Part shown: positions 1 through 64,000 of the stretch, piece after piece
How positions within the stretch are numbered: position 1 is the stretch's first letter
Layout of the letters: each line of letters starts with the position of its first letter
Origin: a virus
Lineage: Duplodnaviria > Caudoviricetes
IMG/VR virus record: IMGVR_UViG_3300028907_000003
Coordinates: 21,000-84,999 of that record
Length of the DNA: 64,000 nt
Reading direction: 5' to 3' (one strand)
Notes under the pieces: generated by a model
Told to the model about the DNA's origin: nothing
The model's database searches: none
Seen by the model: the letters and a program-made list of their open reading frames with translations, nothing else
Translations under genes and position numbers: made by a program

Positions 1-5
1 CTTTA

Positions 6-93
6 GCTGGTTTGGCTCAGAGGTACAGCGACGCACTGCTAATGCGTTTTGTGGCGAAAGCTGCGATCATCGGTTCGATTCCGATAACCAGCG
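6..93 (+). tRNA. tRNA-Ser (anticodon GCT), long variable arm, no encoded CCA
   Basis: Acceptor GCTGGTT(6-12)/AACCAGC(86-92) perfectly paired; anticodon arm ACGCA-CTGCTAA-TGCGT; variable arm with GAAA loop; T arm ATCGG-TTCGATT-CCGAT; discriminator G93. Confidence 0.92.
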
Positions 94-95
94 TC

Positions 96-260
96 ATGTC
101 CGAAATAACTGAAGTTGGAAATCTACTACTAAACATGATGAGTGGATTGTTACCAGAACATCTTAGCAAAGAAGAAGTTACACTACTTGAGATGGAATTT
201 GGAAAAAACTGGTTTGAAGCATTGGGTTATGATGATGAACACTACAAACGCCCTGCATAA
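96..260 (+). CDS. Hypothetical protein (54 aa)
   Basis: 3' part of track ORF 12..260; the ATG at 96 lies just after the tRNA; followed by a T-rich tract. Confidence 0.6.
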   Translation: MSEITEVGNLLLNMMSGLLPEHLSKEEVTLLEMEFGKNWFEALGYDDEHYKRPA

Positions 261-354
261 AAATTTTTTATCATCTATATTTGAGGAAGAAAACTTCTCG
301 TTGTTGGAAAAAAATATGGTAAACCCTTAATGTATTTTTATGGGTAATTCCACA

Positions 355-513
355 TCAACAACAAGAACAAGCTTCTCCAGCGCATTCACACTTTGCTTTT
401 TTAGTGCGCTTTCTCTTCTTTGGCTTATTGTCCTGCTGTTCTTTCATCGCTTCATACTTAGGATCATCGTCCCTAAAATACTTCATACATCCATTTACTA
501 CTAACCATGGCAT
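355..513 (-). CDS. Small basic protein with Cys-rich tail (52 aa)
   Basis: Manual translation MPWLVVNGC...KPKKRKRTKKAKCECAGEACSCC; ATG abuts the stop of 514..894 (TAAATG). Confidence 0.6.
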   Translation of the reverse strand: MPWLVVNGCMKYFRDDDPKYEAMKEQQDNKPKKRKRTKKAKCECAGEACSCC

Positions 514-894
514 TTATTTCGCCTCCGGAAAAGCTGCGTCTATTGAAATGTTCCATTCTCCACCAAAATCACTTGTATAAACCCTACCATTAACACGAGC
601 ATCCGATATCTGTAATGTGGTATGTGGTGTTAACAGGGTTAACGAAAATTTATTATCTAATGGTATTTTATGTACATTTATTGATTCTTCATCATCAAAC
701 GTCAAGTCCACGTAAATAGTCTTATCTTTATGACATTCGTTCACGAATATACGCTTTGCTTTAATCGACGTTATCATAGATGTCGTGCATGAATCTCCAA
801 CGACTTCTTTATTGATAAACACAGCTTTCGATTCTAATTGGATAGGTTCCAATTTTGGTTGTTTCCATACATTGAAATAATTTAATAGTCCCAT
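514..894 (-). CDS. Hypothetical protein
   Basis: 126-aa ORF, TATA-like element upstream. Confidence 0.65.
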   Translation of the reverse strand: MGLLNYFNVWKQPKLEPIQLESKAVFINKEVVGDSCTTSMITSIKAKRIFVNECHKDKTIYVDLTFDDEESINVHKIPLDNKFSLTLLTPHTTLQISDARVNGRVYTSDFGGEWNISIDAAFPEAK

Positions 895-974
895 ATGTAT
901 TACTATACATGTTCATAGTATATAAAGGTTACGTGTTAATGTATAATTATATGAAAAAATAAGTTAAAAGAGTT

Positions 975-1331
975 CTAAATGAATTCTAACCGAGTTGAAG
1001 TTTCCATTAATTGGGCAAATTCCTCCGGGGTGAAGAATAACTGATCTTGGTACTGTGTGGTGCGATCATATCCAACAGTACTACCTAGCTTCAATACTTC
1101 CCTGCTCTGATTAAGGGGCTTTCCGTCGTTTTCATTGTCCTTGGTAAACGCAGCCAAAGATGCTGTTAACGGCGTTGCTGTTAAATCTTCATTCAAGTCA
1201 CCTACAGAAACATTGGAATCTCCACCAAGCTTCACTACGGTATCTATACCATCCACGCTCGTAGCCGCTGCAGCAGACATGGTTAACGTCAGTGCAATCA
1301 GCAATAACATACTTGTTCTCATAACCAACAC
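975..1331 (-). CDS. Putative secreted protein
   Basis: N-terminal signal-peptide-like hydrophobic stretch ending in AAAA. Confidence 0.65.
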   Translation of the reverse strand: MLVMRTSMLLLIALTLTMSAAAATSVDGIDTVVKLGGDSNVSVGDLNEDLTATPLTASLAAFTKDNENDGKPLNQSREVLKLGSTVGYDRTTQYQDQLFFTPEEFAQLMETSTRLEFI

Positions 1332-1348
1332 TATGAACTACATGTTAT

Positions 1349-1897
1349 TTAAAGATTTCGCTCTATTATCGTATAAGGTGGAGCGCACCACGCATTGAAC
1401 TTACAAGCCACATCAAGCGCCATGGTTACTCGTGTTTTTGGATCGAGTGATAATCCAGATGTCGCATGTAATGAGCCTAATGCGTAATCTGTGCCTGAAC
1501 CATCTACAACATAATCGGCGTGAGCACAAACGGAATAATCAGCGCCCATTGAGTATAGATTATTTTTGTAAACTATAATCATATATGAATCGGGTATCCT
1601 GGACACTTCATCTATAACTTCCGCCATTTTGATGTTTTCTAGGCATGTTCTTAACGAATTTGCAAATTCTGTACTGAGAAAATCGAGATCTGACTTATCT
1701 TCTGGTTTTGCTGGAACGCTGAACTGAGATCTAATTATATCAGCAAATCGCAAATATCCACATATTCCGATTATAGTATCTCCTTTCTCGACAAGTTTAT
1801 TTGCCTCGGTGTTTATTATATGACCACCGGATGTTACTCGCGTGTCTGCACCAACGACTAATTTTCCGTCCTGTTTTAATCCAATTATACATGTCAT
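1349..1897 (-). CDS. Ntn-hydrolase threonine protease, proteasome beta/HslV-like
   Basis: After Met removal Thr1, Asp17 (GAD) and Lys33 are in proteasome register; GSG motif (VDGSGTDYALG); no propeptide. Confidence 0.85.
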   Translation of the reverse strand: MTCIIGLKQDGKLVVGADTRVTSGGHIINTEANKLVEKGDTIIGICGYLRFADIIRSQFSVPAKPEDKSDLDFLSTEFANSLRTCLENIKMAEVIDEVSRIPDSYMIIVYKNNLYSMGADYSVCAHADYVVDGSGTDYALGSLHATSGLSLDPKTRVTMALDVACKFNAWCAPPYTIIERNL

Positions 1898-1977
1898 ATG
1901 CTATATATAAGCTACCATAATATTAAAAGGTTTCGGATGGAAAGGTTTAAATACGAATAACATGTATATGGAGATGT

Positions 1978-2223
1978 ATGGTATTACCAAATGAATTCAA
2001 CATAGGACCGCTTATCATACGGGCTAATGTAATTGATGATAATATAGTTACTGCTATATTTGTTGGTACTAAATATGAAGATATGCACGAAATCACTGGA
2101 TTTCGGGATCCTTCTCGTGCCGCTGCATTTGTACAAGAATTACAAGCGTGGTCTGAAGTTCCTGATATATGTGCTCCCGAAAATCGCGAATTAGAAATAA
2201 CAGTAAAGGTGAAAAGGTTATGA
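1978..2223 (+). CDS. Hypothetical protein
   Basis: BRE-TATA (GAAAGGTTTAAATA) and GGAG RBS upstream; ATGA-coupled to the next gene. Confidence 0.7.
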   Translation: MVLPNEFNIGPLIIRANVIDDNIVTAIFVGTKYEDMHEITGFRDPSRAAAFVQELQAWSEVPDICAPENRELEITVKVKRL

Positions 2224-2777
2224 GAAGAATCTTCCTTGATGACTTTAATGATGGTCGTGAGACTGGTATTGAATTGGTTCAGTTGTATGGTGAATATCCT
2301 GGACAAGAAATAGTTACATATGGGATTCATTATAACACTGGTGATACACCAACTGATTATCCATACTGCGTCGTACCAAATGTTGGGATCAACTACTCGT
2401 TTAAAAAGAGTATGTTTATTCGTGTATATAATTGGGATCTTTTCCGTCAGCTAACTGGCGCAAAATCTATATCGGAATTAGGAATCTATCAATATGAATA
2501 TGATCCATATGGACTATTATATTTTGGTAGAAATACATATCCTAGAAGCCAATATGTGCAAGCCAGTGGTACAATAGCTGTATCAGGCGATTGGTGCGGA
2601 GATGGAATGATATTAGCCAATGCATTTACCAAAATGAATCCATATGTAATCGCAAATGGGAAATTCTCAAAAGAATTTGAATCCGATTTATTCATATCAC
2701 AGATAAAGATCTCATCTGACACTCAACAAGGACTGTATAGTTTTCCGCTTCTTCGTGTTACGGCGGTGATTGAGTAA
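2220..2777 (+). CDS. Hypothetical protein coupled to rtcB
   Basis: ATG at 2220 overlaps the upstream stop; its TAA overlaps the rtcB ATG. Confidence 0.7.
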   Translation: MRRIFLDDFNDGRETGIELVQLYGEYPGQEIVTYGIHYNTGDTPTDYPYCVVPNVGINYSFKKSMFIRVYNWDLFRQLTGAKSISELGIYQYEYDPYGLLYFGRNTYPRSQYVQASGTIAVSGDWCGDGMILANAFTKMNPYVIANGKFSKEFESDLFISQIKISSDTQQGLYSFPLLRVTAVIE

Positions 2778-3931
2778 TGGAAATATTAGAAACCCATAGA
2801 TTGCCCATCTATAATTGGGCAACTGACTTGGAACAGGGAGCTAAACAGCAAGCTATTAATTTAGCTTTGCACCCATACACGTATGATCATGTGGCTATTA
2901 TGCCTGACAGTCATCAGGGTTATGGAATGCCAATTGGTGGGGTTATTGCTACTAAGTCGGTGATCATTCCTGAAGCAGTGGGGGTAGACATCGGATGTGG
3001 TATGCAAGCTGTTAAAACTAGCCTCAGTGATATGAACATGACCGCTCTACAGCATGTAGTTGATGATATCAAATCTCGAATACCTGTTGGTTTCTCACAT
3101 AGATCTGAATCATTATGGGCTTATATGCCACCAGGACACGAAAAATTAACAGTTGTTAACAGGGAATTTGACTCGGCGTGTCATCAATTAGGAACATTGG
3201 GTGGCGGGAACCACTTCATCGAAATTCAGCAAGGTGATGATGGTTATATCTGGATGATGGTTCATAGTGGAAGCCGCAATCTAGGCAAGAAGGTAGCCGA
3301 TCACTATATAAAAATGGCTACTCAGCAGACAGCAGATTCCGATGTCAACATTCCTAGAAAGTGGGAATTAGACTACTTATACGTAAATTCACCAGATGGC
3401 CAAGATTACATACGAGAAATGAACTACTGCCTAGAGTTTGCTAAAGCAAATCGCTCATATATGATGAAAGAAATGTGTGAATCCATGAGCGCTGTCATAC
3501 CCACTGTTAGTTATGAGCCTGTAATTGATATACACCACAATTACGCCGAACCGATTAAACTGGATGGTCTTAATCTGGTGTTGCATAGGAAAGGCGCTAC
3601 AGCTGCTAATCGTGGTCAGATGGGTATTATTCCTGGCAGTCAGGGGACCGCCAGCTACATTGTAGAGGGCCGTGGTAATGGTAAGTCGTTTTGCAGCTGC
3701 TCACATGGATCCGGGAGGCGCATGGCTAGAGGAGTCGCCAAGCGAAACTTAAACCTGGATGATGAGCGGTATATACTCGATAGGCAAATGATCATTCATG
3801 ATATGACCAGTACTGAAGCCCTAGATGAAGCTCCAGGCGCTTACAAGAATATCGAATTGGTTATGGAGAATCAAAAGGATCTAGTAAAGCCACTAGTTAG
3901 ATTGACTACAAGAGCGGTGATAAAAGGATGA
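2777..3931 (+). CDS. rtcB: RtcB RNA ligase (3'-phosphate/5'-OH), short bacterial-like form
   Basis: MPDSHQG, VGVDIGCG, GTLGGGNHF, HSGSR, HRKGAT, SCSHGSGR and DEAPGAYK motifs. Confidence 0.95.
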   Translation: MEILETHRLPIYNWATDLEQGAKQQAINLALHPYTYDHVAIMPDSHQGYGMPIGGVIATKSVIIPEAVGVDIGCGMQAVKTSLSDMNMTALQHVVDDIKSRIPVGFSHRSESLWAYMPPGHEKLTVVNREFDSACHQLGTLGGGNHFIEIQQGDDGYIWMMVHSGSRNLGKKVADHYIKMATQQTADSDVNIPRKWELDYLYVNSPDGQDYIREMNYCLEFAKANRSYMMKEMCESMSAVIPTVSYEPVIDIHHNYAEPIKLDGLNLVLHRKGATAANRGQMGIIPGSQGTASYIVEGRGNGKSFCSCSHGSGRRMARGVAKRNLNLDDERYILDRQMIIHDMTSTEALDEAPGAYKNIELVMENQKDLVKPLVRLTTRAVIKG

Positions 3932-3986
3932 GCACTAAACATTTTTGTGATATCTGCAGCAAAGAGCTTTCATTGGTAACATGTGC

Positions 3987-4208
3987 CTACTGAGGGTAAC
4001 AATACCAGTTGGATACCCGGAGCCAATGGATAAGTGTATCGATTTGTGTACAAAATGCTATATGGATATATTTGAAAGGATCCAGAGATGACCGAAAACC
4101 AATTCCGCCGAATAACAATGATATTAGTCCTATTATAAAAGGATCAAAATACTTAGAATCATCATCTCCCGGCTCCAAAATACCATATACCCGAAGCTTC
4201 AATGACAT
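3987..4208 (-). CDS. Small putative membrane protein
   Basis: One hydrophobic segment FIIGLISLLFGGIGF. Confidence 0.4.
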   Translation of the reverse strand: MSLKLRVYGILEPGDDDSKYFDPFIIGLISLLFGGIGFRSSLDPFKYIHIAFCTQIDTLIHWLRVSNWYCYPQ

Positions 4209-4350
4209 AGTTAAATCTCCTCGGCATCCTTTCTGGGTCCAACCGGACGTAACCTTATAGCGAGTGATGTGAAATACTCTATAAAAATTGGGTATTGAAT
4301 CACCTTACCACCTGGAAATGTTATATCTATAAAGTTAAGATCGTTGTAAC

Positions 4351-4617
4351 TCATACCTTAACCTTCGTCCAGAAATTGCCCTTCTCACCACACTTGGGCG
4401 TTTTGGATGGTCCGAATAACCACTCGCGCCAAGTCTGTACAAGACAACGCTCAACCCTACAATCGAGAAGAGGCCCGTCGAATATTAAAAACCCCTTGAA
4501 TATAGGGTTGCATGTCTTCGTTTGCAACCTTGTGCATTTCATCGTCAGTCTATTCTTGCGATCCACTTTAGCGGAATAATTCCCGCAAGTATCACATGTC
4601 TTATTATCGCATGACAT
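4351..4617 (-). CDS. Cys-rich protein, paralog of 34714..34995
   Basis: Shared CxxC..C..C...CGxxGx(F/Y) pattern. Confidence 0.7.
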   Translation of the reverse strand: MSCDNKTCDTCGNYSAKVDRKNRLTMKCTRLQTKTCNPIFKGFLIFDGPLLDCRVERCLVQTWREWLFGPSKTPKCGEKGNFWTKVKV

Positions 4618-4674
4618 AGTACACTATTGGTTATACAGATATTTAAACTTTTTGACTAACTAAAAAAGAAGTGA

Positions 4675-5769
4675 TCACCAACACATGATGGGATCACATG
4701 AGATCGCTATCTGTGGAGTTACCATCTTTACAGCTTCCAGGAAATCATCATTGGTAATCATATCAGCATCGCGTCTAATCGCGATCATACCAGCTTCAGT
4801 TACTACCGCTTTCAGCTGCGCTCCATTAAACTTATCGGTTATCTTAGCGATATGAACCAGATTCGCATCATGGGGAACTCCGGTAGTATGTATCTTCAAG
4901 ATTTCCAATCTAGCAGCTTCATTTGGTAAGGGAATTTCAATGAGCCGATCAAAACGCCCCGGACGGAGTAAAGCAGGATCTATTACATCGATCCGATTAG
5001 TCGCAGCAATGATCCTAACATTTCCCCGGATGTTGAATCCATCCAATTCCGCAAGTAGCTGCATCATGGTACGCTGGACCTCATCAGAGCCAACCGTACC
5101 ATCATTGGTACGAACCTTACAGAGAGCATCGATTTCATCAAAGAATATGATAGACGGAGCCTTATCACGAGCCAGCTGGAATAATTCTCTAACCAACTTA
5201 GCACCTTCTCCAATGAACTTAGCAACTAGTTCAGTTGAAGCCATGTTGAAGAATGTAGCATTAGTAGCAGCCGCTACAGCTTTTGCAGCAACCGTTTTTC
5301 CACACCCACTCGGACCATACAATAATACTGCTTTTGGTGGTTCGATATTGATCCTTTTGAATGCGTCTGGCTTTATCAGTGGTAACTCAAGGACTTCTCT
5401 AATGTCGCGGATTTGTTTCTCCAATCCACCGATTTGCTCATATGATGTAGTGGGTTTTGACATTAGTTCCATGATATGAACACGTGGATCTTTGCCACCT
5501 CGCAAAACAGCCATGATCACACATCCAGCGTTAATCGCTACTACTGCTCCGGGTAATACCCGCTGTTCCAGGTCGGGACTGCAATATGTAGCTAATTCCA
5601 TGTTATTTCCCCGCTGGCGAATTATAACTACATCATCATCGATGACATCTATGACATCAGCTACGCTGAAAGGTGGGTTTGATAAGTTTCGAATGATCTC
5701 AGCTTGCTTATCAATAGTTGCTCGCATCTGTGCCATCTGTGTTATAGTAGAAGCTATATCTTCACTCAT
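4675..5769 (-). CDS. pan: Proteasome-activating nucleotidase-like AAA+ ATPase
   Basis: Short coiled coil plus NPP-OB region; GPSGCGKT Walker A; KFIGEGA pore loop; IIFFDEID Walker B; EVQRTMMQLLAELDGF; LLRPGRFDR. Confidence 0.93.
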   Translation of the reverse strand: MSEDIASTITQMAQMRATIDKQAEIIRNLSNPPFSVADVIDVIDDDVVIIRQRGNNMELATYCSPDLEQRVLPGAVVAINAGCVIMAVLRGGKDPRVHIMELMSKPTTSYEQIGGLEKQIRDIREVLELPLIKPDAFKRINIEPPKAVLLYGPSGCGKTVAAKAVAAATNATFFNMASTELVAKFIGEGAKLVRELFQLARDKAPSIIFFDEIDALCKVRTNDGTVGSDEVQRTMMQLLAELDGFNIRGNVRIIAATNRIDVIDPALLRPGRFDRLIEIPLPNEAARLEILKIHTTGVPHDANLVHIAKITDKFNGAQLKAVVTEAGMIAIRRDADMITNDDFLEAVKMVTPQIAISCDPIMCW

Positions 5770-5805
5770 ACTCAGTACTTAGCATTCGAACTATTTAAAT
5801 GTTCC

Positions 5806-5841
5806 GCTATCGTAGATTTATATGTAAAACTACGTTAAAAG
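5806..5841. promoter_or_regulatory. Palindromic intergenic cassette C, copy 1
   Basis: 32/36 identical to 6455-6490; inverted repeat around TATG. Confidence 0.7.
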
Positions 5842-5883
5842 AGCGATAGGTTTATATTTAGGTAATGTCTATAAGAGATCAGT

Positions 5884-6099
5884 ATGAAATATGATAAAAA
5901 ATTCCCGTATGCAGAATACTTGGATGAAGTCTTTGGAGGAATATTTAAAGGCCATGAAAAGCGCCCATGTTTTATCTGCGGTGAATTGACCGAGTTTGTA
6001 GATATGGATTATCAAGCTCATCTATGCTCAGAAGAATGCTCGACAGAACTAGATCAACGTGCGCTCAAAGCATGTTTAGAATCAGCGGTGGTAACATGA
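5884..6099 (+). CDS. Small Zn-binding (TRASH-like) protein
   Basis: CFIC...LCSEEC. Confidence 0.6.
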   Translation: MKYDKKFPYAEYLDEVFGGIFKGHEKRPCFICGELTEFVDMDYQAHLCSEECSTELDQRALKACLESAVVT

Positions 6100-6449
6100 A
6101 AACATCATACTTTAGCAAAGTAAAAGAAAATTTCCCAAATGCTGTAGCTATATGCCGATATAGCCCTGCTTGGTGGTCCGGATTTGAATATAAAGCTCTT
6201 GCGCCTAGTACTAAATTGCTATCGGATTATCGAGGAAAGGGTATATCTGATGCTGAATATGGCGCTAGATACCAACGAGAAGTATTAAATCTGTTGGATC
6301 CGCGTGTTACTTATGAAACAATTTGTAAGATGGCGGGTCCAGATGCTATATTGGTGTGTTGGGAAGGACCGACTAAATTCTGCCACAGGCATTTAGTTGC
6401 GCAGTGGTTTGAAGATGAAATTGGATGTAAAATACCGGAATTAGTATAA
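6096..6449 (+). CDS. DUF488-like protein
   Basis: TSYF...LAPS...LVCWE...CHRHLVAQW pattern; ATGA-coupled start at 6096. Confidence 0.75.
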   Translation: MKTSYFSKVKENFPNAVAICRYSPAWWSGFEYKALAPSTKLLSDYRGKGISDAEYGARYQREVLNLLDPRVTYETICKMAGPDAILVCWEGPTKFCHRHLVAQWFEDEIGCKIPELV

Positions 6450-6454
6450 CTCCG

Positions 6455-6490
6455 GCTATCGTATTTTTATATGTAAAAATACATTAAAAG
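6455..6490. promoter_or_regulatory. Palindromic intergenic cassette C, copy 2
   Basis: Perfect 9-bp inverted repeat GTATTTTTA-TATG-TAAAAATAC; followed by AAAAGGTG RBS. Confidence 0.7.
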
Positions 6491-6498
6491 GTGTTTCA

Positions 6499-6771
6499 AT
6501 GAATTACGGCGCATTTATGAGAATGTGGGAAATGGATGGGTTCCATTTCGTAGAGCATGAACGACATAAGCGTGAAGATGCTACGTGGGTATTGGTAACA
6601 GTGCTATCCGATTCGTTTACAAGCTCGTATGGAAGGCACTTTGGTATCACACTAGCGCTAGGAAAGGATGAACAGATCTTAGCACATGATATTATTAATC
6701 TGCAAGATAGTACGAATCCTACCCAGGACACTATGCGATGGTTTAAGCAGAATATGGAGAGTGGTCTTTAA
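6499..6771 (+). CDS. Hypothetical protein
   Basis: 90-aa ORF with AGGTG RBS. Confidence 0.65.
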   Translation: MNYGAFMRMWEMDGFHFVEHERHKREDATWVLVTVLSDSFTSSYGRHFGITLALGKDEQILAHDIINLQDSTNPTQDTMRWFKQNMESGL

Positions 6772-6948
6772 ATGAGCTTGGTGATTCGAGAATGATGAAG
6801 CGCGGAGTACCTGAGCAGCCTGCGTTATTGGAACCAGTACCCATGTATGTATATCATACGGTTACTGGATCCACAGGAGGATACGCGTGTTTTGCAAACA
6901 CAAACGCTACTACTTCGAGTACATGGTATGGAATAACGCCGTGATATT

Positions 6949-7371
6949 ATGGAATACCAACTAGTAGATCGAATATTAGACGAAAGTGTGTCTAATGTAT
7001 GGGAAATTGCCCGAATGGAATGGAAATTTATAGAAGCTATGTATGGTGATGGAAGAGATAGCTGCGTATGCGGCCATCACCCTATAATAGAATTATGCTT
7101 CATTGAAAATCAATACAACGGAAGAAAACTAATTGTTGGAAATTGCTGTGTTAAAAAATTCATGCCTCAGATGAAAACCGATGCAGTATTTCGAGCTATT
7201 AAAAAGAAAACTCTGAATCAGCCAATTATAGATTACGCTTATCAACATGGATGCATCAATGATTGGGAGTTCAAATTCTTAGCAAGTATTAAACGAAAAC
7301 GAATTTTATCTGAGAAACAAAAATTATACAAGCAACGGCTATCCAACAAGATTTGGAAATCAGTCGGGTAA
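6949..7371 (+). CDS. Hypothetical Zn-binding protein
   Basis: CVCGHHPI...VGNCCVKKF motif. Confidence 0.7.
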   Translation: MEYQLVDRILDESVSNVWEIARMEWKFIEAMYGDGRDSCVCGHHPIIELCFIENQYNGRKLIVGNCCVKKFMPQMKTDAVFRAIKKKTLNQPIIDYAYQHGCINDWEFKFLASIKRKRILSEKQKLYKQRLSNKIWKSVG

Positions 7372-7372
7372 T

Positions 7373-7402
7373 GTATTTTTATATGAAAAAGTACGATAAA
7401 AG
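7373..7402. promoter_or_regulatory. Palindromic intergenic cassette C, copy 3 (degenerate copy 4 at 941-970)
   Basis: GTATTTTTATATGAAAAAGTACGATAAAAG. Confidence 0.55.
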
Positions 7403-7675
7403 GTGATAATAATGGTAGAACACAAGATGATAGACGGCGAGATGTCAGAATGGTGCAGAATTAAGTTTGAATCGTGGTGCAAGACGATACCGAATCTGTG
7501 GCGGTACGAAGAAAAGCTAACCGACATTGAAGCGAATTATCCACAAGCGATGTCCACGTTCTATAGGATCCTCAGCGAGCATGCTATCGCTATGGGAAAA
7601 GTACGCACATATGATGCCATTCAATGGTTCATATTCGGAGGACTTATTGGATGTCTAATAGGACTCCTCCTTTAA
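7403..7675 (+). CDS. Protein with C-terminal transmembrane anchor
   Basis: Ends WFIFGGLIGCLIGLLL. Confidence 0.65.
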   Translation: MIIMVEHKMIDGEMSEWCRIKFESWCKTIPNLWRYEEKLTDIEANYPQAMSTFYRILSEHAIAMGKVRTYDAIQWFIFGGLIGCLIGLLL

Positions 7676-8491
7676 TGTATTTTTAACGTAACTTTATTAA
7701 AAAATTAATGTATAATCTCTAGTACATATCAAAAAATATAAAAAACATGGAGGGGGCCGGATTTCAACAGTCTAAAGATAGTGATGGGGTACGGGTCCAC
7801 TGCTACCGATTTTGAGAATTACTTTATTATTATTTTTTGTTGTTACCTGGTTTAAATTCGTATGCTATAGGTAATATTTTTAAATTAATGGAATAATAAT
7901 CGTGTTTTTAGATCGCGATTTTAAAAACATTATCAGCAAAGGCCATGATTCATATTCACATTATTATAAATATGAGTTATAGGCTGATAAGCATAGGTTT
8001 ATGCCGCAGATATAGCTTATTCTTATATGATATGGAATAAATGACTTAGGAAAGCACAAAATAGCCCAGTAACACGTTAAATTATACACATTTTTATAAT
8101 AATATGTCCTGGCAATCAACCCTTAGATTCATATACCAAAAACATATTTATAAAATTGTTTGAATGAACATTTTTATTTTTTCATTTTTATATCACAAAA
8201 TATTATTTTTTGACCGTAATTGTTAATAACTCTTGCAGGTTCCCGCATATCGATTTTATATCCTGGCAATAGTATATTTTACCTTATGTTTAATGTTTAT
8301 TTTATTATTACTGTTATCGTTGTTTATAATATGCCTTACTGTTATTTATATTCTGACCATATAATAGTATTCTGTATGGGTCTGCTGATATCGCTTTTAT
8401 TATTTTTGGTATTTACCGATTTTATACGTTCGCTTGATAGTGTTTTTTGTAATTCGCGCAAACCATATAGACTTATTTTTAATGGTCCTAT

Positions 8492-8672
8492 ATCGCGATA
8501 TTAAAACCGATAACTATAAGCCTATTTTTTGATATGAACCTTGAATTATGAACCTTTACCGCGAGAAATGAGCCAAAAAATGAACCTTTACCGCCCTATA
8601 TGTAGAAAGCTTTATATACTTGAAAAACAAGGTATAGCATAGACAAAAGCTAAATAAGGAGATACGGAAATG
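8492..8672 (+). promoter_or_regulatory. Repeated promoter cassette A1
   Basis: First 71 nt are 66/71 identical to 10301-10371; ATGAACCTTTACCGC twice; GAAAGC-TTTATATA BRE/TATA; AAGGAG RBS. Confidence 0.85.
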
Positions 8673-8780
8673 ATAAGCAAATATCAAGCACGAAAAAACC
8701 ATCAATTAGCCGTTGAAAAAACAATATTAGAGGTATTAGCAATTGGAATATCTTTATTAATCGTAGTGTTATCAATCTAA
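8670..8780 (+). CDS. 36-aa membrane peptide
   Basis: First ORF after cassette A1; hydrophobic C-terminus. Confidence 0.55.
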   Translation: MISKYQARKNHQLAVEKTILEVLAIGISLLIVVLSI

Positions 8781-8793
8781 GGAAGGGTTAAAA

Positions 8794-8946
8794 ATGGCTA
8801 ATGTTAGACGAATATCGAGGAGGCGGAAAGCCGACAAAACAGCAGTTTCAAACCATTGGAGACAACAATATATTAATTCTGTCATAAATGGTGGGATTGA
8901 AGCTTTCGCATTGCCGGAAACAGAAACAACAGGATATTCGTTATAA
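8794..8946 (+). CDS. 50-aa basic peptide
   Basis: MANVRRISRRRKADK...; purine-rich RBS. Confidence 0.55.
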   Translation: MANVRRISRRRKADKTAVSNHWRQQYINSVINGGIEAFALPETETTGYSL

Positions 8947-8966
8947 ATTAAAGGAGTTGAATAAAA

Positions 8967-9659
8967 ATGCAAAATTTTATTGTGATGGGTGAACAGATAA
9001 AGAGCTTTGGAATTGAGAATATCGCAAATATGCACCATCTCTATATAGAGATTGACCATGTAGAAAAGACGGGAAGATATCAGCTATTCGATAATTCAAG
9101 CAATATTATTCAAGAATCAGATAAGCCTTACGATTTTATTTTTGGATATCTTAAAAAAGAGAAATTATTAAAATATTCCATGAATAAATGGGAAAGCGGA
9201 GATTCGTATATCGGCGAACACTACGATGATTATTATGTAATTGCCTCAATGCATCGAGATTCAAATATATTGGAAAAATCCAATTACACCAGTATTAAGA
9301 AATGCTTGGATGAGAATAAAATTACATATATAGAAGTAAGGTTCGCCCATTGGGCTGTTGGTTGGGTTGATCAAATATTAATCCAAGAAGAAGAATATTA
9401 TTCTCTTGAATTTGTCGAGGATAATATTATGGATAGAATAAAAGATTATCCTATATTTGATGAGGATAATTTTGAAGAGTTTAGAATCGAAGAACAAAAC
9501 GGTAATATCGAGATGATATTAGACGATCTTAGACGGCAATTTCAAGTGAATAATCTATCTCAGGAAGAAAAATTAGAATATGTAAAAAAGACTTGGTATA
9601 TGGACGGCTTAACTCGGCAAAGTTTAGAAGATGCCGCTTATGATATGGTGGAATTTTAA
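8967..9659 (+). CDS. Conserved hypothetical viral protein
   Basis: RDSNILEKSNY...FAHWAVGWVD...DYPIFDE pattern recalled from tailed-virus hypotheticals; AAGGAG RBS. Confidence 0.75.
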   Translation: MQNFIVMGEQIKSFGIENIANMHHLYIEIDHVEKTGRYQLFDNSSNIIQESDKPYDFIFGYLKKEKLLKYSMNKWESGDSYIGEHYDDYYVIASMHRDSNILEKSNYTSIKKCLDENKITYIEVRFAHWAVGWVDQILIQEEEYYSLEFVEDNIMDRIKDYPIFDEDNFEEFRIEEQNGNIEMILDDLRRQFQVNNLSQEEKLEYVKKTWYMDGLTRQSLEDAAYDMVEF

Positions 9660-9899
9660 ATGAAACATTTTATTTTAATGTGGGGATTAAAAGGATGTCT
9701 ACCAGATACATGCCAAGCATTTAAATATAAAAAAGATGCTATTCAATACACCATCGATGTATTAGAACTGCCAAAATATGGGAACACTATTAAAGATTTA
9801 AAAGAATTTAATTACGTTGATACAAATATTGTGCATGGTATTGAATATATAGAAATAGAAATATGCAATTGTAAGGATATTAATGTGCATATGGAGTGA
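9660..9899 (+). CDS. Hypothetical protein
   Basis: Abuts the upstream stop. Confidence 0.65.
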   Translation: MKHFILMWGLKGCLPDTCQAFKYKKDAIQYTIDVLELPKYGNTIKDLKEFNYVDTNIVHGIEYIEIEICNCKDINVHME

Positions 9900-10150
9900 T
9901 TTATATGTATCAAGTTATATATAAAGGTGCTACGATTGAATCAAAGCATATGATACGAATAGCCCATATCATCCATACTATTCAAGTAAAAGAATTCAAA
10001 GATACATATATGGATGTAGTAGAAAAAGGAGGATTTATAAAAATCCCTCCATCAACTGCGGATATATATAAATCCTTAGTTGGGAGAAAGCCGACAAAAA
10101 ACCAAATAGAATTATTAAAATCCTGGTATGGTGATGAGAGATATATTTAA
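9896..10150 (+). CDS. Hypothetical protein
   Basis: GTGA-coupled to the upstream gene. Confidence 0.6.
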   Translation: MIYMYQVIYKGATIESKHMIRIAHIIHTIQVKEFKDTYMDVVEKGGFIKIPPSTADIYKSLVGRKPTKNQIELLKSWYGDERYI

Positions 10151-10300
10151 TTGGGTGAATAAAAACATGAGATGCGAATTTTGCCGGACAGGATGGACAC
10201 ATTACAGCAATGTATCACGAGAAGAAGAGATATTTGCTATTTGCCCATACTGCTTTAATCCGAGATTAACCGAATGACAATTAGTATTAGTTAAACGGTA

Positions 10301-10479
10301 ATCGCGATATTAAAACCAATATCTATAAACCTATTTTTTCATATGAAGCTTGAATTATGAACCTTTACCGCTTAAATGAACCTGAAAATGAACCTTTACC
10401 GCCCTATATACCGAAAGCCTTATATAGTTATCTAATAGGTTATAGCATAGTCAAGAGTTAAAAAGGAGATACTAAAATG
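10301..10479 (+). promoter_or_regulatory. Repeated promoter cassette A2
   Basis: Aligns with A1; ATGAACCTTTACCGC at 10357 and 10388; CCGAAAGCC-TTATATA; AAGGAG RBS. Confidence 0.85.
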
Positions 10480-10716
10480 CAAATTAGAAAAGGATGCAAA
10501 TATAAATATGTCCCGGTCCCGTTAGATATATTTATTCCATGTATCGGAGCAAAAAAAAGGGTTTTGCTCGAAGGTGATATCGTTAAGGTAATTGCTCCGC
10601 CCGGTATGCCAAAAGCAAAAACTATTAATTGCAATCATGTATATATTGATGTAGAAATAAATGGCAAATGGGAATTTGCCGGACTGATTCATATTAATTC
10701 CCTGGAGAAGATTTAA
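10477..10716 (+). CDS. Hypothetical protein
   Basis: First ORF after cassette A2. Confidence 0.7.
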   Translation: MQIRKGCKYKYVPVPLDIFIPCIGAKKRVLLEGDIVKVIAPPGMPKAKTINCNHVYIDVEINGKWEFAGLIHINSLEKI

Positions 10717-10717
10717 A

Positions 10718-10951
10718 ATGCTTAATCCTTACCAAATAGTTATATTGGATTATCGTCCTGGTGGTCATATTTGGCGGCATGACTTTAACAGCGCCGGAGA
10801 TTATTGGACGCCGGGAACAAAAGCAAGCCGTTTTGCCCAGCCATTTAAAGAATTAAGCCGTATGGGGATGAGAATTAAAGTATTTGTATATAATTCAATT
10901 GATGAGATGCCCGAAGAGTACAGAAAAGAGCAAGCAGAAGATCATTATTAA
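10718..10951 (+). CDS. Hypothetical protein
   Basis: Tightly packed in operon. Confidence 0.65.
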   Translation: MLNPYQIVILDYRPGGHIWRHDFNSAGDYWTPGTKASRFAQPFKELSRMGMRIKVFVYNSIDEMPEEYRKEQAEDHY

Positions 10952-10957
10952 AAAGGA

Positions 10958-11725
10958 GTGATAAAGATGATGCCATTTGATTTAAGCACAATTAATAAAA
11001 ACGTGTTGGAAAGCCTGCCAGAGTACAAAAAGCCAAAAACATATAAAATAGATAACCACATGGGCAATGGTTGTTTTTTGGATGCCCCAGGATATCCCAG
11101 TTATTTCACTCAATCCGTTTATACTTCGCGTGGTGATAGTCCGAGATTTGGGCCGGAGTATGTGATTTTTGGCAGAGAATTACCAAATGATTTTGAGGAG
11201 AAACAAAAAGTATTAGAAGATTTATATATTAAACTGCCTATCGATAATGTAAGGGTTCAAGAATGGATTAAATACTTATTCAAGTATTTTAATCATTGTT
11301 ATGTGGATGATAGTCTGGGACCGCAAGCAATGAATGCCGATAAAGTTAAAATATGGCCTATTCCATATTATAAGCTTAAGAGCTTTTCTTATCCGTACAA
11401 CTACCGGAGCAATGAAGCTTATCACTATTCCAAGAATTTAAGAATCAAGAGAAGGGAAGCAATTGCCCAGGAGAATAATATATTAATAGAGAAATACCGC
11501 AAAATATGCATCCCGGCAAACCATGTTGCATATAGACATATCAAAAAAGTTTATCCTGATGCAAAAGCTGAAGATTACATTAAATATATAAAAACACCAC
11601 CGGATGCATATAACTGGTACGAAAGACTGTCAAAAAAACCTTCGCCAGAAGAGTGTCCGGGCGAGGATTGGGTAAAGCATCCTGTTAATGGTAATTGGTG
11701 TCAAGTATGCGGATGGAAAAAATAA
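10958..11725 (+). CDS. Hypothetical protein with C-terminal Cys motif
   Basis: 255-aa ORF ending CPGED...CQVCGWKK; GGAG RBS. Confidence 0.75.
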   Translation: MIKMMPFDLSTINKNVLESLPEYKKPKTYKIDNHMGNGCFLDAPGYPSYFTQSVYTSRGDSPRFGPEYVIFGRELPNDFEEKQKVLEDLYIKLPIDNVRVQEWIKYLFKYFNHCYVDDSLGPQAMNADKVKIWPIPYYKLKSFSYPYNYRSNEAYHYSKNLRIKRREAIAQENNILIEKYRKICIPANHVAYRHIKKVYPDAKAEDYIKYIKTPPDAYNWYERLSKKPSPEECPGEDWVKHPVNGNWCQVCGWKK

Positions 11726-11745
11726 ATTTTTAGGAGGTTATAAAA

Positions 11746-12042
11746 ATGTCTAAGTATCTGGTAAAGCTTCAAACAAATAGCAACGTATGGCCTATAAAAA
11801 CATTAAAATTAGTAGCATTTAATTTAATTCATTTGGAACAAAAGATTAGAAAAGAAATAAAAGAATTGCAAGCGAGGCAAAACAAAAATTATTATTTAAC
11901 TGGTGGATATTCATTTGAAGAATATACCAAGAGAGATTATTTAATTGATATTATCGAGGATGCATTAAAAAATCCAGAAGAAATAAATTCCCGATATATG
12001 GCCGATGAAATAATAGAATTATTTTATGTGGAAGAAGAATAA
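11746..12042 (+). CDS. Hypothetical protein
   Basis: GGAGG RBS. Confidence 0.7.
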   Translation: MSKYLVKLQTNSNVWPIKTLKLVAFNLIHLEQKIRKEIKELQARQNKNYYLTGGYSFEEYTKRDYLIDIIEDALKNPEEINSRYMADEIIELFYVEEE

Positions 12043-12073
12043 AAATATTTTTTTTTAAATCAATAAAAAAATA

Positions 12074-12125
12074 AAACAATAATTGTTTCTCCCCTTTTGT
12101 TATTAATGTTATATATACCTATCGG
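12074..12125 (-). promoter_or_regulatory. Cassette B1: minus-strand BRE/TATA followed by GGGGAG and a 15-bp palindrome
   Basis: 25-nt exact match to 14686-14710; TATATATACCT at the same 11-nt spacing in both copies. Confidence 0.7.
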
Positions 12126-12463
12126 TTAGTTGGATAATAGGCTTGATATCTACCGATAAACAAACCGATAGACATAAGCTTAAAAGGCTGTAATATGCCC
12201 ATAAACACGTTTTTCTATCAATTTAATATCAATATAGCACCTACTAGTTTTTTGCCATTTTTACAACAAAATTTTATAATAACCTGGCATCGCGGAGAAA
12301 AAATAAACCTGCTGGTATCGATTTTATGATATCTTCGGTTAATTCGCTCCAAATATAGCCAAAAATGGCTTTAGGACGGCAAAATAAGCTAATCATAACC
12401 GAAAGCTTTATATGCATATAAGCCAATGGTAGCATATCCCATAAGGGAAAGGATTGATATAAA

Positions 12464-12784
12464 ATGCCATACAGCAATTTAAATAAAAGTCATAGATTAG
12501 TTGGAAGAAAAGCAACGACTGAAGAAAAAACAATCGCAAAAGGTGTTTATGAGATCGCAAAACAGAAAAATAAACACGTTCCTTATATCTATGTCCAAGA
12601 AGGATATAACTGTATATTTATATTTGTATGGGACGACTCCGATATATTTAAATATGGTGGAAAAGTATCAAGTCAGATAATTTTTAGCAATTATATAGTA
12701 CCGTTTGGAAAAAAATTTGGTTATGAAGTTGATATAAAGCCAAATACAGAAATTCAAGAATATTATATAAAGAAGGTGGAATAA
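12464..12784 (+). CDS. Hypothetical protein
   Basis: Promoter ACCGAAAGC-TTTATATG at 12398-12414. Confidence 0.7.
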   Translation: MPYSNLNKSHRLVGRKATTEEKTIAKGVYEIAKQKNKHVPYIYVQEGYNCIFIFVWDDSDIFKYGGKVSSQIIFSNYIVPFGKKFGYEVDIKPNTEIQEYYIKKVE

Positions 12785-12886
12785 ATGTCTAAAGTAATTT
12801 TTTCACAATGGGAGAAGATAGTTTATACCATATATGGTATATTTGTATTCGATATAGACACAAATAAATTAATCGGAGTGTATTAA
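12785..12886 (+). CDS. 33-aa micro-ORF ending IGVY
   Basis: Abuts both neighbours; ends in the junction repeat GGAGTGTATTAAAATG. Confidence 0.5.
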   Translation: MSKVIFSQWEKIVYTIYGIFVFDIDTNKLIGVY

Positions 12887-12887
12887 A

Positions 12888-13184
12888 ATGCCTATATTAA
12901 AAGAAAAACATTTTAAAAAACCAAGTTTCACCGATGTTACAGAAAAAGAAAACTATATATTTAGAGAAATTAAACAGTTTCTGATAAAACGACATATATA
13001 TATTAAAACTGATATATATATCCTGGAATATCCTTATAGTGGATATATTGTATGCAATATATCCAATGACAATATACCATCTAATCAATGGGTATATTCT
13101 AATATATTGACAAATATATTTAATCCCATTGAATTGATATATTACGACGTCGATTTGACAGTTAATATACCAAATGAGGAATAA
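12888..13184 (+). CDS. Hypothetical protein
   Basis: GGAG RBS. Confidence 0.65.
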   Translation: MPILKEKHFKKPSFTDVTEKENYIFREIKQFLIKRHIYIKTDIYILEYPYSGYIVCNISNDNIPSNQWVYSNILTNIFNPIELIYYDVDLTVNIPNEE

Positions 13185-13207
13185 ATAAAGATTTGTATTA
13201 AAGGAGA

Positions 13208-13408
13208 TTGATTAAAATGCCAACATATCAAATAGAAATATCAAGGGTTGAATATTCAAGAGGTATTATTGAAGTAGAAGCTAAAGATGAGGAAGAGATT
13301 AGAAATAATTATTTTGAAAAAGTGACAGAAAATATAGACTATTCAGATTTTGAAATGATTGAAGCGGAAGAAGAGATCTTATCAATTGAAAAAATAGGAG
13401 AAGATTAA
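13208..13408 (+). CDS. Small acidic hypothetical protein
   Basis: YQIEISRVEY...IEVEAKDEEE pattern. Confidence 0.65.
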   Translation: MIKMPTYQIEISRVEYSRGIIEVEAKDEEEIRNNYFEKVTENIDYSDFEMIEAEEEILSIEKIGED

Positions 13409-13409
13409 A

Positions 13410-13466
13410 ATGCCATATTTTGTATCTCGCCAATTGTATTATTACCAAAATATAGGAGTGTATTAA
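13410..13466 (+). pseudogene. 18-aa truncated gene remnant ending IGVY
   Basis: MPYFVSRQLYYYQNIGVY; ends in the same 16-bp junction repeat. Confidence 0.45.
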
Positions 13467-13467
13467 A

Positions 13468-13662
13468 ATGTCATTTACAGATAAACAAAAAAAAGAGTAC
13501 TTATCGCATCACGGGAATAACTGTCCTTACTGTGGATCTAAAGATATTGGTTATATCGGCCATGAATTTGATGAAACAATAGAAATATATGTCGAATGCT
13601 ATAACTGTTGGAGTACTTGGACAGAATTATATGCATTATATGATATTCAAAAGGATGAATAA
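13468..13662 (+). CDS. Zn-ribbon protein
   Basis: CPYCGS...CYNC. Confidence 0.75.
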   Translation: MSFTDKQKKEYLSHHGNNCPYCGSKDIGYIGHEFDETIEIYVECYNCWSTWTELYALYDIQKDE

Positions 13663-13664
13663 AA

Positions 13665-14246
13665 ATGTCTTTATTAACTCCTGGTAATTCAAAGTTGGGA
13701 AGAAGTATCTTATCTTTTTCCCTACCAGCTAAAAAAACTTGCAAGCCTTCCAAATGGTGCCAAGAAAAATGTTATGCTTGCAAAGGACTTTTTAAAGCAT
13801 TTGAAAAGAATATTATTAAATGTTATGAAAGAAATTATCAAGCTTCCTTAAGTGATACGTTTATTGAAGAAATTAACAACGAATTAGCTAAAAAACGTAA
13901 TCCTTCATATATAAGGATACATGCAAGCGGTGATTTTTATAGCCAAGAGTATATTAAAAAGTGGGTTGAAATTGCATCGCATAATCCGAGGCATCGATTT
14001 TTGGCATTTACTAAAAGGATGGACTTTGAAAAAGAATTAATAGAGTTAGCAGTATTGCCTAATGTAGCCGTCTATCAATCCATTGATTCAACGATTGAAT
14101 ATCGTTCTAAATATCTTAGAAAAGCGGTGATAGATGATTATGGCTATGATATCAATCCCAGGACTTTTATAAAATGCTCTGGTAGTTGCTCCGATTGCTT
14201 GATTTGTTGGAAGAATACAAATAATATTATGTTTAAGGAGCATTAA
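13665..14246 (+). CDS. GP88-like (phage gene product 88) Cys-rich protein
   Basis: GNSKLG..SFSLPA..TC...C...CYA, RIHASGDFYS, FLAFTK. Confidence 0.75.
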   Translation: MSLLTPGNSKLGRSILSFSLPAKKTCKPSKWCQEKCYACKGLFKAFEKNIIKCYERNYQASLSDTFIEEINNELAKKRNPSYIRIHASGDFYSQEYIKKWVEIASHNPRHRFLAFTKRMDFEKELIELAVLPNVAVYQSIDSTIEYRSKYLRKAVIDDYGYDINPRTFIKCSGSCSDCLICWKNTNNIMFKEH

Positions 14247-14250
14247 AAAT

Positions 14251-14445
14251 ATGGCGTATACTGAAATTAACATTAAAAGGTTTAAAAAATTATCCAATAT
14301 TATTTTGGATATTAAAAAATTAAACCTTCATAAAGAATGTGAAATAAAAGTATTGAGATTATTTGTATTAAATTCAAATACCTATAATCAATTACCGTAT
14401 GAATACAAAAATATGTTATTAGAAGAAGTATTTAAAGATAATTAA
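14251..14445 (+). CDS. Hypothetical protein
   Basis: Last ORF of the island operon. Confidence 0.55.
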   Translation: MAYTEINIKRFKKLSNIILDIKKLNLHKECEIKVLRLFVLNSNTYNQLPYEYKNMLLEEVFKDN

Positions 14446-14685
14446 ATTATCTTTTTTTAATCTTTTTTATTTTTGTTTTCATTGAAACACCCATAAAACT
14501 AGTCTCTTTTGTTGTAATGCTATTAACATACATCGATTTTAAGGCCGTTTTTAGGCCCGTAATAAGGCTTTTAATCCGCTTGTGCGGTAGCTATAACCTA
14601 CCAGGATAATTGCCATTTTTACAACACTAATTTATATAATATCTTAAAATAAAAATTAAATAAAATAAATAAAGTAATAAAAAAT

Positions 14686-14737
14686 AAACAATAATTGTTT
14701 CTCCCCTTTTATCATTCATACTATATATACCTGTCGG
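14686..14737 (-). promoter_or_regulatory. Cassette B2
   Basis: Second copy of B1. Confidence 0.7.
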
Positions 14738-15233
14738 CATTAGCCAAAACTGGCTGTATATAGACAATTATGGCTAAATTTAGATTTATATATCTAATAT
14801 CGAAGGGTTTATATTCTTATACGTCCTATAAGGTAATTGGTAGAATGAATAGAGCGAATAAAATAAAAATCCTAGAAAATAAAATATATTAATAATAATC
14901 AACATCGCGCATGACCAGGAAAATGCTCTATAAGATGGGCCTTCTAAAAAAAACCGGGGCTTTTTTTCGAGTGAAAACTATTCAACATTTTGAATAGAAT
15001 TTTCAAGATATTTTCCAAAAAATTCTAGCTAAAATCCTGGTGAAATTCCAGCAATTTTTAATCAACATTTTGTGCAGGATTTCTATGAAAAATCCAACAA
15101 AAAATACAAAAAAAGTTCAATATTTTTCGCGGTAGTAATGCGCTAATTCGTACTCAGATAATCGCAGAATATCATAAGGATTATCATAAGAAATTTCCTG
15201 AGTTTCTCGAACACTTAATTCAGGATCGCGCAT

Positions 15234-15455
15234 TTAATCCACCACCTCAGAACTAACGAATTTAATATCGGGCTCAGTCATATTTATGAATTCAATCCAC
15301 CCAAATTTCTCAGCCTCTGTCATGTCAATTGTCAGCATTTCATTTGGGTCATATGTCACAGTCTTTCCCGGTACGCCATACCCATTTTCCACAGGTAGTT
15401 CGTAGGTTATTTCCAGAATTATTCTAGCTTTTTTCGGCATAAAACTCACCACCAA
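15234..15455 (-). CDS. Hypothetical protein
   Basis: 73-aa ORF, divergent from 15540. Confidence 0.55.
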   Translation of the reverse strand: MVVSFMPKKARIILEITYELPVENGYGVPGKTVTYDPNEMLTIDMTEAEKFGWIEFINMTEPDIKFVSSEVVD

Positions 15456-15539
15456 TATATAGGGTTTTCGAGTATAAAAGCGTTTCGGTTTTTCGAGTAA
15501 ATCGAAAAGTTTAAATAGCTAGAAAACAAAGTATCTAGC

Positions 15540-15857
15540 ATGACAAAAACGCCGAGTGGTCAAAGCTGCAATGCTTTCGAGCGGGATGGCAGAATGCACA
15601 ATACCCTTAAAAAAGCCGCCAGAGGCGCATGGCAACATGAAGTGCTCAGGAACCTGATGGATGAAGGCTATGTGATTGGATATCGAGCTACAGGTCCACT
15701 GAGAGGCCGCGCCAAGAGCTATCAGAGCCACTATGCAAAGTCTCTGACTAACATGATGGATCGCATTGAAGAAATACTAGAAACAGAAACTGAGTATCGC
15801 CTTGAACGAGGAAGCGTTGGACCGAAAGGTGGATGGGGATATTACATTACAACGTAG
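15540..15857 (+). CDS. Hypothetical protein, probably leaderless
   Basis: CGAAAAG-TTTAAATA promoter about 30 nt upstream of the ATG. Confidence 0.7.
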   Translation: MTKTPSGQSCNAFERDGRMHNTLKKAARGAWQHEVLRNLMDEGYVIGYRATGPLRGRAKSYQSHYAKSLTNMMDRIEEILETETEYRLERGSVGPKGGWGYYITT

Positions 15858-15867
15858 GTGGTATGAA

Positions 15868-16035
15868 ATGAAGATTAAAAATAAAATGAACCTCAGAAAA
15901 GTACTGCACGATGGAAATTTTAACTGTATTGTTGTATGGCAGGATGGTATATGGACCGATTGTGAAAAGAGATCCGTAGAAGATAGCATCTCACAAGCAT
16001 TATCGGAATTTAAAGAGGTTGAGGAGGTGGACTGA
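15868..16035 (+). CDS. Hypothetical protein
   Basis: Start reassigned to ATG 15868 after AGGTGG RBS. Confidence 0.55.
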   Translation: MKIKNKMNLRKVLHDGNFNCIVVWQDGIWTDCEKRSVEDSISQALSEFKEVEEVD

Positions 16036-16037
16036 GC

Positions 16038-16289
16038 ATGGTCCAAAATCAATTGCAAATGCAGCAGGAATGGATAGAAGCAATTTTCGACAGGTTGGCC
16101 CTTTGCGTGAATGGCCTACACCTCTCCGATCAGACCGGTGCTGAAACCTTGGGAGAGATTCTTAGGCATACGGCAGTACTGACAAGCGATACTTTCACAT
16201 ACGCAGACATTGCCGCGCTAGACAACGAAATACAGGCATGGTTATTAGCTAAAAAATCTGATTCGAATCAGAAGATGAAAACATCCTAG
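16038..16289 (+). CDS. Hypothetical protein
   Basis: GGAGGTGG RBS. Confidence 0.65.
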   Translation: MVQNQLQMQQEWIEAIFDRLALCVNGLHLSDQTGAETLGEILRHTAVLTSDTFTYADIAALDNEIQAWLLAKKSDSNQKMKTS

Positions 16290-16392
16290 TTTCCTCATGG
16301 GAAACCGAGGGGGAATTCCCTCCTTTACCACCCCCTCGCTCTTCTCTTTATCCCCATAAAGTTCGTGCGTCTATTGGCGCAGAACGTGGAGG
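16289..16392 (+). ncRNA. Candidate structured intergenic RNA (three hairpins)
   Basis: Stems at 16289-16305, 16306-16338 and 16361-16385. Confidence 0.45.
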
Positions 16393-16396
16393 AATT

Positions 16397-16675
16397 ATGA
16401 GAACACGGATCGTAAGCTCAAATGAGATCTATGAGAAAGATTCACTGAGAGCAAGCGACTACATCACACCAGAATCAGCATTCAAACCTGGGATGAAAGT
16501 CGCTTACATCCCTTATCATGCAATGGGAGACATCAATCACGCTGATGTCGAATACGGAACTGTTACCAGTAAGAAGTTTGTTGGTGAGCAGGAGGTCATT
16601 TTCGTCAAGTTCCCGGACAGTCCATCATGCTCTAAAGGATGTCGCCCGGATCAATTGAGGGAGATGCCAAGATGA
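16397..16675 (+). CDS. Hypothetical protein with SH3-like C-terminal half
   Basis: FKPGMKVAY...GTVTSK...FVKF; GGAGG RBS. Confidence 0.65.
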   Translation: MRTRIVSSNEIYEKDSLRASDYITPESAFKPGMKVAYIPYHAMGDINHADVEYGTVTSKKFVGEQEVIFVKFPDSPSCSKGCRPDQLREMPR

Positions 16676-16676
16676 G

Positions 16677-16904
16677 GTGAATCGCATGCACTGGATAAAA
16701 GATGGTAAACTTGGGCATTACACAATTGAGCACTCGGAACTTCAGCATTGTGCTGCAAACCAACATTGCCCAGACTGCAATCACACAGGAACCTTCCAGC
16801 CTGATCGCATAGTCAAAGCAGATGGGGAGTGGCTGTTCACTGAAGCCCACTGTCACCACTGCGACGCAAAGCTGGTGATATTGAAAACAGATATAGCATC
16901 ATGA
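16677..16904 (+). CDS. Zn-ribbon protein
   Basis: CPDC...CHHC; GAGGTG RBS. Confidence 0.65.
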   Translation: MNRMHWIKDGKLGHYTIEHSELQHCAANQHCPDCNHTGTFQPDRIVKADGEWLFTEAHCHHCDAKLVILKTDIAS

Positions 16905-17083
16905 CAAAATGCGAATCGTGCGGAAAAGAACTTCTAGATGGTGCCGCTGTGGTCCGGGTTCAATATGGAAATATTTATAATAATGTTAACATGCGCCGAG
17001 CCACCGAAGATGACCATTTCTGCCGAAGTTGTGTAGAATCCGGAAATGTGGCAATTCGAGATTGTTACCTAGCAAAACAGTGA
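16901..17083 (+). CDS. Small Zn-finger protein
   Basis: CESC...CRSC; ATGA coupling. Confidence 0.65.
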   Translation: MTKCESCGKELLDGAAVVRVQYGNIYNNVNMRRATEDDHFCRSCVESGNVAIRDCYLAKQ

Positions 17084-17093
17084 GGTGTTATAA

Positions 17094-17393
17094 ATGGTGT
17101 GTAACTTTCAACTAAAGAGGAAGCCAAGAGCTTGCTGGAGGCAAACGATGACCTCGATTCCGGTCATTTTAATTTCGCTTAATTTATTTTTTTGTTCCGT
17201 CGCGATGGGCCAAGTAAGCTTAGAGTTCTCATGCTCAGTGATAGGTAATGGTAACATGAGCCTTGACCATGAAAATGCCATCCTGAATGTATCACTAAAC
17301 ATGAGCAACATTAGCATTGACGAGTGGAACAATAGCAGTGCTTGGCAATGGGAAATTTCAACGAAAGGTTTAAATTATAGTAAATACAATTAA
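17094..17393 (+). CDS. Putative secreted Asn-rich protein
   Basis: Hydrophobic signal-like segment; many N-x-S/T sequons. Confidence 0.5.
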   Translation: MVCNFQLKRKPRACWRQTMTSIPVILISLNLFFCSVAMGQVSLEFSCSVIGNGNMSLDHENAILNVSLNMSNISIDEWNNSSAWQWEISTKGLNYSKYN

Positions 17394-17647
17394 GCGTATT
17401 TGGCCGCTATTTAAACCAACCAAAACTTACTTATTTTTGAAACGCTATGATCATGATTTATGATGAACCTGAATGATGTGGAAGATCGCGCACGACTACA
17501 GAAAATCCGAGTGGTGGCGCACATGGGGAACTCCGCAGTTTAAATTCAACCCGGATAAAGATATCCGCAATGGATATAAGCCAAGCAACTTTGCCGTAGA
17601 CCAAAAAGGTTAAATACTCAAAAGTCGTGTATAGGTATTGGTGAAAT

Positions 17648-17917
17648 GTGATGAATACCAGATTCGATAGAGCAAGAATGATGTCCAGCACCGTTATGCA
17701 AAGTGAATTGGCCCTTAGATCCGGAAGAAATTCTAAAAATATCGAGCTATGCAAAAGATGTCTATCAGATGTTGGTATTGATAAAAGTATATATGCAATA
17801 GCTCGTTTATATGAAATGGATTCTAAGATCCCGGTTAGTGATGAACGACGACGCAGGATCGTAGACATTGCAAAAACAGCTGCCGCTGAAATTTATATAA
17901 TACTTGGTGGTGTTTGA
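17648..17917 (+). CDS. Hypothetical protein
   Basis: GGTGA RBS. Confidence 0.6.
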   Translation: MMNTRFDRARMMSSTVMQSELALRSGRNSKNIELCKRCLSDVGIDKSIYAIARLYEMDSKIPVSDERRRRIVDIAKTAAAEIYIILGGV

Positions 17918-18064
17918 AATGAAACTTGTTATGAGTAAAAAGAAGTCTGTGATATCGTTTCGAGATATCTAAGTGATGAAAAGGATCTCAATGTTGAGAA
18001 TATCGAACTCGAAGAATGCTGTAATGTAATTGAACTACATGCTGATATTGTGGTGGATGATTAA

Positions 18065-18352
18065 ATGTTCGATGTAGAACCTGAAATAAAGCTAAACGAC
18101 AGCCAGTTGAAAAGGCTGCGCATGGCAATGAAAGACTGTCATTCGCTGGATATAGAATCGCTTATGATCGCCGCAGTTGAAAAATTCTTGCGGGTATATA
18201 ACCAAGCACCGGACCATTGGGAAAGTGTTATTAGAGGTATAAAATCTCTGAATGGCACATCTGATGATGCAGCGATATTTATGGCCGGTTATATGGCAAA
18301 GGTGTTTATAGATGAAATTGAATATCAATATTCGGGAGAGAAATTGACATGA
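18065..18352 (+). CDS. Hypothetical helical protein
   Basis: 95-aa ORF in operon. Confidence 0.6.
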   Translation: MFDVEPEIKLNDSQLKRLRMAMKDCHSLDIESLMIAAVEKFLRVYNQAPDHWESVIRGIKSLNGTSDDAAIFMAGYMAKVFIDEIEYQYSGEKLT

Positions 18353-18505
18353 ATGACGGTATAACTTTGATGATGGCACTCTTAACAGCTGCCATTGCAT
18401 ACCTAGTTGGATTGGCATTAACTGCACTATATTACGGCGTGATAATCGCGCTTATATACAAGTTCTTGGAATGGGTTGGAATCTTGGTAATAGGGATGTT
18501 GTAAA

Positions 18506-18796
18506 ATGAAGACTCCCTCTTCAATTTTATCGCATTCCGAGGATTGGCAAAACGGATCATGGCGGGATTATGACATACATGAACTTGGTATGTGGGTACA
18601 TGTTCTTGTAAAACGAGCTTATCATAGAACTAAAACTAAAGATGCTAAGAAAGATCTGGAAGATGCACAGAATTACTTGAACATGATGCAGGAACACATT
18701 AATCAGGCTAAGGAGGATTTAAATGGCTTGGACTCTATTTTGGGACATGCTCAATCAGGGCCGCTACCGAAAGCTTTTTATAGCTTACGTGCCTAG
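18506..18796 (+). CDS. Hypothetical protein
   Basis: KKDLEDAQNYL helical motif. Confidence 0.65.
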   Translation: MKTPSSILSHSEDWQNGSWRDYDIHELGMWVHVLVKRAYHRTKTKDAKKDLEDAQNYLNMMQEHINQAKEDLNGLDSILGHAQSGPLPKAFYSLRA

Positions 18797-18832
18797 TAGT
18801 GATGCGGTGCGGGAAGAACTGCGCGGGATGGC

Positions 18833-19102
18833 ATGAGCCGTCCTCTCGCACTCAATCACTTGGAGGTAGATTACTTGGAGCAAACACAAATAACCGTTAA
18901 CATCTTTGGGATGGATGATGCTAGACTAGATGCAATTGATCGTGAAGTAGTCACATACCTTATGAAACATGTGATGGAAAGCACGATCACGAATTGCGTG
19001 TCCGAAATTATTAATTATTATGATAATCCCGAAGAACGAGTTTATGCTGCGTATTCGGTTGGTATGCTGATAGGCTATATGAACGGGAGGGTATCAGAAT
19101 AG
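18833..19102 (+). CDS. Hypothetical protein
   Basis: 89-aa ORF followed by a hairpin. Confidence 0.6.
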   Translation: MSRPLALNHLEVDYLEQTQITVNIFGMDDARLDAIDREVVTYLMKHVMESTITNCVSEIINYYDNPEERVYAAYSVGMLIGYMNGRVSE

Positions 19103-19119
19103 AGGCTCGAATAGCCTCT
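19101..19119 (+). terminator. Intergenic hairpin
   Basis: AGAGGCT-CGAAT-AGCCTCT, 7-bp stem, pyrimidine run after. Confidence 0.4.
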
Positions 19120-19140
19120 CTCTCATGGAGATGTATATGC

Positions 19141-19326
19141 ATGATGATCAGATTTGAGTTCAAACATGGTGGATTTATAGAATGTGAAATTGATGTAGAT
19201 CAATCATGGGATGAAGTTGCCACGAAGATATATGAATCGCATTTCATCATTGGTGACAATGACGATGGTTCTATTGGATTTGCATTTCTGAGAAGCGAGC
19301 TTAAGTATATAAGACGGGTGCATTGA
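19141..19326 (+). CDS. Hypothetical protein
   Basis: GGAG RBS. Confidence 0.55.
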   Translation: MMIRFEFKHGGFIECEIDVDQSWDEVATKIYESHFIIGDNDDGSIGFAFLRSELKYIRRVH

Positions 19327-19345
19327 AAAAAACCGGGGGAAATTT

Positions 19346-19543
19346 ATGTTAGGAAACTTGAATGATTTTATAGATATAAAAGAACCAGTAACAGTCGGCC
19401 AATTAATCGAGGTTTTGAAACAATTTGATCCTGACATGCCGGTTGAAATTGGGGCAGAAGGTGTGTTCCAGGGATGGCCAACAAGCGTGCATGTCCAAAC
19501 GACAAATTATGGTAATACTGCAGCTGTTTTGTGGGCTGAATGA
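19346..19543 (+). CDS. Hypothetical protein
   Basis: TVGQLIEVLKQFDPDMPV motif typical of small tailed-virus proteins. Confidence 0.7.
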   Translation: MLGNLNDFIDIKEPVTVGQLIEVLKQFDPDMPVEIGAEGVFQGWPTSVHVQTTNYGNTAAVLWAE

Positions 19544-19724
19544 GGTTAAAAATGATTGAACTTCTAGCTGGAATCGGGTTTATTGGTATACTGGCTTTTG
19601 TTATTAACTCATGGATCGATTGGACGAGTGTTCGAGTAGCATACGACTTGATGTTGGTGTTTTTCGAATTCGTTGATGACATGCAACAGAACTACAAACC
19701 ATGTATTGGTTTTGTGAGGAATCC

Positions 19725-20063
19725 ATGAAGATATATTGGGTTTGCGCCGAACTCTATGGTAAATGCTTTTTCAGGTTTTCATTAGAAGAAGCGCAGCATG
19801 AATGTGATTTCCGCATGGAAGAAAAGAAAAAACCATTAGATGTATTTGGTTGCCCGAAAGGAGAAGACGTTTATGGTGATTGGTATGTTCTAGCGGAAGA
19901 AAAACCTGATGAATTGTTTGGAACATGTCAAAATAAAGATGAGCCTAGATTACCATATCAACCAGATTGCTCAGTTGGGATGATTAGAAAAGATCGAGCA
20001 GGAATCCTATATGATGATGGCACATGTGGAACCTGCCCGTATTTTATAAAACTAGGTGAATAA
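19725..20063 (+). CDS. Cys-containing hypothetical protein
   Basis: ATGA-coupled; C-terminal CGTCPYF. Confidence 0.6.
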   Translation: MKIYWVCAELYGKCFFRFSLEEAQHECDFRMEEKKKPLDVFGCPKGEDVYGDWYVLAEEKPDELFGTCQNKDEPRLPYQPDCSVGMIRKDRAGILYDDGTCGTCPYFIKLGE

Positions 20064-20328
20064 AAACATGGATAAAATTCAAATGGTTTCGATGTATACG
20101 GCATATGACAAAGTAGTGCTGGACACTGCTTGCTTCATGTACCTGGACGGTGTTGACCCGGAGACATCTGCATTCAGCAGACCATCCTTTGATCAGATGA
20201 TGTTTATGAGATGCATGTGGTATCATGATCTGCCGGAAGCTGTAAAGGAAGCTCTGTTTGAGCAAGCCCAAAACGATGTACCTAGAGTGATTGAGCGGCT
20301 GATTAATCCAATACCATTATGGGGATAG
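20056..20328 (+). CDS. Hypothetical protein
   Basis: 90-aa ORF in operon. Confidence 0.6.
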   Translation: MNKNMDKIQMVSMYTAYDKVVLDTACFMYLDGVDPETSAFSRPSFDQMMFMRCMWYHDLPEAVKEALFEQAQNDVPRVIERLINPIPLWG

Positions 20329-20608
20329 GTAATGGCCATACAGTGCGAAAAACGTGGATCCAAGTTTATAGACAATGATGCTTGGGTAGCTGACGATGAT
20401 GGTGATGAGGTCATCGTGATGTACACTTATCAAGAATGCTTGAATTCGTAGAAAACCAGGTATTTTAAGGAGTGAGCATGATATATATAAATTTTTTCAT
20501 TGGATTTGCGCTAATCGGGATGTACATGATGATTCATTCGCCCGTTTGGTGTGGATTCGCCGCATTGATGAGCGCGTTGAGTTTTTGGGCAGGAATATAT
20601 GATGAAAT

Positions 20609-20932
20609 TTGATGGGTGGTAACATGGGTACATGGGAAAAGTGTCCGGATTGTAACAAGACGTTCTTATCACTGGATGTAAAAGATCCAATGGATGTTGT
20701 AGTGCATATCGAGTTACGGGAAGCTCCCCATCCAAAGTTTACCGATTTGCTCAATATGGGTGGTGGAGAGGGTTTTGGAAGTGGTAATGCGTTTGGGAAA
20801 TTGACCGATAAACAGAGGAAGCATTTCCTGACCCATTTATTACGATATGCTAAAATGTTGTTACAGGAAGCCGAAGCGAGATATGACTATGATGTAAGCT
20901 ATGGAATTGATACCGGGAGGATACAGATATGA
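20609..20932 (+). CDS. Hypothetical protein with CPDC motif
   Basis: Coupled to the next gene. Confidence 0.6.
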   Translation: MMGGNMGTWEKCPDCNKTFLSLDVKDPMDVVVHIELREAPHPKFTDLLNMGGGEGFGSGNAFGKLTDKQRKHFLTHLLRYAKMLLQEAEARYDYDVSYGIDTGRIQI

Positions 20933-21216
20933 AAGATGAAATATTCGATACACGCACGTATCGTGAAGAAGTTAATCGAGACATTGCCACAATGGAAGTT
21001 GTAATTGATTCATTTGTAGGTAGTGTAGATAAGGTTGACCAAGTAACGGATGTCGAGAAACTCGAAGAAGATATAAACTACGTTGTATCTAAGAGCACTA
21101 GGTTTATTGGTTATGTAAGTGTATTTAAGATGGATTATGGTATTAAGATAGATTTTAGCCTGATGCCAGCACAGTATACATTTGCTGCATTGGGTACGGA
21201 GAAAATGGATGACTGA
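20929..21216 (+). CDS. Hypothetical acidic protein
   Basis: ATGA coupling; GGAGG RBS. Confidence 0.65.
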   Translation: MKDEIFDTRTYREEVNRDIATMEVVIDSFVGSVDKVDQVTDVEKLEEDINYVVSKSTRFIGYVSVFKMDYGIKIDFSLMPAQYTFAALGTEKMDD

Positions 21217-21388
21217 GCATATTAGTTACATTACTGCTGATCCAACAGTTACCAAATATTGTGTTAAATGCGGGCATTGAATTCCTGGCATGCGACTAAG
21301 CCAGAGCGTGCAGTGTTGGTGTGGTGAATGGATGTACCCGTATTTGACATCAAAGGGTAATGCTAAAATGGTGGTGGATTGCGTATGA
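21209..21388 (+). pseudogene. Zn-finger gene with in-frame TGA at 21278-21280
   Basis: MTEH...CVKCGH*IPG...CWCG...DCV; both ends overlap neighbouring genes. Confidence 0.55.
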
Positions 21389-21608
21389 ATTTATACATAA
21401 GCCCGGTTGATAGTAACGACGATTATATGAAAATCAGAGAAGATGTTTATATAACTGCTTCCAGTAGGATCCTGCGAATAAGATGATCCGCAAGCAGACT
21501 TTAATTATAGTAGGTGCTATCCTGCTACTTATCGTGGGAGTACTTGAAGAATCATCGCTGTATATAATGATTGGAGCATGCACCATTATACAGGAGAGTA
21601 TAATCGGA

Positions 21609-22022
21609 TTAACTAAAGATTAACCCGCAGCCCTCGCATTCCTTTTCATTGTTTCTGTTATAACGCACTATTGAACCACATTCGTTGCAACGTAGCCGCT
21701 GCAGAACCGGTTTTCCATCAATCTCTACCCATTCATCTATCGCGCATCCACAAGATGATGAATGTTCAGCGGGATATTTATGTGTTTTACGTAGGATGTT
21801 TCTATAATTGATAAAGGCTACTTTATCTTGACGACTTTCGAAGAATATGCAGTAATTAGATGTAGTTATGAAGAAATGACGCTTGCCCTTCTTGTATCGT
21901 TTTTTCATTTCTTTAATGTGACATAATTTACAAATTCTTCCTAAATTTCTACGCTTCTTAGATCGGTATTCATTGGATCCATTCAAGTCACAACCGCAAC
22001 AACGGCATAATCTAGTTTCCAT
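21609..22022 (-). CDS. Zn-finger protein with C-terminal TFIIB-like zinc ribbon
   Basis: CRCC..CKLC at the N-terminus; CNECGS...ECEGCGLIF at the C-terminus. Confidence 0.7.
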   Translation of the reverse strand: METRLCRCCGCDLNGSNEYRSKKRRNLGRICKLCHIKEMKKRYKKGKRHFFITTSNYCIFFESRQDKVAFINYRNILRKTHKYPAEHSSSCGCAIDEWVEIDGKPVLQRLRCNECGSIVRYNRNNEKECEGCGLIFS

Positions 22023-22220
22023 ATACCATATATAGGAACTTATTTTATATAAATGTTTCTAATTTACATTAATTATACTATTGTTTATACCGAAAAGCTT
22101 ATAAAGGAATCATGCCTATGGGTAGGGTGGAGGTGCTTGGTTGCAGCGATGTCAAGCATCTACCATCCGTGTGATGCGGGGGCATCGGCAGCTATTAAGG
22201 CTGCACTGCGGGGTATATGT

Positions 22221-22463
22221 ATGTTTGATCCACTAACTACACAAGAAATCGATGCTCTGATCATGAGCAAGAAAACCGGAAAGGTTAAGCGCGGCGTAAA
22301 AGAGATTGCAGTAAGGAACTTTCTAGGCAGTTTGGGACAGGCTGACGACATGGATGGCGAAATGGCCAACATGTATATGGATGCCAGTTTATACCAATGG
22401 AGTCCTGAAACAATCGGTGTAATCCAGCGCGGCATATCCAAGGCGTATTCGAGGGGGAGGTAA
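22221..22463 (+). CDS. Hypothetical protein
   Basis: IAVRNFLGSL...DASLYQWSPETI; start reassigned to ATG 22221. Confidence 0.6.
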   Translation: MFDPLTTQEIDALIMSKKTGKVKRGVKEIAVRNFLGSLGQADDMDGEMANMYMDASLYQWSPETIGVIQRGISKAYSRGR

Positions 22464-22464
22464 G

Positions 22465-22815
22465 ATGGAGTTGTATTTTCCAGGCGGAGGACATATTTCT
22501 GCAAGAGAGGTATCCGTTAGTGGTGTTCCGTGTATGAAAGTGACCGCTGTAGATGGATTCTCATCGGATCCAAGAGATCCGGTGCATATGGTACTATGTT
22601 CAGTTGGATTCATATATGAACCACCCGATGGTACAAAACTGAAAAAACATCATCAAAACGGGCCATCGGTAAGTTATCCAAACAATGATGCCCTGGACCT
22701 CTGGAGCTTTAATACGAGGATCGAGGATGTAATTCCCAAGTTCGTGTTCCGAGAAATCATCGAACATATCAGAAACAGTGTGCCATGGGAAGGTATTGAA
22801 GAGGTTGTAATATGA
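22465..22815 (+). CDS. Stand-alone member of the WxGIEEVVI domain family
   Basis: VSGVPCMKV...F and WEGIEEVVI match 23841, 24548 and 25117. Confidence 0.75.
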   Translation: MELYFPGGGHISAREVSVSGVPCMKVTAVDGFSSDPRDPVHMVLCSVGFIYEPPDGTKLKKHHQNGPSVSYPNNDALDLWSFNTRIEDVIPKFVFREIIEHIRNSVPWEGIEEVVI

Positions 22816-23249
22816 AAGAAATGCTAAAGCTTATAATCAACGGGACAAAGGTTGTGGTTTATGATGATGATACCATAACAATTGATACCCCAAGAAACGT
22901 CGATGTAACCGAGACTGTTATAAGACCGGTGGCCCAAAATAAACCGGGGAATTCCAGATCCGAGTTTATTAAGTATGGTGCTGGTCCATGGGTGCTCAGT
23001 AATAAGGAAGCTCAACAGAAACTGAATAGAGTTACTGGTGATGGATACAAGGCATTTAACAGGGAGCCTATCATCGATGTTGGTAATGATGTGTGGCTGG
23101 TATTGTCCGATACCGATAAGGATAAATACTATGTAGTATACAAAGAGGGGATGAAGCCAAAGTGCTCGTGTCCAAGCTTCCATTTCCATCATAAGGGCAA
23201 TGGGCAGTGCAAACATATCGGGTATTTGGTATCAAAAGCGGTGATTTGA
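22812..23249 (+). CDS. SWIM zinc-finger protein
   Basis: CSCPSF...CKHI. Confidence 0.8.
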   Translation: MKEMLKLIINGTKVVVYDDDTITIDTPRNVDVTETVIRPVAQNKPGNSRSEFIKYGAGPWVLSNKEAQQKLNRVTGDGYKAFNREPIIDVGNDVWLVLSDTDKDKYYVVYKEGMKPKCSCPSFHFHHKGNGQCKHIGYLVSKAVI

Positions 23250-23251
23250 GA

Positions 23252-23536
23252 ATGGAAATCGAGATGTATAAGATAATGGACTCCGATTTGAAGTTTTCAA
23301 GCGGAGGATTGCACCCGATGTTTACGCGGGAAGGCAAAACATGGAACTCGAAGGCCAGACTGCATGCCCACTTTAGACTGCTAAATGAATACGGAATGCT
23401 TAAGAAGTGTTACGATGGATGCCGTATTATTCGCATCAGTCTGAATTTTGAGGAGAATCGGGTAACTGCCGGGGGATGCTCGGTTGATGCCGACGAGTTT
23501 TATCAAAAGCTGGTATCGCCATGCGGGACAAATTAG
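23252..23536 (+). CDS. Hypothetical protein
   Basis: FSSGG..P.F...GKTW...L.AH motif. Confidence 0.65.
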   Translation: MEIEMYKIMDSDLKFSSGGLHPMFTREGKTWNSKARLHAHFRLLNEYGMLKKCYDGCRIIRISLNFEENRVTAGGCSVDADEFYQKLVSPCGTN

Positions 23537-23541
23537 CGGTT

Positions 23542-23844
23542 ATGAAAGGCACAGATATGTTTACCGCCAAAGTAGCACAAAGACGTAAGACTGTAAGAAT
23601 CGGTGGTAAATTAGCCGATCAGCGTATAATCACTGATGTTCGAAATCTAAAAGGAGAGCCGATAACCGATCATTTAGTGTTGACGATTGGTCGAGAAATA
23701 CCCGCTGTGCCTATTGCATATGCCCGGATTGTACCCGGATGTAATATCAAATTTGAGGGAAAGCCGCAAAAGTATACCAGAGCGAATGGAACACAAGATT
23801 ACACATTGTTTGTGAAAAAGTTAGTTGAAAGTAAAATGGAGTGA
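23542..23844 (+). CDS. Hypothetical OB-like protein
   Basis: FTAKV...DV...ITDHL...IKFEG...Y pattern. Confidence 0.6.
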   Translation: MKGTDMFTAKVAQRRKTVRIGGKLADQRIITDVRNLKGEPITDHLVLTIGREIPAVPIAYARIVPGCNIKFEGKPQKYTRANGTQDYTLFVKKLVESKME

Positions 23845-24467
23845 AATGTATGAGTGGAGACTTTAGAGTTGGAGATTTGGTACGCATAACCAAGAGAATG
23901 AAGTCTGGAAGCCCAGGCTGGAATGACATTATGGACAAATATATCGGACAGGTTGCCACAATTAAGAGTATCGAAAATCGTGATTGTGGAAAAGCGCAGT
24001 GGTACTTCATGGAGGAATTCGGGTGGACCTGGACAGACGATGTATTTGAACATGTTATGGTAATCAAGACTGAGAAGGTTATATGTGGCGGGAGGAGGTG
24101 CCGCAAGATCCTTGGGTTTAAGGGTTTCCCGAAGCGGTGTGATGTTAGACCATATATGGGTATCGAAGATGTTGGTCGATGTGGGCGGCATATTGTAGAT
24201 GAATGCGGTAGACCGGAGTGGGAAGGCTATTCTCATCAGCTTGGTGGACCAGATGAACTAATCGGTGACTTCACAGATAGTCAAGCAGCCGGTGTGAATA
24301 TTGGTGGATATTATCTTAATATTCGAACTAATAGTGTGTTCTTGGAAGATACATTCCAGGCTATCCTGAAGCAGATTCAAGAGCGTAAGAATATATACTT
24401 CGAAAATCGCACTTCAATAAAAGCCGAAGTAGTGGATTGGTCTGGTATCGAAGAGGTCGTGATTTAA
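23841..24467 (+). CDS. SH3/KOW-like domain plus WxGIEEVVI domain
   Basis: FRVGDLVRIT; TEKVICGGRRCRKI; DWSGIEEVVI. Confidence 0.8.
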   Translation: MKCMSGDFRVGDLVRITKRMKSGSPGWNDIMDKYIGQVATIKSIENRDCGKAQWYFMEEFGWTWTDDVFEHVMVIKTEKVICGGRRCRKILGFKGFPKRCDVRPYMGIEDVGRCGRHIVDECGRPEWEGYSHQLGGPDELIGDFTDSQAAGVNIGGYYLNIRTNSVFLEDTFQAILKQIQERKNIYFENRTSIKAEVVDWSGIEEVVI

Positions 24468-24551
24468 ATGAGGTTTAGTTTCTCCGACTGGAGAAACAAA
24501 CTTCTTGGTTGGTTACATAGTTGGAAAGGTATCGAAGAGGTTGTAATATGA
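24468..24551 (+). CDS. 27-aa micro-ORF ending WKGIEEVVI
   Basis: Abuts the upstream stop; ATGA-coupled downstream. Confidence 0.55.
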   Translation: MRFSFSDWRNKLLGWLHSWKGIEEVVI

Positions 24552-25120
24552 AGTTTAAAACGGGTGATAGAATCCTAGTGTTACCCAATAGGCAAAGTTG
24601 CCCGGAGGGTATGGGTGTTGTCGTTGATGCCACTGACAAATGGTCAATCCATGTTAAGTTAGATGACCATGACAAAATATTCTGGATAAGCTATGATTGT
24701 TTGAGCTTACAGAAGCCACAATATGCGAGCATTACCACTGAAAAGGTTATGCGCGGTGGGAAAAAATGCCGCAGAATTATTAAGTTCAACAACATCAAGC
24801 AGAGAAGTCAGCTGCCGGAGGAGTATTTCGCAGGTGATAGGTGGTTTTACTTATCAGATAAAAAAGAAAACAGCTACCATGATGTCAAATCAGATGGTAA
24901 GTGTGATTGGCAATTGGGGGGAGCTGTTAATCGTGTTGTACTTGGACCAAATAAGCCCACACTCAATTTAGAGGGGTATTGCCTAATATTCACCGAGAGT
25001 TCGGTGTTACCGGAAGCGGCTTTCCAGAAGATTGTGGCATACATGAGAGAAGCCGGAGAACTGTACAGAAAGGTAAGAATCGCGCGTGAATGGTCTGGTG
25101 TTGAAGAGGTTATACTATGA
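24548..25120 (+). CDS. SH3/KOW-like domain plus WxGIEEVVI domain
   Basis: FKTGDRILV; TEKVMRGGKKCRRI; EWSGVEEVIL. Confidence 0.8.
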   Translation: MKFKTGDRILVLPNRQSCPEGMGVVVDATDKWSIHVKLDDHDKIFWISYDCLSLQKPQYASITTEKVMRGGKKCRRIIKFNNIKQRSQLPEEYFAGDRWFYLSDKKENSYHDVKSDGKCDWQLGGAVNRVVLGPNKPTLNLEGYCLIFTESSVLPEAAFQKIVAYMREAGELYRKVRIAREWSGVEEVIL

Positions 25121-26073
25121 AGATTGGACAGATGGTAAAGATTGTTAAAAAAATTGATATGGCAGAGCGGCCTTGTTGGGTATCAAGTATGGATCAAACT
25201 GTTGGCCATACTGGAACCATACAAGATATTTCAATGAGTGGAAACGCTATTAGGGTACACACTGCTGTTGGTGGATCGTGGTGGTATGCGCCTGAAGCTC
25301 TGGATCCAATATCTGAATATAATGTTGGTGACAAGGTAAAAATTGTAAAGCGAGTAACATCCTATGATGCGCCGTGGTGGGTGACAGACATGGATGCTAC
25401 TGTAGGTGAAGTGGGAGAGGTAATTGAATTAAGTAGTTGCGATAGAACACGATTTAAAGTCAGAACTTCCACTGGTTGTTGGTGGTATGATTTCGCATCT
25501 CTTGAAAAGGTTGTAACACTACCAACAATCGTAACCGAGAAGATTGTTCGCGGTGGAAAGAAGTGCCGCAGGATCGTGTCATTCAAGAACATGCCCACAA
25601 AAGAGTCTTGGGGAGAGTGCCCCAACAAACCATACTATTATGTATGTAAGTCCTATTGTGAGAATGGTTCCAGGCATGATGTTAACACCGAAGGTAAGCC
25701 GTTTTGGAATCATAGCGGATCCGGAGATCAATTCATTGAATTCATGTTTGAAGATGAGCATACGGATATAGATATCCATGTACCGTATCTGACTCTTGAC
25801 GCAGAATCCGTATTCCTGGAGGATACTTTCCAGGCCATCCTAAAACAGCTTAAGATCTGCCAGAGAAAAACAGAAACTAGAGTTCCAGCTGTCCACAGTG
25901 AGAGAGAAATTGGGAGGGTTTGTATGAAATATGGTTATCAGCTGATATCCAGACCAGTGCCTATACTACAGATGTTTAAAGGTGTTAGTATTGGCATGGA
26001 TATGAGTTATGGATCCAATATTACGTTTGGTTTTGTGCCGATGTTCGACAATGAGCATATACCAAGCAATTGA
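25117..26073 (+). CDS. Two SH3/KOW-like repeats plus the family domain with a replaced C-terminus
   Basis: KIGQMVKIVK and YNVGDKVKIVK repeats; TEKIVRGGKKCRRI; FQAILKQ. Confidence 0.8.
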   Translation: MKIGQMVKIVKKIDMAERPCWVSSMDQTVGHTGTIQDISMSGNAIRVHTAVGGSWWYAPEALDPISEYNVGDKVKIVKRVTSYDAPWWVTDMDATVGEVGEVIELSSCDRTRFKVRTSTGCWWYDFASLEKVVTLPTIVTEKIVRGGKKCRRIVSFKNMPTKESWGECPNKPYYYVCKSYCENGSRHDVNTEGKPFWNHSGSGDQFIEFMFEDEHTDIDIHVPYLTLDAESVFLEDTFQAILKQLKICQRKTETRVPAVHSEREIGRVCMKYGYQLISRPVPILQMFKGVSIGMDMSYGSNITFGFVPMFDNEHIPSN

Positions 26074-26085
26074 TCTGACGATTAG

Positions 26086-26625
26086 ATGATCCCGATACGT
26101 GAGCTTACAAAAACGGTTGGTAAGATTACCAACTTGGAATTTTTTAGAAGGATTGATGCAATCGATGTCCGTAAGTCGGGTATTGAAAGTTTAAGGGGTC
26201 CGGATGTAGTTCAGCTATATAGAAATATATATTTACATGATGGACTATATATCGCAAGCGAAGTAATATGGCTTTGGAAATTATTAAAAACTAAAAAAGT
26301 AAGTGTTCCGTATGAACATAAAGTGTATTTGTTAGAATGGAAAGATAATAAGTTTACAATTCGTATGAAGATCAATGATCGGGCTGATTGGCATATGTTG
26401 GCTTGGATCGAGACTCAGCGATATTATGAAAAGTATCCAACCACACGCCATAAGGATGCTATGATCGAGGTGCTGGAAGAGGTCATAGGAATGGACACAG
26501 TGACCATTACGCCACGTAAAAAGAAAAAGCGGTATAAGGGCAAGATCCGAGCAAAAACCCCGCCTAAAAAGGATTTGCTGATGGAAGCCGCCAAACGGAT
26601 TGGGAAAGAGATCCGAAAGGGTTAA
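26086..26625 (+). CDS. Hypothetical protein with basic tail
   Basis: 179-aa ORF, RKKKKRYK. Confidence 0.65.
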   Translation: MIPIRELTKTVGKITNLEFFRRIDAIDVRKSGIESLRGPDVVQLYRNIYLHDGLYIASEVIWLWKLLKTKKVSVPYEHKVYLLEWKDNKFTIRMKINDRADWHMLAWIETQRYYEKYPTTRHKDAMIEVLEEVIGMDTVTITPRKKKKRYKGKIRAKTPPKKDLLMEAAKRIGKEIRKG

Positions 26626-26645
26626 ATACTAGAAAAACCAATATT

Positions 26646-26966
26646 ATGAATATGAGGTTGTTCTGGGTTGGAAACCCCGATTTGGATTTAGGAGTTGCTG
26701 TATTGGCCAGCACGACACATGAAGCAAAACGCTATGCATGGGACGCGAAAGTGTTCCCGGACGATTGGAAATGGGTAGATATTCGGGCCATTTGGGCGCG
26801 AGAAGCAGAATCAGATGGATTTGAACATCGTGGACGAGGATATATACTGAGTTATGAAGAAGGACTTGCTGCTGGAGTGTACTGTGATGAATGTGAGACT
26901 GATGTTGCTGAAGAAGAATCCACAGACGGATTTTGTGATATGGCTCCACAGGCTGCGATGTGCTAG
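26646..26966 (+). CDS. Hypothetical protein, leaderless
   Basis: CCGAAAGGG-TTAAATA promoter just upstream. Confidence 0.6.
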   Translation: MNMRLFWVGNPDLDLGVAVLASTTHEAKRYAWDAKVFPDDWKWVDIRAIWAREAESDGFEHRGRGYILSYEEGLAAGVYCDECETDVAEEESTDGFCDMAPQAAMC

Positions 26967-27185
26967 TGGTACAGTATATGTCAGTGATTATGATCCTAAT
27001 GAAATTGGGTTCCCTGGTAAATGGGATGAGATAATAATTGATCATGATAATTGGTATTACGTGGTCAATAATACGAAAGTGCCTTATAAACCAACGGAAA
27101 CTAGGTTTGAAGGTGCTATAACAAGATGGTGTCATGGTGGACATGATATTTGGACTATAATTGGAGAGAGAGCATGGTTGAAAGT

Positions 27186-27599
27186 ATGAGCCTTAGTAGG
27201 TGCATTGAATTTGCTGTAGATGCGCATAGATACCAATTAGATAAACTTGGAAAGCCGTACATATTACATCCGTTAGCAGTGATGCTACAATGTGAGCCTG
27301 GAGATCAAAAGGTCGCAGTTATGCATGATATATGGGAGGATGTATATGCGCCTAAGTTTATTCGGGTTATGGTGAATCTGACTGAGCCGGAATATGTTGC
27401 ATTAGAAGCTATAACGCATTTACCAAATGAGCCGTATGTCGATTACATTAAGAGGGTAAAAACATCTGATATCGCTACCAGAGTCAAGATCCAGGATGTG
27501 ATCCATAATCAGAGCAGAATGTACGGCTTGCCTGATGATGTTGTTGAGAGAATGACCAAGAAATATATAACTGCTATGAAGATGTTAATGGGTGATTAG
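27186..27599 (+). CDS. HD-domain hydrolase, (p)ppGpp-hydrolase/Mesh1-like
   Basis: AH..Q.DK.GKPYILHP, AVMHDIWED, VKIQDVIHN. Confidence 0.85.
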   Translation: MSLSRCIEFAVDAHRYQLDKLGKPYILHPLAVMLQCEPGDQKVAVMHDIWEDVYAPKFIRVMVNLTEPEYVALEAITHLPNEPYVDYIKRVKTSDIATRVKIQDVIHNQSRMYGLPDDVVERMTKKYITAMKMLMGD

Positions 27600-28076
27600 A
27601 TGGAAGTTACTAAAGAAGATGTTGTCGATGCATCAGAATATATTAGTGCGGGTTTGAATGAATTATTGATTATGCTTGATGATGAAGACGGGGAATTTCC
27701 TGCCACATACAACGATCTGCTGTATTTCTTCCCGCTTAGAGCACTGTCGTGTCCATATTGTGTAGCAGTGAAACGCTTACCCGGAACTCCCTGCATACCA
27801 AATTGTGAATTTGCGATGTCGCATGGGGGATTGGACTGCGACAATCAGGATTCCGTGTGGTGGAGACTTGCTGTTACAAGTCTCTCTAATGATATATACT
27901 ACACCAAATCGGTAAGTAATCAAGCTAAAATTGGACTGCGTGAATTGTGCAAATGTGGGTTCCCGATTTTCACTGATGTTGATCAATTCATGGTAGCTAA
28001 GAAGCAATTGTTAAAAAGCATGATAGAATTTTTCCCGGAGAATGAAGAATCCTTAAAGGTTTTGGAGGAATATTGA
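27600..28076 (+). CDS. Cys-rich paralog 1
   Basis: CPYC..C..CEF..C...S.W motif. Confidence 0.75.
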   Translation: MEVTKEDVVDASEYISAGLNELLIMLDDEDGEFPATYNDLLYFFPLRALSCPYCVAVKRLPGTPCIPNCEFAMSHGGLDCDNQDSVWWRLAVTSLSNDIYYTKSVSNQAKIGLRELCKCGFPIFTDVDQFMVAKKQLLKSMIEFFPENEESLKVLEEY

Positions 28077-28525
28077 ATGGATCAGGTGTTTGTATATAAA
28101 ACAGCGTTGGCACTGTGTGATAAGCTGAGTGAGTTAGAAGCTGCCATTGACCATACGGTGACGGCTGAAACAATAGTCAAAATGCTACCAATACATTCTG
28201 AAACATGCCCGTATTGTGTATCATTTAACCAAATATGTAGTAAAGATTGTCGATATGGGGCGTTGCGTGGGTATTGTAATGATGATGGTTCAACGTGGCG
28301 GAAGTTAGGCGGTGGTGCAATCGTAATGGAAACTGATGAGATGGTCGGTTTCTGCGAAAGAACCAAAAATCGAGAGATATGCTCAAAATATACGCGGATT
28401 CTGTATAAGGACAAGTTCACGATGGATGTTAATACTCTGATGGGATACAAAAGATTATCCTGGCGGAGATTGCCCAACAACTTAGTAACAATCAGGTATT
28501 TTTAGAAGCACTGGAGGCATACTAA
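28077..28525 (+). pseudogene. Cys-rich paralog 2 with a frameshift at the A4 run 28449-28452
   Basis: The -1 frame gives KIILAEIAQQLSNNQVFLEALEAY*, matching the paralog C-termini and ending TAATG on the next gene. Confidence 0.7.
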
Positions 28526-28977
28526 TGGTATCAAAAGAAGCGTTATCTGAAGCAATAAACAATATGCTTGAACAGCTATGGGTGTTGAAGTCGATGAAAC
28601 AGCCTAGCGTAAGGTTGCCGATATTCGCGAGCACTTGCCCGTTTTGTTTAGAATCTGAAATTGCAAATGGTATGCTGATATGCGATGGTTGTGAATATGC
28701 CAAGACTCATGCATCTTGTAATGAGAAAGAAAGCGCTTGGTGTAGAATAAGAGATGTTCTTGGTAAAGCCTGTATGTATCACGATTTCGAGATACCGTTT
28801 GGAGAGAGGGATCAATTGGCCGTGGATATGGCTATCTGTAAAGCAGAAGTAGCAATAAACAAGAAGAATTTAACACTTGATCAGTTCATGACAGCCAAGC
28901 GCGATTTCTTGAAAGAGTATTTCAAGCACTTGCCATATTGCGGAACCGCTGTGGAGGCATTGGATGATTATTGGTGA
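28525..28977 (+). CDS. Cys-rich paralog 3
   Basis: CPFC..CDGCEY..C...S.W motif. Confidence 0.75.
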   Translation: MVSKEALSEAINNMLEQLWVLKSMKQPSVRLPIFASTCPFCLESEIANGMLICDGCEYAKTHASCNEKESAWCRIRDVLGKACMYHDFEIPFGERDQLAVDMAICKAEVAINKKNLTLDQFMTAKRDFLKEYFKHLPYCGTAVEALDDYW

Positions 28978-29062
28978 TGTGATACTCATTCTCTTTTTAG
29001 TTATCGTGCTTCTACTAATGAGAGAACGAAGAAGATCGTGCTGCCCAACGAGGTGCTAAGTA

Positions 29063-31450
29063 ATGTCATTCGATCCTGCGGCTTGTTTGGTGTTTGATGA
29101 CCGGACAGGTAGTTTAATTGGTGTTGATGCTGTTAAGGTAAGAGATTGGTTTACCAAGCATTTTAGTGTACTGAGTATTGTACCCACAGGCGACATTTAT
29201 GTGTACAATAATGGAGTTTTTAGATGCGAAGGTGGATCTAAAGAATGGATTACACACAAGCTGTATGAAAATTGGGGCAGATATACACTATATGATGGTA
29301 GCCCGTTGCTGAGTATCAATAGGGTGCGAGAGTTAGTTGCTTTTATACAATTAGCTACGTACCAAGAGATGTTCCTAGATGTTTCCACCAGAAAAACCGT
29401 GTTTGATGCCAATCTTGATATCGTTAATATGGCAAATGGTTTATATAATTGGAGGACAAATGAATTCATGCCTCATACCAGAGAGTATTTATCGAGGATA
29501 CAGGTTCCGGTTAGATATGTGGAGGGTGCTACATGTCCAACAATTGATGCTATAATCGGGGATGTATTAAAACCGCAAGATGTACCAAAGTTCTATGAGT
29601 TTGCTGGATATCTGTTTTACCGTGGAGTGGCCATTGATAAGGCTGTTATGATGCTGTACGGACCCGCTCGTAGCGGGAAGGCGTTGGAAGTTCATACACC
29701 AATACCAACCCCGACAGGGTTCACTGAAATTGGTGATTTGGAAGTCGGGGATGAAGTGTTTGATGAAGAAGGTAACATCGTAAAAGTTATTGGCAAAAGT
29801 CCCGTGTGGAAAAACCGCCAATTATATGATGTTGCTACTAGTGATGGCGAACACATTCTTGCTGATGAGGAACATATTTGGCGAGTATGTTTAAATCCCG
29901 GTGTAAAAAAGGATCGACCTAGCCGACGAGAGTATATAACAGATCATACTACGGAAGATTTATATAATCGACCATCAACACGCAAACCTAGAATATTAGT
30001 GCAAGGTGCTATTAAAACCGGAAATATTGATCTACCAATAGGGCCATATACGTTAGGTGCGTGGTTGGGTGATGGAAATTCTCATAGTGCAATTATCACA
30101 CAACTTGATACCAATGATCGAGAATTTATGGAGAACCGTATAAACGAAGAAGGATATATAACAAGCAAACAAACAACCATTGGTACATTTGGTATACTTG
30201 GTCTTGTAACTCAACTTAGACAGCAAAGCTTATTAAAAAACAAACATATACCAATGATATACTTAAGAGCGAGTTATGATCAACGAATTGCCCTGCTGAA
30301 TGGACTAATAGATACTGATGGTTACGTTGGTGATACTGGGCATGTTGAATTCTGTACGACCAACAAAAACCTAGCAGATGGTGTATATGAACTTGTTAAT
30401 TCACTTGGTGTAAAGGCAACCAAACATATTGGTGATGCGAAGCTTGATGGAAGGTTTATATCTAAAAAATATAGAGTGTGCTTTTACAAATCAGATGCTG
30501 CATCACTTCCAAGAAAAAAGAATAAATGTCGAGACTCTGTTATGAGAGCGAATCGCTACATATCAATTACAAAGGCTGGTATTGGAGATACTATATGTAT
30601 TCAAGTAAGTGCGCCATCTGGAATGTTCTTATGTGGTAAATCGTTCTTGCCGACTCATAATTCAGAATTAGCACGATTAATCATGAACGCAGTTGGAATA
30701 AACAATTGTGCCGCAGTTACGCCACAGGAGCTTGGAAGAGATAAATTTGCAACAGCTGCTTTAGAGGGGAAGCTGGTTAATCTCGTGGGAGATGTGGATG
30801 ATAAGCCAATTGAGAATGAAGGTGTGTTTAAGAAGGTAACGAGCGGTAAGGACTTGCTACAAATCGAGAAGAAATTCCAACAGCCGGTTCAAGTAATAAA
30901 TACTTGTAAAATGGTGTTAATCGCCAATATGTTGCCACCGATCTCGGATTTGACTAAGGGTTTCTTCAGACGGATGGAAATATTTGGGTGTTACCATGTG
31001 TTTGATCCACTGGTAGATGACCCGGAGAGGCTGAAAGCGATAGATGATCCTATGGAGTTATCCGGGTTTGTTATAAAGTGTTTGGGTATGTTGCCGGGAG
31101 TTCTTTCTAGGAAGATGCTGACTAATGAAATGTCTGCTGATGATGTACGGAGTCTTTACATCATGAACGCAAATCCGGTACAGGGATTTATTGATTTGTG
31201 TATAGATGACGATGTTCCCGGTGGTTTCGCCAGTAAGGACATGACGTATAAATATTATGTGGATTTTTGCCGAGCTATAAAAGTTGAAAAACTGTCTAAG
31301 ACCATGTTTGGTAAAGCGTTTAAAAAAGCAATGGGGTGGACCGGAAATGAGCGACAAAGCCAGCGGAAGTTCCATGGTGGAGACAAGTGGGGATGGACTG
31401 AAATTAGGCTCAAGAAACCTGAATTAATGTTGGAAAAGTTGGTGTGTTAG
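29063..31450 (+). CDS. D5/P4-type SF3 replicative helicase (no primase domain) with intein
   Basis: D5_N-like NMANGLYN region; Walker A GPARSGK/S split by the intein; GKLVNLVGD; MVLIANMLP; RRMEIF. Confidence 0.9.
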   Translation: MSFDPAACLVFDDRTGSLIGVDAVKVRDWFTKHFSVLSIVPTGDIYVYNNGVFRCEGGSKEWITHKLYENWGRYTLYDGSPLLSINRVRELVAFIQLATYQEMFLDVSTRKTVFDANLDIVNMANGLYNWRTNEFMPHTREYLSRIQVPVRYVEGATCPTIDAIIGDVLKPQDVPKFYEFAGYLFYRGVAIDKAVMMLYGPARSGKALEVHTPIPTPTGFTEIGDLEVGDEVFDEEGNIVKVIGKSPVWKNRQLYDVATSDGEHILADEEHIWRVCLNPGVKKDRPSRREYITDHTTEDLYNRPSTRKPRILVQGAIKTGNIDLPIGPYTLGAWLGDGNSHSAIITQLDTNDREFMENRINEEGYITSKQTTIGTFGILGLVTQLRQQSLLKNKHIPMIYLRASYDQRIALLNGLIDTDGYVGDTGHVEFCTTNKNLADGVYELVNSLGVKATKHIGDAKLDGRFISKKYRVCFYKSDAASLPRKKNKCRDSVMRANRYISITKAGIGDTICIQVSAPSGMFLCGKSFLPTHNSELARLIMNAVGINNCAAVTPQELGRDKFATAALEGKLVNLVGDVDDKPIENEGVFKKVTSGKDLLQIEKKFQQPVQVINTCKMVLIANMLPPISDLTKGFFRRMEIFGCYHVFDPLVDDPERLKAIDDPMELSGFVIKCLGMLPGVLSRKMLTNEMSADDVRSLYIMNANPVQGFIDLCIDDDVPGGFASKDMTYKYYVDFCRAIKVEKLSKTMFGKAFKKAMGWTGNERQSQRKFHGGDKWGWTEIRLKKPELMLEKLVC
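29681..30661 (+). mobile_element. Class 3 intein (Ala1, WCT signature) with LAGLIDADG endonuclease, 327 aa
   Basis: Starts ALEVHTPIPT; HIW (block B Trp), TICIQV (block F Cys), PTHN (block G Thr); Ser at +1; LGAWLGDG and LNGLIDTDG. Confidence 0.88.
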
Positions 31451-31522
31451 TATGAATCCATTTGCTATATGGGGAGTGTTCCCTATCAACCGAATCTTTT
31501 ATATAGTATGGGAATGCTATAG

Positions 31523-31717
31523 TTGTATATGCTAACTCAAGTGAATGTTGTGAAATTATCTCCAGCGTCTGCTGCTGGTATGGAAATGTGTTTAAATGAA
31601 AAGATGCAGGGGATTCAATCTCATGGTGGAAGAATCTTACATGTGTTATGCACATTTGTCCCAGGTGATGTTGGTTTAGATAGCTTGGTGTATACTATTG
31701 TATGGGAGTCGCCATGA
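31523..31717 (+). CDS. Hypothetical protein, leaderless
   Basis: ACCGAATC-TTTTATA promoter upstream. Confidence 0.55.
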   Translation: MYMLTQVNVVKLSPASAAGMEMCLNEKMQGIQSHGGRILHVLCTFVPGDVGLDSLVYTIVWESP

Positions 31718-31937
31718 GGATCGGATAAATGCCGGGATTGTAAAAGTTCTGTATAAGCATGGTCTTGGTATGTCGAATGAGTTGTTTGAAACCGTGGATG
31801 TGGATGTGGTTAAATGCTTAACGGCATAAGTGTTGAATGGAGACAAAACGGTATTGTTATCATGGGAGATGCGGGTGTTACTTTCGTTGAAGAAAGTAAT
31901 ATCCCGATATTAAAAGAATTGTTGGAGGTAATCACAC

Positions 31938-32174
31938 ATGATTGATATACAAGCGATAGGACTAGAAGTACTCACTGGAATGAGACAGCTGGAGTACAAT
32001 GATGATAGAGAAAAGTATTTGACTGAACAAGCACCTATTGATGCTAAAGCGTTTGTGCATCTCGCTTTTGGGCAAGAAGAAGAAGCAAAGAAGCTTATTG
32101 GAGATGACAAGGTGTTTATGAAAGCGATTACTGTTACCAATAGGATATATGAGGTTTTAAAGAAGGGTGAATGA
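31938..32174 (+). CDS. Hypothetical protein, tandem paralog A
   Basis: EVLT.MR...GDDK.FM..I..TN.IY shared with 32167. Confidence 0.7.
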   Translation: MIDIQAIGLEVLTGMRQLEYNDDREKYLTEQAPIDAKAFVHLAFGQEEEAKKLIGDDKVFMKAITVTNRIYEVLKKGE

Positions 32175-32424
32175 AATGGTTTCTAATATGGATATTTTAG
32201 TCGAGGTTTTGACAGCGATGAGGGCATACCAACACATGGATGATCCAGATTCTAAGGGATATGAAGAAACTGAAATTCAGGGTGATTTAGATGCTCTGAT
32301 ATTGTTGACGGAGGGTGAAGGTGAAGAGGTTATGAAGAAGAAGGGTGATGATAAACTGTTTATGCTATCTATTCGACTTACTAACAAGATATACGATATG
32401 ATTAAGGCTGATAGTGATGTATAA
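32167..32424 (+). CDS. Hypothetical protein, tandem paralog B
   Basis: Same motif as 31938. Confidence 0.7.
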   Translation: MNEMVSNMDILVEVLTAMRAYQHMDDPDSKGYEETEIQGDLDALILLTEGEGEEVMKKKGDDKLFMLSIRLTNKIYDMIKADSDV

Positions 32425-32535
32425 ATGTCCGGAATGTGGGAAGGTTGTTAGTAAAAGTGCAATGATCGAGTGGTATCCATGTGGATGTGACTGTGAATTC
32501 GTTGTAGAAGATGTGTACTTGAGAGTTTACCATGA

Positions 32536-32751
32536 ATGGGTGAAGATATGAAGAGTTATCCAATTTTTAACAGGATGGTTGGTAAGGTAGTTCATTTTAA
32601 TCTCCGTGGTGGAGATGAAATTACTATTCGTGTTGAGAAGTCTGAAAGTGATGTTGTAATAGGTACAACTGTTGGTCCTACAGCCGGATATCATTACTGG
32701 ATTGATGTTGCGAGCATACAAGCATTTTCGTATACGGGGGATTTGAAATGA
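32536..32751 (+). CDS. Small Sm/LSm-like beta protein
   Basis: MVGKVVHFNLRGGDEITIRV...YWIDVASIQAF pattern. Confidence 0.45.
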   Translation: MGEDMKSYPIFNRMVGKVVHFNLRGGDEITIRVEKSESDVVIGTTVGPTAGYHYWIDVASIQAFSYTGDLK

Positions 32752-32862
32752 GAGCAGATCAATTGATCGGGAGGCTGGCCCACGGGGAGTGAAGAAATAT
32801 GCAAAATACTTAATATATCACCAACATGTTTCTATAGTAAACTTAAAGAATTTGATTTAAAG
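32748..32862 (+). pseudogene. Frameshifted HTH remnant upstream of the RNA ligase
   Basis: MRADQLIGRLAHG, then a shift at G4 32784-32787 into SEEICKILNISPTCFYSKLKEF. Confidence 0.5.
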
Positions 32863-33933
32863 GTGAGTATGATGACAGAAGAAAGAAAGTTAGCGTCTGT
32901 ACAGATAATTGAAAGTATTGAAGATGTTCCGAATTCGGATAATCTACAGGTTGCTAGAATATTAGGATGGCAAACCGTCATACGGCGAAATGAATATAAC
33001 CCAGGAGATAAAATTATCTATGCGGAAATTGATTCGCTGTTACCCGAAGAACCGCAGTATGAATTTCTGCGCAAATGTTGCTACACCAGTGCTAATAAAG
33101 GGTTCAGAATTAAGAGTATGAAACTGAGAGGATGCCTTAGCCAAGGGTTAGTGCTACCGCTGGATATACTCGGAGAACATGCTGAAAGCGCTCAAATAGG
33201 TGATAATGTAACCGAGTTGCTAGGGATCCGGAAATGGGAACGTGCTCCAGCTGAAGGCGAGAAAGCAAGGTTGTTTGGTCATGCGCGAGGAAGCTTGCCA
33301 CATAGGATTCCCCGCACTGATGAAATACGTCTACAAAGCTGTGTTGATGTATTGAAACGCCATGAAGGAAAGATGTTTTCTGTTACCGAGAAGTACGACG
33401 GAACTTCAATGTCTGTGTTTTGGGATCCGGAAGATGGGTTACATGTGTGTAGCAGGAATGTTGATTTAAAGCCGGATTACGAGCATAAATGGAATGGAAC
33501 TGCGTATTGGGATTATGCTATAGAACACGATTTGGAAAGCGTAGTGCATCAAATTGGAGACAATGTGGTGTTACAGGGAGAGCTTATAGGCCCAGGTATA
33601 CAGGGAAACCATTATAAACTAGAAGCGCTTGTATATAGGGTGTTTAACATGTACGATCTTAATACCGGGAAGTATTCGAGTTATCAGGAAATGAGTGATC
33701 GAGTTAAAGAGTTAGGACTTGGTAATGACTTCCTAGTACATGAGATCTGTAATATAAGCTTGCCTAATGACCTACAGGCCATGTTAAAGCTGTCCAAGGG
33801 TAAATCAGTGTATGGTGACATGAGCCGAGAAGGAATCGTGTGTAGAGCCGTTCCAGAGGACAGAGATGTTAAATTGGGGAGGTTGTCATTTAAGGTAATT
33901 AATGATGACTTCTTGCTTGAGAAAGGAGAGTGA
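32863..33933 (+). CDS. ATP-dependent RNA ligase, DRB0094/Rnl2-like
   Basis: RKLASVQ N-terminal module, EIDSLLP, motif I TEKYDGTS, QGELIGPGIQGN, EGIV, SFKVIN. Confidence 0.9.
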   Translation: MSMMTEERKLASVQIIESIEDVPNSDNLQVARILGWQTVIRRNEYNPGDKIIYAEIDSLLPEEPQYEFLRKCCYTSANKGFRIKSMKLRGCLSQGLVLPLDILGEHAESAQIGDNVTELLGIRKWERAPAEGEKARLFGHARGSLPHRIPRTDEIRLQSCVDVLKRHEGKMFSVTEKYDGTSMSVFWDPEDGLHVCSRNVDLKPDYEHKWNGTAYWDYAIEHDLESVVHQIGDNVVLQGELIGPGIQGNHYKLEALVYRVFNMYDLNTGKYSSYQEMSDRVKELGLGNDFLVHEICNISLPNDLQAMLKLSKGKSVYGDMSREGIVCRAVPEDRDVKLGRLSFKVINDDFLLEKGE

Positions 33934-33939
33934 AGTTAC

Positions 33940-34713
33940 ATGAAGTATGAAGTTGGAGACAAGATCCGTATCGTGAAAAAGGGACCGCGTTGGAATTCGG
34001 CTGGAAAGATGGATCATTTGGTTGGTAAAACGGTTGTTATTGCCGATATTGTGAAATACTCCGAATTACCAATTGGAATCAGAGATGAACCAGAAGCGGA
34101 AGGTACTGATAAGATGTGGTGGCTCCTGGAAAATGAAATTGAACTTGTAGAGAAGGCGAGTTTGATGAAGTATAAGGTTGGAGATATGGTTCGTATCGTA
34201 AGAAAAACATCCGGTAAGTGGAATCTAGAGGGTTTAATGGACCATATGTTGGGTAAAACCGCTAAGATCACATCAATTGATGCGAGAAGTACAAGCTTGC
34301 CTATTGAAATCCGAGATGGTAATGACGGTAGAACTTGGTGGTTTGATCCGAATGAAATTGAACTTGTAGATGAACCTAGATTTAAGACGGTTGATCTTTC
34401 TGATCCATGTGAAAGAAAGTGGTTTATGAAAAAAATGGAAACAGAAGCTTTCAAGAGCAAGCATATAGTAGTTGCTAAGATACCCGCTTATGGAGAAATT
34501 AATTACTATATACTAAAGGATGTTGATCTTAAGTGCAGTTCTCCAATTAATCCGGATTATGCATTCATGTCGCTGCAGAATTCGTTTAGAATTTGGGAAG
34601 ATCCTGGTGAGTTGGGAGATCTCATATCAAGAACTAGAAGTGATATTGATAAGTTGTATGTTCTGGATAGCCTAAGTGATCTCAAGCAGCTGCTTATTGA
34701 TGAAGGTGTTTAA
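33940..34713 (+). CDS. Protein with two SH3/KOW-like repeats
   Basis: Y(E/K)VGD..RIV.K...W...G.MDH..GKT..I...WW...EIELV twice. Confidence 0.8.
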   Translation: MKYEVGDKIRIVKKGPRWNSAGKMDHLVGKTVVIADIVKYSELPIGIRDEPEAEGTDKMWWLLENEIELVEKASLMKYKVGDMVRIVRKTSGKWNLEGLMDHMLGKTAKITSIDARSTSLPIEIRDGNDGRTWWFDPNEIELVDEPRFKTVDLSDPCERKWFMKKMETEAFKSKHIVVAKIPAYGEINYYILKDVDLKCSSPINPDYAFMSLQNSFRIWEDPGELGDLISRTRSDIDKLYVLDSLSDLKQLLIDEGV

Positions 34714-34995
34714 ATGGTGTGTGAAGGAAAACGAGCGTGTGTTAAATGCACACATTGTGTTGAGAAAGTCTATGTCACGATCTTTACGTATACGGATCTC
34801 ATGTGTACTAAATTTGCTACTAAAAAGTGCGATGTTATTACTGGTGAAGAATATTGGGAGAACTTGGAATATTGCAATGACCAGCGCAGAAAACCACGAG
34901 ATATTAGAAGTGGGTGGGACAAGTTGATGGGTAAACCTGTGAAACTTGAGGATATATGCGGGGATAAAGGAATATATTTTGAGGAGAAGAAATAG
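34714..34995 (+). CDS. Cys-rich protein, paralog of 4351..4617
   Basis: CVKCTHC..C..C...CGDKGIYF. Confidence 0.7.
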   Translation: MVCEGKRACVKCTHCVEKVYVTIFTYTDLMCTKFATKKCDVITGEEYWENLEYCNDQRRKPRDIRSGWDKLMGKPVKLEDICGDKGIYFEEKK

Positions 34996-35346
34996 ATGTG
35001 TGGGCTTATCATGAAGCTCTTATAGAGCTTTTAAAGAGCAGGAGGAGTTTCTAGCTGGTGTACGATCAGATGACCTTGTAATGGATCTTGAGGAGGCCCT
35101 AACGGATCAAGAGCTTGATGTTCTTGGTTATCATGAGCTAATACGAAGAGCCTTAGATGAGATTGAAAGACTGCGGGATTTGAATGCAGATTCGTGTTCC
35201 TGAAGTCATAACAAGGATATCCCAGAAGTCGGTGGAACTGTTTCCAAGAAATATCCATTTAGTTGTATGAGTAGAGATCCAAAGTAAATACTGATATGTA
35301 TTTACTTTGTTTAACTTTTTTTAAAAAATTAAATATATCTTTTTTT

Positions 35347-35676
35347 TTAAATTTTTTCAATTCTATACGCATTCTGATATGCACTGAAGAATGGCATCCT
35401 TATTCCAAATAACCAGATTTTATAAGTATTGTTTGGCTGGATTAAGGCATATCTATCAGCGGCATTGAAATTCCAATGCCATACCGTATCCTGGATACTA
35501 TAAACGTTGCCGTTTGTCGTACTAAATAAGTATACACCAGATACGGATTCTCCATCTGAAATTACTTTTGACCACTTTTCTTTGACTGTAACTTCAATTG
35601 GACCTTTGTCTGTAGGCAGTGCGCTGGACATTCCTACCAATAATGATAGGATTGCAAAATATATTAATATTTTCAT
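35347..35676 (-). CDS. Secreted or membrane-anchored OB-like protein
   Basis: Signal peptide; TVKEK...YLFST...Y..FGIRMPFFSAY pattern. Confidence 0.7.
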   Translation of the reverse strand: MKILIYFAILSLLVGMSSALPTDKGPIEVTVKEKWSKVISDGESVSGVYLFSTTNGNVYSIQDTVWHWNFNAADRYALIQPNNTYKIWLFGIRMPFFSAYQNAYRIEKI

Positions 35677-35773
35677 ATTTTCATTTACCCCAATTTTCTG
35701 GCGCGTCTATAAAGCCGATTTGATCGTGTATCTTTCCCTTTCTTTGAGATCATTTTGAAAGACGTTAAACAAT

Positions 35774-35938
35774 CTAGACTGTTCCTTGAAACTTTTGGTC
35801 ACATTTGTGGCAAACTGCTGTTATGCAAGCTCCACATTCCGGACATTATTCAGACCATAATATGACGTCTGTTGATCCGCATTTCTTGCATTTGACTTCG
35901 AATAGGTCCCGCAATGTTACAAATCTTGATTTACCCAT
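35774..35938 (-). pseudogene. Zn-finger gene with in-frame TAA (plus strand 35846-35848)
   Basis: MGKSRF...CKKCGS...WSE*CPECGAC...CHKC; intact AGGAGG RBS and TATAAATA promoter. Confidence 0.65.
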
Positions 35939-36467
35939 GATTTGGTTTCCTCCTGTCATTCTATTACCAATACTAATTATATACGTATTGCTATTTATAG
36001 TTTTTGGTTATTAAGTGAGAATAAGACGAAGTCTTGTTCGAACGGTATTTTACGTCTTCATTTATACTGTTAGAAATGTATAACACTTCCTAGGGAGTAA
36101 TCTCGACATGGAAAAGCAGATGGATTGATGTCTGAAGTCTGCAAACTTGGCCTGGTTGATCAGACTATTGTATCCGCCCTGGATGATATCGCAGAATTTC
36201 TAAGCATTAAAATTGGTAGCGAAATTCTTGCATTATCCACTGGATCTGGAGTTGATCTGGAAAATTTTTCCAATCCCAAGAAGGACTAGAGCTTGCTCTA
36301 GTTCACCATGCTGGTTACCTTTTGGCTGACGGACATTTTGACGATCTTACCAAAGCGCGAAACAGTTTAAGTATAGTGGATGCATTTGTAATAATGTACA
36401 CTATGCGTATTAGAAACCTATATGAACCCATAAAAAGTTAAATTTTTTATAATTTTTTATTCCGGAA

Positions 36468-36800
36468 CTAAACGATTTTTAGGTCAGGATAATCGGTAGC
36501 TGTCATCGTGTGGTAGCCCTTATCGAGCAGTAATTCGCGAGGGAGGATCCACTGATGGACAATGCGCTCTTGGTTATCGAGAGCTATGAGTAAGAAGTAT
36601 TCCGGAACCATGTTGTGGGCAACGCGAAACTCCCAATGATCATCTTTAATAGTGGCAATGAGTACCTTAATGGTTTCTCCAGTGCGCTTGATATAGTAGT
36701 TGTACTTTCGAGACTTAGAAATGGGTTCTAAGATGGTTTCTTTGGGGAATATTTTACGCAATGTGTATAATGCGTTATAGCGAATATGCTGTAGTGACAT
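36468..36800 (-). CDS. Degenerate PD-(D/E)XK-like putative DNA-binding protein
   Basis: YNYYI...IKV...W.F...EYFLLIALD...HQWILP pattern. Confidence 0.5.
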   Translation of the reverse strand: MSLQHIRYNALYTLRKIFPKETILEPISKSRKYNYYIKRTGETIKVLIATIKDDHWEFRVAHNMVPEYFLLIALDNQERIVHQWILPRELLLDKGYHTMTATDYPDLKIV

Positions 36801-37621
36801 GAGCTGGATATATGAGCCTTAAAGGATATAAAGATTGCGACAGCAATCTAAAACCAATATTTTTTCCTCGAACGCAGTTTTTCTCCACCAAAAATGGGAA
36901 AAACGAAGTGAGAGTTATCAAAATGCTGGCTATTTTTACTAGGAGTATTCCTCCGTGATTATAAAAATAGCGGTGAGATTTTTTCCCGTCGAATACCCGT
37001 GTTGTTGGATAGCGATTTTACAATATCGATTCGAGATTTTTGAAATATTCTTTTTTTCTACCGAGGTTTTAGGTTTAATTTTATAATGATAACCAGCGAG
37101 TTTTAATCCGAGTTATTATACAATATAATATAGTATATGGAAAAATTGACCACAAAAAGAAAATATAATAATCAACCTGAAACTAATACTATAAAAGTAG
37201 TATATAGTATATCATATCTAGTAGCGCAAAATCGGCATCAGTGAAAAAAAACTGCTATCAGGGGACGATTTTTTCCAAAAATTCATTTTGAAAAATCTAC
37301 CACATTATGTAAATTATTAATTTAATAACTAGGCATTTTTCATACGCTGAGTTAGAAAAACGAATGAATAAAAAAACCGTCCGAAATGAAACCCAAAATT
37401 TTTTTAATCCTGGAATATAAATAAGTGTCATCGAAAAAAACGGCTCCTATGCTCCTATTTGACCATTTTATAAAAATAATAATTTATAAACATCAGTGAA
37501 TTCCAGGTAAGAAAATTTTTGTTATTCGTAGTATTGAGGTATTGTCATCGTAGATATAGATCAAATAATCAAAGCTTTTCTGCGAACAGGATCGAAGAAA
37601 AAAACTGCCGCTGCAGTTGGT
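36801..37621. other. About 820-bp AT-rich non-coding region, candidate replication origin
   Basis: No credible ORF; divergent genes; T-tracts on the left, A-tracts on the right of a TA-rich centre. Confidence 0.4.
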
Positions 37622-38335
37622 ATGGGCAAAAAGGAATTCAATGCTGCCTGGGATGATTATCAAATCGAAATGATTGTTAGTCAAATACCTTCAAGTTTTG
37701 AGGTTGGGTTATTGTCTGATACACATTTTGGAAACAAAAGTCAGCAAATGACAGCCGTTCGAGAATCTTACCGCATTTTTAAAGAAAGGAACGTAGGATT
37801 TGTAATTCATGCTGGAGATTTGGTTGATAAATATTGTTTTAAGCGAGATCGTGGGGAAGCTTGGACAAAATCGGATATTATCGACTATGTGATTGATCAA
37901 TATCCAAGAACTGGATTAACCACGTTTGTTTTGGCGGGTAATCATGATAAAATTCCAAAGCGTAAGCTAAAACAGAATTCTGTGCGAATGGTGACAAATT
38001 ATAGAGATGATTTTTCTTACATTGGGGAAGATCATGGAAGTTTTATCATGAATGGCTTGGAATTCTATGTTAATCATGAAAATGGTATCGGTGAACAAGA
38101 AAGATTGACAAATCTATACCACAAGGCATGTTTCCAAAACTATGATGCAGATATCATCATAGCAGGGCATTTGCATAAGTGGGGTATCAATCCCACATAT
38201 CATCAGTCTTTTATATGCCAATTACCTTCCATGACATCAGAAGGACCAGAATCCGGAGCAGCCATACTCCATGTAAACCCGAAGTTTAAATGGATTGAGC
38301 CGCTTGGATTTGACGTTTTAACTCATGATTGGTAA
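37622..38335 (+). CDS. Calcineurin-like metallophosphoesterase
   Basis: SDTH, GDLVD, GNHD, H, GHLH motifs. Confidence 0.88.
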   Translation: MGKKEFNAAWDDYQIEMIVSQIPSSFEVGLLSDTHFGNKSQQMTAVRESYRIFKERNVGFVIHAGDLVDKYCFKRDRGEAWTKSDIIDYVIDQYPRTGLTTFVLAGNHDKIPKRKLKQNSVRMVTNYRDDFSYIGEDHGSFIMNGLEFYVNHENGIGEQERLTNLYHKACFQNYDADIIIAGHLHKWGINPTYHQSFICQLPSMTSEGPESGAAILHVNPKFKWIEPLGFDVLTHDW

Positions 38336-38367
38336 GACCGAAAGGTATAAATAGAATTGTAATCTAT

Positions 38368-38688
38368 ATGAGTTCTATGAAAGAAATTAAATTTAAGGTT
38401 CCGGTGTTTCATAGTGGAGTGAATACTACGTGTCGTGTAGGATATAAGAATTTTGCTATCGCTGAGCATGTTTATTTGTCTGACGACGAAGGATTTCCAT
38501 TGCATGAAGCCGAGATAGAATTCATATACGTTGGTGCTTTTTATGGTGTACCAGATGCGTTTATTGCAATGGAACATGACCCTGAATGTACGAGTTATAA
38601 GAATTTGTATGAGATAATGCGTAACATTTATCCGGACTTTATGTTCAACACTATTGTAACCATGATAGGGTTTGTCATATATGCTTGA
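38368..38688 (+). CDS. ASCH-domain (PUA-like) protein, leaderless
   Basis: G..TT.R.G, EH...S...L...MR.IYP, VT.I.F; promoter ACCGAAAGG-TATAAATA. Confidence 0.7.
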   Translation: MSSMKEIKFKVPVFHSGVNTTCRVGYKNFAIAEHVYLSDDEGFPLHEAEIEFIYVGAFYGVPDAFIAMEHDPECTSYKNLYEIMRNIYPDFMFNTIVTMIGFVIYA

Positions 38689-39223
38689 TTGGTATCCATG
38701 GTTCTTATTAGTTATCTCAATGCTAGGAGCTTTCTTAGTATCAGACAAACGAATGATAAGGAAACGCTATGGATATGTTACATGGTTGATAAGTAATGGA
38801 TTAATCGGGCTACAATATTGGGGAATGGGTAACATTGCCCAGACATTGTTGTTTGGTGTCGGATATCAAATATTTAATATTAGAGGATTTATAAATTCCA
38901 AGGAGATAAATATGACCAGATCAGTAGATTTAAATACAACTTTCATTTATGTAATTGACAGCAGCTTGGGGATGTCGAAGGGTAAAATCGCTGCTCAGGT
39001 AAGTCACGTGGCCATGCGGCTTGCTGACAAGCATAAGTGTCTCGGAAGAGCCGTGATTTTAAAGGCCGATCATGAGACTTTTATGCAGCTGGAGCAAGAT
39101 ATTGACTGTGAAACCATCATTGACGCGGGTTTAACTGAAGTTGCGCCAGGAACCCTAACCTGCATTGGATTCGTGGGTAATGATGATAACCGAGAAAAAA
39201 CAAAATCTTTAAAATTAGTATAA
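38681..39223 (+). CDS. pth2: PnuC-like 3-TM segment fused in frame to peptidyl-tRNA hydrolase 2
   Basis: LGMSKGKIAAQVSHV, IIDAGLTEVAPGTLTCIG, KLV; internal AAGGAG RBS and ATG at 38912. Confidence 0.85.
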   Translation: MLDWYPWFLLVISMLGAFLVSDKRMIRKRYGYVTWLISNGLIGLQYWGMGNIAQTLLFGVGYQIFNIRGFINSKEINMTRSVDLNTTFIYVIDSSLGMSKGKIAAQVSHVAMRLADKHKCLGRAVILKADHETFMQLEQDIDCETIIDAGLTEVAPGTLTCIGFVGNDDNREKTKSLKLV

Positions 39224-39238
39224 TTTAGAGATGATAAA

Positions 39239-39499
39239 ATGGTACAATGTAAGATTTGCAGTAAGAATTTAAATTCCGAGGGATATTATGATCAACTCGG
39301 ATACTGCAGTAAAGCATGTTTGGAACAGTCTTTTGCATATCGAGATGCCAAAAAGATCTTGATTACGCTAACTGAAAAGCTGTCTGAGAAAGATCGGGAA
39401 TTGCTCACTTATCTGATTGCCTCAGATAGCCGATTGATATGGGAGATATATACCGATCTTGGGGGAAAGATTGGCCTTGAAGCATGGGGTTTGTGGTAA
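39239..39499 (+). CDS. TRASH-like Zn-finger protein
   Basis: CKICS...YCSKAC. Confidence 0.65.
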   Translation: MVQCKICSKNLNSEGYYDQLGYCSKACLEQSFAYRDAKKILITLTEKLSEKDRELLTYLIASDSRLIWEIYTDLGGKIGLEAWGLW

Positions 39500-39500
39500 A

Positions 39501-40115
39501 ATGGAATTTGATACACAACATGATGCCGCAGGACGGCGTTTTTATGTTGATAAAAGTGGTAGACTGCCTCCGATGCCGAGCGTCACCACGATTTTAAGTG
39601 CATCCAGTCCGTTTCAGCACAGTGGACCAACTGCTATTACTTGGACCGGAGAACTAGTTCATTATCATATTTTGCATAATGAAATGCCCGATGTTGAAAT
39701 GGATTATCCAGATACACTACCACCATGGAAAATGCCGAGTTTCGATGTGACTAATGCCAAGTTGGAAAAAGCTCTAAAGATGTGGAATTCGCTGGATAAA
39801 TCGCTCAGAGAACCGGAAGATGTTGAATTCGTATGCTGGAATATTGATCCGCCGTATGCCGGTAGAGGTGATTGGAAAGGGTTATATGAAGGTGATAAAA
39901 CTATATTAGACATTAAAACTGGTAATTATTATACATATTATAAAATGCAGATCGCGGCTTACATGGCAACTCAGGGAGCCGATAGAGGTGTGATAGTGAG
40001 GCTTGACTTAAATGAAGAACGCAATCCGAAAGGCTTACCAAAGGTATACTCGTGGTATAAAGAGGATCTTGAGAAGGATTTATGCAAGTTTCATGATTTG
40101 GCCAGGAGATTTTAG
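39501..40115 (+). CDS. PD-(D/E)XK exonuclease (RecB/Cas4-like, no Fe-S Cys)
   Basis: PSVTTIL, YAGRGD, LDIKTG, QIAAY. Confidence 0.85.
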   Translation: MEFDTQHDAAGRRFYVDKSGRLPPMPSVTTILSASSPFQHSGPTAITWTGELVHYHILHNEMPDVEMDYPDTLPPWKMPSFDVTNAKLEKALKMWNSLDKSLREPEDVEFVCWNIDPPYAGRGDWKGLYEGDKTILDIKTGNYYTYYKMQIAAYMATQGADRGVIVRLDLNEERNPKGLPKVYSWYKEDLEKDLCKFHDLARRF

Positions 40116-40219
40116 TATTGTATTCCTGTTAGCACTTTTTCTTATTTTAGTGTTATTGGGTGTTCACTTCATTTTTTAAGCATAAGGTTTTTATAGGTTT
40201 ATAGCGTAGTCTATGGCAG

Positions 40220-40576
40220 GTGATAAGTTTGAAATTAGATACTTTCGAGGAAGAATTTGGTGTGATCTCGTTTGAAGTAGGTACTTTTGATAAAGTATTA
40301 ACTGATCCAGATGCTAGGGACCGAGTAACAAAAATGTGTAATTTAGTAAAATATAACACTGAAATTCAGCGAACATTATGTGATTTGGTCGATGAGGGGA
40401 TTTTGACCAGCACTACCGAAGATGGGAAACCAGCTGATATGAGTGAGTTAAAAGAAGCGGTGGCTAATAATGACACGGTATTAGCATATTTGGTAGCGAA
40501 ATATGGTTTAGTGTTGTGGACCGATGATGAAATTACTGAAGAGATGAACACCGCTGTTAAAGCAAATGGTATTTAG
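40220..40576 (+). CDS. Hypothetical acidic protein
   Basis: Promoter and CAGGTG RBS upstream. Confidence 0.65.
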   Translation: MISLKLDTFEEEFGVISFEVGTFDKVLTDPDARDRVTKMCNLVKYNTEIQRTLCDLVDEGILTSTTEDGKPADMSELKEAVANNDTVLAYLVAKYGLVLWTDDEITEEMNTAVKANGI

Positions 40577-40818
40577 TGGTGATTCTAGTGAGAGATCCTA
40601 ATAGAATTCCGATTATCTGTAAGGCTCTCGAAGAAGCGTGGAGTAAACACCCTGATCTTCGATTAGGGCAGTTTCTGGAAGGAGCTAATATATTTCCAGT
40701 TACTACAATCGATTTCCAGGGGGTTATGCTCCCGTTTTTCCAAGAGGATCATGTAACGCTGAGAAAACTTACTACACCAGAACTGCATTTTTCAAAAGCA
40801 CGAATGGATGATCCATAA
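40576..40818 (+). CDS. Conserved small viral protein
   Basis: RDPNRI...W...PDLRLGQ. Confidence 0.7.
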   Translation: MVILVRDPNRIPIICKALEEAWSKHPDLRLGQFLEGANIFPVTTIDFQGVMLPFFQEDHVTLRKLTTPELHFSKARMDDP

Positions 40819-41726
40819 TGCTAACTGTAGGTTCACTGTTCTCAGGAATAGGTGGGTTTGATTTAGGGTTGGAAAGAACGGGTGGATTTAAAACGATATG
40901 GCAATGTGAAATTGATCCATTTTGTAACAAGATTTTAAAAAAGCATTGGCCAGATGTAATACGATATACTGATGTTAGAACTATGAGTAATATTCCACTG
41001 GTAGATGTCATATGTGCATCACCACCATGTCAGCCGGTGTCGTGTGCGGGTAAACAAAAAGGTGCTAAAGATGATAGATGGATGTGGGGAGAAACATACA
41101 GAATTATTTGCGAAGTTCGACCAGAATGGGTCATTGTTGAAAACGTGCTTGGGATCCTTAGTGCGAAAGACACTGAAGGTAAACCAGGTGGACTCTTTAC
41201 CGGAATTCTCAGAGACTTTTCCAAAAGCGGGTATAATGTTGAATGGAATGTTGTATCGGCTGCCTCGGTTGGAGCTTTACACCTCAGAAAACGGGTCTTT
41301 GTTGTTGCCCACACCAACGGCCAGTTTGACCAATCCGCCGTCAGAAACATGGGATCCAGACAAGCCTTGGTGGAAACAAAGTCGTGCAAGCAGGAATCTA
41401 GCGGCATTGGCGATTCATCCAGAAAGGTTTCCGACTCCGACAACACAAGATGCTTCGAACAATGCGGGACCGAGCCAGATGTCGCGGCACAGTCTACCAT
41501 TGAACGCTGTGGTAGGTGGAGTTCTGAATCCGGATTGGGTAGAGCTTTTGATGGGATTTCCGCTAAACTGGACCCGCCCTGGAAGCCCGGATGGGAAGAT
41601 GGAGTCTTGCGAACCACAACAGATAAAACATATCGTACCCAAAGATTAAAAGCGCTTGGTAATGCTATTGTACCTCAATGCTCAGAACTTATTGGTCATT
41701 ACATCTTGGAGTTGATAGATAAATGA
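40818..41726 (+). CDS. C5 DNA cytosine methyltransferase, alpha polypeptide (lacks motif IX)
   Basis: LFSGIGG (I), PPCQ (IV), ENV (VI), RKRVFVVA (VIII), LGNAIVP (X). Confidence 0.9.
   Translation: MLTVGSLFSGIGGFDLGLERTGGFKTIWQCEIDPFCNKILKKHWPDVIRYTDVRTMSNIPLVDVICASPPCQPVSCAGKQKGAKDDRWMWGETYRIICEVRPEWVIVENVLGILSAKDTEGKPGGLFTGILRDFSKSGYNVEWNVVSAASVGALHLRKRVFVVAHTNGQFDQSAVRNMGSRQALVETKSCKQESSGIGDSSRKVSDSDNTRCFEQCGTEPDVAAQSTIERCGRWSSESGLGRAFDGISAKLDPPWKPGWEDGVLRTTTDKTYRTQRLKALGNAIVPQCSELIGHYILELIDK
41071..41649 (+). CDS. Nested alternative-frame methyltransferase beta polypeptide (TRD plus motif IX)
   Basis: AAGGTG RBS before ATG 41071; LPTP and FPTP repeats; LNPDWVELLMGFPLNWT. Confidence 0.8.
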   Translation: MIDGCGEKHTELFAKFDQNGSLLKTCLGSLVRKTLKVNQVDSLPEFSETFPKAGIMLNGMLYRLPRLELYTSENGSLLLPTPTASLTNPPSETWDPDKPWWKQSRASRNLAALAIHPERFPTPTTQDASNNAGPSQMSRHSLPLNAVVGGVLNPDWVELLMGFPLNWTRPGSPDGKMESCEPQQIKHIVPKD

Positions 41727-41968
41727 TCGAAATTCCAGTTATTAAATGTGATGGATGTTTCGAAGTAACGCCACTGGATGAAGTTGATGTTATCGAGAAG
41801 CATCCTAATGGTATCGTATTCAAATGCCCTCAATGCGGGTTAACTGATCTATCCTTCGGTGAACCGTTTTATGTACCAATGGGACCGGATCCGGAAGATG
41901 AAGCATTGAACGAGTTAGACAAAACATACGATTATGATATTTGGTTGAGGCATAAATGCAGATCTTAG
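41723..41968 (+). CDS. Zn-ribbon protein
   Basis: CDGC...CPQCG. Confidence 0.7.
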   Translation: MIEIPVIKCDGCFEVTPLDEVDVIEKHPNGIVFKCPQCGLTDLSFGEPFYVPMGPDPEDEALNELDKTYDYDIWLRHKCRS

Positions 41969-44900
41969 ATTGCTATTACAAGTACGATCACAAAGAGAAG
42001 CATCCAACGGTGTTTTTAGTTGGGAAAGATGCTAATGGAAAGCTGAGAACTTTACATACTGAGCACCATTATCCGTACTTCTATGCGGTTGGTGAATTAC
42101 CGCCCAAACTTGCTGATAACCACATGATACATAGCATAGATGCAGTAGATAAGTTCCTTCCGATTGGATATCAAACACAGACCACGCCAATGTGGAAAAT
42201 CACTCTATTTAATCCCGGTGATACCAGTGAAATACGGGATGGGTTAATTGATAGAGGACTAAAGGTGTTTGAAGCTGATATCTTGTATAAGTATCGCTAT
42301 ATGGTAGATCACAATTTAGGGGGAATGATTTGGACCAATGATGGGATACATCGGGTGGAAAACGAGTTAAATGCGCCATTAAAAACGCTGGCATTTGATA
42401 TCGAAGTATTGCTTAATGAGGCTGGCAATTTCCCAATATCCAGCCCCTCGGTTGACACAAAAGGCAATCTCCTCAGAGAAGCGGATCCCATAGTGATCAT
42501 TACAATGGCTATGTCGGATGGTAACATCAAGCTGCTCAAAAACGATGATGAAGCTGAACTTCTACGGGATTTTGTAACCGAAGTTAATAAGTTTGATCCA
42601 GATATTGTTGTTTCATATAACGGTGATAGTTTCGATTGGCCGTACATCATTGATCGAGCGCATCTCAATGAAGTTCCGTTGAGCATCGGGAGAGATAAAT
42701 CTGAGCCAAAGATTCGAGAGGTTGGAGATTCGAGCCAGATTTTAATCCGAGGACGGGTTTCGCTGGATATGCTACCGATAATTCGTAAGAATTATTCGTT
42801 AAAGAATTACAAGTTAGCAACTGCCGCTTCGCTAGTCAATGAGGAAAAGCTCGATGTGAAGCCACAGGAAATGCGCAGATTGTGGTTGGCTCATGATACA
42901 AAATTCCTGGAATATGCTAAACAAGATGCCAATATTACGCTAAAGTTGCTACTGGATCTCAAGTTGTTAGAAAAATACATCGCATTATCAAAAGCTACAG
43001 GATTATTGCTACAAGATGTTTTATATAGCGGCCAATCAGCAATGATTGAGAACTTATTTCTAAAGGAGTTCAATAAGCGAGATCGTGTATTGGGAATCAA
43101 GCCTAGAAGAAGTGCAGCTAAAATAAAGTCGGAACCATTAGATTGTGTTTTCGGGAGCTATATCGAATCATCGGAAGAAGATGATGACGGTGTTAAATAT
43201 GAAGGAGCCACCGTATTAACACCACCAAAGGGTTTAGTAGAAGATGTAGTTGTTCTGGATTATAAATCGCTATACCCAACTATAATTATATCGCATAATC
43301 TCTCGTATGATACTATCCTTCTGGATGATACTCTGGATGTACCATATGAAGAAGCTCCTAAATTCAACCAGGAAGCCACCAGAGGCCCAAGGTTCGTAGA
43401 TAAGACTGTTCTTAAGGGGATTTTACCTAGCATCTTAGAAACTCTCTTAGAGGAGCGATTAGAGGCCAAGAAAGCGATGAAGGCCGCTGCTGACGGATCT
43501 TTGGAGAAAACGCTGTATGATGCCAAACAATACGCTTTTAAAATATTACTTAATTCATGTTATGGGTATTGTGGATATAAACACTCACGCACATTTATAG
43601 TTGATATTGCCGCCAGTGTTACTAGTTATGGTAGACAAAACATTGAAAAAACTCGGCAATTGGTCAAAGAAATGGGATATGAAACTGTATACGGTGATAG
43701 TATCACTGGTGATCGATGTATAACCATTAAAGATCATGATAATATGATTAAAGTTATACCAATTGAAAAACTGTTCCATGGCACTATCCAACATGATGTA
43801 TTCAGTAATAAAGATTATATTACTGAAGTTCCATATATGGCACTCACCCATCTGGGTTGGCGGCCAATTAAATCTATTATGCGACATCATACTGAAAAAC
43901 AGTTATATCGAATTAATCAGAAATTTGGCGAAACTGTCTGTACCGAAGATCATTCATTGATGGATATTAATTTACACGAAATGAAGCCCATGGAGATGCA
44001 TAACACTGAAATGTATAGATGTGACGTACCAGAACCATCAACATATATAGAAATCATTGATTTGTACGAATATGTTAAAGATTTTAAAGTGCGTGTTGTA
44101 TATAAAGGGCGTACTAAGATAAGTAAATTTAATTTATATAATGATGAGTATTTAACCTTTGGGTGGACTGTTCGGAAAAACCCAATATTATTAAAACGGT
44201 ACATTAAAGAAACTGATATAGATCAGTTGTGTATATTACTTGGTGGATATATTACTAACGGAAGTTCGGTTTTTGGTAGTAAAACCGGAGCAAGTATATG
44301 TGATTCTAACATCGATTGGTTAGAAAAAATGCAATTCGCATATAATTCGTTATTTATTGGTGCAAAAACTTGTATCATTGAGTCGAGTAAAAAAGATCGT
44401 GTATTACAAAATGGTACAGTTTATAAAGACAAAACGCGAAAATTGCAAATGATGAATGGCATTAGTGCGGCGTTGTTTACTGCGTTATGTAATCATGGCG
44501 CATATAGTAAAAAACTACCCGATTTTGTGTATAATCTACAACCAACCCATCGTGAAATATTGTTATCCACTATTATAGAGGGTGATGGATCAAGAACCAG
44601 TTGTACCAGATATACTGAGTCATATCGAAAAATAGAATTTACGTATAGTACGGTGTCTACTGAGTTGGCATCAGGTTTATCTACATTAATGAATATAATG
44701 CGTATAAATCACAGCATTCGATTTAGACAAGCCAAACATGAATATAAATTAGTTACTTCTAGTGTCTTTAATAGCAAGATAATAACTAAATTGTCGAAAG
44801 AGCCATCAAACACTTATGTGTATGATATAGAAGTAGATGATGCTCACGCATTTGTTGACTCGTGTGGAAATATATTATTACACAATACGGATTCTTTATT

Positions 44901-45645
44901 CGTTAAAACAAATATCGCAGATTTTGATCAATCTATGCAGATTGCCGATAAACTTGCAAAAGCCGCGACAGCACAGCTTCCACCACCAATGGAGCTAGTA
45001 CCGGAAGCGTACTGTAAGCGAGTTCTGTTTCTCGCGAAAAAACATTATTCTAAATATCAATTTGAGAAAAGGGGTATTGGAAAAATTAAAAGTAAAGGAT
45101 TAGAAACTGTTAGGCGTGATTGGTGTGAGTATACATCTGAAACATTGACCGCTATACTAAATACTGTAATGCTCGAAGGTGATGTTGATAAGGCTCTTGA
45201 AATTGCTCGCGAAGCAATAACTAAGATTAAGACATCTGATTTAACGGATCCGGGTATATACTGGAAGCTGGTTTTGTCAAAAAAATATGGAAGTGAATAC
45301 AAACCAGGTGCGGAAACAAGATTGGCTCACCTTATTCTGATAGACAAAATGAAAAAACGGAATCTCATGGATTACCAAGTTAATGATAGAGTGCAATTCG
45401 TGGTTGTTAAAGGATCTTCTGATTTAACTAAGGATGATCATCGCGGTAAATTCAGAGATCAAGCTGAGGATCCTGAGTATGCTTTGGAGCATGGAATTGA
45501 ACTAGATCGAAAGTATTATATAGAAAAACAGCTAGTAAAACCTATTCACCGAATGCTAGGTGTGCTCGGTGTTACAGAAGCGATGCTCTTAAATACTAGT
45601 ATCGCTAAAGAGAGTAGTATGCAAAAGACGCTGTTCGATTGGTGA
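41956..45645 (+). CDS. polB: Family B DNA polymerase with intein
   Basis: Exo AFDIE, YNGDSFD, YAKQDA; DYKSLYP, KILLNSCYG, YGD/TDS, KKHY, KGLE; C-terminal PIP box QKTLFDW. Confidence 0.96.
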   Translation: MQILDCYYKYDHKEKHPTVFLVGKDANGKLRTLHTEHHYPYFYAVGELPPKLADNHMIHSIDAVDKFLPIGYQTQTTPMWKITLFNPGDTSEIRDGLIDRGLKVFEADILYKYRYMVDHNLGGMIWTNDGIHRVENELNAPLKTLAFDIEVLLNEAGNFPISSPSVDTKGNLLREADPIVIITMAMSDGNIKLLKNDDEAELLRDFVTEVNKFDPDIVVSYNGDSFDWPYIIDRAHLNEVPLSIGRDKSEPKIREVGDSSQILIRGRVSLDMLPIIRKNYSLKNYKLATAASLVNEEKLDVKPQEMRRLWLAHDTKFLEYAKQDANITLKLLLDLKLLEKYIALSKATGLLLQDVLYSGQSAMIENLFLKEFNKRDRVLGIKPRRSAAKIKSEPLDCVFGSYIESSEEDDDGVKYEGATVLTPPKGLVEDVVVLDYKSLYPTIIISHNLSYDTILLDDTLDVPYEEAPKFNQEATRGPRFVDKTVLKGILPSILETLLEERLEAKKAMKAAADGSLEKTLYDAKQYAFKILLNSCYGYCGYKHSRTFIVDIAASVTSYGRQNIEKTRQLVKEMGYETVYGDSITGDRCITIKDHDNMIKVIPIEKLFHGTIQHDVFSNKDYITEVPYMALTHLGWRPIKSIMRHHTEKQLYRINQKFGETVCTEDHSLMDINLHEMKPMEMHNTEMYRCDVPEPSTYIEIIDLYEYVKDFKVRVVYKGRTKISKFNLYNDEYLTFGWTVRKNPILLKRYIKETDIDQLCILLGGYITNGSSVFGSKTGASICDSNIDWLEKMQFAYNSLFIGAKTCIIESSKKDRVLQNGTVYKDKTRKLQMMNGISAALFTALCNHGAYSKKLPDFVYNLQPTHREILLSTIIEGDGSRTSCTRYTESYRKIEFTYSTVSTELASGLSTLMNIMRINHSIRFRQAKHEYKLVTSSVFNSKIITKLSKEPSNTYVYDIEVDDAHAFVDSCGNILLHNTDSLFVKTNIADFDQSMQIADKLAKAATAQLPPPMELVPEAYCKRVLFLAKKHYSKYQFEKRGIGKIKSKGLETVRRDWCEYTSETLTAILNTVMLEGDVDKALEIAREAITKIKTSDLTDPGIYWKLVLSKKYGSEYKPGAETRLAHLILIDKMKKRNLMDYQVNDRVQFVVVKGSSDLTKDDHRGKFRDQAEDPEYALEHGIELDRKYYIEKQLVKPIHRMLGVLGVTEAMLLNTSIAKESSMQKTLFDW
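43699..44886 (+). mobile_element. Intein at the YGD/TDS (Pol-c) site, 396 aa
   Basis: Starts SITGD, ends LLHN, Thr at +1; LAGLIDADG-like LGGYITNG and IIEGDG; AT-rich. Confidence 0.92.
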
Positions 45646-45836
45646 GAAAAATGGATCCCATAGAAGAAATAAAGTGCCGAGATCTTAGTATTGCGGTCTT
45701 ATTTGATGGCACCCATCAATATATCGCTACTAAATGTAATATGACGGAAGAACCTCATGGGTGTCAGCATCTGTTATCCTTGGGAGAATGCCCTCGTGGA
45801 TACGGTAAACTTATCCAGCCCGAATTAGTGATGTGA
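45639..45836 (+). CDS. Small Cys-containing protein
   Basis: Overlaps the polB end. Confidence 0.5.
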   Translation: MVRKMDPIEEIKCRDLSIAVLFDGTHQYIATKCNMTEEPHGCQHLLSLGECPRGYGKLIQPELVM

Positions 45837-45837
45837 T

Positions 45838-46800
45838 ATGAGAACATTAGATGATGTGGGGTTCTATACAATGACCGAGAAGCGGGTTGCTACGTCAACC
45901 TGCTATACTCCGGTGTATAGAGCGGAATTTATAATTACTGATTTGTGCAATTTTAAGTGTCCGTATTGTAGAGGAATCGACTGTGGGGGATATTTAAAAT
46001 ATCGGGACTTTGCAGAGCAGCTTGGTTATGTCGGGGTTGGTACTCGTGGCTTGAAGAATATTAGATTCTCAGGCGGGGAACCTACACTGCATCCGGACTT
46101 GGGAAGATTTGTTGAATTGGCTAAAAAGCATCACTGTGAGCATATAGCTATTTCAACTAATGGGTCAGCCCCTAGAGAAGCATACGATGCACTATTAGAA
46201 GCCGGTGTAAATGATTTCTCTATCAGTTTGGATGCATGTTGCTCCAGTTTCGGAGAGAAAATGTGTGGTGGGATCCCTGGAGCGTGGGAAAGAGTCATCG
46301 ACAATATCAAGTATCTGTCAAAGAAAACATATGTTACTCTAGGAATGGTATTTGATGACAGTACTATTGAAACCATGCCAGAAACCGTTCAATTCGGACA
46401 TGATCTTGGAGTGGCAGATATCAGAGTGATATCTTCGGCGCAGTCCGATCTTACATTGAGTGGATTAAAGTCAATTGATTGGAATCTCCTGAAAGATCAC
46501 CCGATTCTGAAATATCGAGTAATGAATACCGTAGAGGGCAGACATGTACGCGGGTTAACCAAGATGGACAGCGATAAATGCCCGCTTGTTATGGATGATG
46601 TGATGATATGCAATGGTAATCATTATGCGTGTCCAATTCATATGCGTGAGCATGGAGAACCCATTGGAAAAGTCGGTCCTGGTATGTGGAATGAACGGGA
46701 AATGTGGTGGTTAAAACACAATACGCAAAAGGATCCAATATGTAAGCATAACTGTATTGAATGCTGTGTGGACTTCAATAACCGTTGGGAGTTGTATTAA
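45838..46800 (+). CDS. Radical SAM enzyme with Cys-rich C-terminus
   Basis: CNFKCPYC, SGGEP, ISTNG, SISLD; C-terminal C..C..C..CIECC. Confidence 0.9.
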   Translation: MRTLDDVGFYTMTEKRVATSTCYTPVYRAEFIITDLCNFKCPYCRGIDCGGYLKYRDFAEQLGYVGVGTRGLKNIRFSGGEPTLHPDLGRFVELAKKHHCEHIAISTNGSAPREAYDALLEAGVNDFSISLDACCSSFGEKMCGGIPGAWERVIDNIKYLSKKTYVTLGMVFDDSTIETMPETVQFGHDLGVADIRVISSAQSDLTLSGLKSIDWNLLKDHPILKYRVMNTVEGRHVRGLTKMDSDKCPLVMDDVMICNGNHYACPIHMREHGEPIGKVGPGMWNEREMWWLKHNTQKDPICKHNCIECCVDFNNRWELY

Positions 46801-46928
46801 GTGTCAAGATGTGGTAGATTAGAACCCTTTAAAGAAGATATAATATCTTCTTATTTATCTGGTAATAGTTCATGTGTAATCTGTAAATTATATAATGTAA
46901 CCCCAAACATGAATTGGGCAGGGATTAA

Positions 46929-47348
46929 ATGAAATCTGTAATCGACTTGGCGCAGAGAATCGAGCGGTTATACGTTGATAAAGCATTCGGGATATTAACC
47001 CGCAATGCTTTAGAGATTGAAGTTGAAGAGCAGTTAATTCCACCATTTGATGTAGCAATAGTCGATTTCAAGGATGTTAAATTACTCAATTCCGCAATTG
47101 GATATGATCGAGTAAATGCATTATTTAAATCGATGTTTGAGACATTCTCATACCCGGAACCAGTGCTAATAGGTCGGTGGTTTAGCGGTGATGAAATTGC
47201 ACTTGTATGCAAAACCGATCTTGATCGTGTTATAACCGAATTTATAAAACATGCTAAAAAATATGCTCTTTCGTTTCGGGGGATCATGTTTTATAATCAG
47301 AGCAGTTTAAATGAACTTAAACTAGATGGAATAGGTGATATCAGATGA
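46929..47348 (+). CDS. Stand-alone GGDEF-like nucleotidyl cyclase domain
   Basis: DKAFGILTRNA, VAIVDFKDVKLLNSAIGYDRVNALF and GRWFSGDEIAL align with GGDEF core motifs. Confidence 0.7.
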   Translation: MKSVIDLAQRIERLYVDKAFGILTRNALEIEVEEQLIPPFDVAIVDFKDVKLLNSAIGYDRVNALFKSMFETFSYPEPVLIGRWFSGDEIALVCKTDLDRVITEFIKHAKKYALSFRGIMFYNQSSLNELKLDGIGDIR

Positions 47349-47662
47349 AGGTAACTATTGAAGTAGATGGTGGAGCAGGACCATTACAAGAGATTGAAGC
47401 CGAGAACGTACAGTGGTCTTATGGTAGCGATGGATCAGTAATTGGAACCCTAACACTGAAAACGGCTGAATTGTCTCAAGGGAAAGATATACTTTGGGAT
47501 ATATTGTCCATTGTGCCATTTACTATGTATACTCAGATCGGCAATAGTGTTGAAATGGTAGAAGATGTTAAGGTCATTTCGAAAGGAATCGATGCAAAAG
47601 AAAACGTGCTGATGTATTACTTTACAAGGGAGAGTGAACCAGATGAGCAAGACGGAGAATAA
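47345..47662 (+). CDS. Hypothetical beta-rich protein
   Basis: ATGA-coupled to the GGDEF-like gene. Confidence 0.6.
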   Translation: MKVTIEVDGGAGPLQEIEAENVQWSYGSDGSVIGTLTLKTAELSQGKDILWDILSIVPFTMYTQIGNSVEMVEDVKVISKGIDAKENVLMYYFTRESEPDEQDGE

Positions 47663-47807
47663 GGCTGAAGTTGATTTATCGATCATGCAGTATGGAAAGT
47701 ACAAGGGTAAGAGTATAAAAGAAGTTCCCGATGATTATTTAGAATGGATAATCCAAAAGAAAACTGATGAGGTTGAGTTTTTGCAGCGGGAGCTTGATAG
47801 CAGATGA
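47643..47807 (+). CDS. DUF3820-like small protein (54 aa)
   Basis: MQYGKYKGKSIKEVPDDYLEW. Confidence 0.7.
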   Translation: MSKTENKAEVDLSIMQYGKYKGKSIKEVPDDYLEWIIQKKTDEVEFLQRELDSR

Positions 47808-48211
47808 AAGTCTTTGCTAGTCCGTTATGGCCGATGTCATGGTTCTACGGCATGTCAAAGATAGATCTATCTGCAACAATTCATGATGATGAAGAAATTC
47901 TGTATGATGGAGATATTGATTTAGCTCTTGATCCCGCTAGTTTGTGTGATTTGATTGGAGCATTCACATATATTGCTACATCATCCGAATCGTATGCCAC
48001 AAAAGTAGTTTCAACGCTTGCAAAAATGTTGGGTATAGAAGATCAGATGTACCCAAAACGATTGTCCTATGAAGAAACTCTTCAATTACGAGAAAAACTC
48101 ACTGAAGGATCATTAGATCGAGCACAAAACTTGGCTGTTACTTTGTGGTTGATTGATAAAATGGGTATGAATCAAGATGAGCATGCTCTACTAATACAGC
48201 ACACTACTTGA
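47804..48211 (+). CDS. Hypothetical protein
   Basis: ATGA coupling. Confidence 0.6.
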   Translation: MKVFASPLWPMSWFYGMSKIDLSATIHDDEEILYDGDIDLALDPASLCDLIGAFTYIATSSESYATKVVSTLAKMLGIEDQMYPKRLSYEETLQLREKLTEGSLDRAQNLAVTLWLIDKMGMNQDEHALLIQHTT

Positions 48212-48497
48212 TAAACCGATTCTTTACTTTCTTTTTATTATACGAACGCATGCGCTCTTTTTCATACGGCATCGCAGGATCTCCAAACATTGTATATCCC
48301 TGTAGTTGTAAAGATTGCCAGCTAGTACCTTCCCAATCACAATTCGAACATTTATATTCACATGTTAATATATTAGATGTATGCCTAGTGCATTCCATTG
48401 TAGTTCCGCAGTTGGGACATGCTGTAGCTATTTTTCTGCGGCGGTTAGAAAACGGTACAATTTCTTCGGGTTTTATAAAATCGTCATTTCTCTGCAT
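48204..48497 (-). CDS. Zn-ribbon protein with basic tail
   Basis: CPNCG...CSNC; start reassigned to MQRND. Confidence 0.6.
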   Translation of the reverse strand: MQRNDDFIKPEEIVPFSNRRRKIATACPNCGTTMECTRHTSNILTCEYKCSNCDWEGTSWQSLQLQGYTMFGDPAMPYEKERMRSYNKKKVKNRFIK

Positions 48498-48552
48498 GAT
48501 CGCAACTCTTATATAGTTTGACTCTACTATTATGGTAGTTGGTTGATTTATT

Positions 48553-49173
48553 ATGGAGATTAAGACTAGCACGATACCGAAAGCCTGGATTAAAATTATA
48601 GAAACAGTTTTATCAAAAGGTGAACATATAGAAAATAAAATAGAAATGCAAGAAACAATTTCCACGATTATAACGGATCCTGGTAGAGATATGCTTCATA
48701 AGAGATTTACTTTTAATAAAAGTCAAATGGAACTTTATAGTGCTCAAGTTTTATCCGGGGAAAATCCAACTGGACACCCATACACATACGGTGGGCGTTT
48801 TCGCATCTATGGAAGTTCCGCAGTAGATCAATTATCTAGCATGATTCAAAGATTGAATCAGGATCCCGATAGCAGACGGGCAACGGCAGTTCTTTGGGTT
48901 CCAGAAATAGATACAGTTTCATCAGAAGTACCGTGTTGGACAGCAGCAAATGCCACTATTCGAAAAGGATATCTAAATTTCAGAGCGCTTTTTAGAAGCC
49001 ATGATATGTTCGGTGGATTTCCTGCTAATTGTTTCATGTTGTTTAAAATGCAAGAATATATAGCTAATGCCACCCAATCAAAACCTGGATTATTACAAGT
49101 GGTTTCATGGAATCCTCATATTTATCTAGCTGATTATCCAACAGCATCTGAAGTTATTGGAGGAATTGCATAA
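48553..49173 (+). CDS. thyA: Thymidylate synthase family, short archaeal type
   Basis: YTYGGR, SRRA, catalytic VPC, FRSHD...PAN (Asn indicates dUMP specificity), HIY. Confidence 0.85.
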   Translation: MEIKTSTIPKAWIKIIETVLSKGEHIENKIEMQETISTIITDPGRDMLHKRFTFNKSQMELYSAQVLSGENPTGHPYTYGGRFRIYGSSAVDQLSSMIQRLNQDPDSRRATAVLWVPEIDTVSSEVPCWTAANATIRKGYLNFRALFRSHDMFGGFPANCFMLFKMQEYIANATQSKPGLLQVVSWNPHIYLADYPTASEVIGGIA

Positions 49174-49422
49174 ATGCTAAAATGGAAGCCAGTTACGTAC
49201 ACTGAGCCGGTGTACCAAGAGCGGATCTTATTCGCTTGCAACGATGGTAAAACATATGCTGGATATCGAGCATCAGTTGGTGATTTCTTCTCCGATGATA
49301 GAATCTTAACTGCTGATTTCGGTCCTGGAATGAGCCTGTTGCCTAAAGCTAAGTACTGGTTGCCGTTTCCCGAATGCCCGTTGGTAAAATCAAAACCAAC
49401 TACATTAGATAAATTTGTATAG
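49174..49422 (+). CDS. DUF551-like protein with PIP-like tail
   Basis: WKPV...P...YWLPFPECP; ends TTLDKFV. Confidence 0.55.
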   Translation: MLKWKPVTYTEPVYQERILFACNDGKTYAGYRASVGDFFSDDRILTADFGPGMSLLPKAKYWLPFPECPLVKSKPTTLDKFV

Positions 49423-49430
49423 GTGATCTG

Positions 49431-49673
49431 ATGCCAAGCAAAGAAGAGATATTTGAACTAGACCGCCAACGCGAAGAAGCTGATCGAAATAAGGTTGTTG
49501 TTGTTCCACGCATGGTGTTATCAGACGCATTATATATTGCGATATCATCCGTTGAACCAGAATTTGGAGAAAGATATACTAAAGAAGAGCGTCAGCGGGC
49601 AGTAGATGAACTTAAGCGATTATATCAATTCATGTTTGGTGGAACTGAGCAGAGTATATTACTGTCTAGGTGA
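49431..49673 (+). CDS. Hypothetical protein
   Basis: AGGTGA RBS. Confidence 0.55.
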   Translation: MPSKEEIFELDRQREEADRNKVVVVPRMVLSDALYIAISSVEPEFGERYTKEERQRAVDELKRLYQFMFGGTEQSILLSR

Positions 49674-49707
49674 TTATGCAAATTGAATTTAATAAGAGGC
49701 CAAAAAC

Positions 49708-50700
49708 ATGTTAAAACTAAAAGATGTAGTGTATGAAATTACGCCAAGATGCAATAAGGGATGTATTGAATGTGGTTCAGCTGCAATTACTGGACTACCC
49801 CATCCAGATGTAGCACACATTGGAAAAATAGTGGATTCTATCTTAGCATATCCACCGGAAACTATCACTATAACAGGTGGAGAGCCAGGATCTTTGCCCA
49901 GTGGTGTATTAAATGCTGTAGTTCATGATCTAGCGCAAAAATGCAAAGTAAACATCGTTACAAATGGTGCTCTATTTGATCAAGAGGTAAGCCCGGATTT
50001 TAACGTAATCGGAGTTTCTATCAATAGAGTGGAAGATTCTGAAGAATTTAATCATGGGCAAGCTTTTGGTCGATCTCAGTTTTTTTCTGATAAACTTGTA
50101 ATGATTACAAATTTCGGGACACATAACGTATGGTGCTTTGATCAGCTGGCTGAGATTGCAGCTAAATTCCCAATGTGGCAGATTCAGCTTACCATGGGCG
50201 AATATATGTTACCAGCGACAGGTATTGAATATCTAATGAGTAAGATAAACGATCTTAAAATCAATTACGTACTTGCTGATAATTTGCAGCCTGAAGGCAG
50301 ATGCCTAGCTGGTATCAATATGTGTGGTATTACATATAATGGAAATGTTATTCCATGCTTATCAGAGAGGGCATGCTGTGATGGAACTGTTACCGTATAT
50401 GGTAATTTGTTCTCGGAATCACTAAAATCGATATGGGAAACTAAGTTTACTGATATTCGATTTGTTGATGAGGGTTGGTGCAGAAAGTGTAAAAGTTTCA
50501 TTGATTACCCACCGAAGAAAAAACTATCCGCTAGAGAAAAACTCGGCATGATATTACCCGAAGGACCAATTCGTGATTGGAGTCCAATGGAAATACAGTT
50601 GTACGGTGTAGCTGATACACAGATATATGCTTATGCTGTTTTTGATTCGAGGGATTATTCACATTCTACATATGGTACACAAACAATAATTACAAACTGA
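49708..50700 (+). CDS. Radical SAM/SPASM enzyme with YG-containing tail
   Basis: YEITPRCNKGCIECGS, TGGEP, VTNG, CLAG...GI...G.V.PCLS, GNL, CRKC. Confidence 0.88.
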   Translation: MLKLKDVVYEITPRCNKGCIECGSAAITGLPHPDVAHIGKIVDSILAYPPETITITGGEPGSLPSGVLNAVVHDLAQKCKVNIVTNGALFDQEVSPDFNVIGVSINRVEDSEEFNHGQAFGRSQFFSDKLVMITNFGTHNVWCFDQLAEIAAKFPMWQIQLTMGEYMLPATGIEYLMSKINDLKINYVLADNLQPEGRCLAGINMCGITYNGNVIPCLSERACCDGTVTVYGNLFSESLKSIWETKFTDIRFVDEGWCRKCKSFIDYPPKKKLSAREKLGMILPEGPIRDWSPMEIQLYGVADTQIYAYAVFDSRDYSHSTYGTQTIITN

Positions 50701-50703
50701 GGA

Positions 50704-53700
50704 GTGCTACGAATGCAAAAGAAAGTTTTAACAAGTGACGGTTACGTGTCTACGTTTGACAAGCAGAAGATCATCGATGAGATCCGCAAGAACTGTAAAT
50801 CGATGGGTGTTGAAGTCACCGAGAAACAGTTAACCAAGATTGCTACTAACACAGAAGAAAGTATTAAAGAAATGAAACCCAAACATCTTACCGGGAGTCT
50901 TATTCGTAGTGTATCTCTGATTGAGATGCTGGATCTAGGATTAGAAGATGTTTATAAGGCGTGTGCTAAAGTTGGTATGCCGATTGCTGATATGATGGCG
51001 ATATGGCAAGTAGATGGCGATAGTGTTCATGATAACGCCAATTTAGATGGCACTAATCAGGAGACTCAACACAAAAGAATCGCTGATCATATTTGTAAAG
51101 AAGCCGTACTACAAATGCTTCCTAGCGATATATCGAAACTCCATGTTGAAGGGAATCTACACTGTTTGTCTGGTGACATGCCAATTGTGTATAAAATACA
51201 AGATAAGATATACATATCTACCATCAAGGAATTAGTGGAAACTAGATATGAATCAGCTGTTAGTGTTCCGTCTATTGATACGCGCACGAAAAAGATATCG
51301 TGGAAACCTGTTACTCGATTTATAAAAAATCCATCTACCGATTTATACAAAGTCACGTTTGGTAAAGGTCGATATATCATTTGTACATCGGATCATCCAT
51401 TTTACAAAACATCGGGGCAACATATCCAACATTACACTCAACCACTTAGTGATTTACGAGTTGGTCATAGAATCGCCACATTAAATCATATACCAATTGA
51501 TGATGTACAAGATGAAACCTATCGTGGTAATTTAATTGGGTTTTTCTTGGGAGATGGTACATTACAGCATGGTTGTATATGTTTTCATTTGAAAAAAACC
51601 GAAAAAATCACATATCTTATAAATGTATTAAACCATTTAGATAAATCATATGATATGACAAATAACATAGATGGGACAACTACAATTTCATTTAAAGATG
51701 ACGAATTATGTGAAATTTGGAATAATTCAAAAAATATATCAAACTTCAACGAAGTTGATGCTACTGGCATTCTGTCAGGTTTAATTAATTCAGATGCATC
51801 CATCGTATTACATGGGATTAACAAGTTACCATATCTCGAATTCGGTAATACTAACGAAGATATCATTAATTTATATCATTGTTTAATGCTGATGCATGGT
51901 ATAAACGTAAGCTATCAACGATATGACAAAAAATCCGATACGCATAAAGATTTTTATCATTGTGTGTGTTCTGGTGAAGATGTTACCAACTTATTATGTA
52001 AACTAAGGTTACGTAAGCCGTTTGCGGATCGAGTTGCTCAACAATTCACGCATGGGACTAGAAAAACGCATACTTGGTCACAAATACCAATTAAATCTAT
52101 TGAATATTATGGTAATGAGGACACATATGATATTACAGTAGATGAAAATCATAATTTCTTGGCCGGTCATGGATTTATTCTATCAGGCAATTGTCATGAT
52201 ATGGAATACTTTACAAATCGCCAGTTTTGCTACAACAGTGACCTCCGTTTCATTTTATATTATGGACTACTCCCAGATGGATGTGGCAAAACATTACCAG
52301 TTGCAAGAGCAGCACAAACCGCAGAAGTTGCACTTCTACACGCTGCTAAATCACTTGGTTCAAGTCAATGTAATTGCGCTGGAGGTCAGGGGTACAATTC
52401 GTTTAATGTACTAATTTCTCCATATTTAGCTGGTAAGACCTACGCTGAAATAAAACAATTGGCGCAGATGTTTATATACGAAATGGGTCAAATGACATGC
52501 GCTCGTGGAGGACAAAGCCTGAGTTATGATACCCCAATCGTGATAAAGCGGGGTGATGACATCGATATTATATCAATCGGGGATTTCGTTGGTAAATATT
52601 TAAATCAGCCTGGATCATCCACTGTTGATGATATAATATTAACACCATCATTGAACCGGATAACTAATCAAGTAGAATGGAAACCCATAACGCATGTATA
52701 TAAGCATGTGCCAAAATCGAAATTAGTGGCAACATCTCTTCATGATGGTCGATCTGTTACGACAACGGAAGATCATTCATTATTTGATATTAATCAATTC
52801 GGTGATATATATGAAATTTCACCAAGTGATAATCCACACACAATCATCACGGTTAAACAGATTCCAATAACAGGATCAACTATCATTAATCACGATTTGG
52901 CTTTTTTAATTGGTTGTTGTATCGGTGATGGATCTCTTGCTGCTAATAATGGTATACCCGATACTTCTATGCGACTATGTATACACAATCGCGCTGTTAT
53001 GAATCGAATATCTGATATAGTATATAATCTGAATGGATCTGCTGGCGAGTGGCATGAAGATACTCAAAAAAAATGTTCAAGTATGTCGTTTTCTACGATT
53101 GGAATTCCATTAATTACTGAAATTGGTAAAGGAGCATCAAATAAAAGAATACCAGCTGCATTATTGTCATGTGATAATGATACACTTCTATCATTATTAG
53201 ATGGTTTGTTGTCAACTGATGGTAATATAAATCGTAGACGATACCAATATAGCACAACATCAAAAATTCTAATTAATCAAATTGAATACATATTACGTAG
53301 GATTGATTTAGATTACCATATAGATAAACGATTTACAAAAAGTAACTTTGTTAGAAATCACCCAGTATATCGCGTTACGTTAAGTACGATTAGTTCGCTT
53401 GGTATAAAAATTACAAATGATGAACGAACTATCGTAAATACTAATATAATTTCCCAACAACGACATGACTTTAGTATCATGAAATCCGAAATAACTTCTC
53501 GCGTACCCGGATTAAGTAAGTATAGCTACACTTGGCGAGCATCTTCACGAAGGCTAAAGTATCATCAATTAGAACAAGTATCACATTTAATACCGGATAC
53601 ATGGAACAAAATATGCAATATATTACCAATGGAAGTAAAGTCTATAAAAATAACTGAACCAGAAGAATTTGTATTCGACATAGGTGTACAAGACAATGAA

Positions 53701-55365
53701 AATTTTGTGCTCGCTAATGGTATTGTAGCGCATAATTCCGTTTTCAGTTCCATTCAATTGTACCCAGGCGTACCTCAAGTATGGTGGAACCGACCTGTTG
53801 TCTACAAGGGTCAAGTGTGGGATGGTAAACCAAGAACACCTAAGGGTAAAAAACAAACTACCTGTAAATGGAGTTTTGGAGGGAAAACTGGTGATGGTAG
53901 ATTATTCTTTAATCGCAGTGAAACAACTAAAGAAACCATACTAGAACCTGAAACAATTTCACGAAAAACATATGGACAATATGATCGGGAAGCTCGGCTT
54001 TTGTTTAAAGCATTCATGGAAATTTATACCGAAGGTGATATTCGTGGTAGGCCGTTCACATTCCCAAAGGCAGAAATCGTATTCTCTAAGGAGTTCATGG
54101 ATTCTCCTGATTTTGATAAACCTATTATCCGAAGGCTTACTGAATGGTCTGCTCCGAGTTACAAAGAACAATATCAATCTGCGATTAAATTAGCATTAAC
54201 TAATGGAACACCATATTTTGAATCGCAGTATCACGAAGAAAATCCATTAACTTCTATCAATTGTACCCAATGTTGCGCGTACAGCTTTGCATTAAGTGAA
54301 GAAGAAACTGTAGGATTCAACAACATGATGGATTTCGTAGATGGAGCGCATTTCGATTCACTTGGATCTATGCAAGTTGTGTCACTGAATTTACCAAGAG
54401 CCGCTTATGTAGCACTTGAAAGTGAAGAAGAAGATAAATTCATGACTGCTCTAAAGTACCTCAGAGAGCAAATCGATAATGCGGTGAGAGTATTTAAGAT
54501 TAAACGTGAATATTTATCTAAACAAGCATCACCATTTATAAGGCAACAGGTAGTGGATCCAAATGACCCAACTAAAAAATCCCCGGTATTCTGTGACTTG
54601 AGTAAACTGACATATGTAATCGGGATGGTTGGTCTAAATGAGTTTGTTCAAGCTCTAACTGGAATGCAGCTGCATGAATCTGAAGATGCTGTTGTCATGG
54701 GTGAGCGACTCATTGGATCACTTAACCTGTACTGTGGTAAGGTCGGGCATGAAAACGGAATGAGCATTGCATTGGCTCGAACTCCAGCTGAGACTACAGC
54801 CCAACGATTCGCCGTACAGGATTTAATCAAGTATCCAAAATATGCTAAAAAATATGTAAAAGGCAACCTAAAAGAAGCTATTAAAATGCTTCCTACTAGG
54901 AGAGATGTACCGATCCAGTACAGCAACGGTACACACTTGGCGGTAGATGCTCCGGTGACGCTAGATAAAAAGATCGAGATTGAAGGTCGATTCTTTGGTG
55001 TTCTCAAAGGCGGTAATATCTTCCATGTGTTCCTCGATGATGTAGTTCCGATGCTTAGAGCAAGCGAACTAGGAACCGGTGAGATACATCCGTCATACGT
55101 TGATGATGCTATGGAATTCGTGTTTAAGATCTTCCGTGAAACGCCGATCAACTATCTGGCGATAACCAAGGACTCGACGATATGTGATGATTGTAATTCG
55201 ATCACGCCCGGAGTAAATGAAAAATGTCCCAAATGCGGCTCAACAAATGTTGACTTTTTCAGTCGCATAACTGGATATTTGGAACCGATCAGTCAATGGA
55301 ATGCTGCAAAAAAACAAGAATTCTTTGATCGACATAGATATGGTGAAAAAGATGTCAGAGGATGA
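50704..55365 (+). CDS. nrdD: Anaerobic (class III) ribonucleotide reductase with ATP cone and two inteins
   Basis: ATP cone; H/CHDMEY; QCCAY; LNLPR; YSNGTH; Zn site CDDC..CPKC; glycyl loop SRITGYL. Confidence 0.96.
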   Translation: MLRMQKKVLTSDGYVSTFDKQKIIDEIRKNCKSMGVEVTEKQLTKIATNTEESIKEMKPKHLTGSLIRSVSLIEMLDLGLEDVYKACAKVGMPIADMMAIWQVDGDSVHDNANLDGTNQETQHKRIADHICKEAVLQMLPSDISKLHVEGNLHCLSGDMPIVYKIQDKIYISTIKELVETRYESAVSVPSIDTRTKKISWKPVTRFIKNPSTDLYKVTFGKGRYIICTSDHPFYKTSGQHIQHYTQPLSDLRVGHRIATLNHIPIDDVQDETYRGNLIGFFLGDGTLQHGCICFHLKKTEKITYLINVLNHLDKSYDMTNNIDGTTTISFKDDELCEIWNNSKNISNFNEVDATGILSGLINSDASIVLHGINKLPYLEFGNTNEDIINLYHCLMLMHGINVSYQRYDKKSDTHKDFYHCVCSGEDVTNLLCKLRLRKPFADRVAQQFTHGTRKTHTWSQIPIKSIEYYGNEDTYDITVDENHNFLAGHGFILSGNCHDMEYFTNRQFCYNSDLRFILYYGLLPDGCGKTLPVARAAQTAEVALLHAAKSLGSSQCNCAGGQGYNSFNVLISPYLAGKTYAEIKQLAQMFIYEMGQMTCARGGQSLSYDTPIVIKRGDDIDIISIGDFVGKYLNQPGSSTVDDIILTPSLNRITNQVEWKPITHVYKHVPKSKLVATSLHDGRSVTTTEDHSLFDINQFGDIYEISPSDNPHTIITVKQIPITGSTIINHDLAFLIGCCIGDGSLAANNGIPDTSMRLCIHNRAVMNRISDIVYNLNGSAGEWHEDTQKKCSSMSFSTIGIPLITEIGKGASNKRIPAALLSCDNDTLLSLLDGLLSTDGNINRRRYQYSTTSKILINQIEYILRRIDLDYHIDKRFTKSNFVRNHPVYRVTLSTISSLGIKITNDERTIVNTNIISQQRHDFSIMKSEITSRVPGLSKYSYTWRASSRRLKYHQLEQVSHLIPDTWNKICNILPMEVKSIKITEPEEFVFDIGVQDNENFVLANGIVAHNSVFSSIQLYPGVPQVWWNRPVVYKGQVWDGKPRTPKGKKQTTCKWSFGGKTGDGRLFFNRSETTKETILEPETISRKTYGQYDREARLLFKAFMEIYTEGDIRGRPFTFPKAEIVFSKEFMDSPDFDKPIIRRLTEWSAPSYKEQYQSAIKLALTNGTPYFESQYHEENPLTSINCTQCCAYSFALSEEETVGFNNMMDFVDGAHFDSLGSMQVVSLNLPRAAYVALESEEEDKFMTALKYLREQIDNAVRVFKIKREYLSKQASPFIRQQVVDPNDPTKKSPVFCDLSKLTYVIGMVGLNEFVQALTGMQLHESEDAVVMGERLIGSLNLYCGKVGHENGMSIALARTPAETTAQRFAVQDLIKYPKYAKKYVKGNLKEAIKMLPTRRDVPIQYSNGTHLAVDAPVTLDKKIEIEGRFFGVLKGGNIFHVFLDDVVPMLRASELGTGEIHPSYVDDAMEFVFKIFRETPINYLAITKDSTICDDCNSITPGVNEKCPKCGSTNVDFFSRITGYLEPISQWNAAKKQEFFDRHRYGEKDVRG
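51163..52191 (+). mobile_element. NrdD intein 1 (343 aa), penultimate Gly
   Basis: Starts CLSGD, ends ILSGN, Cys at +1; IGFFLGDG and SGLINSDA. Confidence 0.9.
52516..53736 (+). mobile_element. NrdD intein 2 (407 aa), Ser1
   Basis: RGGQ/SLSYDT...VAHN/SVFSS; IGCCIGDG and DGLLSTDG. Confidence 0.92.
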
Positions 55366-55477
55366 ACCGGTTCCCTTTTGGGAACCACTTAAAGCAACCA
55401 GAGAATGGATATTGGCTAAAACCAAAGGGTATAAAGATGGAAATGTGAAATCCGATTGGAGTGTTAAAAATGAGTGA
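55352..55477 (+). CDS. 41-aa peptide bridging nrdD and the next gene
   Basis: MSEDEPVPFWEPLK...; GGTGA RBS; overlaps both neighbours. Confidence 0.5.
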   Translation: MSEDEPVPFWEPLKATREWILAKTKGYKDGNVKSDWSVKNE

Positions 55478-56006
55478 TATTGTAAGAACTGTGTTAAAAC
55501 AGCGTGATGTACCAGCTGATACTTTCACTGATGTAGTGCCGATTGATATAGAACAAGGTATATATAGAAAATATGATATATATCAACTCGCGGCGGTATA
55601 TGAAGGAAATAGTAAAACTTCTGCAAAAGTTGCGGAAAACAAGATCTTTGGTGCTGAAGATTTTTACTTCATTAATGGAGATACAAACTTTGGTATAACC
55701 GGATTGAAGCAAACTGATAACATTAGATATGATCTACTTAATGCGATCAAAGAGTTTAAACCCGCTTATATCGTAACATCATCCAAGTATTTAAATATTC
55801 CTGGAATTACGATACTTAAATCGCCGTATGTAAATCGATATGAGCATTTCCTGCTACCAGAACGTGTTGGTGAATTTGTAGTTGCTGACCCACTGAAGGA
55901 TGAACTACTCAGCGATGGTAAACACTATATGCATGAGTGGGTAGCCATAGAATTGCACGACTTACATAAAGTAGCGTGGGTAAAGCCGCGAGCGAAACAT
56001 ATATAA
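55470..56006 (+). CDS. Truncated encapsulin/HK97-fold-like protein
   Basis: AEDFYFINGDTNFGITGL and C-terminal FVVAD...YMHEWVAIEL..KVAWV resemble the family 1 encapsulin P-domain. Confidence 0.6.
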   Translation: MSDIVRTVLKQRDVPADTFTDVVPIDIEQGIYRKYDIYQLAAVYEGNSKTSAKVAENKIFGAEDFYFINGDTNFGITGLKQTDNIRYDLLNAIKEFKPAYIVTSSKYLNIPGITILKSPYVNRYEHFLLPERVGEFVVADPLKDELLSDGKHYMHEWVAIELHDLHKVAWVKPRAKHI

Positions 56007-56033
56007 AGTAGTACCGCCATATGAAAGGAATAC

Positions 56034-56291
56034 ATGAAGCATATATTCGCTGGATTGGTGATTATTGCACTTGTGGGAATAGCATTTGCTACTCCCCTTG
56101 ATGCAGTAAAAAGTGTAGGCGATGTTAATCGCGGTATAGTAGATGTAGTTAATCTGAATTCCAGTGTGTTCAAGGATCCATCCTTTGGAGATGATATTGG
56201 TAACAGTTCCGCATATAATGGAAGTACTACCGATGCTGCTCACGCTTGGGAAACCAGTATAAAGGAATGGATGAACTCTACGGAGTTCTAA
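56034..56291 (+). CDS. Small secreted protein
   Basis: Signal peptide MKHIFAGLVIIALVGIAFA. Confidence 0.7.
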   Translation: MKHIFAGLVIIALVGIAFATPLDAVKSVGDVNRGIVDVVNLNSSVFKDPSFGDDIGNSSAYNGSTTDAAHAWETSIKEWMNSTEF

Positions 56292-56735
56292 AACTTTTTA
56301 GGTGAAAACATGTCATTTGTAATCGATGATCGCATGGTAACAAAACTTGCAGCATGGATGATTTTCTACGCGGGGGTTTTGCTCCTGAAGCATTCCGATT
56401 TCATCGGTGGAATTCTAATGGGAATTGGAATTTCAGCGTTAATTAATTTAGGATGATGTAATGAACCAAGAAGAATTTCGAATTAGACGAGAGCTTCTTC
56501 TCGAAGAGACTCGTGAAGATTTAGCAAGAGTTAAGAAAATCGATAAAAAAATCGAAAAGCTACTGAAAAAGGCTATGCGTAAACATGGGTGGTAATATGA
56601 ATCATCCAACGCGAGCATTAAGACACTTAGACGCAGCATCCAATTGCATTCATGATTTAATAGCGCTGGTATGCGCTTTAATTTATTTTGCATGTATAAT
56701 GTTCTTTCTGTTGTTGTGTCTAATGTAGAATAAGC

Positions 56736-57074
56736 TTATTTACTATAATTAATTTCGGTAATTCCAACCATTTCTATAAGCGATAAGCAGCATGGACATG
56801 GTCGAGCAAGATTGCCGTTACGCCGATAGACATATATAGAAGCACCAACTAATGCTCTACGACCATGCTTTCGAATTGCGAACTGGATTGCATCAACTTC
56901 AGCGTGTATAGAACGAATAGGATGCCCGAATTTAGATGTTTTCCGCAAATATCTATTATAGCCACGCCCAAGGATTTTTTCATTCTTATATACTATAGCA
57001 CCGAGCTTGAATTTCATGTTAGAGCGAGTGCTACATGCAATAGCAGCCGAAATTATGTTTTCACTGATTTTCAT
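56736..57074 (-). CDS. Cytidine/dCMP deaminase-family protein
   Basis: IHAEVDAI and PCPCC Zn motifs. Confidence 0.88.
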   Translation of the reverse strand: MKISENIISAAIACSTRSNMKFKLGAIVYKNEKILGRGYNRYLRKTSKFGHPIRSIHAEVDAIQFAIRKHGRRALVGASIYVYRRNGNLARPCPCCLSLIEMVGITEINYSK

Positions 57075-57160
57075 TGTGGTATGTATTTGATGCATCAGAT
57101 ATATAAGGGTTTTGATTTTGTTATCCAACCGATAGACTTAAATACCTACGAGTCCTATAT

Positions 57161-57949
57161 GTGGATGTCGTGTTTAATGCGAGGTTTGAGAAAATGGAAT
57201 TTGAAGTAAAGACAGATGCAATGGGCTACAAGGGTGTAGCCGGAGCCGTTGGAAAGTCATACGTAATGAACTCAGATGACATATATGAGTTTGTTATCAC
57301 CGGAGGAACCATAAGAAAGGATGTTGTTGTGCAGAATGATTTGATCCCCAAGAACCTACAGAATCGCCCAAAGGACCATGATTCTGGTAATGATAAGTAT
57401 CCCGCACTATCTCCAGCCGAGATTGAGGCTGTTGAGTCTATCGACCTTGGCAAGACAAAGGGTGGAGTACAGAAAAGCCCGTACTACGATGAGATTACCC
57501 TGTCTGCGGTTGAGCCTGAGTCCAACACATACTTCTTCTATGACCTGAAGTTCAGGATCTATGGTGGAGTATTCGGATTTGATATCCTGGATTTCGTGAG
57601 AAAGGTGACAGGTAAGGTCATTTCCGAGGGCGAGGGATTGTCTATTGGCGATGTCCTGCCTGTTGGAACAAAGTTTACCGCTAAGGTAACAACCAGTGGC
57701 CAGAGGCCACATATCATCATGAAGACTGTAGGCCCATCTGAGGGTGCTGCTGTATTCATGTCTCTGTCCGACGACGAGAAGGCATTGATTGGTGCTCTAA
57801 AGCCCTATGTAGGAAAGCCTATTGGTGAGATCAGGGCATATGTAGAGTCTGGATCATTCAGTAGTATCCTTGAGACAGGCGCAGCTGTCGCTGCTCTTGA
57901 AAGTCTTGAGGGAACTCCGTACTTTGAGGATGGTAAGCTCCATCTTTAA
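57161..57949 (+). CDS. Hypothetical protein with high GC3, possibly ssDNA-binding
   Basis: Own promoter; 53% GC on line 57601; precedes the AAA recombinase-like gene. Confidence 0.7.
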   Translation: MDVVFNARFEKMEFEVKTDAMGYKGVAGAVGKSYVMNSDDIYEFVITGGTIRKDVVVQNDLIPKNLQNRPKDHDSGNDKYPALSPAEIEAVESIDLGKTKGGVQKSPYYDEITLSAVEPESNTYFFYDLKFRIYGGVFGFDILDFVRKVTGKVISEGEGLSIGDVLPVGTKFTAKVTTSGQRPHIIMKTVGPSEGAAVFMSLSDDEKALIGALKPYVGKPIGEIRAYVESGSFSSILETGAAVAALESLEGTPYFEDGKLHL

Positions 57950-57971
57950 ACTCATTTTTGAAGGATGAATT

Positions 57972-58721
57972 ATGGCAGAAGTTGTAAGAATGCCCTGTAG
58001 ATGGGGTATATGTGGTGAGCCAAAAGCTGGAAAATCGCATTGGGGAGCCAGTACGGTTAAAAAGTTTGATGGCGTGGTAATGGATTTTGCAGGAATTACT
58101 CAAACCAAGCCAGAACAGCGAGCTAAAGCACAATATTGGGTTAGTGATGCTCAGTATGGTGATGCTTATTACTCCTGTCAGTCTGTTGGATTGGATCTCA
58201 CTAAACAGTACCGATATATCAGATCCTGGAAGGAGTTCTTGGATGCAGTTGAGTATCTGAAGAAATATCCAACAACGAAAGAGAATAAGCGTATTTGGAT
58301 GATCATCGATGATACCTTCATGTGGAGGTTCCATTGTGCAATTTATGTCCAGGAGCAAGCGGGACATGCCGCTATTGCACAGGATGATTGGATCCAGGCC
58401 GGTACTATCATGAATGGTATTGCTAGGTTCTTGGAGTCCAAGTTCAATCTGATGTTCATCAATCAGATGAAGGATGAGTGGGTTGGAGGAGCATCAACCG
58501 GTAAGTTTACACCAGCTTGGTATCCAACTAATCAGCCATACGCATTTGATCTGCTGACACAATTAACCGTGGATAAAACCGTACAGCCCTACGTACAGCA
58601 TATGGAAGTCATAGCCAACAGATGGAATTGGTCTTGTACTGATGCGTTTATATCAGATATCATTAACCCGAATCCCGAATTGGTTATGAATCTATGTAAA
58701 GTTCCAGTTGAGCTTAGATAA
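57972..58721 (+). CDS. AAA_24/Sak4-like P-loop ATPase
   Basis: GEPKAGKS, MIIDDT, LMFINQMK. Confidence 0.75.
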   Translation: MAEVVRMPCRWGICGEPKAGKSHWGASTVKKFDGVVMDFAGITQTKPEQRAKAQYWVSDAQYGDAYYSCQSVGLDLTKQYRYIRSWKEFLDAVEYLKKYPTTKENKRIWMIIDDTFMWRFHCAIYVQEQAGHAAIAQDDWIQAGTIMNGIARFLESKFNLMFINQMKDEWVGGASTGKFTPAWYPTNQPYAFDLLTQLTVDKTVQPYVQHMEVIANRWNWSCTDAFISDIINPNPELVMNLCKVPVELR

Positions 58722-58733
58722 GCTCAACTTTTT
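58707..58733 (+). terminator. Hairpin plus T5
   Basis: GTTGAGCTTA-GA-TAAGCTCAAC perfect 10-bp inverted repeat followed by TTTTT. Confidence 0.6.
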
Positions 58734-58744
58734 GAGGTGATCGT

Positions 58745-59167
58745 ATGAATATTCGAGTTTGCCGTGATGGTGAAATACTATATGTACCGATTCAAGAATG
58801 CACTGAAATTGAGATTCGGGCATTCTGCCATGAAATGCATCCAGATACAATATGTGGCTTATTGCTTGACCTAGTTGCCGCTATCCCAAAAACTGATTAT
58901 GAACAAATTGGGCAGAAAATTGGTAAGCTAGTAAGCGGTAAGCAAAAATGTTATGGTGATTCCTTTGGAAATGCTGGTAAAATAATGGAAATCTTGTATC
59001 CGGATGGTGTGAAACCTGAGCAACTAGAATCCGCTCTTACTGTGATTCGGGTGGTGGATAAGTTATTCCGTATCGCGAATGGTGATCAAGGCGATGAATC
59101 TGCATGGAGTGACATTTGCGGGTATTCGATCCTGGAGTTGAGAAAGGGTGCTAGAGAAACTCGGTGA
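58745..59167 (+). CDS. DUF1599/nucleotide-modification-associated-domain-like helical protein
   Basis: KQ..YGDSF...R..DKL.RIA...ESAWSDICGY. Confidence 0.7.
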   Translation: MNIRVCRDGEILYVPIQECTEIEIRAFCHEMHPDTICGLLLDLVAAIPKTDYEQIGQKIGKLVSGKQKCYGDSFGNAGKIMEILYPDGVKPEQLESALTVIRVVDKLFRIANGDQGDESAWSDICGYSILELRKGARETR

Positions 59168-59295
59168 GATTATCGGGTTTTTTCTAACTTTTGCGCCGAT
59201 TGTAATAATTGGAATTAGTATAGTGTATACCGTGTATTATATGCTATGGAGCTATCTAAAGAAATGATTGATAGAAATCTATTTATACCATAAGA

Positions 59296-59823
59296 TTGCT
59301 ATATGTTAGTATGAAGCGCACCAAGCAGGATGTTTGCTCCGTTCATGGTGAAACTACATTTTTTGCCCAAATCCGATCTACGCGAAATGGCATTTCGGCT
59401 AAATGGGAGTGTGTTTTATGCCGTGAGTCTATCAGACAAGCTCGCAGGGAAGCTGCTGAACAACGCAAACTAAAATCCGTTCCGAAAACATGTGAAATAT
59501 GTGGATTAACACTTTACAGAGCGGTGTTTATATACGAAAATACAACATGTTGCCGAAAGTGTTACCTGGATAAAAAGGCAAATGAGCAACGCAGTCAAAA
59601 ACATGAACGACGCGACCAACTGAAAAAGGATCTCGCTGAGAAACGCGCTACGATCCTTCATTGTTCATATGGTGTGTGTGAACATCTTGCTCTACACCAC
59701 GAGACACTTAAGGATGATCCTGAACGGCTATCAACGGACTTTATGCTTGGACTCATTTGTGGTAATGAAGCTAAAACACGGTATCAAAAAAATAAAATGG
59801 AGATAAATCATGCTAGTAGTTAA
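59296..59823 (+). CDS. Multi-Zn-finger basic protein
   Basis: CSVH, CVLC, CEIC, CRKC and C-terminal C..L..HH motif. Confidence 0.65.
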   Translation: MLYVSMKRTKQDVCSVHGETTFFAQIRSTRNGISAKWECVLCRESIRQARREAAEQRKLKSVPKTCEICGLTLYRAVFIYENTTCCRKCYLDKKANEQRSQKHERRDQLKKDLAEKRATILHCSYGVCEHLALHHETLKDDPERLSTDFMLGLICGNEAKTRYQKNKMEINHASS

Positions 59824-60322
59824 TATGTTCGCTGGCCCAGGAAAAGGAAAATCAGTAATGTCTGCTGAAGTATTCGCGTTGTTAAAAAAGCGGGGTATTA
59901 ATTGCGAATTGATACAAGAATATGCAAAATCTCGCATTTGGGAAGAAAGTTTCAGAACACTAGATGATCAGATCTATGTATTCGGTAAGCAATCACACAA
60001 ACAATGGCAATGTGATGGAAAGGTTGATGTAATAGTAACAGACTCGCCGTTGTTGTTATCGATCATATATGATAAATCTAAGACAGAGTTACTGGCCGAC
60101 TTGGTTATGCATGTATTTGACCAATATGATAATCTCAATATAATGTTAGATTATTCATTTGATGGATACGAAACTGTTGGCCGAATGCAAAATAAGCACG
60201 AATCAGATAGCATCCATGAGGACATTCGTAATCTTTTGGATGAAGAACTATATGAATATTACAATTTAACTAAACCAGATGCCACAAAAATTGTAGAATG
60301 GGTATTAATGAGGTTGAAGTAA
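59810..60322 (+). CDS. P-loop NTPase/kinase (AAA_28/NadR-like)
   Basis: AGPGKGKS, EYAK, VTDSPLL, GRMQ. Confidence 0.8.
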   Translation: MLVVNMFAGPGKGKSVMSAEVFALLKKRGINCELIQEYAKSRIWEESFRTLDDQIYVFGKQSHKQWQCDGKVDVIVTDSPLLLSIIYDKSKTELLADLVMHVFDQYDNLNIMLDYSFDGYETVGRMQNKHESDSIHEDIRNLLDEELYEYYNLTKPDATKIVEWVLMRLK

Positions 60323-60539
60323 ATGGCGTATGAATGGCTTATTGCACATGCAATATTGGTATATTTAGTATACCGAGATATAGAATATCGTGACATGAAT
60401 GGAACTCTTTGATTAGCATTGGTTATATTAGCACCGGTACTTGGAGTAATTCTGTACTTGATATTCAGAAAACCGAGGCAGACTTAAATGATTGACTTAG
60501 TGTTGATTGCAATGATCGCATTCACAACTGGTTATCTAC

Positions 60540-61277
60540 TTGGTAGAGGTTAAATCGATGTTTCACGTACAGCTTGATAACAATGAAAAAATCCATGGTA
60601 GAGCAGAATCACTTAAAGCTGCTCTACCTAGTGATTTTATTTTTGATGGTTTCGCTGATTTACCATGCGATATGGTAATCGAAGATATTGATCCTTGTGG
60701 AGATGACGTTGCTACCCACCACCCAGTATATGTGGAGTTAAAGCTTATTCCGGATCTATGGACCAGTAAAAATAGCGGGCATCTTGGTGAACAAATTGGA
60801 AAAATGACTCAAATGGGATTTCCGGGATTTGTTGCCGTTTTTGGATCAGTGGATGAAGTATTAGCGGCAACTCCAGAATTTTCATTTGTCAGTGGAAGAA
60901 AGAAATATCGCGATTGGAAAACAAAGGCTATTGATATGGATACTCTCCGAGCATTATCCGGAGATGCAAAAGGATGTAATGTTCCGATTCATTATTTTAG
61001 CAAGAACGAAGTAATAACTTTTAAATTTATATTTTCGTATGCTAGAAATATAATAAATGGTCCTGATATTTATCAGTGGTTGCCACATGCTGATTCTAGG
61101 TATGCAGCTAAATCAATGCTTTGTATGATTCCTGGTATTAAAAATACCATAGCAACTACACTACTTGATACCTTCGGCAGTGTAAGTAATATTGCTAATC
61201 AGTCAGTTGAAGAGCTACAGAAAATCAGGGGAATAGGACCATCAAAAGCCAAGAAAATATGCGAAAGCTTTAAATAG
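60540..61277 (+). CDS. ERCC4/XPF-family structure-specific nuclease with HhH2
   Basis: CD..IE...VELK...DL..S...HL.EQ; IPGI and IRGIGPSKAKKI hairpins. Confidence 0.8.
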   Translation: MVEVKSMFHVQLDNNEKIHGRAESLKAALPSDFIFDGFADLPCDMVIEDIDPCGDDVATHHPVYVELKLIPDLWTSKNSGHLGEQIGKMTQMGFPGFVAVFGSVDEVLAATPEFSFVSGRKKYRDWKTKAIDMDTLRALSGDAKGCNVPIHYFSKNEVITFKFIFSYARNIINGPDIYQWLPHADSRYAAKSMLCMIPGIKNTIATTLLDTFGSVSNIANQSVEELQKIRGIGPSKAKKICESFK

Positions 61278-61364
61278 TATTAATGTGTATATATAGATGC
61301 TGTGTTAGGCGTTTGAGCTAGACTAGGTTTAAAGCGCTTACACAGCCCCTAATGGTGATAAAAT

Positions 61365-61664
61365 ATGACAGAGGATAATAAGAAGAGATATAAGTTTGTG
61401 TCTCCGGTAGATAATGAAGAGCATGTAGTTACCGGGAAGCAACCAAGACAGGCCGCTTTGAAGGCGGCAACGATGATGCCAGCCGATGGAACCGAATATG
61501 TAATTGTGCTGACTGAAAAGAGTCGAGTTAGAGCAAAGCGGAGAAATTTCCAATACAGGATCTCTTGTAGTATGCAAGCCAAGCCCGCGAAGGCTCCCAA
61601 CTGGCTACCGAATCAGATCCGAGTAGGAAAAGCGAAGTCTCTAGGAGTAATCAAGGGTGACTAA
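61365..61664 (+). CDS. mc1: MC1-like non-histone chromosomal protein
   Basis: EHVVTGKQPRQAALKAA and P.W.P.I match Methanosarcina MC1. Confidence 0.88.
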   Translation: MTEDNKKRYKFVSPVDNEEHVVTGKQPRQAALKAATMMPADGTEYVIVLTEKSRVRAKRRNFQYRISCSMQAKPAKAPNWLPNQIRVGKAKSLGVIKGD

Positions 61665-61929
61665 AAAGGTAAATGCGAAGCCGAAAGGTTTATCGCATAC
61701 CATTTACGAACAAAAACAGGCTCAGGTTGAACAGGATATCCGCATAACTTGCGCAGTGCAAGAGTGCTATGATATGCTGGAACAGGGCAGACCTCATACA
61801 CCCGCTGAATTGTTCGCAGTAGCTATTATGTCTACTTATCAAATAAAGCAATTATATAATAATGTTGAAGTGGATATTCGCTGTCGTGATAATAAATTCG
61901 CGATATTCCCAAGACTTAAAACTGAATAA
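61657..61929 (+). CDS. Hypothetical protein
   Basis: Overlap-coupled to mc1. Confidence 0.6.
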   Translation: MTKKVNAKPKGLSHTIYEQKQAQVEQDIRITCAVQECYDMLEQGRPHTPAELFAVAIMSTYQIKQLYNNVEVDIRCRDNKFAIFPRLKTE

Positions 61930-62302
61930 CCACCGCACTTTTTTCGTCGCTTATTTGAACGTGTTGTAATTCCTCGTTCTCGATTGTGAATTTCACTTCA
62001 ATAAGTTCTCCCATTTTTGATATTAAATGTATACCGGGGGCGTTTATTAAAATATATGGATTTATATGTGAATCGTTTTTTACAATTCCAGATACTTCAG
62101 CGTCGGTATATAACGATATCGCTGGAGAGCCAGGAAACGTATTATATTCACTTTGAAACACTATTATGTTCTCGCGCACAGATGGTATTAGTCTAACAAA
62201 ACCAGCTGACTTATGAGCATCTAAAACCCGCAGAAGCTCATCCTTGGTTATCTCAAAAAACTCTATCATCACTATAACCAAGCGAAACCTTTTTATGCTC
62301 AT
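61916..62302 (-). CDS. Hypothetical alpha/beta protein
   Basis: 128-aa ORF, isolated on the minus strand. Confidence 0.6.
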   Translation of the reverse strand: MSIKRFRLVIVMIEFFEITKDELLRVLDAHKSAGFVRLIPSVRENIIVFQSEYNTFPGSPAISLYTDAEVSGIVKNDSHINPYILINAPGIHLISKMGELIEVKFTIENEELQHVQISDEKSAVVIQF

Positions 62303-62319
62303 ATGTTGTATAGTAGTTC

Positions 62320-62520
62320 ATGGCAAAAGAATTAAAACGCATAACAATCATAACTGATGTCGCTGGTTTAACGGAATTAAAAAAACAACATCAGCTAGAC
62401 TCTATCAATGCAGAATACCTACCCGAAGAATTTCGTACTCTCGATGAACATGAAATAATCGAATTACAGGTAATTGCTATTGACGGTAATAAAAAACAAT
62501 GTGAAATTGTGTACAGGTGA
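62320..62520 (+). CDS. Hypothetical protein
   Basis: 66-aa ORF. Confidence 0.55.
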   Translation: MAKELKRITIITDVAGLTELKKQHQLDSINAEYLPEEFRTLDEHEIIELQVIAIDGNKKQCEIVYR

Positions 62521-62526
62521 GTAAAC

Positions 62527-63243
62527 ATGAGAAATTATATTGTCACGCTGATATGTGTGATGTTGGCCACATGCTTTACAGCTGTTGGTGAAACTTACCA
62601 GACCGATCTGGTAACTGGAATGAATTCGATTACTACCACGTATGATGATCAACCATCATTTGGCCTTGCTGCTGCTCTGGGTGGCGGATTTAGTGGTGGA
62701 GCCAGAGGAGGTTCTTTCAGTAGTAGTGGAGCCAGAAGTTCTTCATCTTCGTTTGGATCAAGATCTGTATCGTCATCTAGTCCGTCGATGTCCAGAAGTT
62801 CCGTGTATGGTAGTGTTCCATCAACAGGTTCAAAGAGCGCAGTATTTGGAACCAGTAAGCCGCTTTCCGTATCCAATACAAATGGTAGAAATGTTATTGC
62901 TGGATCATATAAGACCAAGCCATATGTAGCCGGTACGAATAAGATCACGGCAAGTACTCCAAAAACATACTTCCCAAATAAGTATAAGTATCATGGTAAA
63001 GAATATCACCATGTGTATTATGGATCCGGATTCGACTTCAATACGCTTCTACTGATGGGCTTTATCATGTCCCACGATGATAATGGAAATCCTGTTTATA
63101 TCAATGAAGCAACTGGTGAAGTTGTCACACAGGAAGATGTAGAACCCGTTGAAGAAGGCCCTGGATTCGAAAGCATATTTGCTATCACTGGTTTACTCGC
63201 GGTGGCATATCTTTTTGCAGTTTGTTTAAAAAGTACTTGGTAG
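62527..63243 (+). CDS. Secreted Ser/Gly-rich protein with PGF-CTERM-like sorting signal
   Basis: Signal peptide; GGGFSGG..SSSS tract; C-terminal EEGPGFESIFAITGLLAVAYL. Confidence 0.8.
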   Translation: MRNYIVTLICVMLATCFTAVGETYQTDLVTGMNSITTTYDDQPSFGLAAALGGGFSGGARGGSFSSSGARSSSSSFGSRSVSSSSPSMSRSSVYGSVPSTGSKSAVFGTSKPLSVSNTNGRNVIAGSYKTKPYVAGTNKITASTPKTYFPNKYKYHGKEYHHVYYGSGFDFNTLLLMGFIMSHDDNGNPVYINEATGEVVTQEDVEPVEEGPGFESIFAITGLLAVAYLFAVCLKSTW

Positions 63244-63545
63244 GAGGGATTAGCTTCTCCTTATTAAATCTTTTTAGAAAACACCGTTATGAGCCAAAGC
63301 ATAATGATGTTATAGATAATGTGTGGATAGAACAAGACGGTGAGTGGACTATTTTTCAAAGTGATTTAAATCGATGGATTGATGACCACGGTGTTATAGC
63401 ATGCCCTGTATGCGGAAGCACCCGCGATGATGATACTGCAATGATCGATGTTCACAGAGACAGCAATATTATTCGATGTAAATGTGGTGATTGTAAGACC
63501 AAGCTATGTATTATTGTTGACGCACCACGCAGTGATGATGTGTAA
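63222..63545 (+). CDS. Zn-ribbon protein (start uncertain)
   Basis: CPVCGS...CKCGDC. Confidence 0.55.
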   Translation: MFKKYLVGGISFSLLNLFRKHRYEPKHNDVIDNVWIEQDGEWTIFQSDLNRWIDDHGVIACPVCGSTRDDDTAMIDVHRDSNIIRCKCGDCKTKLCIIVDAPRSDDV

Positions 63546-63628
63546 TTATATATTTACCTCTTATTTTAAACTTTTTTCACTTGCTTTGAGTAATCCATCG
63601 AAGCTACGAAAAAAATGTCTCTATGAGC

Positions 63629-63865
63629 CTATAACGAGGCATTATTCAGATCATCGAGGCTCAGAGCTAAACATTCAGCTAATTCCGGAGCATTGACTAC
63701 CAATTTCAAGATTAAGTTTTCAGTGAGAGTCCTAATATATGGCGTATTTGGTCTACGCCCATCCAGCACTTCATTTACAATCTCACACATAACCTGAAAA
63801 CGAAGTTGATAGTTCTTTGGATTCATCTTAAATTCATGATCAGTCCAAAGAGGTTCATGGGTCAT
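63629..63865 (-). CDS. Hypothetical protein
   Basis: 78-aa ORF overlapping an upstream minus-strand ORF near the window end. Confidence 0.55.
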   Translation of the reverse strand: MTHEPLWTDHEFKMNPKNYQLRFQVMCEIVNEVLDGRRPNTPYIRTLTENLILKLVVNAPELAECLALSLDDLNNASL

Positions 63866-64000
63866 CTATATCCCGCCACTTCCTCAACCACAGGTTCTTC
63901 TGGGACAGGTTCTGGTTCATCGGGCGCTGCTCGGAAGTCTTTTGCCCTTGCAATACATGCCTGTAACATTGAGTCAAATTCAGTGTATCCCATCCATGGT

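Follow-up and report, generated by a model that had tools for sequence, protein, structure and literature searches.

A Methanogen Virus Encodes a PAN-Type ATPase Without the HbYX Aromatic Alongside a Phage HslV-Family Peptidase

Introduction

Does a virus that carries both a proteasome-type AAA+ ATPase and a threonine peptidase use them as a single ATP-dependent protease, or do the two proteins act apart? The question is raised by a tailed virus of methanogens (methane-producing archaea), represented by IMG/VR record IMGVR_UViG_3300028907_000003 (84,999 bp, ∼80% complete). All coordinates below refer to the window, a 64,000-nt stretch covering positions 21,000 to 84,999 of that record; the record as a whole was searched for partner genes. 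A first-pass annotation of the window had proposed that the pair forms an HslUV-like machine built from proteasome parts, or that the viral ATPase joins host PAN hexamers to redirect degradation. Among the records examined, this is the only one in which the peptidase was found beside a PAN-type ATPase.

Results

Locus Layout and Putative Promoters

The peptidase gene (1349..1897, minus strand, 182 aa) and the ATPase gene (4675..5769, minus strand, 364 aa) lie on one strand with a gap of 2,778 bp, in agreement with the 2.8 kb first reported. The gap is occupied by an opposite-strand unit (1978..3931, plus strand) consisting of an 81-aa ORF (1978–2223), a 185-aa ORF (2220–2777) and an RtcB RNA ligase gene (2777–3931; RtcB match, E 2.7e-105), linked by ATGA-type overlaps. 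Because these three opposite-strand genes separate the peptidase from the ATPase, the pair is not an operon and is not co-transcribed, and the intervening unit is context lying outside the pair. A Cys-rich ORF of 88 aa (4351..4617, minus strand), which starts 57 nt 3′ of the PAN gene and had no match in family searches, is possibly co-transcribed with it.

A box resembling a BRE/TATA element was read from the sequence ahead of each gene: AACCTTTTAATA (1921..1932, minus strand), 23 nt upstream of the peptidase ATG, and AACATTTAAATA (5792..5803, minus strand), 22 nt upstream of the PAN ATG. We interpret the former as a promoter proper to the peptidase gene and the latter as one proper to the PAN gene. 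The two genes are separate transcription units, and the position of AACCTTTTAATA implies a peptidase mRNA that is leaderless or has a short leader. The pattern used for the box search was built from these same two boxes, which makes both exact matches circular; copies with one mismatch that precede the two downstream minus-strand genes are independent of the pattern's origin.

Family Assignment of the Thr1 Peptidase

The peptidase begins MTCIIGLK, and because no in-frame start lies further upstream, the Thr directly follows the initiator Met. Counted from this Thr1, the catalytic residues are Asp17 and Lys33, and a GSG motif lies within DGSGTDYALG. Across 80 family members (numbering with Met included) T2 and K34 are invariant, D18 is nearly invariant and G133-x-G135 is conserved. 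The propeptide-free Thr1/Asp17/Lys33 active site of the first-pass annotation is borne out by the MT start, the triad and the GSG motif, but its description of the protease as proteasome-beta-like is not, the profiles and fold instead placing this Ntn peptidase with the phage HslV/BPH type. The PHROG family phrog_1040 ("peptidase HslV family") matches residues 1–179 with E 7.8e-22, and also matches all 80 representative relatives (80/80). The family comprises ∼1,900 clusters at 50% identity (E ≤ 1e-30), with homologues in 22 GenBank phage records.

Profiles for better-known proteasome families scored below their cut-offs: slightly so for Pfam Proteasome PF00227 (20.8 bits against 22.4), with 26.8 and 27.4 bits for the HslV profiles TIGR03692 and NF003964 (cut-offs 157.75 and 137), and 25.7 against 224 for the archaeal beta profile TIGR03634. 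In a Foldseek search, the AlphaFold model of the peptidase (pLDDT 97) was closest to BPH (5ovs, TM 0.85), followed by HslV (1m4y, TM 0.79–0.83) and archaeal beta (1pma, TM 0.67), and BPH was also the top PDB match by sequence (E 1.4e-6). Profiles and model together indicate a member of a very large phage family of HslV/BPH type, not of archaeal beta type. Derivation from an archaeal 20S beta subunit was considered and rejected, given the sub-cut-off TIGR03634 and PF00227 scores, the missing propeptide and alpha subunit, and a TM of 0.67 vs. 0.85 for BPH.

Anatomy of the PAN-Type ATPase

The ATPase matches the NCBIfam PAN profile NF003069 with 460.1 bits over residues 5–351 and TIGR01242 with 428.5 bits, both below the curated cut-off of 500. 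The structure of Archaeoglobus fulgidus PAN (6he8) aligns with residues 25–351, and the viral protein is 51–58% identical to PANs from Methanomicrobiales and of Methanothrix type. A confident AlphaFold model consists of a short N-terminal coiled-coil helix (residues 2–30; 5680..5766, minus strand), the conserved hinge Pro32-Pro33, an OB-fold domain (residues 35–90; 5500..5667, minus strand), the AAA+ module, and a tail that the model leaves disordered (residues 355–364; 4678..4707, minus strand). Walker A (GPSGCGKT; 5293..5316, minus strand), Walker B (IIFFDEID), the KFIG pore loop and the arginine fingers (RPGRFDR) are all intact, and in alignments these columns are invariant across the viral clade; Walker A carries the substitutions Pro154Ser and Thr156Cys at two nearly invariant positions, with the GxxGxGKT pattern retained. 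The profile match, motifs and modeled domains uphold the original call of an intact PAN-type AAA+ ATPase, and the much shortened coiled coil noted at the same time was found again in comparison with 36 cellular PANs: the viral protein has 33 residues ahead of the hinge proline, compared with 55–59 in the Methanomicrobiales type and 74–113 in the Methanothrix type. The viral coiled coil is 20–45 residues shorter than those of host PANs and lacks four hinge-adjacent residues.

The viral PANs form a separate clade on long branches, with 147 invariant columns though its members are just 56% identical. The clade is tiny and fast-evolving. As 5.8 billion proteins yielded just five protein clusters of this clade, it is rare and probably new, and we came across no account of a PAN encoded by a virus in the literature searched.

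Loss of the HbYX Aromatic

The ATPase ends PIMCW, as first read, with Cys at position −2 in place of the penultimate HbYX aromatic. Cellular PANs (n = 36) end R-M-[Y/F]-x with the single exception of D-M-F-V, and an aromatic at −2 is present in 36/36 of them vs. 1/5 viral clade members (Fisher p = 5e-5). The penultimate Tyr is needed to bind the alpha ring (reviewed in PMC5476697). Tails in the viral clade read IMCW, NMCW, IMCY, RMFC, RMCA, and VMVS; the Met at −3, the Hb position, is invariant, and one member (P0003) retains R-M-F-C, like the cellular R-M-F-x of Methanothrix-type PANs. Since the tail differs even between 99%-identical strains, where I361N is one of just three differences, its variability suggests relaxed constraint, not retargeting.

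Partner Genes and Co-occurrence

No alpha subunit was found in the whole 84,999-bp record, in which PF00227 matches the peptidase alone, extending to the record what had been observed for the window. Searches of the whole record likewise found no ClpP and no HslU or second AAA+ protein, PF07724 and PF00004 matching only the PAN-like gene.

Gene co-occurrence, put forward in the first-pass annotation as a check on a joint machine, fails in the peptidase-to-PAN direction. None of 39 IMG/VR records carrying the peptidase had a PAN-like gene (12 of these are at least 90% complete, and 10 of the 12 had no AAA match whatsoever), nor did any of five complete GenBank phages with the peptidase (PhiF1, Geobacillus E3, henriette, D'Alembert, and MTATph1), among which PhiF1 is the sole methanogen virus. 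AAA matches in these five phages were clamp loaders where checked against Pfam, and weak otherwise. A jumbo-phage study likewise reported HslV without HslU (PMC7823757). The peptidase family nearly always lacks a viral unfoldase, and there is no family-wide linkage. Compared protein by protein, relatives of the PAN are 99, 84, and 69% identical and those of the peptidase 98, 84, 82, and 57%, and both genes appear to be kept together within this small virus lineage. What stands of the initial interpretation is thus its anatomy (HbYX lost, short coiled coil, gate-less propeptide-free Thr1 peptidase, no alpha subunit), while co-occurrence, in the peptidase-to-PAN direction, and the beta-type origin do not.

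Discussion

We put at about even the chance that the captured PAN unfolds proteins independently of 20S, next to a peptidase of a generic phage kind, with any cooperation between them most likely indirect. These would be two protein-turnover genes acquired separately and transcribed separately. The PAN gene probably entered the virus from a lineage of methanogens; the Methanothrix-type and Methanomicrobiales PANs are its nearest kin among cells. Its product is predicted to remain active as a hexameric unfoldase: the coiled coil is short, an OB ring follows, and both the AAA+ motor and its pore loops are intact. Because the HbYX aromatic and the preceding Arg are lost, it would leave the host 20S gate closed, and its stable docking there is improbable; most likely it assembles as a homohexamer and unfolds or takes apart proteins of the host or the virus without 20S. 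The peptidase, as a group I proteasome homologue, would have its Thr1 exposed by the host methionine aminopeptidase and probably forms a gate-less double ring whose substrates would be peptides and unfolded chains, the same activity being presumed in the numerous phages where no unfoldase accompanies it. Cooperation would then consist of the unfoldase freeing unfolded chains that the peptidase degrades, with no dedicated docked complex.

The apparent joint retention of both genes in a small virus lineage counts against this 20S-independent reading. So does the host setting: we know of no HslU in the archaeal hosts, and an HslV-like ring would plausibly benefit from an unfoldase brought by the virus. 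Within the proteasomal ATPase clade a free unfoldase without a protease partner is unusual, and because the tail Met at −3 is invariant, some docking function may persist.

Such points would fit a dedicated hybrid protease, an HslUV analogue combining a motor of archaeal origin with a phage peptidase, in which the hexamer derived from PAN would bind the viral HslV/BPH-like ring directly and pass unfolded substrates into it; we consider this a plausible but doubtful proposal. With no alpha-ring gate in the system, HbYX would have become dispensable and been lost. In favor of the proposal are a loss that is real and clade-wide in a strongly constrained motor, a peptidase that has neither propeptide nor alpha partner, and PAN as the record's sole AAA+ protein in a virus whose hosts are not known to have HslU. 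The placement of both genes in a small minus-strand cluster with the same type of BRE/TATA box, and the parallel identity series of their relatives, which suggest joint retention, also argue for it. However, the peptidase occurs without PAN in 39/39 IMG/VR records and 5/5 GenBank genomes, including that of PhiF1, the genes are not in one operon, a tail that differs between near-identical strains is unexpected for a new docking motif, and the closest structure, BPH, is heptameric with no known unfoldase. In its fullest form the proposal, which we hold with the same reserve, would have a small clade of methanogen viruses build its own ATP-dependent protease by capturing the host PAN motor, dropping HbYX, and joining what it had captured to a Thr1 ring of the phage HslV/BPH-like type. 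The result would be a cross-domain hybrid and a third case in which a proteasome-family peptidase independently gained an unfoldase, and it would destroy host proteins in infection.

Interference with the host proteasome seems to us improbable. Here viral PAN would enter mixed hexamers with host PAN or sit on 20S without opening it, and the resulting cap, redirecting or dominant-negative, would shield viral proteins or steer degradation to other targets. The viral protein is 51–58% identical to methanogen PANs, keeps the hinge prolines, the OB domain and the invariant Met at −3, and in P0003 has a tail, R-M-F-C, that resembles the cellular R-M-F-x, for which reason the ancestral viral copy was probably able to dock on 20S. 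Yet the aromatic has been lost in four of five lineages, probably more than once on the tree, which argues that 20S docking is not under selection, and a coiled coil 20–45 residues short and without the four hinge-adjacent residues would mismatch in mixed coiled-coil pairs. It is very improbable that one or both genes are decaying, non-functional leftovers of horizontal transfer, as the PAN score (460 vs. the NCBIfam curated cut-off of 500), the two unusual Walker A substitutions and the clade's long branches might suggest, given full-length reading frames in both genes, wholly intact catalytic residues, 147 invariant columns in a PAN clade whose members are 56% identical, invariant T2 and K34 and nearly invariant D18 in the peptidase (80 members), and confident AlphaFold models of both proteins.

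The viral PAN amounts to a natural experiment on HbYX, in that the motor residues have all been kept in the virus while the aromatic "key" has repeatedly been lost, as it never has in cellular PANs; it separates the part that serves 20S from the part useful alone. If the two viral proteins do dock, they would be a new, independently evolved unfoldase–peptidase pairing that bears on how proteasome-family rings recruited ATPases. If they do not, the viral PAN would be a candidate host-takeover or anti-defense unfoldase in methanogens important to wastewater treatment.

Comparison With Known Systems

The viral ATPase shares with archaeal PAN (NF003069/TIGR01242; 6he8, 3h4m) the order of coiled coil, hinge Pro-Pro, OB domain, AAA+ module with lid, and flexible tail, together with conserved Walker A/B motifs, KFIG pore loop and Arg fingers and 51–58% identity. 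It differs in being virus-encoded, in lacking the HbYX aromatic and the preceding Arg, in having 33 pre-hinge residues where cellular PANs have 55–113, in its sub-cut-off score, and in belonging to a separate five-cluster clade on long branches.

With HslUV (ClpYQ) the viral pair shares a peptidase of ∼180 aa with propeptide-free Thr1, Lys33 and GSG (TM 0.79–0.83 to Thermotoga maritima HslV), and, as a concept, the action of an unfoldase on a gate-less ring that lacks alpha subunits. In contrast to HslUV, the peptidase scores 26.8 bits against the HslV cut-off of 157.75 and the record has no HslU-type ATPase; the AAA+ clade and interface of HslU differ from those of the proteasomal ATPases (PMC8665760).

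BPH, the beta-proteobacterial proteasome homologue (5ovs, 5ovu), is the peptidase's best match (E 1.4e-6; TM 0.85) and, like it, belongs to group I as a compact subunit whose Thr1 is active, although identity is only ∼20% and BPH is a bacterial cellular protein. It forms a double ring of heptamers, and no unfoldase is known for it (PMC8665760).

The phage group I homologues (AAH/PPH; Fuchs, Alva & Lupas, 2021, PMC8665760; phrog_1040) share several features with the viral peptidase, which falls in phrog_1040, is phage-borne, and has ∼180 aa and an MT.. start; its gene is surrounded by genes of early or nucleotide-metabolism function, a setting shared with Geobacillus E3, Vibrio phage henriette, and PhiF1. 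Group I proteasome homologues had been described from bacteria and bacteriophages only (PMC8665760), whereas this virus and PhiF1 infect archaea, which brings the group into archaeal viruses for a family previously thought confined to bacteria and their phages.

Virus Genome and Host

The two genes that the first-pass annotation paired as a candidate protease machine, an HslV-like peptidase and a PAN-type ATPase, fit best as independent acquisitions by the virus, a generic phage peptidase and a host-derived unfoldase. The virus is head-tailed: portal, large terminase and baseplate wedge protein genes all fall in the first 20 kb of the 84,999-bp record, for which CheckV completeness is about 80%. 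The window (bases 21000–84999) encodes a family-B DNA polymerase, primase/helicase, RNA ligases, NrdD and radical SAM genes. Because the peptidase and PAN promoters have archaeal BRE/TATA-like boxes 22–23 nt 5′ of the ATG, and because methanogens supply the nearest cellular relatives of viral PAN, the host very probably belongs to the methanogenic orders Methanomicrobiales or Methanotrichales. With the terminase as query for related viruses, a single match was returned, a 15-kb fragment at 97% identity.

The DNA polymerase (41956–45645, plus strand; 1,229 aa) and NrdD (50704–55365, plus strand; 1,553 aa) are both far above usual size, and in each the family match comes in several segments set apart from one another, a pattern suggestive of inteins or inserted domains. 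An Rfam scan of window positions 1–9000 detected tRNA-Ser alone.

The Peptidase

The peptidase gene (1349–1897, minus strand; 182 aa) begins MTCIIGLK, with no possible upstream start. Its catalytic set is complete (Asp17 and Lys33, numbered from Thr1, plus a GSG motif), and when 80 family representatives were aligned, T2, K34 and G133 never varied and D18 and G135 almost never did. Curated cellular models barely recognise the protein, which scored 20.8 bits against Pfam Proteasome (cut-off 22.4), 27 bits against HslV models (cut-offs 137 and 157.75) and 25.7 bits against the archaeal beta model (cut-off 224). By contrast with these cellular models, phrog_1040 (the phage “peptidase HslV family”) was matched at E 7.8e-22, and all 80 relatives fell in this family too. 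Searching 1.84 billion cluster representatives with a peptidase profile recovered 7,083 clusters at E ≤ 1e-10, of which about 1,900 reached E ≤ 1e-30; almost all have ~180 aa and align from residue 1. One relative (P0128) is encoded on a 9.9 kb contig. AlphaFold predicts the structure with very high confidence (pLDDT 97), and the model resembles BPH most closely (TM 0.85), followed by HslV (0.79–0.83) and the Thermoplasma beta subunit (0.67); BPH is also the top solved relative by sequence (E 1.4e-6). “Alpha-less proteasome-beta-like” therefore holds as a description of the protein but not as a derivation from the archaeal proteasome; its origin is the phage gene pool. With a fold nearer BPH/HslV than archaeal beta, it is unlikely to serve as a stand-in beta subunit within host alpha rings. 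We rejected a prohead protease role because the gene lies ~12 kb from the portal/capsid module and because, in other phages, the neighbours of family members are early or nucleotide-metabolism genes.

A Virus-Borne PAN Variant

The ATPase (4675–5769, minus strand; 364 aa) matched the PAN profile over residues 5–351 with 460 bits, somewhat below the curated cut-off of 500, and the A. fulgidus PAN alignment to it begins at residue 25. Its model comprises a 29-residue N-terminal helix, an OB domain and an AAA+ module with lid, the last ten residues being disordered. No departure from the canonical form is seen in Walker B, the KFIG pore loop or the arginine fingers. Walker A (5293–5316, minus strand) reads GPSGCGKT in the window strain and its 99% twin, compared with GPPGTGKT, or more generally G-x-P-G-T-G-K-[T/S], in all other clade members and cellular PANs; these two substitutions at nearly invariant positions still satisfy the P-loop pattern. 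Named cellular relatives belong to Methanoregula and Methanoculleus (54–58% identity, 386–392 aa), and with a clade profile the top cellular matches switched to the 411-aa Methanothrix/Methanosarcinales type.

Database relatives of the window PAN form a clade with it that has full SH-aLRT support: P0001 and P0002 (99 and 84% identity), P0003 (69%), and P0015 and P0018 (58%). The clade falls outside Methanomicrobiales PANs as sister to Methanothrix-type PANs (support 88), an exact placement that is uncertain because branches are long. A clade-profile search of 5.8 billion proteins found no members beyond these, scores falling from 652 bits to about 500 at the best single-domain PANs. There was no full-length match in 50,697 GenBank phage records and none in IMG/VR scans with patterns from the window PAN, alignment A1, P0018 and P0003, and a JGI metagenome scan returned only an irrelevant eukaryotic Rpt fragment (L013). 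P0003 is encoded on an 8.3 kb contig. P0018 would fit a large virus, being encoded on a 125-kb contig and absent from the GTDB species genomes searched.

The shortened coiled coil described in the first-pass annotation was confirmed: 29–37 residues precede the hinge proline in four of five clade members, vs. 55–59 and 74–113 in two cellular groups, and about four heptads are left in viral PAN. At the other end, cellular PAN docks on the 20S alpha ring by the C-terminal HbYX motif (hydrophobic, Tyr/Phe, any), the penultimate Tyr of which is needed for binding (PMC5476697). A penultimate Tyr or Phe was present in all 36 cellular PANs compared (R-M-[Y/F]-x in 35), whereas the clade ends in IMCW, NMCW, IMCY, RMFC, RMCA or VMVS, with the aromatic kept in one of five clusters (Fisher p = 5e-5). 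The exception, R-M-F-C in P0003, resembles R-M-F-[S/T] of the sister Methanothrix group, and so the ancestral viral copy probably still had a working docking key; judging from the tails and the tree, the aromatic was probably lost more than once. The tail is the least constrained region of viral PAN. Met at position −3 is its sole residue fixed across the clade, I361N is one of just three differences between the window PAN and its 99% twin, and the 84% relative has Y in place of the terminal W. This picture resembles what relaxed selection would leave once the 20S function was gone, rather than a new docking motif becoming fixed, and is mild evidence against a complex in which the tail mediates contact with the viral ring. 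The viral ATPase is a new virus-borne, HbYX-less PAN variant, of which we found no description in the literature searched.

Genomic Context

A gap of 2,778 bp separates peptidase and PAN, which share a strand. They do not form an operon, because a plus-strand unit stands between them and each has its own BRE/TATA-like box. The intervening unit (1978–3931) consists of an 81-aa ORF (1978–2223), a 185-aa ORF starting at an internal ATG (2220) and an RtcB RNA ligase (384 aa, E 2.7e-105) translationally coupled to both upstream ORFs by ATGA stop/start overlaps. Pfam and PHROGs gave no match for either ORF; candidate roles are RtcB cofactors (possibly archease-like) or membership of a tRNA-repair counter-defence set beside the tRNA array. 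We discarded a shared promoter as evidence of co-regulation, as the 12-mer was built from those two sites, making the argument circular, and resembles the general BRE/TATA consensus of the virus.

Reading leftward, the peptidase gene comes first in a run that continues with two small genes of unassigned function (975–1331 and 514–894). A Cys-rich 88-aa ORF (4351–4617, minus strand; C-x4-C-x2-C near its N-terminus) begins 57 nt beyond the stop codon of PAN, has no family match and no promoter box of its own, and may be co-transcribed with PAN. Just past PAN, among many small genes of unassigned function, is a DUF488-N3a gene (6024–6449, plus strand; 141 aa, E 5.8e-9). A 41-nt palindromic intergenic cassette around TTTATATG occurs four times (933–973, 5804–5844, 6453–6493 and 7365–7405; 68–83% identity to the reference copy). 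One copy lies in the divergent region adjoining the PAN promoter, and none of the four adjoins that of the peptidase.

Co-occurrence of Peptidase and Unfoldase

The expectation that the two genes co-occur across viruses failed in the peptidase-to-PAN direction. None of 39 IMG/VR records encoding an MTCI[IV]GL[KI] peptidase had a PAN-like gene, and 10 of the 12 that were ≥90% complete had no AAA match of any kind. We also ran a PF00004 family search on nine peptidase-bearing genomes, with the window's own record as positive control (PAN detected, E 4e-44). PAN-type and HslU/Clp-type ATPases were absent from all five complete peptidase-encoding genomes in GenBank (Geobacillus E3, henriette, D'Alembert, MTATph1 and Methanobacterium virus PhiF1, the sole cultured methanogen virus among the peptidase matches). 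Among AAA matches in peptidase-bearing phages, those in henriette (L020) and G004 (L008) were clamp loaders according to Pfam, and those in D'Alembert, MTATph1, G006, G008 and G016 were weak and not PAN-like. Only one of the 39 records, the fragment G024, has a classical-clade AAA protein near its peptidase (L065, IMGVR_UViG_3300033141_002837, G024:C1:6736-10263); this protein has at least 840 aa, with its AAA domain at residues 465–585, lies some 3 kb from the peptidase, is not of PAN type and may represent an independent phage unfoldase–peptidase pairing. One jumbo phage in the literature also carries HslV genes without HslU (PMC7823757). On this evidence, the peptidase family needs no virus-encoded unfoldase. 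Identities of relatives run in parallel (PAN 99/84/69%, peptidase 98/84/82/57%), a hint only, as would be expected were both genes carried by one small group of related viruses; the parallel reflects shared descent, not independent co-occurrence.

Possible Roles of the Two Genes

Under independent acquisition, the host-derived unfoldase would have been freed from the 20S proteasome, its 20S function lost first and selection on the tail relaxed afterwards. Plausibly, the ATPase would then release unfolded chains for degradation by a gate-less peptidase ring, without stable docking. The two-component protease, still hypothetical, could instead be a true hybrid, an HslUV-like machine of viral PAN and peptidase. 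The motor is strongly conserved, the host lacks HslU, and no other AAA+ or compartmental protease was found in the virus record (about 80% complete); set against the relaxed-looking tail, these points leave such a machine possible but rather improbable. We consider interference with the host PAN/20S system more doubtful still, because the docking key was dropped in four of five lineages and the coiled-coil lengths are mismatched. Gene decay is unlikely, as motifs are intact across deep divergence.

Relation to Known Proteasome Homologs

By the classification of Fuchs, Alva and Lupas (PMC8665760), the peptidase is a group I proteasome homolog, alongside HslV, BPH, AAH, CPH and PPH, of which AAH and PPH are phage-spread and BPH has no known unfoldase (PMC8665760). 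It adds one more member to an established phage family, and only its archaeal-virus setting makes it noteworthy. A second case is ORF52 of PhiF1 (L015; MK994522.1 51915-52490), a phrog_1040 homolog with 27% identity, annotated “putative ATP-dependent protease” and located directly 5′ of the gene for anaerobic ribonucleotide reductase in that virus. Group I homologs are therefore present in at least two unrelated archaeal viruses, which contradicts their published restriction to bacteria and bacteriophages (PMC8665760).

Follow-up and report, generated by a model that had tools for sequence, protein, structure and literature searches.

The gene at positions 46929-47348 (+ strand) of the window, that is, the whole 64,000-nt stretch of viral DNA analyzed here, encodes a 139-amino-acid palm-domain protein (hereafter mini-GGDEF), which homology, AlphaFold2 (AF2) fold and family conservation place among GGDEF domains as a member of the RWFSGDEI type (class A, see below). 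In bacteria, GGDEF enzymes are the classic synthases of second messengers. Our preferred reading, to which we give a probability of about 0.55, is that mini-GGDEF would be a minimal, catalytically competent GGDEF-palm enzyme, accessory to the radical SAM enzyme encoded just upstream. As judged from sequence comparison, what is new here is the breadth of the family, the non-conservation of the K442/R446 motif and the genetic coupling to a radical SAM enzyme.

An in-frame TAA codon (46926-46928) lies directly 5' of the mini-GGDEF ATG, and an N-terminal sensor extension or a longer form of the protein is therefore impossible; the first-pass annotation of this DNA was right in describing a protein with no sensor domain. 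The radical SAM gene (45838-46800, + strand) is the immediate upstream neighbor. Between the two, a 43-codon ORF or variable spacer (46801-46932, + strand) is probably not a gene, with no family match and no homologue at related loci. Strain-variant contigs skip a segment of 128 nt (46796-46923) that has a 5-nt ATTAA repeat at its borders, so that the radical SAM stop codon abuts the mini-GGDEF start codon (TAAATG), and in a further variant, from DNA, GGGG replaces 46821-46920 (100 nt). Since these variants lack the segment, the 43-codon ORF is dispensable. Fifteen studies, of activated sludge, anaerobic digesters and wastewater, contain near-identical sequences. Both genes are covered by contigs from three libraries labelled metatranscriptomes, one contig spanning the pair, but transcription is not demonstrable from them because DNA may be present in such libraries.

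Downstream, the ATG of a 105-aa ORF (47345-47662, + strand) overlaps the mini-GGDEF stop codon (ATGA); this ORF has no Pfam, PHROGs or NCBIfam match and no counterpart at related loci. A 57-aa ORF a little further (47634-47807) matches QSregVF_b (2.3e-6) and an ExoX-like C-terminal domain. The mini-GGDEF gene sits in a viral block for replication and nucleotide metabolism, comprising, besides the upstream radical SAM gene, genes for PolB with an intein (41956-45645), a ThyA-like protein (48553-49173), a second radical SAM enzyme with a SPASM domain (49708-50700) and NrdD with inteins (50704-55365). The SPASM radical SAM gene is directly upstream of the NrdD gene and its product is far larger than the usual NrdG activase; no NrdG-type gene was identified. 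Intein/LAGLIDADG signatures are present in four genes of the virus: those for a D5-type primase-helicase (29063-31450), PolB and NrdD, the last of which seems to hold two inteins, and a 666-aa ORF, probably the large terminase (L002:8546-10546).

By itself, mini-GGDEF gave nothing useful in searches of Pfam (GGDEF included), PHROGs, NCBIfam and PADLOC, and phmmer found no match to it in the PDB. A word-indexed search returned 21 homologues of 109-211 aa, most of about 130-140 aa, across which GILTR, D46, N54, G58-Y59 and WFSGDEI are invariant. PF00990 matched 17 of these 21 proteins (best 3e-7), no family besides GGDEF recurred among them, and the family profile matched solved diguanylate cyclases with an E-value of 1e-6 (DgcR, 6zxm). 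The AF2 model of mini-GGDEF (pLDDT 86.3) was submitted to Foldseek, as the first-pass annotation had proposed, and the best matches were exclusively GGDEF domains (E about 1e-6, probability 1.00). An exhaustive structural scan with VIA-align placed GGDEF domains in all of the 33 best chains (Z 8.5-13.1); lower in the ranking came GTP cyclohydrolase III (Z 8.3) and, at Z about 7, class III cyclases and reverse transcriptases. The 50 best rows contain neither Cas10 nor mCpol, an absence that does not exclude either. An ESM Atlas feature search was in agreement with the GGDEF assignment. The protein has the palm fold, with the signature carried by the beta2-beta3 hairpin, and its sequence and profile match to GGDEF comes through the family and not through the single protein. 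With Foldseek, VIA-align and family-profile matches all to GGDEF domains, the GGDEF/palm fold suggested from the DNA letters holds, and the assignment, made on a predicted model, is as secure as computation permits.

Residues were compared in a register obtained from the HMMER alignment of the family to DgcR, with the residue roles of PleD taken from PMC7288161. In this register, D46 (47064-47066) is the equivalent of the metal ligand D327, K51 of K332, N54 (47088-47090) of the base-contacting N335 and Y59 of H340, while N63 (47115-47117) occupies the position of D344, the guanine-reading Asp. The signature hairpin RWFSGDEI (residues 83-90; 47175-47198) aligns as R83-W84-F85-S86-G87-D88-E89-I90 with R366-(one extra residue)-F-G-G-E-E-F, and so has one residue more than RxGGDEF. 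The GILTR motif (residues 21-25; 46989-47003; all these motifs on the + strand) is the counterpart of canonical DxLTGLxNR. The PleD register proposed at first sight (D327, K332 and N335 kept, RWF-SGDEI as signature, D344 replaced by Asn) was therefore correct by the DgcR alignment.

Conservation was counted over the 163 top family representatives. D46, N54, G87, D88 and E89 are invariant (163/163), R25 (160), G58 (161), Y59 (155), R83 (158) and S86 (155) are nearly so, and G21 and T24 are each found in 142. The position of K51 is occupied by His in 94 representatives, Lys in 32, Gly in 13, Ser in 12 and Arg in 10; as it is mostly His, the Lys of the window protein is no family feature. At the D344 position, 131 representatives have Asn and 32 Asp. 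The Asn to which the first-pass annotation had drawn attention is thus present, but it is a trait of the family and not peculiar to this virus.

When compared with active diguanylate cyclases, mini-GGDEF retains the equivalents of the metal ligands D327 and E370/E371 (D46, D88 and E89, all 163/163). The pair N335 and D344 is kept only as N54, with Asn63 at the second position, the signature is SGDEI in place of GG(D/E)EF, and K442/R446 and RxxD are missing. The RxxD I-site is absent five residues upstream of the signature, where the window reads YPEPVLIGRWFSGDEI, and none is conserved in the family. In an alignment with full-length GGDEF domains, the alpha3-beta4 hairpin was missing from the mini-GGDEF family; the family also stops within the last helix and has no conserved basic pair of the AKxxGRN type, which corresponds to the K442/R446 phosphate clamp. 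Since this motif is not conserved, the protein may bind triphosphate weakly or depend on a partner for it. That the metal ligands are invariant speaks for an active enzyme; the altered base pocket and the loss of the phosphate clamp speak against simple c-di-GMP synthesis.

Exhaustive searching with the family profile retrieved 2,817 representative clusters at E≤1e-3, 324 of which reached E≤1e-10, with lengths mostly of 120-190 aa, indicating that mini-GGDEF is part of a large uncharacterized family. This family is widespread in bacteria and bacterial viruses, mostly in the latter, and mini-GGDEF is therefore no archaeal-virus oddity. A tblastn search of mini-GGDEF against 50,697 GenBank phage records gave no match, and full-text literature searches yielded no description of the family or of its pairing with a radical SAM enzyme. 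Distant relatives (~30% identity) in bacterial metagenome-assembled genomes and temperate phages occur without the radical SAM gene in three contexts: with GHMP sugar kinase and sugar-phosphate nucleotidyltransferase genes, adjoining or fused with a full GGDEF-RHH protein, and in lysogeny regions. The bacterial relatives at L014-L018, L019-L022 and P0158 show two contexts: an operon that also encodes the GHMP sugar kinase, the sugar-phosphate nucleotidyltransferase and an ABC-2 transporter, or a position adjoining or fused to a full GGDEF domain with a C-terminal ribbon-helix-helix. Another protein, P0058 (449 aa), carries a mini-GGDEF at its N-terminus and a group 1 glycosyltransferase domain.

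The upstream gene encodes a 320-aa MoaA/viperin-like radical SAM enzyme (Pfam Radical_SAM, 1.3e-23). Its top NCBIfam match is moaA (TIGR02666, 1.8e-19), with 69.9 bits against an equivalog cut-off of 284, and it scores 39.1 bits against viperin (NF038283, cut-off 180); the PADLOC pVip model matches residues 31-141 only (7.8e-13). By profile score the protein is most similar to MoaA and next to viperin, both far under the curated cut-offs. The structures nearest to its AF2 model (pLDDT 88.7) are BlsE, SkfB, DesII, MoaA and viperin. The substrates of MoaA (GTP 3',8-cyclase) and viperin are nucleoside triphosphates; taken together, MoaA, viperin, BlsE and DesII act on nucleotides or nucleoside/nucleotide sugars. 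The viral enzyme shares with MoaA and viperin the core with CxxxCxxC, and these two are its best profile matches and among its nearest structures. It differs from them by scores below the equivalog cut-offs and by a distinct C-terminal cysteine pattern, the invariant cysteines being C37/C41/C44 together with C135, C248, C265, C302, C306 and C310. It also forms a viral family of its own, with 190 relatives in IMG/VR; tblastn against the 50,697 GenBank phage records gave only three matches, all in uncultured huge phages.

Several observations link the two genes, a pair that recurs in unrelated viral genomes. Radical SAM orthologues of 44-62% identity lie directly upstream of a mini-GGDEF in four other loci (L006, L008, L009 and L011), and the genes otherwise surrounding the pair differ between these loci and the window. 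We surveyed 90 radical SAM loci, made up of the best 80 of the 190 IMG/VR relatives plus others. A small GGDEF was found at 23 of them, mostly within 500 nt, and was missing from the neighborhood of the remaining 67 (67/90), so that the GGDEF is accessory and not obligate for the radical SAM enzyme and may have a regulatory role. At least three proteins are natural fusions of the two, and both orders occur: the radical SAM part precedes mini-GGDEF in P0262 (451 aa) and P0200 (422 aa), and a single open frame of the 735-kb uncultured huge phage LR756501 has mini-GGDEF ahead of the radical SAM part. The small GGDEFs beside the radical SAM gene fall into two classes, the window protein representing class A. 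Class B proteins, of about 130 aa, keep the canonical DxLTGLLNR, DIN..xIN, GHxFGD, RYAGDEF and ADxxMxxxK motifs, and class B therefore looks like a minimal orthodox GTP-binding cyclase. That one radical SAM family has two different GGDEF lineages as neighbors, and that fusions occur, makes a functional link much likelier than inherited synteny. Judged by these gene arrangements, mini-GGDEF does not truly function on its own, and the upstream radical SAM enzyme is its conserved partner. A complex prediction for the two proteins scored 0.01, which counts neither for nor against binding.

Other small partners are found at related loci. A protein of ~90 aa, c106, adjoins the radical SAM gene at 27 of the 90 loci, in the same slot as the small GGDEF, and in forms of 412-436 aa it is fused to the radical SAM C-terminus (e.g., the C-terminus of P0216); it is not encoded in the window. 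Its consensus includes AiG.C......CRPK and W.HL..EF (examples, L009:4385-4663 and L026:5735-6004), and no Pfam family or informative Atlas neighbor was found for it. A helical domain of 140 aa, likewise not in the window, is fused N-terminally to class A proteins in forms of 277-300 aa. This domain (KLALHG...YYD...PRY...CIHAEHNSG; P0022, P0024, L027:6971-7843, L066:1944-2438) is at one locus a separate gene between those for the radical SAM enzyme and the GGDEF, and was ruled out as a second GGDEF by an hhalign probability of 0.2%. Further genes were noted around these loci. In L006, a related 88-kb viral contig, a glycosyltransferase gene is located just upstream of the radical SAM gene, and a Thg1-family palm-domain enzyme (L006:5013-5756) is encoded in the vicinity of an RNA ligase. 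In L026 and L028 the radical SAM gene has an RtcB gene close by, and the window carries one at 2777-3931; RNA-repair genes are thus recurrent in these viruses. On L028, a 98-kb contig, a Tad8-family gene (anti-Thoeris type; 3821-4045) is found 2 kb upstream of the radical SAM homologue.

The virus, tailed and with a record of 85 kb, encodes a Mu-like portal and a baseplate J protein. Of the 50,697 phage records, only Caudoviricetes assigned to Methanosarcinales (E=4e-32) and Methanomicrobiales match the portal, and ThyA is of the methanogen type (TIGR03283, 1.4e-45), with Methanobacterium virus PhiF1 as best match. These homologies and a fitting habitat support a methanogen host, and with it the initial description of the virus as archaeal. 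Neither of the two methanogen control genomes, Methanosarcina and Methanocaldococcus, contains PF00990. The idea that HD and metallophosphoesterase genes of the virus could erase a nucleotide product fared less well. PF01966 finds no HD domain in the whole 85-kb record, and the candidate ORF at 55461-56006 contains a loose HD pattern only, without a Pfam match. The only metallophosphoesterase gene of the record (37622-38335) is 9 kb from mini-GGDEF, and no linkage was seen in the immediate neighborhoods examined; in L006, a Metallophos gene is located about 9 kb downstream.

We compared mini-GGDEF with known systems. With the diguanylate cyclases PleD, WspR and DgcR (PF00990) it shares the fold (Z up to 13.1), profile homology, the equivalents of D327, E370/E371 and N335, a motif derived from DxLTGLxNR and the N-terminal stalk helix. 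It differs in being ~30 residues shorter, in its RWFSGDEI signature, in having Asn for D344 and Tyr for H340, in the lack of an I-site, of conserved K442/R446 and of a sensor, and in its viral origin and its pairing with a radical SAM enzyme. Hypr GGDEFs, the 3'3'-cGAMP synthases of the Geobacter GacA type, also carry a substitution at the base-reading D344 position (PMC7288161). However, the residue in mini-GGDEF is Asn and not Ser, and the remainder of the domain is truncated and much more divergent; it was accordingly not classified as a Hypr GGDEF, which is defined by Ser at D344 in a canonical domain. For a minimal palm cyclase, the functionally closest precedent is mCpol/OptS, whose minimal palm domain actively makes cyclic dinucleotides without accessory domains (PMC12657218). 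Mini-GGDEF and the minimal CRISPR polymerase mCpol (OptS of Panoptes) have in common a minimal stand-alone palm domain of similar size. In contrast, no sequence-family match to mCpol was found and, among the 50 best rows of the structural scan, the closest chains are GGDEF domains, with no Cas10 in that list; moreover, OptS is a host defense gene with a membrane effector, whereas mini-GGDEF is a viral gene with a radical SAM partner.

If mini-GGDEF is indeed a competent enzyme acting with the radical SAM protein, it would bind a purine nucleoside triphosphate, and a hydroxyl would attack the alpha-phosphate, following GGDEF chemistry. The substrate or the acceptor may be a guanine-type nucleotide, already altered, or to be altered later, by the MoaA/viperin-like enzyme. 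The pair would therefore make not c-di-GMP but a non-canonical dinucleotide (linear or cyclic) or a nucleotide conjugate; the virus would probably use it in replication, for host takeover or against nucleotide-based immunity. In favor of this reading are the GGDEF fold and homology, the invariant catalytic residues, the adjacency and fusions with the radical SAM gene, the canonical motifs of class B, the nucleotide-type substrates of the radical SAM relatives, the abutting genes of the strain variants, the RNA-library contig across both genes, DNA carry-over notwithstanding, and the mCpol/OptS precedent. Several observations count against this preferred reading: the SGDEI signature with its extra residue, the failure of the single protein to match Pfam and the loss of K442/R446 on the sequence side, and, on the genomic side, the 67 of 90 radical SAM loci without a small GGDEF and the distant members in other contexts. 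A more far-reaching proposal, which we hold only tentatively and regard as rather unlikely in full, is that the two- or three-gene module (radical SAM enzyme, small GGDEF and sometimes the 90-aa partner) makes a novel radical-SAM-modified (cyclic) dinucleotide serving as a messenger, an antimetabolite or an immune decoy, with the class A Asn pocket adapted to the modified base, in uncultured tailed viruses of both bacteria and methanogens.

Some of the same observations bear on a different role, that of a non-catalytic nucleotide-binding or regulatory subunit, in which a degenerate GGDEF would act as a sensor or scaffold tuning the radical SAM enzyme. Such degenerate domains are established as receptors (PMC7288161), and the non-canonical signature, the lost K442/R446 motif, the occurrence of the radical SAM gene mostly without a small GGDEF (67/90 loci) and the interchangeable partners that fill the same slot (c106, the helical N-domain) would all fit. 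We nevertheless consider this role rather unlikely, given that both metal-ligand positions and the N335 equivalent are retained in 163/163 representatives, a pattern predicted by catalysis and not by mere binding, and that the class B active site is fully canonical. An independent viral cyclase, with no need for the radical SAM enzyme, could, in line with the first-pass annotation, produce a decoy messenger, or drain or sponge nucleotides, against CBASS or type III CRISPR. The mCpol precedent of minimal palm enzymes able to make decoy cyclic dinucleotides speaks for this idea, as do the Tad8-family gene near the radical SAM homologue in L028 and the change of D344 to Asn, which is compatible with altered specificity. 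The fusions and the tight adjacency argue instead for joint action with the radical SAM enzyme, mini-GGDEF has no PADLOC match, and the eraser genes are absent or unlinked, making an independent cyclase improbable.

The link to carbohydrate genes raises yet another reading, in which mini-GGDEF would be a nucleotidyltransferase acting on a non-nucleotide acceptor (a sugar phosphate, a protein or a DNA base), in glycan or DNA hypermodification. It draws on the glycosyltransferase fusion in P0058, the glycosyltransferase upstream of the radical SAM gene in L006, the GHMP sugar kinase and sugar-phosphate nucleotidyltransferase adjoining the bacterial relatives, the action of BlsE and DesII, the best structural matches of the radical SAM enzyme, on nucleoside/nucleotide sugars, and the position of the window gene among PolB, ThyA and NrdD. 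We know of no precedent for such acceptor chemistry in GGDEF domains, and the glycosyltransferase link is seen at few loci, with none beside the pair in the window; we regard this reading as very improbable. The lowest likelihood of all, by a little, is given to an ordinary diguanylate cyclase making c-di-GMP to alter host behavior. The GGDEF fold and the intact metal ligands agree with it, and SGDEF and AGDEF variants have been reported to be active in some bacteria. Against it stand Asn for D344, Tyr for H340, the extra signature residue, the missing K442/R446 and I-site, and a methanogenic host lineage in which both control genomes lack PF00990.

Nucleotide-derived signals and antimetabolites are central to present research on phage-host conflict. 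The settings in which this fold is found are widened by a pared-down, catalytically conserved GGDEF in viruses, among them a virus of methanogens, a host lineage without GGDEF signaling. The radical SAM family counts 190 relatives in IMG/VR and none in cultured phages, and the module has therefore escaped study so far. The recurrent pairing and fusion of the radical SAM enzyme with mini-GGDEF amounts to a concrete hypothesis, namely that these viruses may possess a pathway to a modified nucleotide or dinucleotide.

Follow-up and report, generated by a model that had tools for sequence, protein, structure and literature searches.

A gene in the genome of a Caudoviricetes virus encodes what is probably a virus-borne, cut-down relative of the splicease-type maturases, with a C-terminal tail that would serve as the built-in substrate of a Tyr-directed radical modification. 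We put the probability of this reading, which is drawn from sequence comparison, at roughly 0.55. The gene lies in a 64,000-nucleotide stretch (here called the window; positions 21,000 to 84,999 of the IMG/VR record IMGVR_UViG_3300028907_000003). Because a Tyr motif is retained almost universally in the tails of the enzyme's relatives, the enzyme probably modifies its own tail chemically. A more tentative proposal, made by analogy with known spliceases, is that the chemistry is a splicease-type excision of a tyramine equivalent that leaves an alpha-keto-beta-amino amide. New to this analysis are a family member from a putative archaeal virus, a repeated association with nrdD and a nucleotide module, and a truncated SPASM domain.

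The gene product is a radical SAM/SPASM-type enzyme, as an earlier note on this DNA had proposed. Pfam matches were obtained for both SPASM (PF13186, E = 1.4e-7, residues 199-262) and Radical_SAM (PF04055, E = 3.6e-6), and the radical SAM triad C15/C19/C22 is located in YEITPRCNKGCIECGS, with the SPASM segment C199..G212-x4-C217 in CLAGINMCGITYNGNVIPCLS. The contig on which the same protein recurs unchanged (L012; Table 1) is an independent one from activated sludge, and a further relative, P0001, is 89% identical. The N-terminal 270 residues comprise the radical SAM barrel and a shortened SPASM domain. AlphaFold2, run on a 76-sequence alignment, models the barrel confidently (mean pLDDT 84.8) and predicts the tail to be disordered (pLDDT 31-68 after residue 280). 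The earlier note had also placed two sites, LYG at 50599-50607 and TYG at 50668-50676, in a low-structure tail; codons and predicted disorder both agree. The first of these, L298-Y299-G300, is conserved, and Tyr-Gly proves to be a repeated feature of the family, but TYG is not conserved beyond the 89% relative. The conserved copies in the window protein are instead PMEIQLYGV and IYAYAV, the latter with its Y309-A310-V311 codons at 50632-50640.

Table 1. Coordinates of the enzyme gene, its sequence elements and the adjoining nrdD gene (nucleotide positions are those of the window; residue numbers are those of the enzyme).
Feature	Position	Strand	Basis
Radical SAM enzyme gene with Tyr-motif tail, 330 aa	49708..50700, stop included	+	Open reading frame; 100% identical in L012
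Shine-Dalgarno-like AAGAGG, 8 nt 5' of the enzyme ATG	49694..49699	+	Sequence
C15-x3-C19-x2-C22, radical SAM [4Fe-4S] ligands	49750..49773	+	99% kept in 192 members; invariant in alignment A1
TNFGTHN (residues 134-140) and WQIQLT (157-162), family signatures	50107..50193	+	Invariant alignment columns; hhalign
Truncated SPASM (twitch-like) auxiliary-cluster domain, residues 199-262	50302..50493	+	PF13186; Cys census; comparison with full-SPASM relatives
Proline-rich, fast-evolving linker from last invariant Cys to first motif	50494..50583	+	pLDDT 52-71; family median 45 residues
Motif copy 1, P-M-E-I-Q-L-Y299-G300-V-A-D	50584..50616	+	Fits family consensus; Y299 at least 90% conserved in alignment A2
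Motif copy 2, T-Q-I-Y-A-Y309-A310-V311-F-D, Y-A-V variant	50617..50646	+	Flanks as at YG sites
T321-Y322-G323, second site of the earlier note	50668..50676	+	Off consensus; kept in 89% relative only
Anaerobic ribonucleotide reductase NrdD, ATP-cone, two inteins	50701..55365	+	Likely start ATG 50713

The tail motif is a family trait, far beyond chance. Homologues were collected as a set of 81 by a word-indexed search and as 265 cluster representatives (50% identity) by an exhaustive profile search (E <= 1e-30), and the family thus comprises at least 265 metagenomic clusters at 50% identity. Its common core aligns to approximately residue 270. Whole tails cannot be aligned, yet nearly all carry short Tyr-Gly modules. 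We scored the region after the last invariant Cys in 192 members and found at least one Y-[GA]-[VAITC] in 186 of the tails, with one to seven copies each; the same pattern was present in 113 of 115 representatives of 50%-identity clusters newly added by the profile search. YG is the most enriched dipeptide in the tails (5.3-fold), with 339 occurrences in the 192 tails against 64.8 ± 7.7 (maximum 91) in 1000 shuffles. The tail logo reads P-x-V-Phi-[VLM]-Y-[G/A]-V-x-x-P, so that prolines flank the module. Across the 192-member set, the residue before Tyr is V in 41%, L in 19% and M in 16%. The motif Tyr itself is invariant, position +1 is G or A, and position +2 is V in 78%, at YG and YA sites alike. 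Y-A sites make up 136 of 475 (about 29%) and have the same flanks as YG sites. YG is absent altogether from 25 of the 192 members, among them the closest lineage, P0002, in which the core aligns with its Cys triad intact and the first motif is LYAV.

The placement of the modules is also regular. They are short and hydrophobic, and the first lies a median of 45 residues (IQR 39-53) past C261, with a spacing between modules of mostly 9-14 residues; the last is followed by a median of 20 residues, and the motifs are thus internal and repeated. The narrower pattern [MLVI]YG[VL]x(1,2)P occurs in 82 of the 192 tails, at 6.8 sites per 1000 residues of tail vs 0.02 in the cores. One apparently tail-less member (L021) contains a frameshift, and QIQLYGC..VIVYGV continues in the other frame. 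A six-frame translation of the 85-kb virus contained the strict motif nowhere else. We found no split form of the viral family, with the enzyme and a separate motif gene, and no longer fused forms among proteins of 787-2245 aa. Nearly every sequence compared has the motif, invariably as part of the enzyme itself.

The enzyme falls outside the described splicease family, to which the earlier note had likened it. It is set apart by its score on TIGR04103, which is probably the same family as IPR026482: the window protein reaches 11.1 bits (E = 0.11) against a cut-off of 725 bits. The best family member on this model has an E value of 9e-15. The best NCBIfam matches of the window protein are TIGR04133, AhbD, viperin, HxsC and MoaA, none of which comes anywhere near its cut-off. 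Among 76 members, TIGR04133 matches all 76 and TIGR04103 matches 70, the latter no better than the MoaA and viperin models do. No curated family assignment was obtained from PHROGs, Pfam, NCBIfam, a PDB sequence search, BFVD or the ESM Atlas, which gave generic radical SAM/SPASM matches only; the best PDB sequence match was MoaA (E = 2.5e-10). A megablast of the region against phage records returned no match, and our literature search found no description of this family. Structural comparison returned SuiB (Z = 19.7), SkfB (19.6), viperin (19.1), and ChlB and PqqE (both 18.8), which are effectively tied, with the pyruvate formate-lyase (PFL) activase far lower at 12.2. The structurally related enzymes include the cross-linkers SuiB, SkfB and CteB and the epimerase EpeE.

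The C-terminal domain of the protein has three invariant cysteines (C199, C217 and C261) and a variable fourth, a set sufficient for one auxiliary cluster. The second half of the SPASM domain, CX5CX3C...C, is missing, and alignment to full-SPASM relatives stops before CX5CX3C. The N-terminal recognition domain is likewise absent: the barrel begins at about residue 5. In the AlphaFold2 models the tail has no confidently docked position, with pLDDT 68 at the first motif of the window protein and 47-57 in the tail of the four-motif homologue P0053.

A new connection at the profile level appears to run from the viral family, through TIGR04103-like enzymes of Nanoarchaeota, to a split enzyme-substrate pair. 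Among 301 Nanoarchaeota genomes searched with the family profile, one (G010) contained a true member. The strongest matches outside the family (L055-L057; E = 1e-37 to 1e-30) aligned over the whole core, whereas hundreds of other Nanoarchaeota radical SAM proteins matched over the N-terminal half only. The top NCBIfam match of L055-L057 is TIGR04103 (239, 213 and 190 bits), with TIGR03913 and TIGR04133 next. Their alignment to the viral family by hhalign has a probability of 99.9 (E = 3.5e-33), and they share the signatures WQIQ, CLSxR and GN..SL..IW with it. They retain the full CX2CX5CX3C...C half of the SPASM domain that is missing in the viral family. In G168 and G188, the two genomes in which adjacency was checked, the enzyme gene adjoins one for a two-repeat protein of 311 or 368 aa. 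These neighbours are 30% identical (E = 4e-32) and have Gly-rich repeat ends that read IIKYSLIG, LIRYALIG, VLRYSLSG and AIKYSLTG. Two further two-repeat homologues have the ends VAKYGILG, VVMYGIVG and LIRYALQG; the Tyr is always invariant.

The Nanoarchaeota enzyme (L056, L057) and its two-repeat neighbour look like a split version of the viral fusion. Both systems have the homologous core, and in both a floppy segment carries a short hydrophobic module with an invariant Tyr, MYGI and KYGI being among the Nanoarchaeota forms. They differ in that the Nanoarchaeota pair consists of separate genes, has a full-length SPASM domain and belongs to a cellular host. The motifs also diverge downstream: the Nanoarchaeota consensus, Phi-Phi-[RKM]-Y-[SAG]-[LI]-x-G, runs into x-G-x-K, whereas the viral motif runs into x-x-P.

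The tyramine spliceases (PlpX/PlpY/PlpA, PcpX, RhaX/RhaA, RcsX and RasX; IPR026482) resemble the viral family in several respects. They too combine a radical SAM domain with a SPASM-type domain, and their target, a hydrophobic residue followed by Tyr-Gly, then Val or Leu and a proline, is like the viral tail motif; multiple sites per substrate are common. They excise a tyramine equivalent (-135.06 Da) and thereby generate an alpha-keto-beta-amino amide. The published Plp tags are GAVAAGYGVVFPG and GGPIRPLYGLPI, in some of which a native M or L has been replaced by G (PMC10533398). With the native MYG or LYG in place, these tags give a Plp core of [M/L]-Y-G-[V/L]-x-x-P, which matches the tail consensus. 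RcsX and RasX splice MYG and LYG (PMC11626197), and spliceases can act independently of a leader on short tags, with engineered enzyme-activator fusions being functional (PMC11414181). Set against these likenesses are several differences. The described spliceases are reported on XYG only, with a variable and mostly hydrophobic X, whereas the viral family accepts Ala for Gly in the motif. They have a full SPASM domain with two auxiliary clusters, and the viral family lacks the second SPASM half. It also has neither PlpY or another recognition element nor a separate Nif11/NHLP-leader precursor, its motif being on the enzyme itself. Lastly, the spliceases are bacterial, whereas the viral family is mostly from archaeal-virus-like contigs.

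A core that is attached to the C terminus of its own modifying enzyme, as in 186 of the 192 viral members, is found in borosins (autocatalytic OphMA-type alpha-N-methyltransferase precursors), the only natural fusion of enzyme and substrate among ribosomal peptides that has been studied well (PMC7878506, PMC8429565). Borosins are fungal or bacterial, use a SAM-dependent methyltransferase and carry a single core, whereas the viral proteins are radical SAM enzymes with a SPASM domain and repeated modules. Another resemblance concerns the glycyl-radical loop of PFL, RVSGYAV, which is similar to V-x-x-Y-[G/A]-V. We set this likeness aside, because the position of the radical Gly is V, L or M here and the PFL activase is a poor structural match.

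In the window, the enzyme comes after an intein-bearing PolB gene, another radical SAM gene that is paired with one for a mini-GGDEF protein, and an archaeal-type ThyA gene. NrdD is next, and its GGAG (50701-50704) follows immediately after the enzyme stop codon. We found nrdD near the enzyme gene in three lineages, no two of which share more than 38% identity, with a different gene order each time. The enzyme precedes nrdD in the window virus and L014, nrdD is followed by the enzyme and an NrdG2-like gene (E = 7.7e-20) in L024/L025, and nrdD lies about 1.8 kb upstream of the enzyme gene in L039. Adjacency to nrdD was rejected as a general rule, as most loci have no NrdD within 6-8 kb. NrdD is present in all member-bearing virus records that are at least 27% complete. 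A single-sequence search for PolB-related control viruses yielded none, and one with a two-sequence alignment yielded six. Five PolB-related viruses (81-100% complete, probably one clade) lack NrdD, ThyA and the enzyme together, and the association is therefore with the whole nucleotide-metabolism module rather than with NrdD specifically. A ThyA-like gene was found within 8 kb of the enzyme in six lineages, and QueD-QueE lie directly upstream of it in L009. Across 47 loci there was no conserved neighbour or small partner gene. None of the conclusions drawn here depends on the unpublished genome G259.

Which reaction the tail might undergo can be argued in more than one way. The same built-in-substrate design could host another chemistry: a three-residue, triceptide-like cyclophane that joins the Tyr ring to the +2 Val at its beta-carbon, a Tyr cross-link, or epimerization of flanking hydrophobic residues. 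We regard these outcomes taken together as unlikely, though clearly worth weighing, and their share is nested within the probability given above for the tail as substrate. An invariant Tyr with a small +1 residue and a predominant +2 Val is more in keeping with a Y-x-V cross-link than with a reaction that depends on Gly. Members that have only YA sites, in a family whose radical SAM triad is 99% conserved across 192 members, also speak for a chemistry other than splicing, as do the cross-linkers and the epimerase among the related structures. Triceptide enzymes act on Omega1-X2-X3 motifs, and the tail Y-[G/A]-V fits such a repeated aromatic-X-X template. Two observations favor splicing over these chemistries, namely that the cellular relatives have the splicease model TIGR04103 as their nearest named one, and that the hydrophobic -1 residue (V, L or M) and downstream proline match native splice cores.

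The tail might instead be a gating, pseudo-substrate or docking element of an enzyme whose real target lies in the nucleotide module, for example a nucleotide or the class III ribonucleotide reductase system. This account is also a minority prospect in our estimation. It draws on the genomic setting described above: the enzyme near nrdD in three divergent lineages and in differing orders, ThyA-like genes close by in six, QueD-QueE upstream in L009, NrdD in every sufficiently complete member-bearing record, and five PolB-related controls that lack NrdD, ThyA and the enzyme. Viral genes of one functional class cluster anyway, however, and the co-occurrence is with the whole module. On the structural side, viperin and MoaA tie with the other candidates in both structure and HMM comparisons, and viperin structural alignments reach model residues 296-307, from which the modelled motif may cap the barrel. 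MoaA (GTP 3',8-cyclase) provides a parallel, since its disordered C-terminal Gly-Gly tail is required for radical initiation; like the viral enzyme, it has a radical SAM barrel, one C-terminal auxiliary cluster and a disordered tail. The parallel is incomplete, in that the MoaA Gly-Gly is present in a single copy at the extreme C terminus and the substrate is GTP, whereas the viral motifs are internal and repeated, and MoaA models remain far below cut-off. A copy number of one to seven would be unusual for a gate. There is no conserved partner gene, and in the split system the Tyr motif belongs to a neighbouring protein of its own, as is usual for an enzyme and its substrate.

Two further explanations are much less probable. 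That the enzyme is an unorthodox NrdG analogue, which installs the glycyl radical on the neighbouring NrdD, we consider the least likely of all. As with NrdG and other glycyl-radical activases, the radical SAM gene abuts nrdD; it occupies the usual nrdG position, with the nrdD ribosome-binding site directly after its stop codon. JGI names some members 'organic radical activating enzyme', and we found no canonical NrdG in the 85-kb window record or in the complete G005. A host NrdG could serve, however, and the window record is only 80% complete. Canonical small NrdG-like genes stand beside nrdD in G001, G002, G003, G006 and L024, all of which also have the enzyme, and the enzyme is therefore presumably not the activase in G001, G002, G003 and G006. 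NrdG models score far below cut-off: among the NCBIfam models that match the window protein at E values up to 1, 25 in all, TIGR02491, TIGR02495 and TIGR02826 do not appear. When the genome was searched with TIGR02495, the sole match at E up to 0.01 was the other radical SAM gene (45838-46800), and TIGR02491 gave no match at E up to 0.001. The viral enzyme is twice the size of NrdG, has an auxiliary-cluster domain and a tail that are foreign to it, and matches the PFL activase poorly in structure (Z = 12.2 vs 19.7). Improbable as well, though a little less so, is a bait: splicing of the tail Tyr would create electrophilic alpha-ketoamide warheads on a floppy, hydrophobic, degron-like tail that covalently trap host or rival proteases (proteasome/PAN, Lon or HslV-type), or the modified tail would serve the viral anaerobic ribonucleotide reductase. 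The link to the proteasome that the earlier note drew is unsupported and speculative.

We favor the tail as the enzyme's own substrate because the Tyr module is nearly universal, fused and repeated, because it matches the splice cores, because the recognition domain is missing, and because a homologous split system exists. A simple 'splicease' label is disfavored by the enzyme's failure to match the family model, the missing SPASM half, the members with YAV only, the tie with viperin and MoaA, and the undocked tail. In the mechanism that we propose, a module would thread into the active site, either of the chain that carries it or, as happens in borosins, of a partner, and a 5'-deoxyadenosyl radical would initiate chemistry at or beside the invariant Tyr. 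Covalent tethering would stand in for the leader peptide and recognition element of ordinary maturases. The likeliest reaction, though overall less probable than not, is of the splicease type; it would excise a tyramine equivalent from the tail and leave an alpha-keto-beta-amino amide. Note that an enzyme that modifies itself stoichiometrically has no obvious role in a nucleotide-metabolism module. The recurrent nrdD neighbourhood is not accounted for by self-modification, and because of it a role in docking or gating, or one linked to nucleotides, stays under consideration.

With the tail as substrate, these proteins would be maturases fused to their own target and would make up a large family, purely viral and numbering at least 265 clusters (50% identity); this arrangement is otherwise known only for the unrelated borosin methyltransferases. 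Such a maturase would have lost half of the SPASM domain along with the leader-recognition system, and splicease-like backbone chemistry would extend from bacterial secondary metabolism to viruses of archaea. Were the improbable bait account true, the protein would be without precedent both as a natural fusion of a radical SAM enzyme with its substrate and as a ketoamide inhibitor made by a virus. A tail that is modified in place would raise the question of what a virus gains from a self-modified enzyme among its DNA-precursor genes, and would supply a compact tool, encoded by one gene, with which unusual residues could be placed in proteins.

At two loci bearing family members, L024 and L025, the tyrosine-tail radical SAM enzyme gene sits between the reductase and activase genes in a tight operon of identical layout, which runs from nrdD (736 aa) through the enzyme to an NrdG2-like activase (194 aa). 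The gap between nrdD and the enzyme gene is 9 nt, and the start of the activase gene overlaps the enzyme gene. In the window, the GTG at which ORF calling placed the nrdD start is probably wrong. A GGAG is followed 8 nt further on by an ATG, and this arrangement suggests that nrdD is translationally coupled to the upstream enzyme gene. The NrdD encoded there is interrupted by two inteins, of which one includes a LAGLIDADG endonuclease; PolB also has an intein.

A canonical NrdG-like activase was not found in the whole 85-kb virus record (G000) or in the complete 115-kb genome of another member-bearing virus (G005), both of which encode NrdD. In each, the tyrosine-tail enzyme is accompanied by just one further radical SAM gene (about 320 aa in G000, about 480 aa in G005).

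Positions of the features discussed
Feature	Sequence	Positions
PolB	window	41956-45645
nrdD start region	window	50698-50715
GGAG	window	50701-50704
GTG, called nrdD start	window	50704
ATG	window	50713
NrdD, as called	window	50704-55365
nrdD operon	L024	3773-7498
nrdD operon	L025	
QueD-like and QueE-like region	L009	6303-9038
Tandem paralogues	L010	9073-11212
Frameshifted homologue	L021	1213-2400
Small paralogues	L001	5381-7018
Small paralogues	L002	4119-7294
Small paralogues	L003	5451-7149
51-aa ORF and radical SAM/SPASM gene	L055	900-2077

At L009, a QueD-like and a QueE-like gene, both of the 7-deazaguanine pathway, directly precede the family member, and a CCA-adding-enzyme-like gene lies still farther upstream. 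A frameshift interrupts P0015, the 280-aa 'short' homologue at L021: its tail, with QIQLYGC and VIVYGV, runs on in another frame. A sequencing error could explain the shift, as could a genuine lesion. On Nanoarchaeota MAG contig JBBTAN010000017.1 (L010), six small tandem paralogues lie directly downstream of the member (72-160 aa, Lys/Glu-rich, each ending in [IV]F[DEG][AS]LE[IF]). No other of the 301 Nanoarchaeota genomes contains a true member of the family, so this stretch may belong to a virus that is integrated or was co-binned.

In a Nanoarchaeota genome with a relative outside the family (L055), the TIGR04103-like radical SAM/SPASM gene is preceded, at a distance of 18 nt, by a 51-aa ORF with NNFYACTIP that possibly encodes a small precursor. 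Several small paralogues at L001, L002 and L003 share the N-terminus MxxRxGF[VI]SNSS[ST][ST]SF and adjoin a second, 337-aa SPASM-domain protein (PF13186, E = 6.9e-5), with the tyrosine-tail enzyme lying roughly 1 kb downstream. These paralogues and the 337-aa protein may constitute another enzyme-substrate set.

What the first reader, a model, noticed from the sequence alone, without database searches (positions are those of the whole stretch)
55352..56006. Minimal, E-loop-less encapsulin/HK97-fold protein coupled to nrdD through a 41-aa peptide
Seen: a 178-aa protein that by eye aligns with family 1 encapsulin: spine-helix region YDIYQL...AEDFYFINGD..GITGL versus LDLWEL...EFEDEVIFRG..GVKGL, and the C-terminal strands. 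About 30 residues of E-loop and part of the A-domain are missing. It sits outside any structural module and is overlap-linked to the O2-sensitive NrdD via ORF 55352-55477. Inference: a new minimal shell or scaffold (with the peptide as a possible cargo tag), or a dominant-negative decoy poisoning host encapsulin or competitor capsids.
Basis: partly seen in the sequence, partly recalled or inferred. Interest (0 to 1): 0.75.

Follow-up and report, generated by a model that had tools for sequence, protein, structure and literature searches.

The report
Miniature paralogue of the virus's capsid protein
A wastewater virus carries, far from its head genes, a conserved 178-residue stripped-down copy of its own capsid protein; the fold is real and unusually small, but its link to the neighbouring ribonucleotide reductase gene is not conserved and its job is still unknown.

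Summary
ORF 55470-56006 (178 aa) has no Pfam, PHROG or PDB sequence match. Its AlphaFold2 model (pLDDT 94) superposes almost completely on encapsulins and HK97 capsid proteins (Z 16.2, 173 residues, rmsd 2.4 A).

It is not a decayed gene. About 22 metagenomic clusters hold relatives of 164-230 aa.

New here: the family is sequence-homologous to this virus lineage's own 304-316 aa major capsid protein. That gene lies in the head module about 73 kb upstream, outside the window (hhalign 99.8%, E 8e-29; HMMER E about 1e-13). Against that capsid protein, the mini form lacks:
- the N-arm (about 28 aa);
- the E-loop tip (about 19 aa);
- about 60 aa of the A-domain.

The nrdD link is not conserved. 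Relatives have the gene after a PRTase, after an ATPase-like gene, or 5 kb from nrdD on the other strand. The 41-aa ORF has no relatives.

The gene is often a tandem pair, evolves faster than the capsid gene, and is cleanly deleted in one near-identical virus. It is therefore an accessory gene.

The mechanism is inferred only: it binds capsid protein and modulates or poisons assembly, or acts as a decoy. It is not a member of encapsulin family 1 or 4. I class it as a new variant of a known kind.

The parts
55470..56006 (+). Mini-HK97 gene, 178 aa (alternative GTG start at 55461 gives 181 aa). Predicted layout: stub E-loop hairpin, residues 20-36; spine helix, 49-69; G-loop, 70-78; reduced A-domain, 79-130; P-domain hairpin, 134-162.
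   Evidence: homology to the lineage's capsid protein
55352..55477 (+). 41-aa ORF that bridges nrdD and the mini gene (GGTGA before its ATG). Coding status is undecided and it has no relatives.
   Evidence: no family; no homologue in relatives. One relative has an in-frame 9-nt insertion behind 55431, a weak hint for coding.
55369..55386 (+). Perfect 7-bp hairpin GGTTCCC-TTTT-GGGAACC, starting 4 nt after the nrdD stop codon and lying inside the 41-aa ORF.
   Evidence: kept in the MFE and centroid folds; the 121-nt region as a whole is not unusually stable, z -0.66
55427..55435 (+). TATA-like GGGTATAAA, 35 nt before the mini ATG. It is not enriched in the window and is only a candidate archaeal-type promoter.
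   Evidence: 3 matches against 1.8 expected
50704..55365 (+). nrdD (anaerobic ribonucleotide reductase) with ATP-cone and two inteins. It is the upstream neighbour only in this virus and its near-identical relatives.
   Evidence: (L004 has the same arrangement at 98% identity)

Best explanation
SHOWN:
- The ORF encodes a compact, well-folded, miniaturised HK97-fold protein.
- It belongs to a small metagenomic family (164-230 aa) that is homologous along its whole length to the 304-316 aa major capsid protein of this virus lineage. The family is therefore a duplicated and trimmed capsid gene.
- It keeps the residues that are invariant in both families: R6, E63-D64, G70, G78, E135, E156, H163.
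- It lacks the N-arm helix, the tip of the E-loop and about 60 residues of the A-domain.
- It is an accessory gene. It sits among replication and nucleotide-metabolism genes at varying positions, often as a tandem pair. Its branches are much longer than the capsid gene's. A 1,036-bp deletion removes it in one virus that is 95% identical around it.

INFERRED (mechanism):
- It retains the P-domain, spine helix and G-loop, which are the core that capsid subunits use to contact each other.
- It has lost the elements that lock subunits into closed capsomers and link capsomers together.
- It therefore most likely binds full-length capsid protein of its own lineage without being able to extend a shell.
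- That would make it a modulator or poison of capsid assembly, for example against co-infecting related viruses or for timing its own assembly.
- The position next to nrdD is incidental.
For: Fold:
- AF2 pLDDT 94.2.
- Foldseek top hits are encapsulins and HK97 capsids.
- Z 16.2, rmsd 2.4 A, 173 of 178 residues aligned.

Family:
- 24 representatives at E <= 1e-3, of which two long repeat-rich proteins are spurious. Sizes are 164-230 aa, and 16 score at E <= 1e-10.

Paralogy to the capsid protein:
- hhalign of A2 against the virus's own 304-aa ORF: 97.4%, E 9.6e-12.
- A2 against the capsid-family alignment A3: 99.8%, E 8e-29 over 190 columns.
- The A2 HMM hits the capsid ORF of all 10 related virus records at E 1e-7 to 1e-14, and the virus's own at 2.4e-8.
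- That ORF lies after terminase, portal and MuF. Its model, though of low confidence, matches encapsulins and HK97.

Accessory nature:
- Different neighbours in L007/G001, L006 and G003.
- Tandem pairs.
- Deletion in G002.
- One split between minis and capsid proteins, with much longer mini branches.

Presence in RNA libraries:
- Contigs from two studies span the nrdD end and the mini gene. This does not prove transcription.

Precedent:
- Ccm of SaPIbov5 is a capsid-protein homologue that redirects another element's capsid assembly and cannot form shells alone (PMC8569155).
Against: - No direct evidence that it binds capsid protein, and no virion or expression-timing data.
- The residues shared with the capsid family may be fold-core residues rather than interface residues.
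- A poison subunit made by the virus itself would have to spare its own capsid. No mechanism for that is visible.
- All known capsid-homologue modulators (Ccm, T4 gp24) are full-length, so a form trimmed this far has no precedent.
- Loss of so many contact elements could equally mean it no longer touches capsid protein at all.
Confidence: 0.4

Rival explanations
1. It is a decoy for host immunity. The mini protein mimics the part of the capsid protein that a host defence sensor recognises. Made before the late genes, it would occupy or blunt that sensor.
For: - Derived from the capsid protein.
- Encoded among replication and nucleotide-metabolism genes.
- Fast-evolving, duplicated in tandem and present or absent between near-identical viruses. 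This is the usual signature of arms-race genes.
- From my own knowledge, bacterial defence systems such as CapRel and Lit sense HK97-type capsid proteins.
Against: - No defence system that senses capsid protein is known for the presumed host, and the host itself was not verified here.
- A faithful mimic would be expected to trigger a sensor rather than block it.
- No known anti-defence protein is a capsid mimic.
Confidence: 0.15
2. It is a dispensable virion component. It would be a capsid-protein paralogue occupying special positions on the head (vertex, portal-proximal or cementing sites), as T4 gp24 and SaPIbov5 Ccm occupy pentamers.
For: - It is a paralogue of the capsid protein.
- Capsid and mini families show similar identity ladders across relatives: 98/89/50/39% against 97/71/42/38%. 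That pattern is compatible with co-adaptation.
- Ccm occupies pentamers (PMC8569155).
- From memory, T4 soc lies away from the head genes.
Against: - The gene is about 73 kb from the head module, on the other strand, at variable positions.
- It is deleted in G002, a record estimated 90% complete.
- It lacks the N-arm, the E-loop tip and the A-domain tip that pentamer subunits use.
Confidence: 0.15
3. It forms a new minimal shell or scaffold that holds NrdD or other nucleotide-metabolism enzymes, with the 41-aa peptide as a tag.
For: - All four known contexts lie within nucleotide-metabolism gene neighbourhoods: nrdD, dCMP deaminase, NUDIX, HAD, PRTase, HD and metallophosphatase.
- Family 4 encapsulins are truncated HK97 proteins placed downstream of enzymes (PMC8346489).
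- The three reading frames overlap.
Against: - No single enzyme neighbour is conserved. In G003 nrdD is 5 kb away on the other strand, and the G001 record has none.
- The peptide has no relatives.
- The encapsulin N-helix has no counterpart.
- The pair is deleted in G002 while the neighbouring enzyme genes stay.
Confidence: 0.07
4. It is a decaying remnant of a duplicated capsid gene and has no function.
For: - It is shorter than the parent gene.
- It is lost in G002.
- G003 carries a 126-aa derivative that keeps only the end motifs.
Against: - There are 22 diverged intact ORFs of similar length with no stops, and a strongly conserved motif TIRxDLLNAIKEFxPxxIITSS.
- The model is very confident and compact.
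- Minis group on one side of a single well-supported branch.
Confidence: 0.03

Closest known systems
Major capsid protein of the same virus lineage (G000:C1:2915-3832, minus strand, 304 aa; homologues of 299-316 aa in IMG/VR records L015-L026)
   Same: Homologous over the whole mini protein (hhalign 99.8%, E 8e-29). It shares the invariant R, ED, G..G, AEF and EW..H positions and the HK97 fold.
   Different: - The mini form lacks about 28 aa of N-arm, about 19 aa of E-loop tip, about 9 aa before the spine helix and about 60 aa of A-domain.
- It is encoded about 73 kb away, outside the head module.
- It evolves faster and is dispensable in a relative.
Family 1 (classical) encapsulins, Pfam PF04454 (e.g. 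3DKT, 7S21, 9FY6)
   Same: These are the best structural matches (Z 14-16, about 172 residues). They share the motif pattern in the spine helix, G-loop and C-terminal strand. The parental capsid protein is itself encapsulin-sized and encapsulin-like.
   Different: - No significant sequence match (best E 0.75 against PDB; no PF04454 hit for this protein).
- No N-terminal helix; short E-loop; reduced A-domain.
- No conserved cargo gene.
- Viral rather than cellular.
- Closer by many orders of magnitude in E-value to a viral capsid family.
Family 4 'A-domain' encapsulins (DUF1884, PDB 2PK8; PMC8346489)
   Same: Both are drastically shortened HK97-fold proteins. Here, as there, the gene lies just downstream of an enzyme gene.
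   Different: - The reduction is the opposite kind. Family 4 keeps only the A-domain (about 100 aa). This family keeps the P-domain, spine helix and G-loop and trims the A-domain.
- No DUF1884 match.
- The enzyme neighbour is not conserved.
SaPIbov5 Ccm (PMC8569155) and, from memory, T4 gp24
   Same: Each is a second capsid-protein homologue encoded beside the real one, and each acts through capsid assembly. Ccm cannot form shells alone and interferes with another element's capsid.
   Different: - Ccm (355 aa) and gp24 are full-length HK97 proteins with N-arm and E-loop, and they occupy pentamers.
- Ccm is encoded by a satellite, not by the virus itself.
- Nothing shows that the mini protein enters capsids.

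Membership tests
Family 1 encapsulin (PF04454) | HK97 fold | tested here: met
Family 1 encapsulin (PF04454) | Sequence match to Linocin_M18 above the curated cut-off | tested here: not met
   No hit at E <= 10 for P0001. Only 1 of 22 family members hits, at E 0.029.
Family 1 encapsulin (PF04454) | N-terminal helix that contributes to the cargo (targeting-peptide) site | tested here: not met
   Structural alignments start at encapsulin residue 29-32. The mini protein starts at capsid-protein residue 29-30.
Family 1 encapsulin (PF04454) | Conserved operon with a cargo enzyme that carries a targeting peptide | tested here: not met
   Neighbours differ in G000, G001, G003 and L006. The 41-aa ORF has no relatives.
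Family 1 encapsulin (PF04454) | Self-assembly into an icosahedral shell | not testable with these tools
   Needs expression and EM.
Family 4 A-domain encapsulin (DUF1884) | Consists of the A-domain only, about 100 aa | tested here: not met
   The spine helix and P-domain hairpin are present, and the A-domain is the part reduced.
Family 4 A-domain encapsulin (DUF1884) | Pfam DUF1884 match | tested here: not met
HK97-fold major capsid protein of this virus lineage | Sequence homology to the lineage's capsid protein | tested here: met
HK97-fold major capsid protein of this virus lineage | Complete N-arm, E-loop and A-domain | tested here: not met
   About 28, 19 and 60 residues are absent.
HK97-fold major capsid protein of this virus lineage | Encoded in the head module and indispensable | tested here: not met
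   About 73 kb from the head module. Deleted in G002.
Capsid-homologue assembly modulators (Ccm / gp24 type) | Extra capsid-protein homologue besides the real capsid gene | tested here: met
Capsid-homologue assembly modulators (Ccm / gp24 type) | Incorporated into capsomers, or alters capsid assembly | not testable with these tools
   Needs biochemistry or cryo-EM.

The most novel reading that the evidence does not exclude
The mini-HK97 protein is the smallest self-assembling HK97 building block. It would form a virus-encoded cage or scaffold that organises or shields nucleotide-metabolism enzymes such as the oxygen-sensitive NrdD. That would be a viral counterpart of encapsulins arising directly from a capsid gene.
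Probability: 0.07. Interest if true: 0.9.

Novelty: new variant of a known kind. Interest (0 to 1): 0.6.

Why it matters
The HK97 fold builds the capsids of tailed viruses and herpesviruses, and also encapsulins. How far it can be cut down and still fold, and what such pieces do, is an open question.

- This family shows a stable form of about 165-180 residues that keeps the P-domain, spine helix and G-loop with a stub E-loop and a half A-domain. That is the reverse of the 'A-domain-only' family 4 encapsulins.
- It can be traced by sequence to the capsid gene of the same virus lineage. It is therefore a clear case of a capsid gene recruited to a non-capsid accessory role.
- If it binds capsid protein, it would be a natural minimal inhibitor or modulator of HK97 assembly. 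It would also be a useful reagent for capsid and encapsulin engineering.
- This scan has noted two other trimmed capsid paralogues in unrelated phages, which hints at a wider phenomenon that has been overlooked.

Tried and rejected
- **Direct sequence searches.** P0001 and the 41-aa peptide gave nothing in Pfam, PHROGs or PDB sequences.
- **INPHARED phages.** No match by DNA or by protein.
- **The look-up of encoding contigs.** The long contigs that carry P0004 (25.6 kb), P0005 (34 kb), P0048 (154 kb) and P0038 (144 kb) could not be read.
- **The search for related loci.** It could not use A2. It found nothing with A1 in viral contigs or genome contigs, nor with P0038 or P0048. The metagenome scan gave only three short contigs.
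- **Homo-oligomer prediction.** Four copies were submitted. The tool's verdict was 'no answer', with score 0.00 in two runs and controls not run. It is not used as evidence either way.
- **Protein atlas.** Only low-score capsid-like leads (0.79).
- **Promoter and terminator scans.** The sigma-70 and terminator scan around the gene was at background. The TATA-like word is not enriched.
- **dN/dS of the 41-aa ORF.** Only one substitution against L004, so it was not informative.
- **Second mini copy.** ORF 57161-57949 was tested as a possible second copy and is unrelated. The 452-aa head-module ORF is not the homologue.
- **RNA-library contigs.** Contig depth cannot rank genes. Parts without cover are not interpreted.
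- **Host assignment.** Earlier agents suggested an archaeal, methanogen host. This was not tested here.
Full report
**What is at the coordinates**

- nrdD (50704-55365) carries an ATP-cone and two inteins. It is followed by a 41-codon ORF (55352-55477) and then a 178-codon ORF.
- The 178-codon ORF has its ATG at 55470, GGAG 8 nt upstream, and an alternative GTG start at 55461. It ends at 56006.
- The 41-codon ORF overlaps the nrdD stop by 14 nt and the next ATG by 8 nt. The 'overlap-linked' description is therefore literally true.
- A perfect 7-bp hairpin (55369-55386) starts 4 nt after the nrdD stop, inside the small ORF.
- A TATA-like GGGTATAAA lies 35 nt before the 178-codon ORF. That word is not enriched in the window.

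**The fold**

- The 178-aa protein (P0001) has no Pfam, PHROG or PDB sequence match.
- An exhaustive HMMER search of 1.84 billion representatives found 24 hits at E <= 1e-3. Two are long repeat-rich proteins and are spurious. The rest are 164-230 aa, plus a 290-aa form with a Cys-rich tail and a 47-aa fragment.
- Using the 22-sequence alignment A2, AlphaFold2 gives pLDDT 94.2 and pTM 0.88.
- Foldseek ranks encapsulins first (E about 1e-8, TMq 0.7-0.77), followed by HK97 capsids. BFVD returns HK97-type major capsid proteins.
- VIA-align gives Z 16.2, rmsd 2.4 A and 173 aligned residues against an encapsulin. It gives Z 14-15 against HK97 gp5, actinophage capsids, GTA and SaPI capsids.
- Nearly every residue of the protein therefore belongs to the HK97 core.
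Sequence alone would not have been significant. The structure makes the case.

**Where the family comes from**

- The window is G000:C1:21000-84999 of an 85-kb IMG/VR virus record that CheckV rates 80% complete.
- The first 10.5 kb, outside the window, hold a minus-strand head module. In order it contains a terminase-like gene, a Mu-type portal, a MuF-like gene, a 452-aa ORF, a 225-aa ORF and a 304-aa ORF.
- The A2 profile aligns to that 304-aa ORF at 97.4%, E 9.6e-12. It aligns to the ORF's family alignment A3 at 99.8%, E 8e-29 over 190 columns that span residues 26-304.
- Plain HMMER with A2 finds the same ORF in the virus's own genome (E 2.4e-8 and 1.4e-5).
- It also finds the 309-316 aa homologue in all ten related IMG/VR records, at E 1e-7 to 1e-14.
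- The 304-aa ORF folds with low confidence (pLDDT 58), but its topology matches encapsulins and HK97. It also has a weak Linocin_M18 hit. By fold and by position it is the major capsid protein.
- The mini family is therefore a trimmed paralogue of this lineage's own encapsulin-sized capsid protein.
- From the alignments, the mini form lacks about 28 N-terminal residues (N-arm helix), about 19 at the E-loop tip, about 9 before the spine helix, about 60 in the A-domain and about 6 in the P-hairpin loop.
- Residues invariant in the mini family (R6, E63, E135, E156, and also G70, G78, H163 among its closer members) align with residues invariant in the capsid family: R35, E121-D122, G128, G136, E258, E285, H293.
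- On a joint tree, minis and capsid proteins are separated by a single branch (SH-aLRT 99). Mini branches are far longer than capsid branches (quick search, unrooted, 37 rows; the G003 mini sits on a very long branch).

**Is it tied to NrdD?**

No. The known contexts differ:

| Record | Position of the mini gene |
|---|---|
| L004 (98% identical contig) | Same arrangement as the window |
| L006 (neighbouring ATPase-like gene 81% identical to window ORF 57972-58721) | 12 nt after that ATPase-like gene; the mini itself is 42% identical |
| G001 (77.9 kb) | Two tandem minis (213 and 226 aa) follow a ComF-like PRTase, among NUDIX, phosphoesterase, HAD, PD-(D/E)XK and dCMP deaminase genes; no nrdD in that record |
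| G003 (124.6 kb, 88% complete) | A divergent 220-aa mini (hhalign 96.9%) and a 126-aa derivative lie between a metallophosphatase-like and an HD-domain gene, 5 kb from nrdD on the opposite strand |

- Contig lengths of cluster members suggest further tandem pairs.
- In G002 (90% complete, 95% identical DNA around the site) a clean 1,036-bp deletion removes the pair and leaves about 25 codons.
- The 41-aa peptide has no match in five related records. The corresponding upstream slot in relatives is unrelated or absent.
- One wastewater relative carries an in-frame 9-nt insertion inside the small ORF. This is a weak hint that the ORF is coding, and nothing more.
- Contigs from RNA libraries of two activated-sludge studies span the nrdD end and the mini gene. 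That is compatible with co-transcription, but contigs cannot prove it.

**Interpretation**

- Firmly shown: this is a conserved, miniaturised, capsid-derived HK97-fold accessory gene family in a clade of wastewater tailed viruses.
- Earlier agents of this scan call the clade archaeal. I did not test that.
- The function is inferred. The protein keeps the P-domain, spine helix and G-loop core. It drops the N-arm, the E-loop tip and most of the A-domain, which close and link capsomers.
- My preferred reading (0.4) is a capsid-protein binder that cannot propagate a shell. That would make it a modulator or poison of assembly.
- Its functional analogue is Ccm of SaPIbov5, a capsid homologue that redirects another element's capsid and cannot assemble alone (PMC8569155).
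- Variable position, duplication, fast divergence and presence/absence fit a conflict gene. They fit an immune-decoy role equally well (0.15).
- A four-copy complex prediction returned no verdict and is not used.

**Comparison with known families**

- It is not a family 1 encapsulin. It has no PF04454 match, no N-helix and no conserved cargo.
- It is not a family 4 A-domain encapsulin. The reduction is of the opposite kind and there is no DUF1884 match (PMC8346489).
- It is a paralogue of a viral capsid protein, but it is not itself a capsid protein by architecture, location or indispensability.
- I found no description of such a form in the papers searched.
- This scan has noted other trimmed capsid paralogues on unrelated DNA (e1-4858151, e1-5855235).

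**Verdict**

New variant of a known kind. Interest 0.6.

Noticed in passing
L037:1492-1869 (-) in G003: A 126-aa ORF next to the divergent 220-aa mini keeps only the family's N-terminal (IVRRLLPRKELG) and C-terminal (YEWINIVIHKPEKFIKV) motifs. It looks like an even smaller derivative, or a decaying twin.
   Followed up: partly
L048 (G002) versus L037 (G003): A clean 1,036-bp deletion removes the mini pair between two viruses that are 95% identical there. Sequence upstream of the breakpoint is unrelated in the two records.
   Followed up: yes
P0020 / P0045 (Logan contigs): 290-aa forms of the mini protein carry a C-terminal extension with a CxxxCxxC (radical-SAM-like) motif. This may be a fusion or a read-through into the next gene.
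   Followed up: no
window 57161-58721: The 262-aa ORF of no known family and the 249-aa ATPase-like ORF lie on RNA-library contigs whose depth is about 10 times that of the nrdD/mini contigs, in four runs. In two of those runs a contig carries 269 extra letters between 57959 and 57968.
   Followed up: no
window 54079-56006 versus L004: Mosaic divergence. The nrdD tail differs in 90 of 429 codons (70 synonymous). The last part of nrdD, the intergenic stretch and the mini gene are nearly identical (8 of 178 codons, clustered at codons 36-44). This suggests recent recombination.
   Followed up: partly
window 56310-56456: A 48-aa membrane-like ORF downstream shows 11 non-synonymous against 4 synonymous differences to L004. 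The 85-aa ORF at 56034-56291 has a signal- or TM-like N-terminus.
   Followed up: no
window 45838-46800 and 49708-50700: Two radical SAM genes, one with a SPASM domain directly upstream of nrdD, stand where an NrdG-type activase would be expected. I did not look for a canonical NrdG.
   Followed up: no
window 50704-55365: nrdD is interrupted by two inteins, one of which has a LAGLIDADG domain. The RNA ligase of relative G001 also carries an intein.
   Followed up: no
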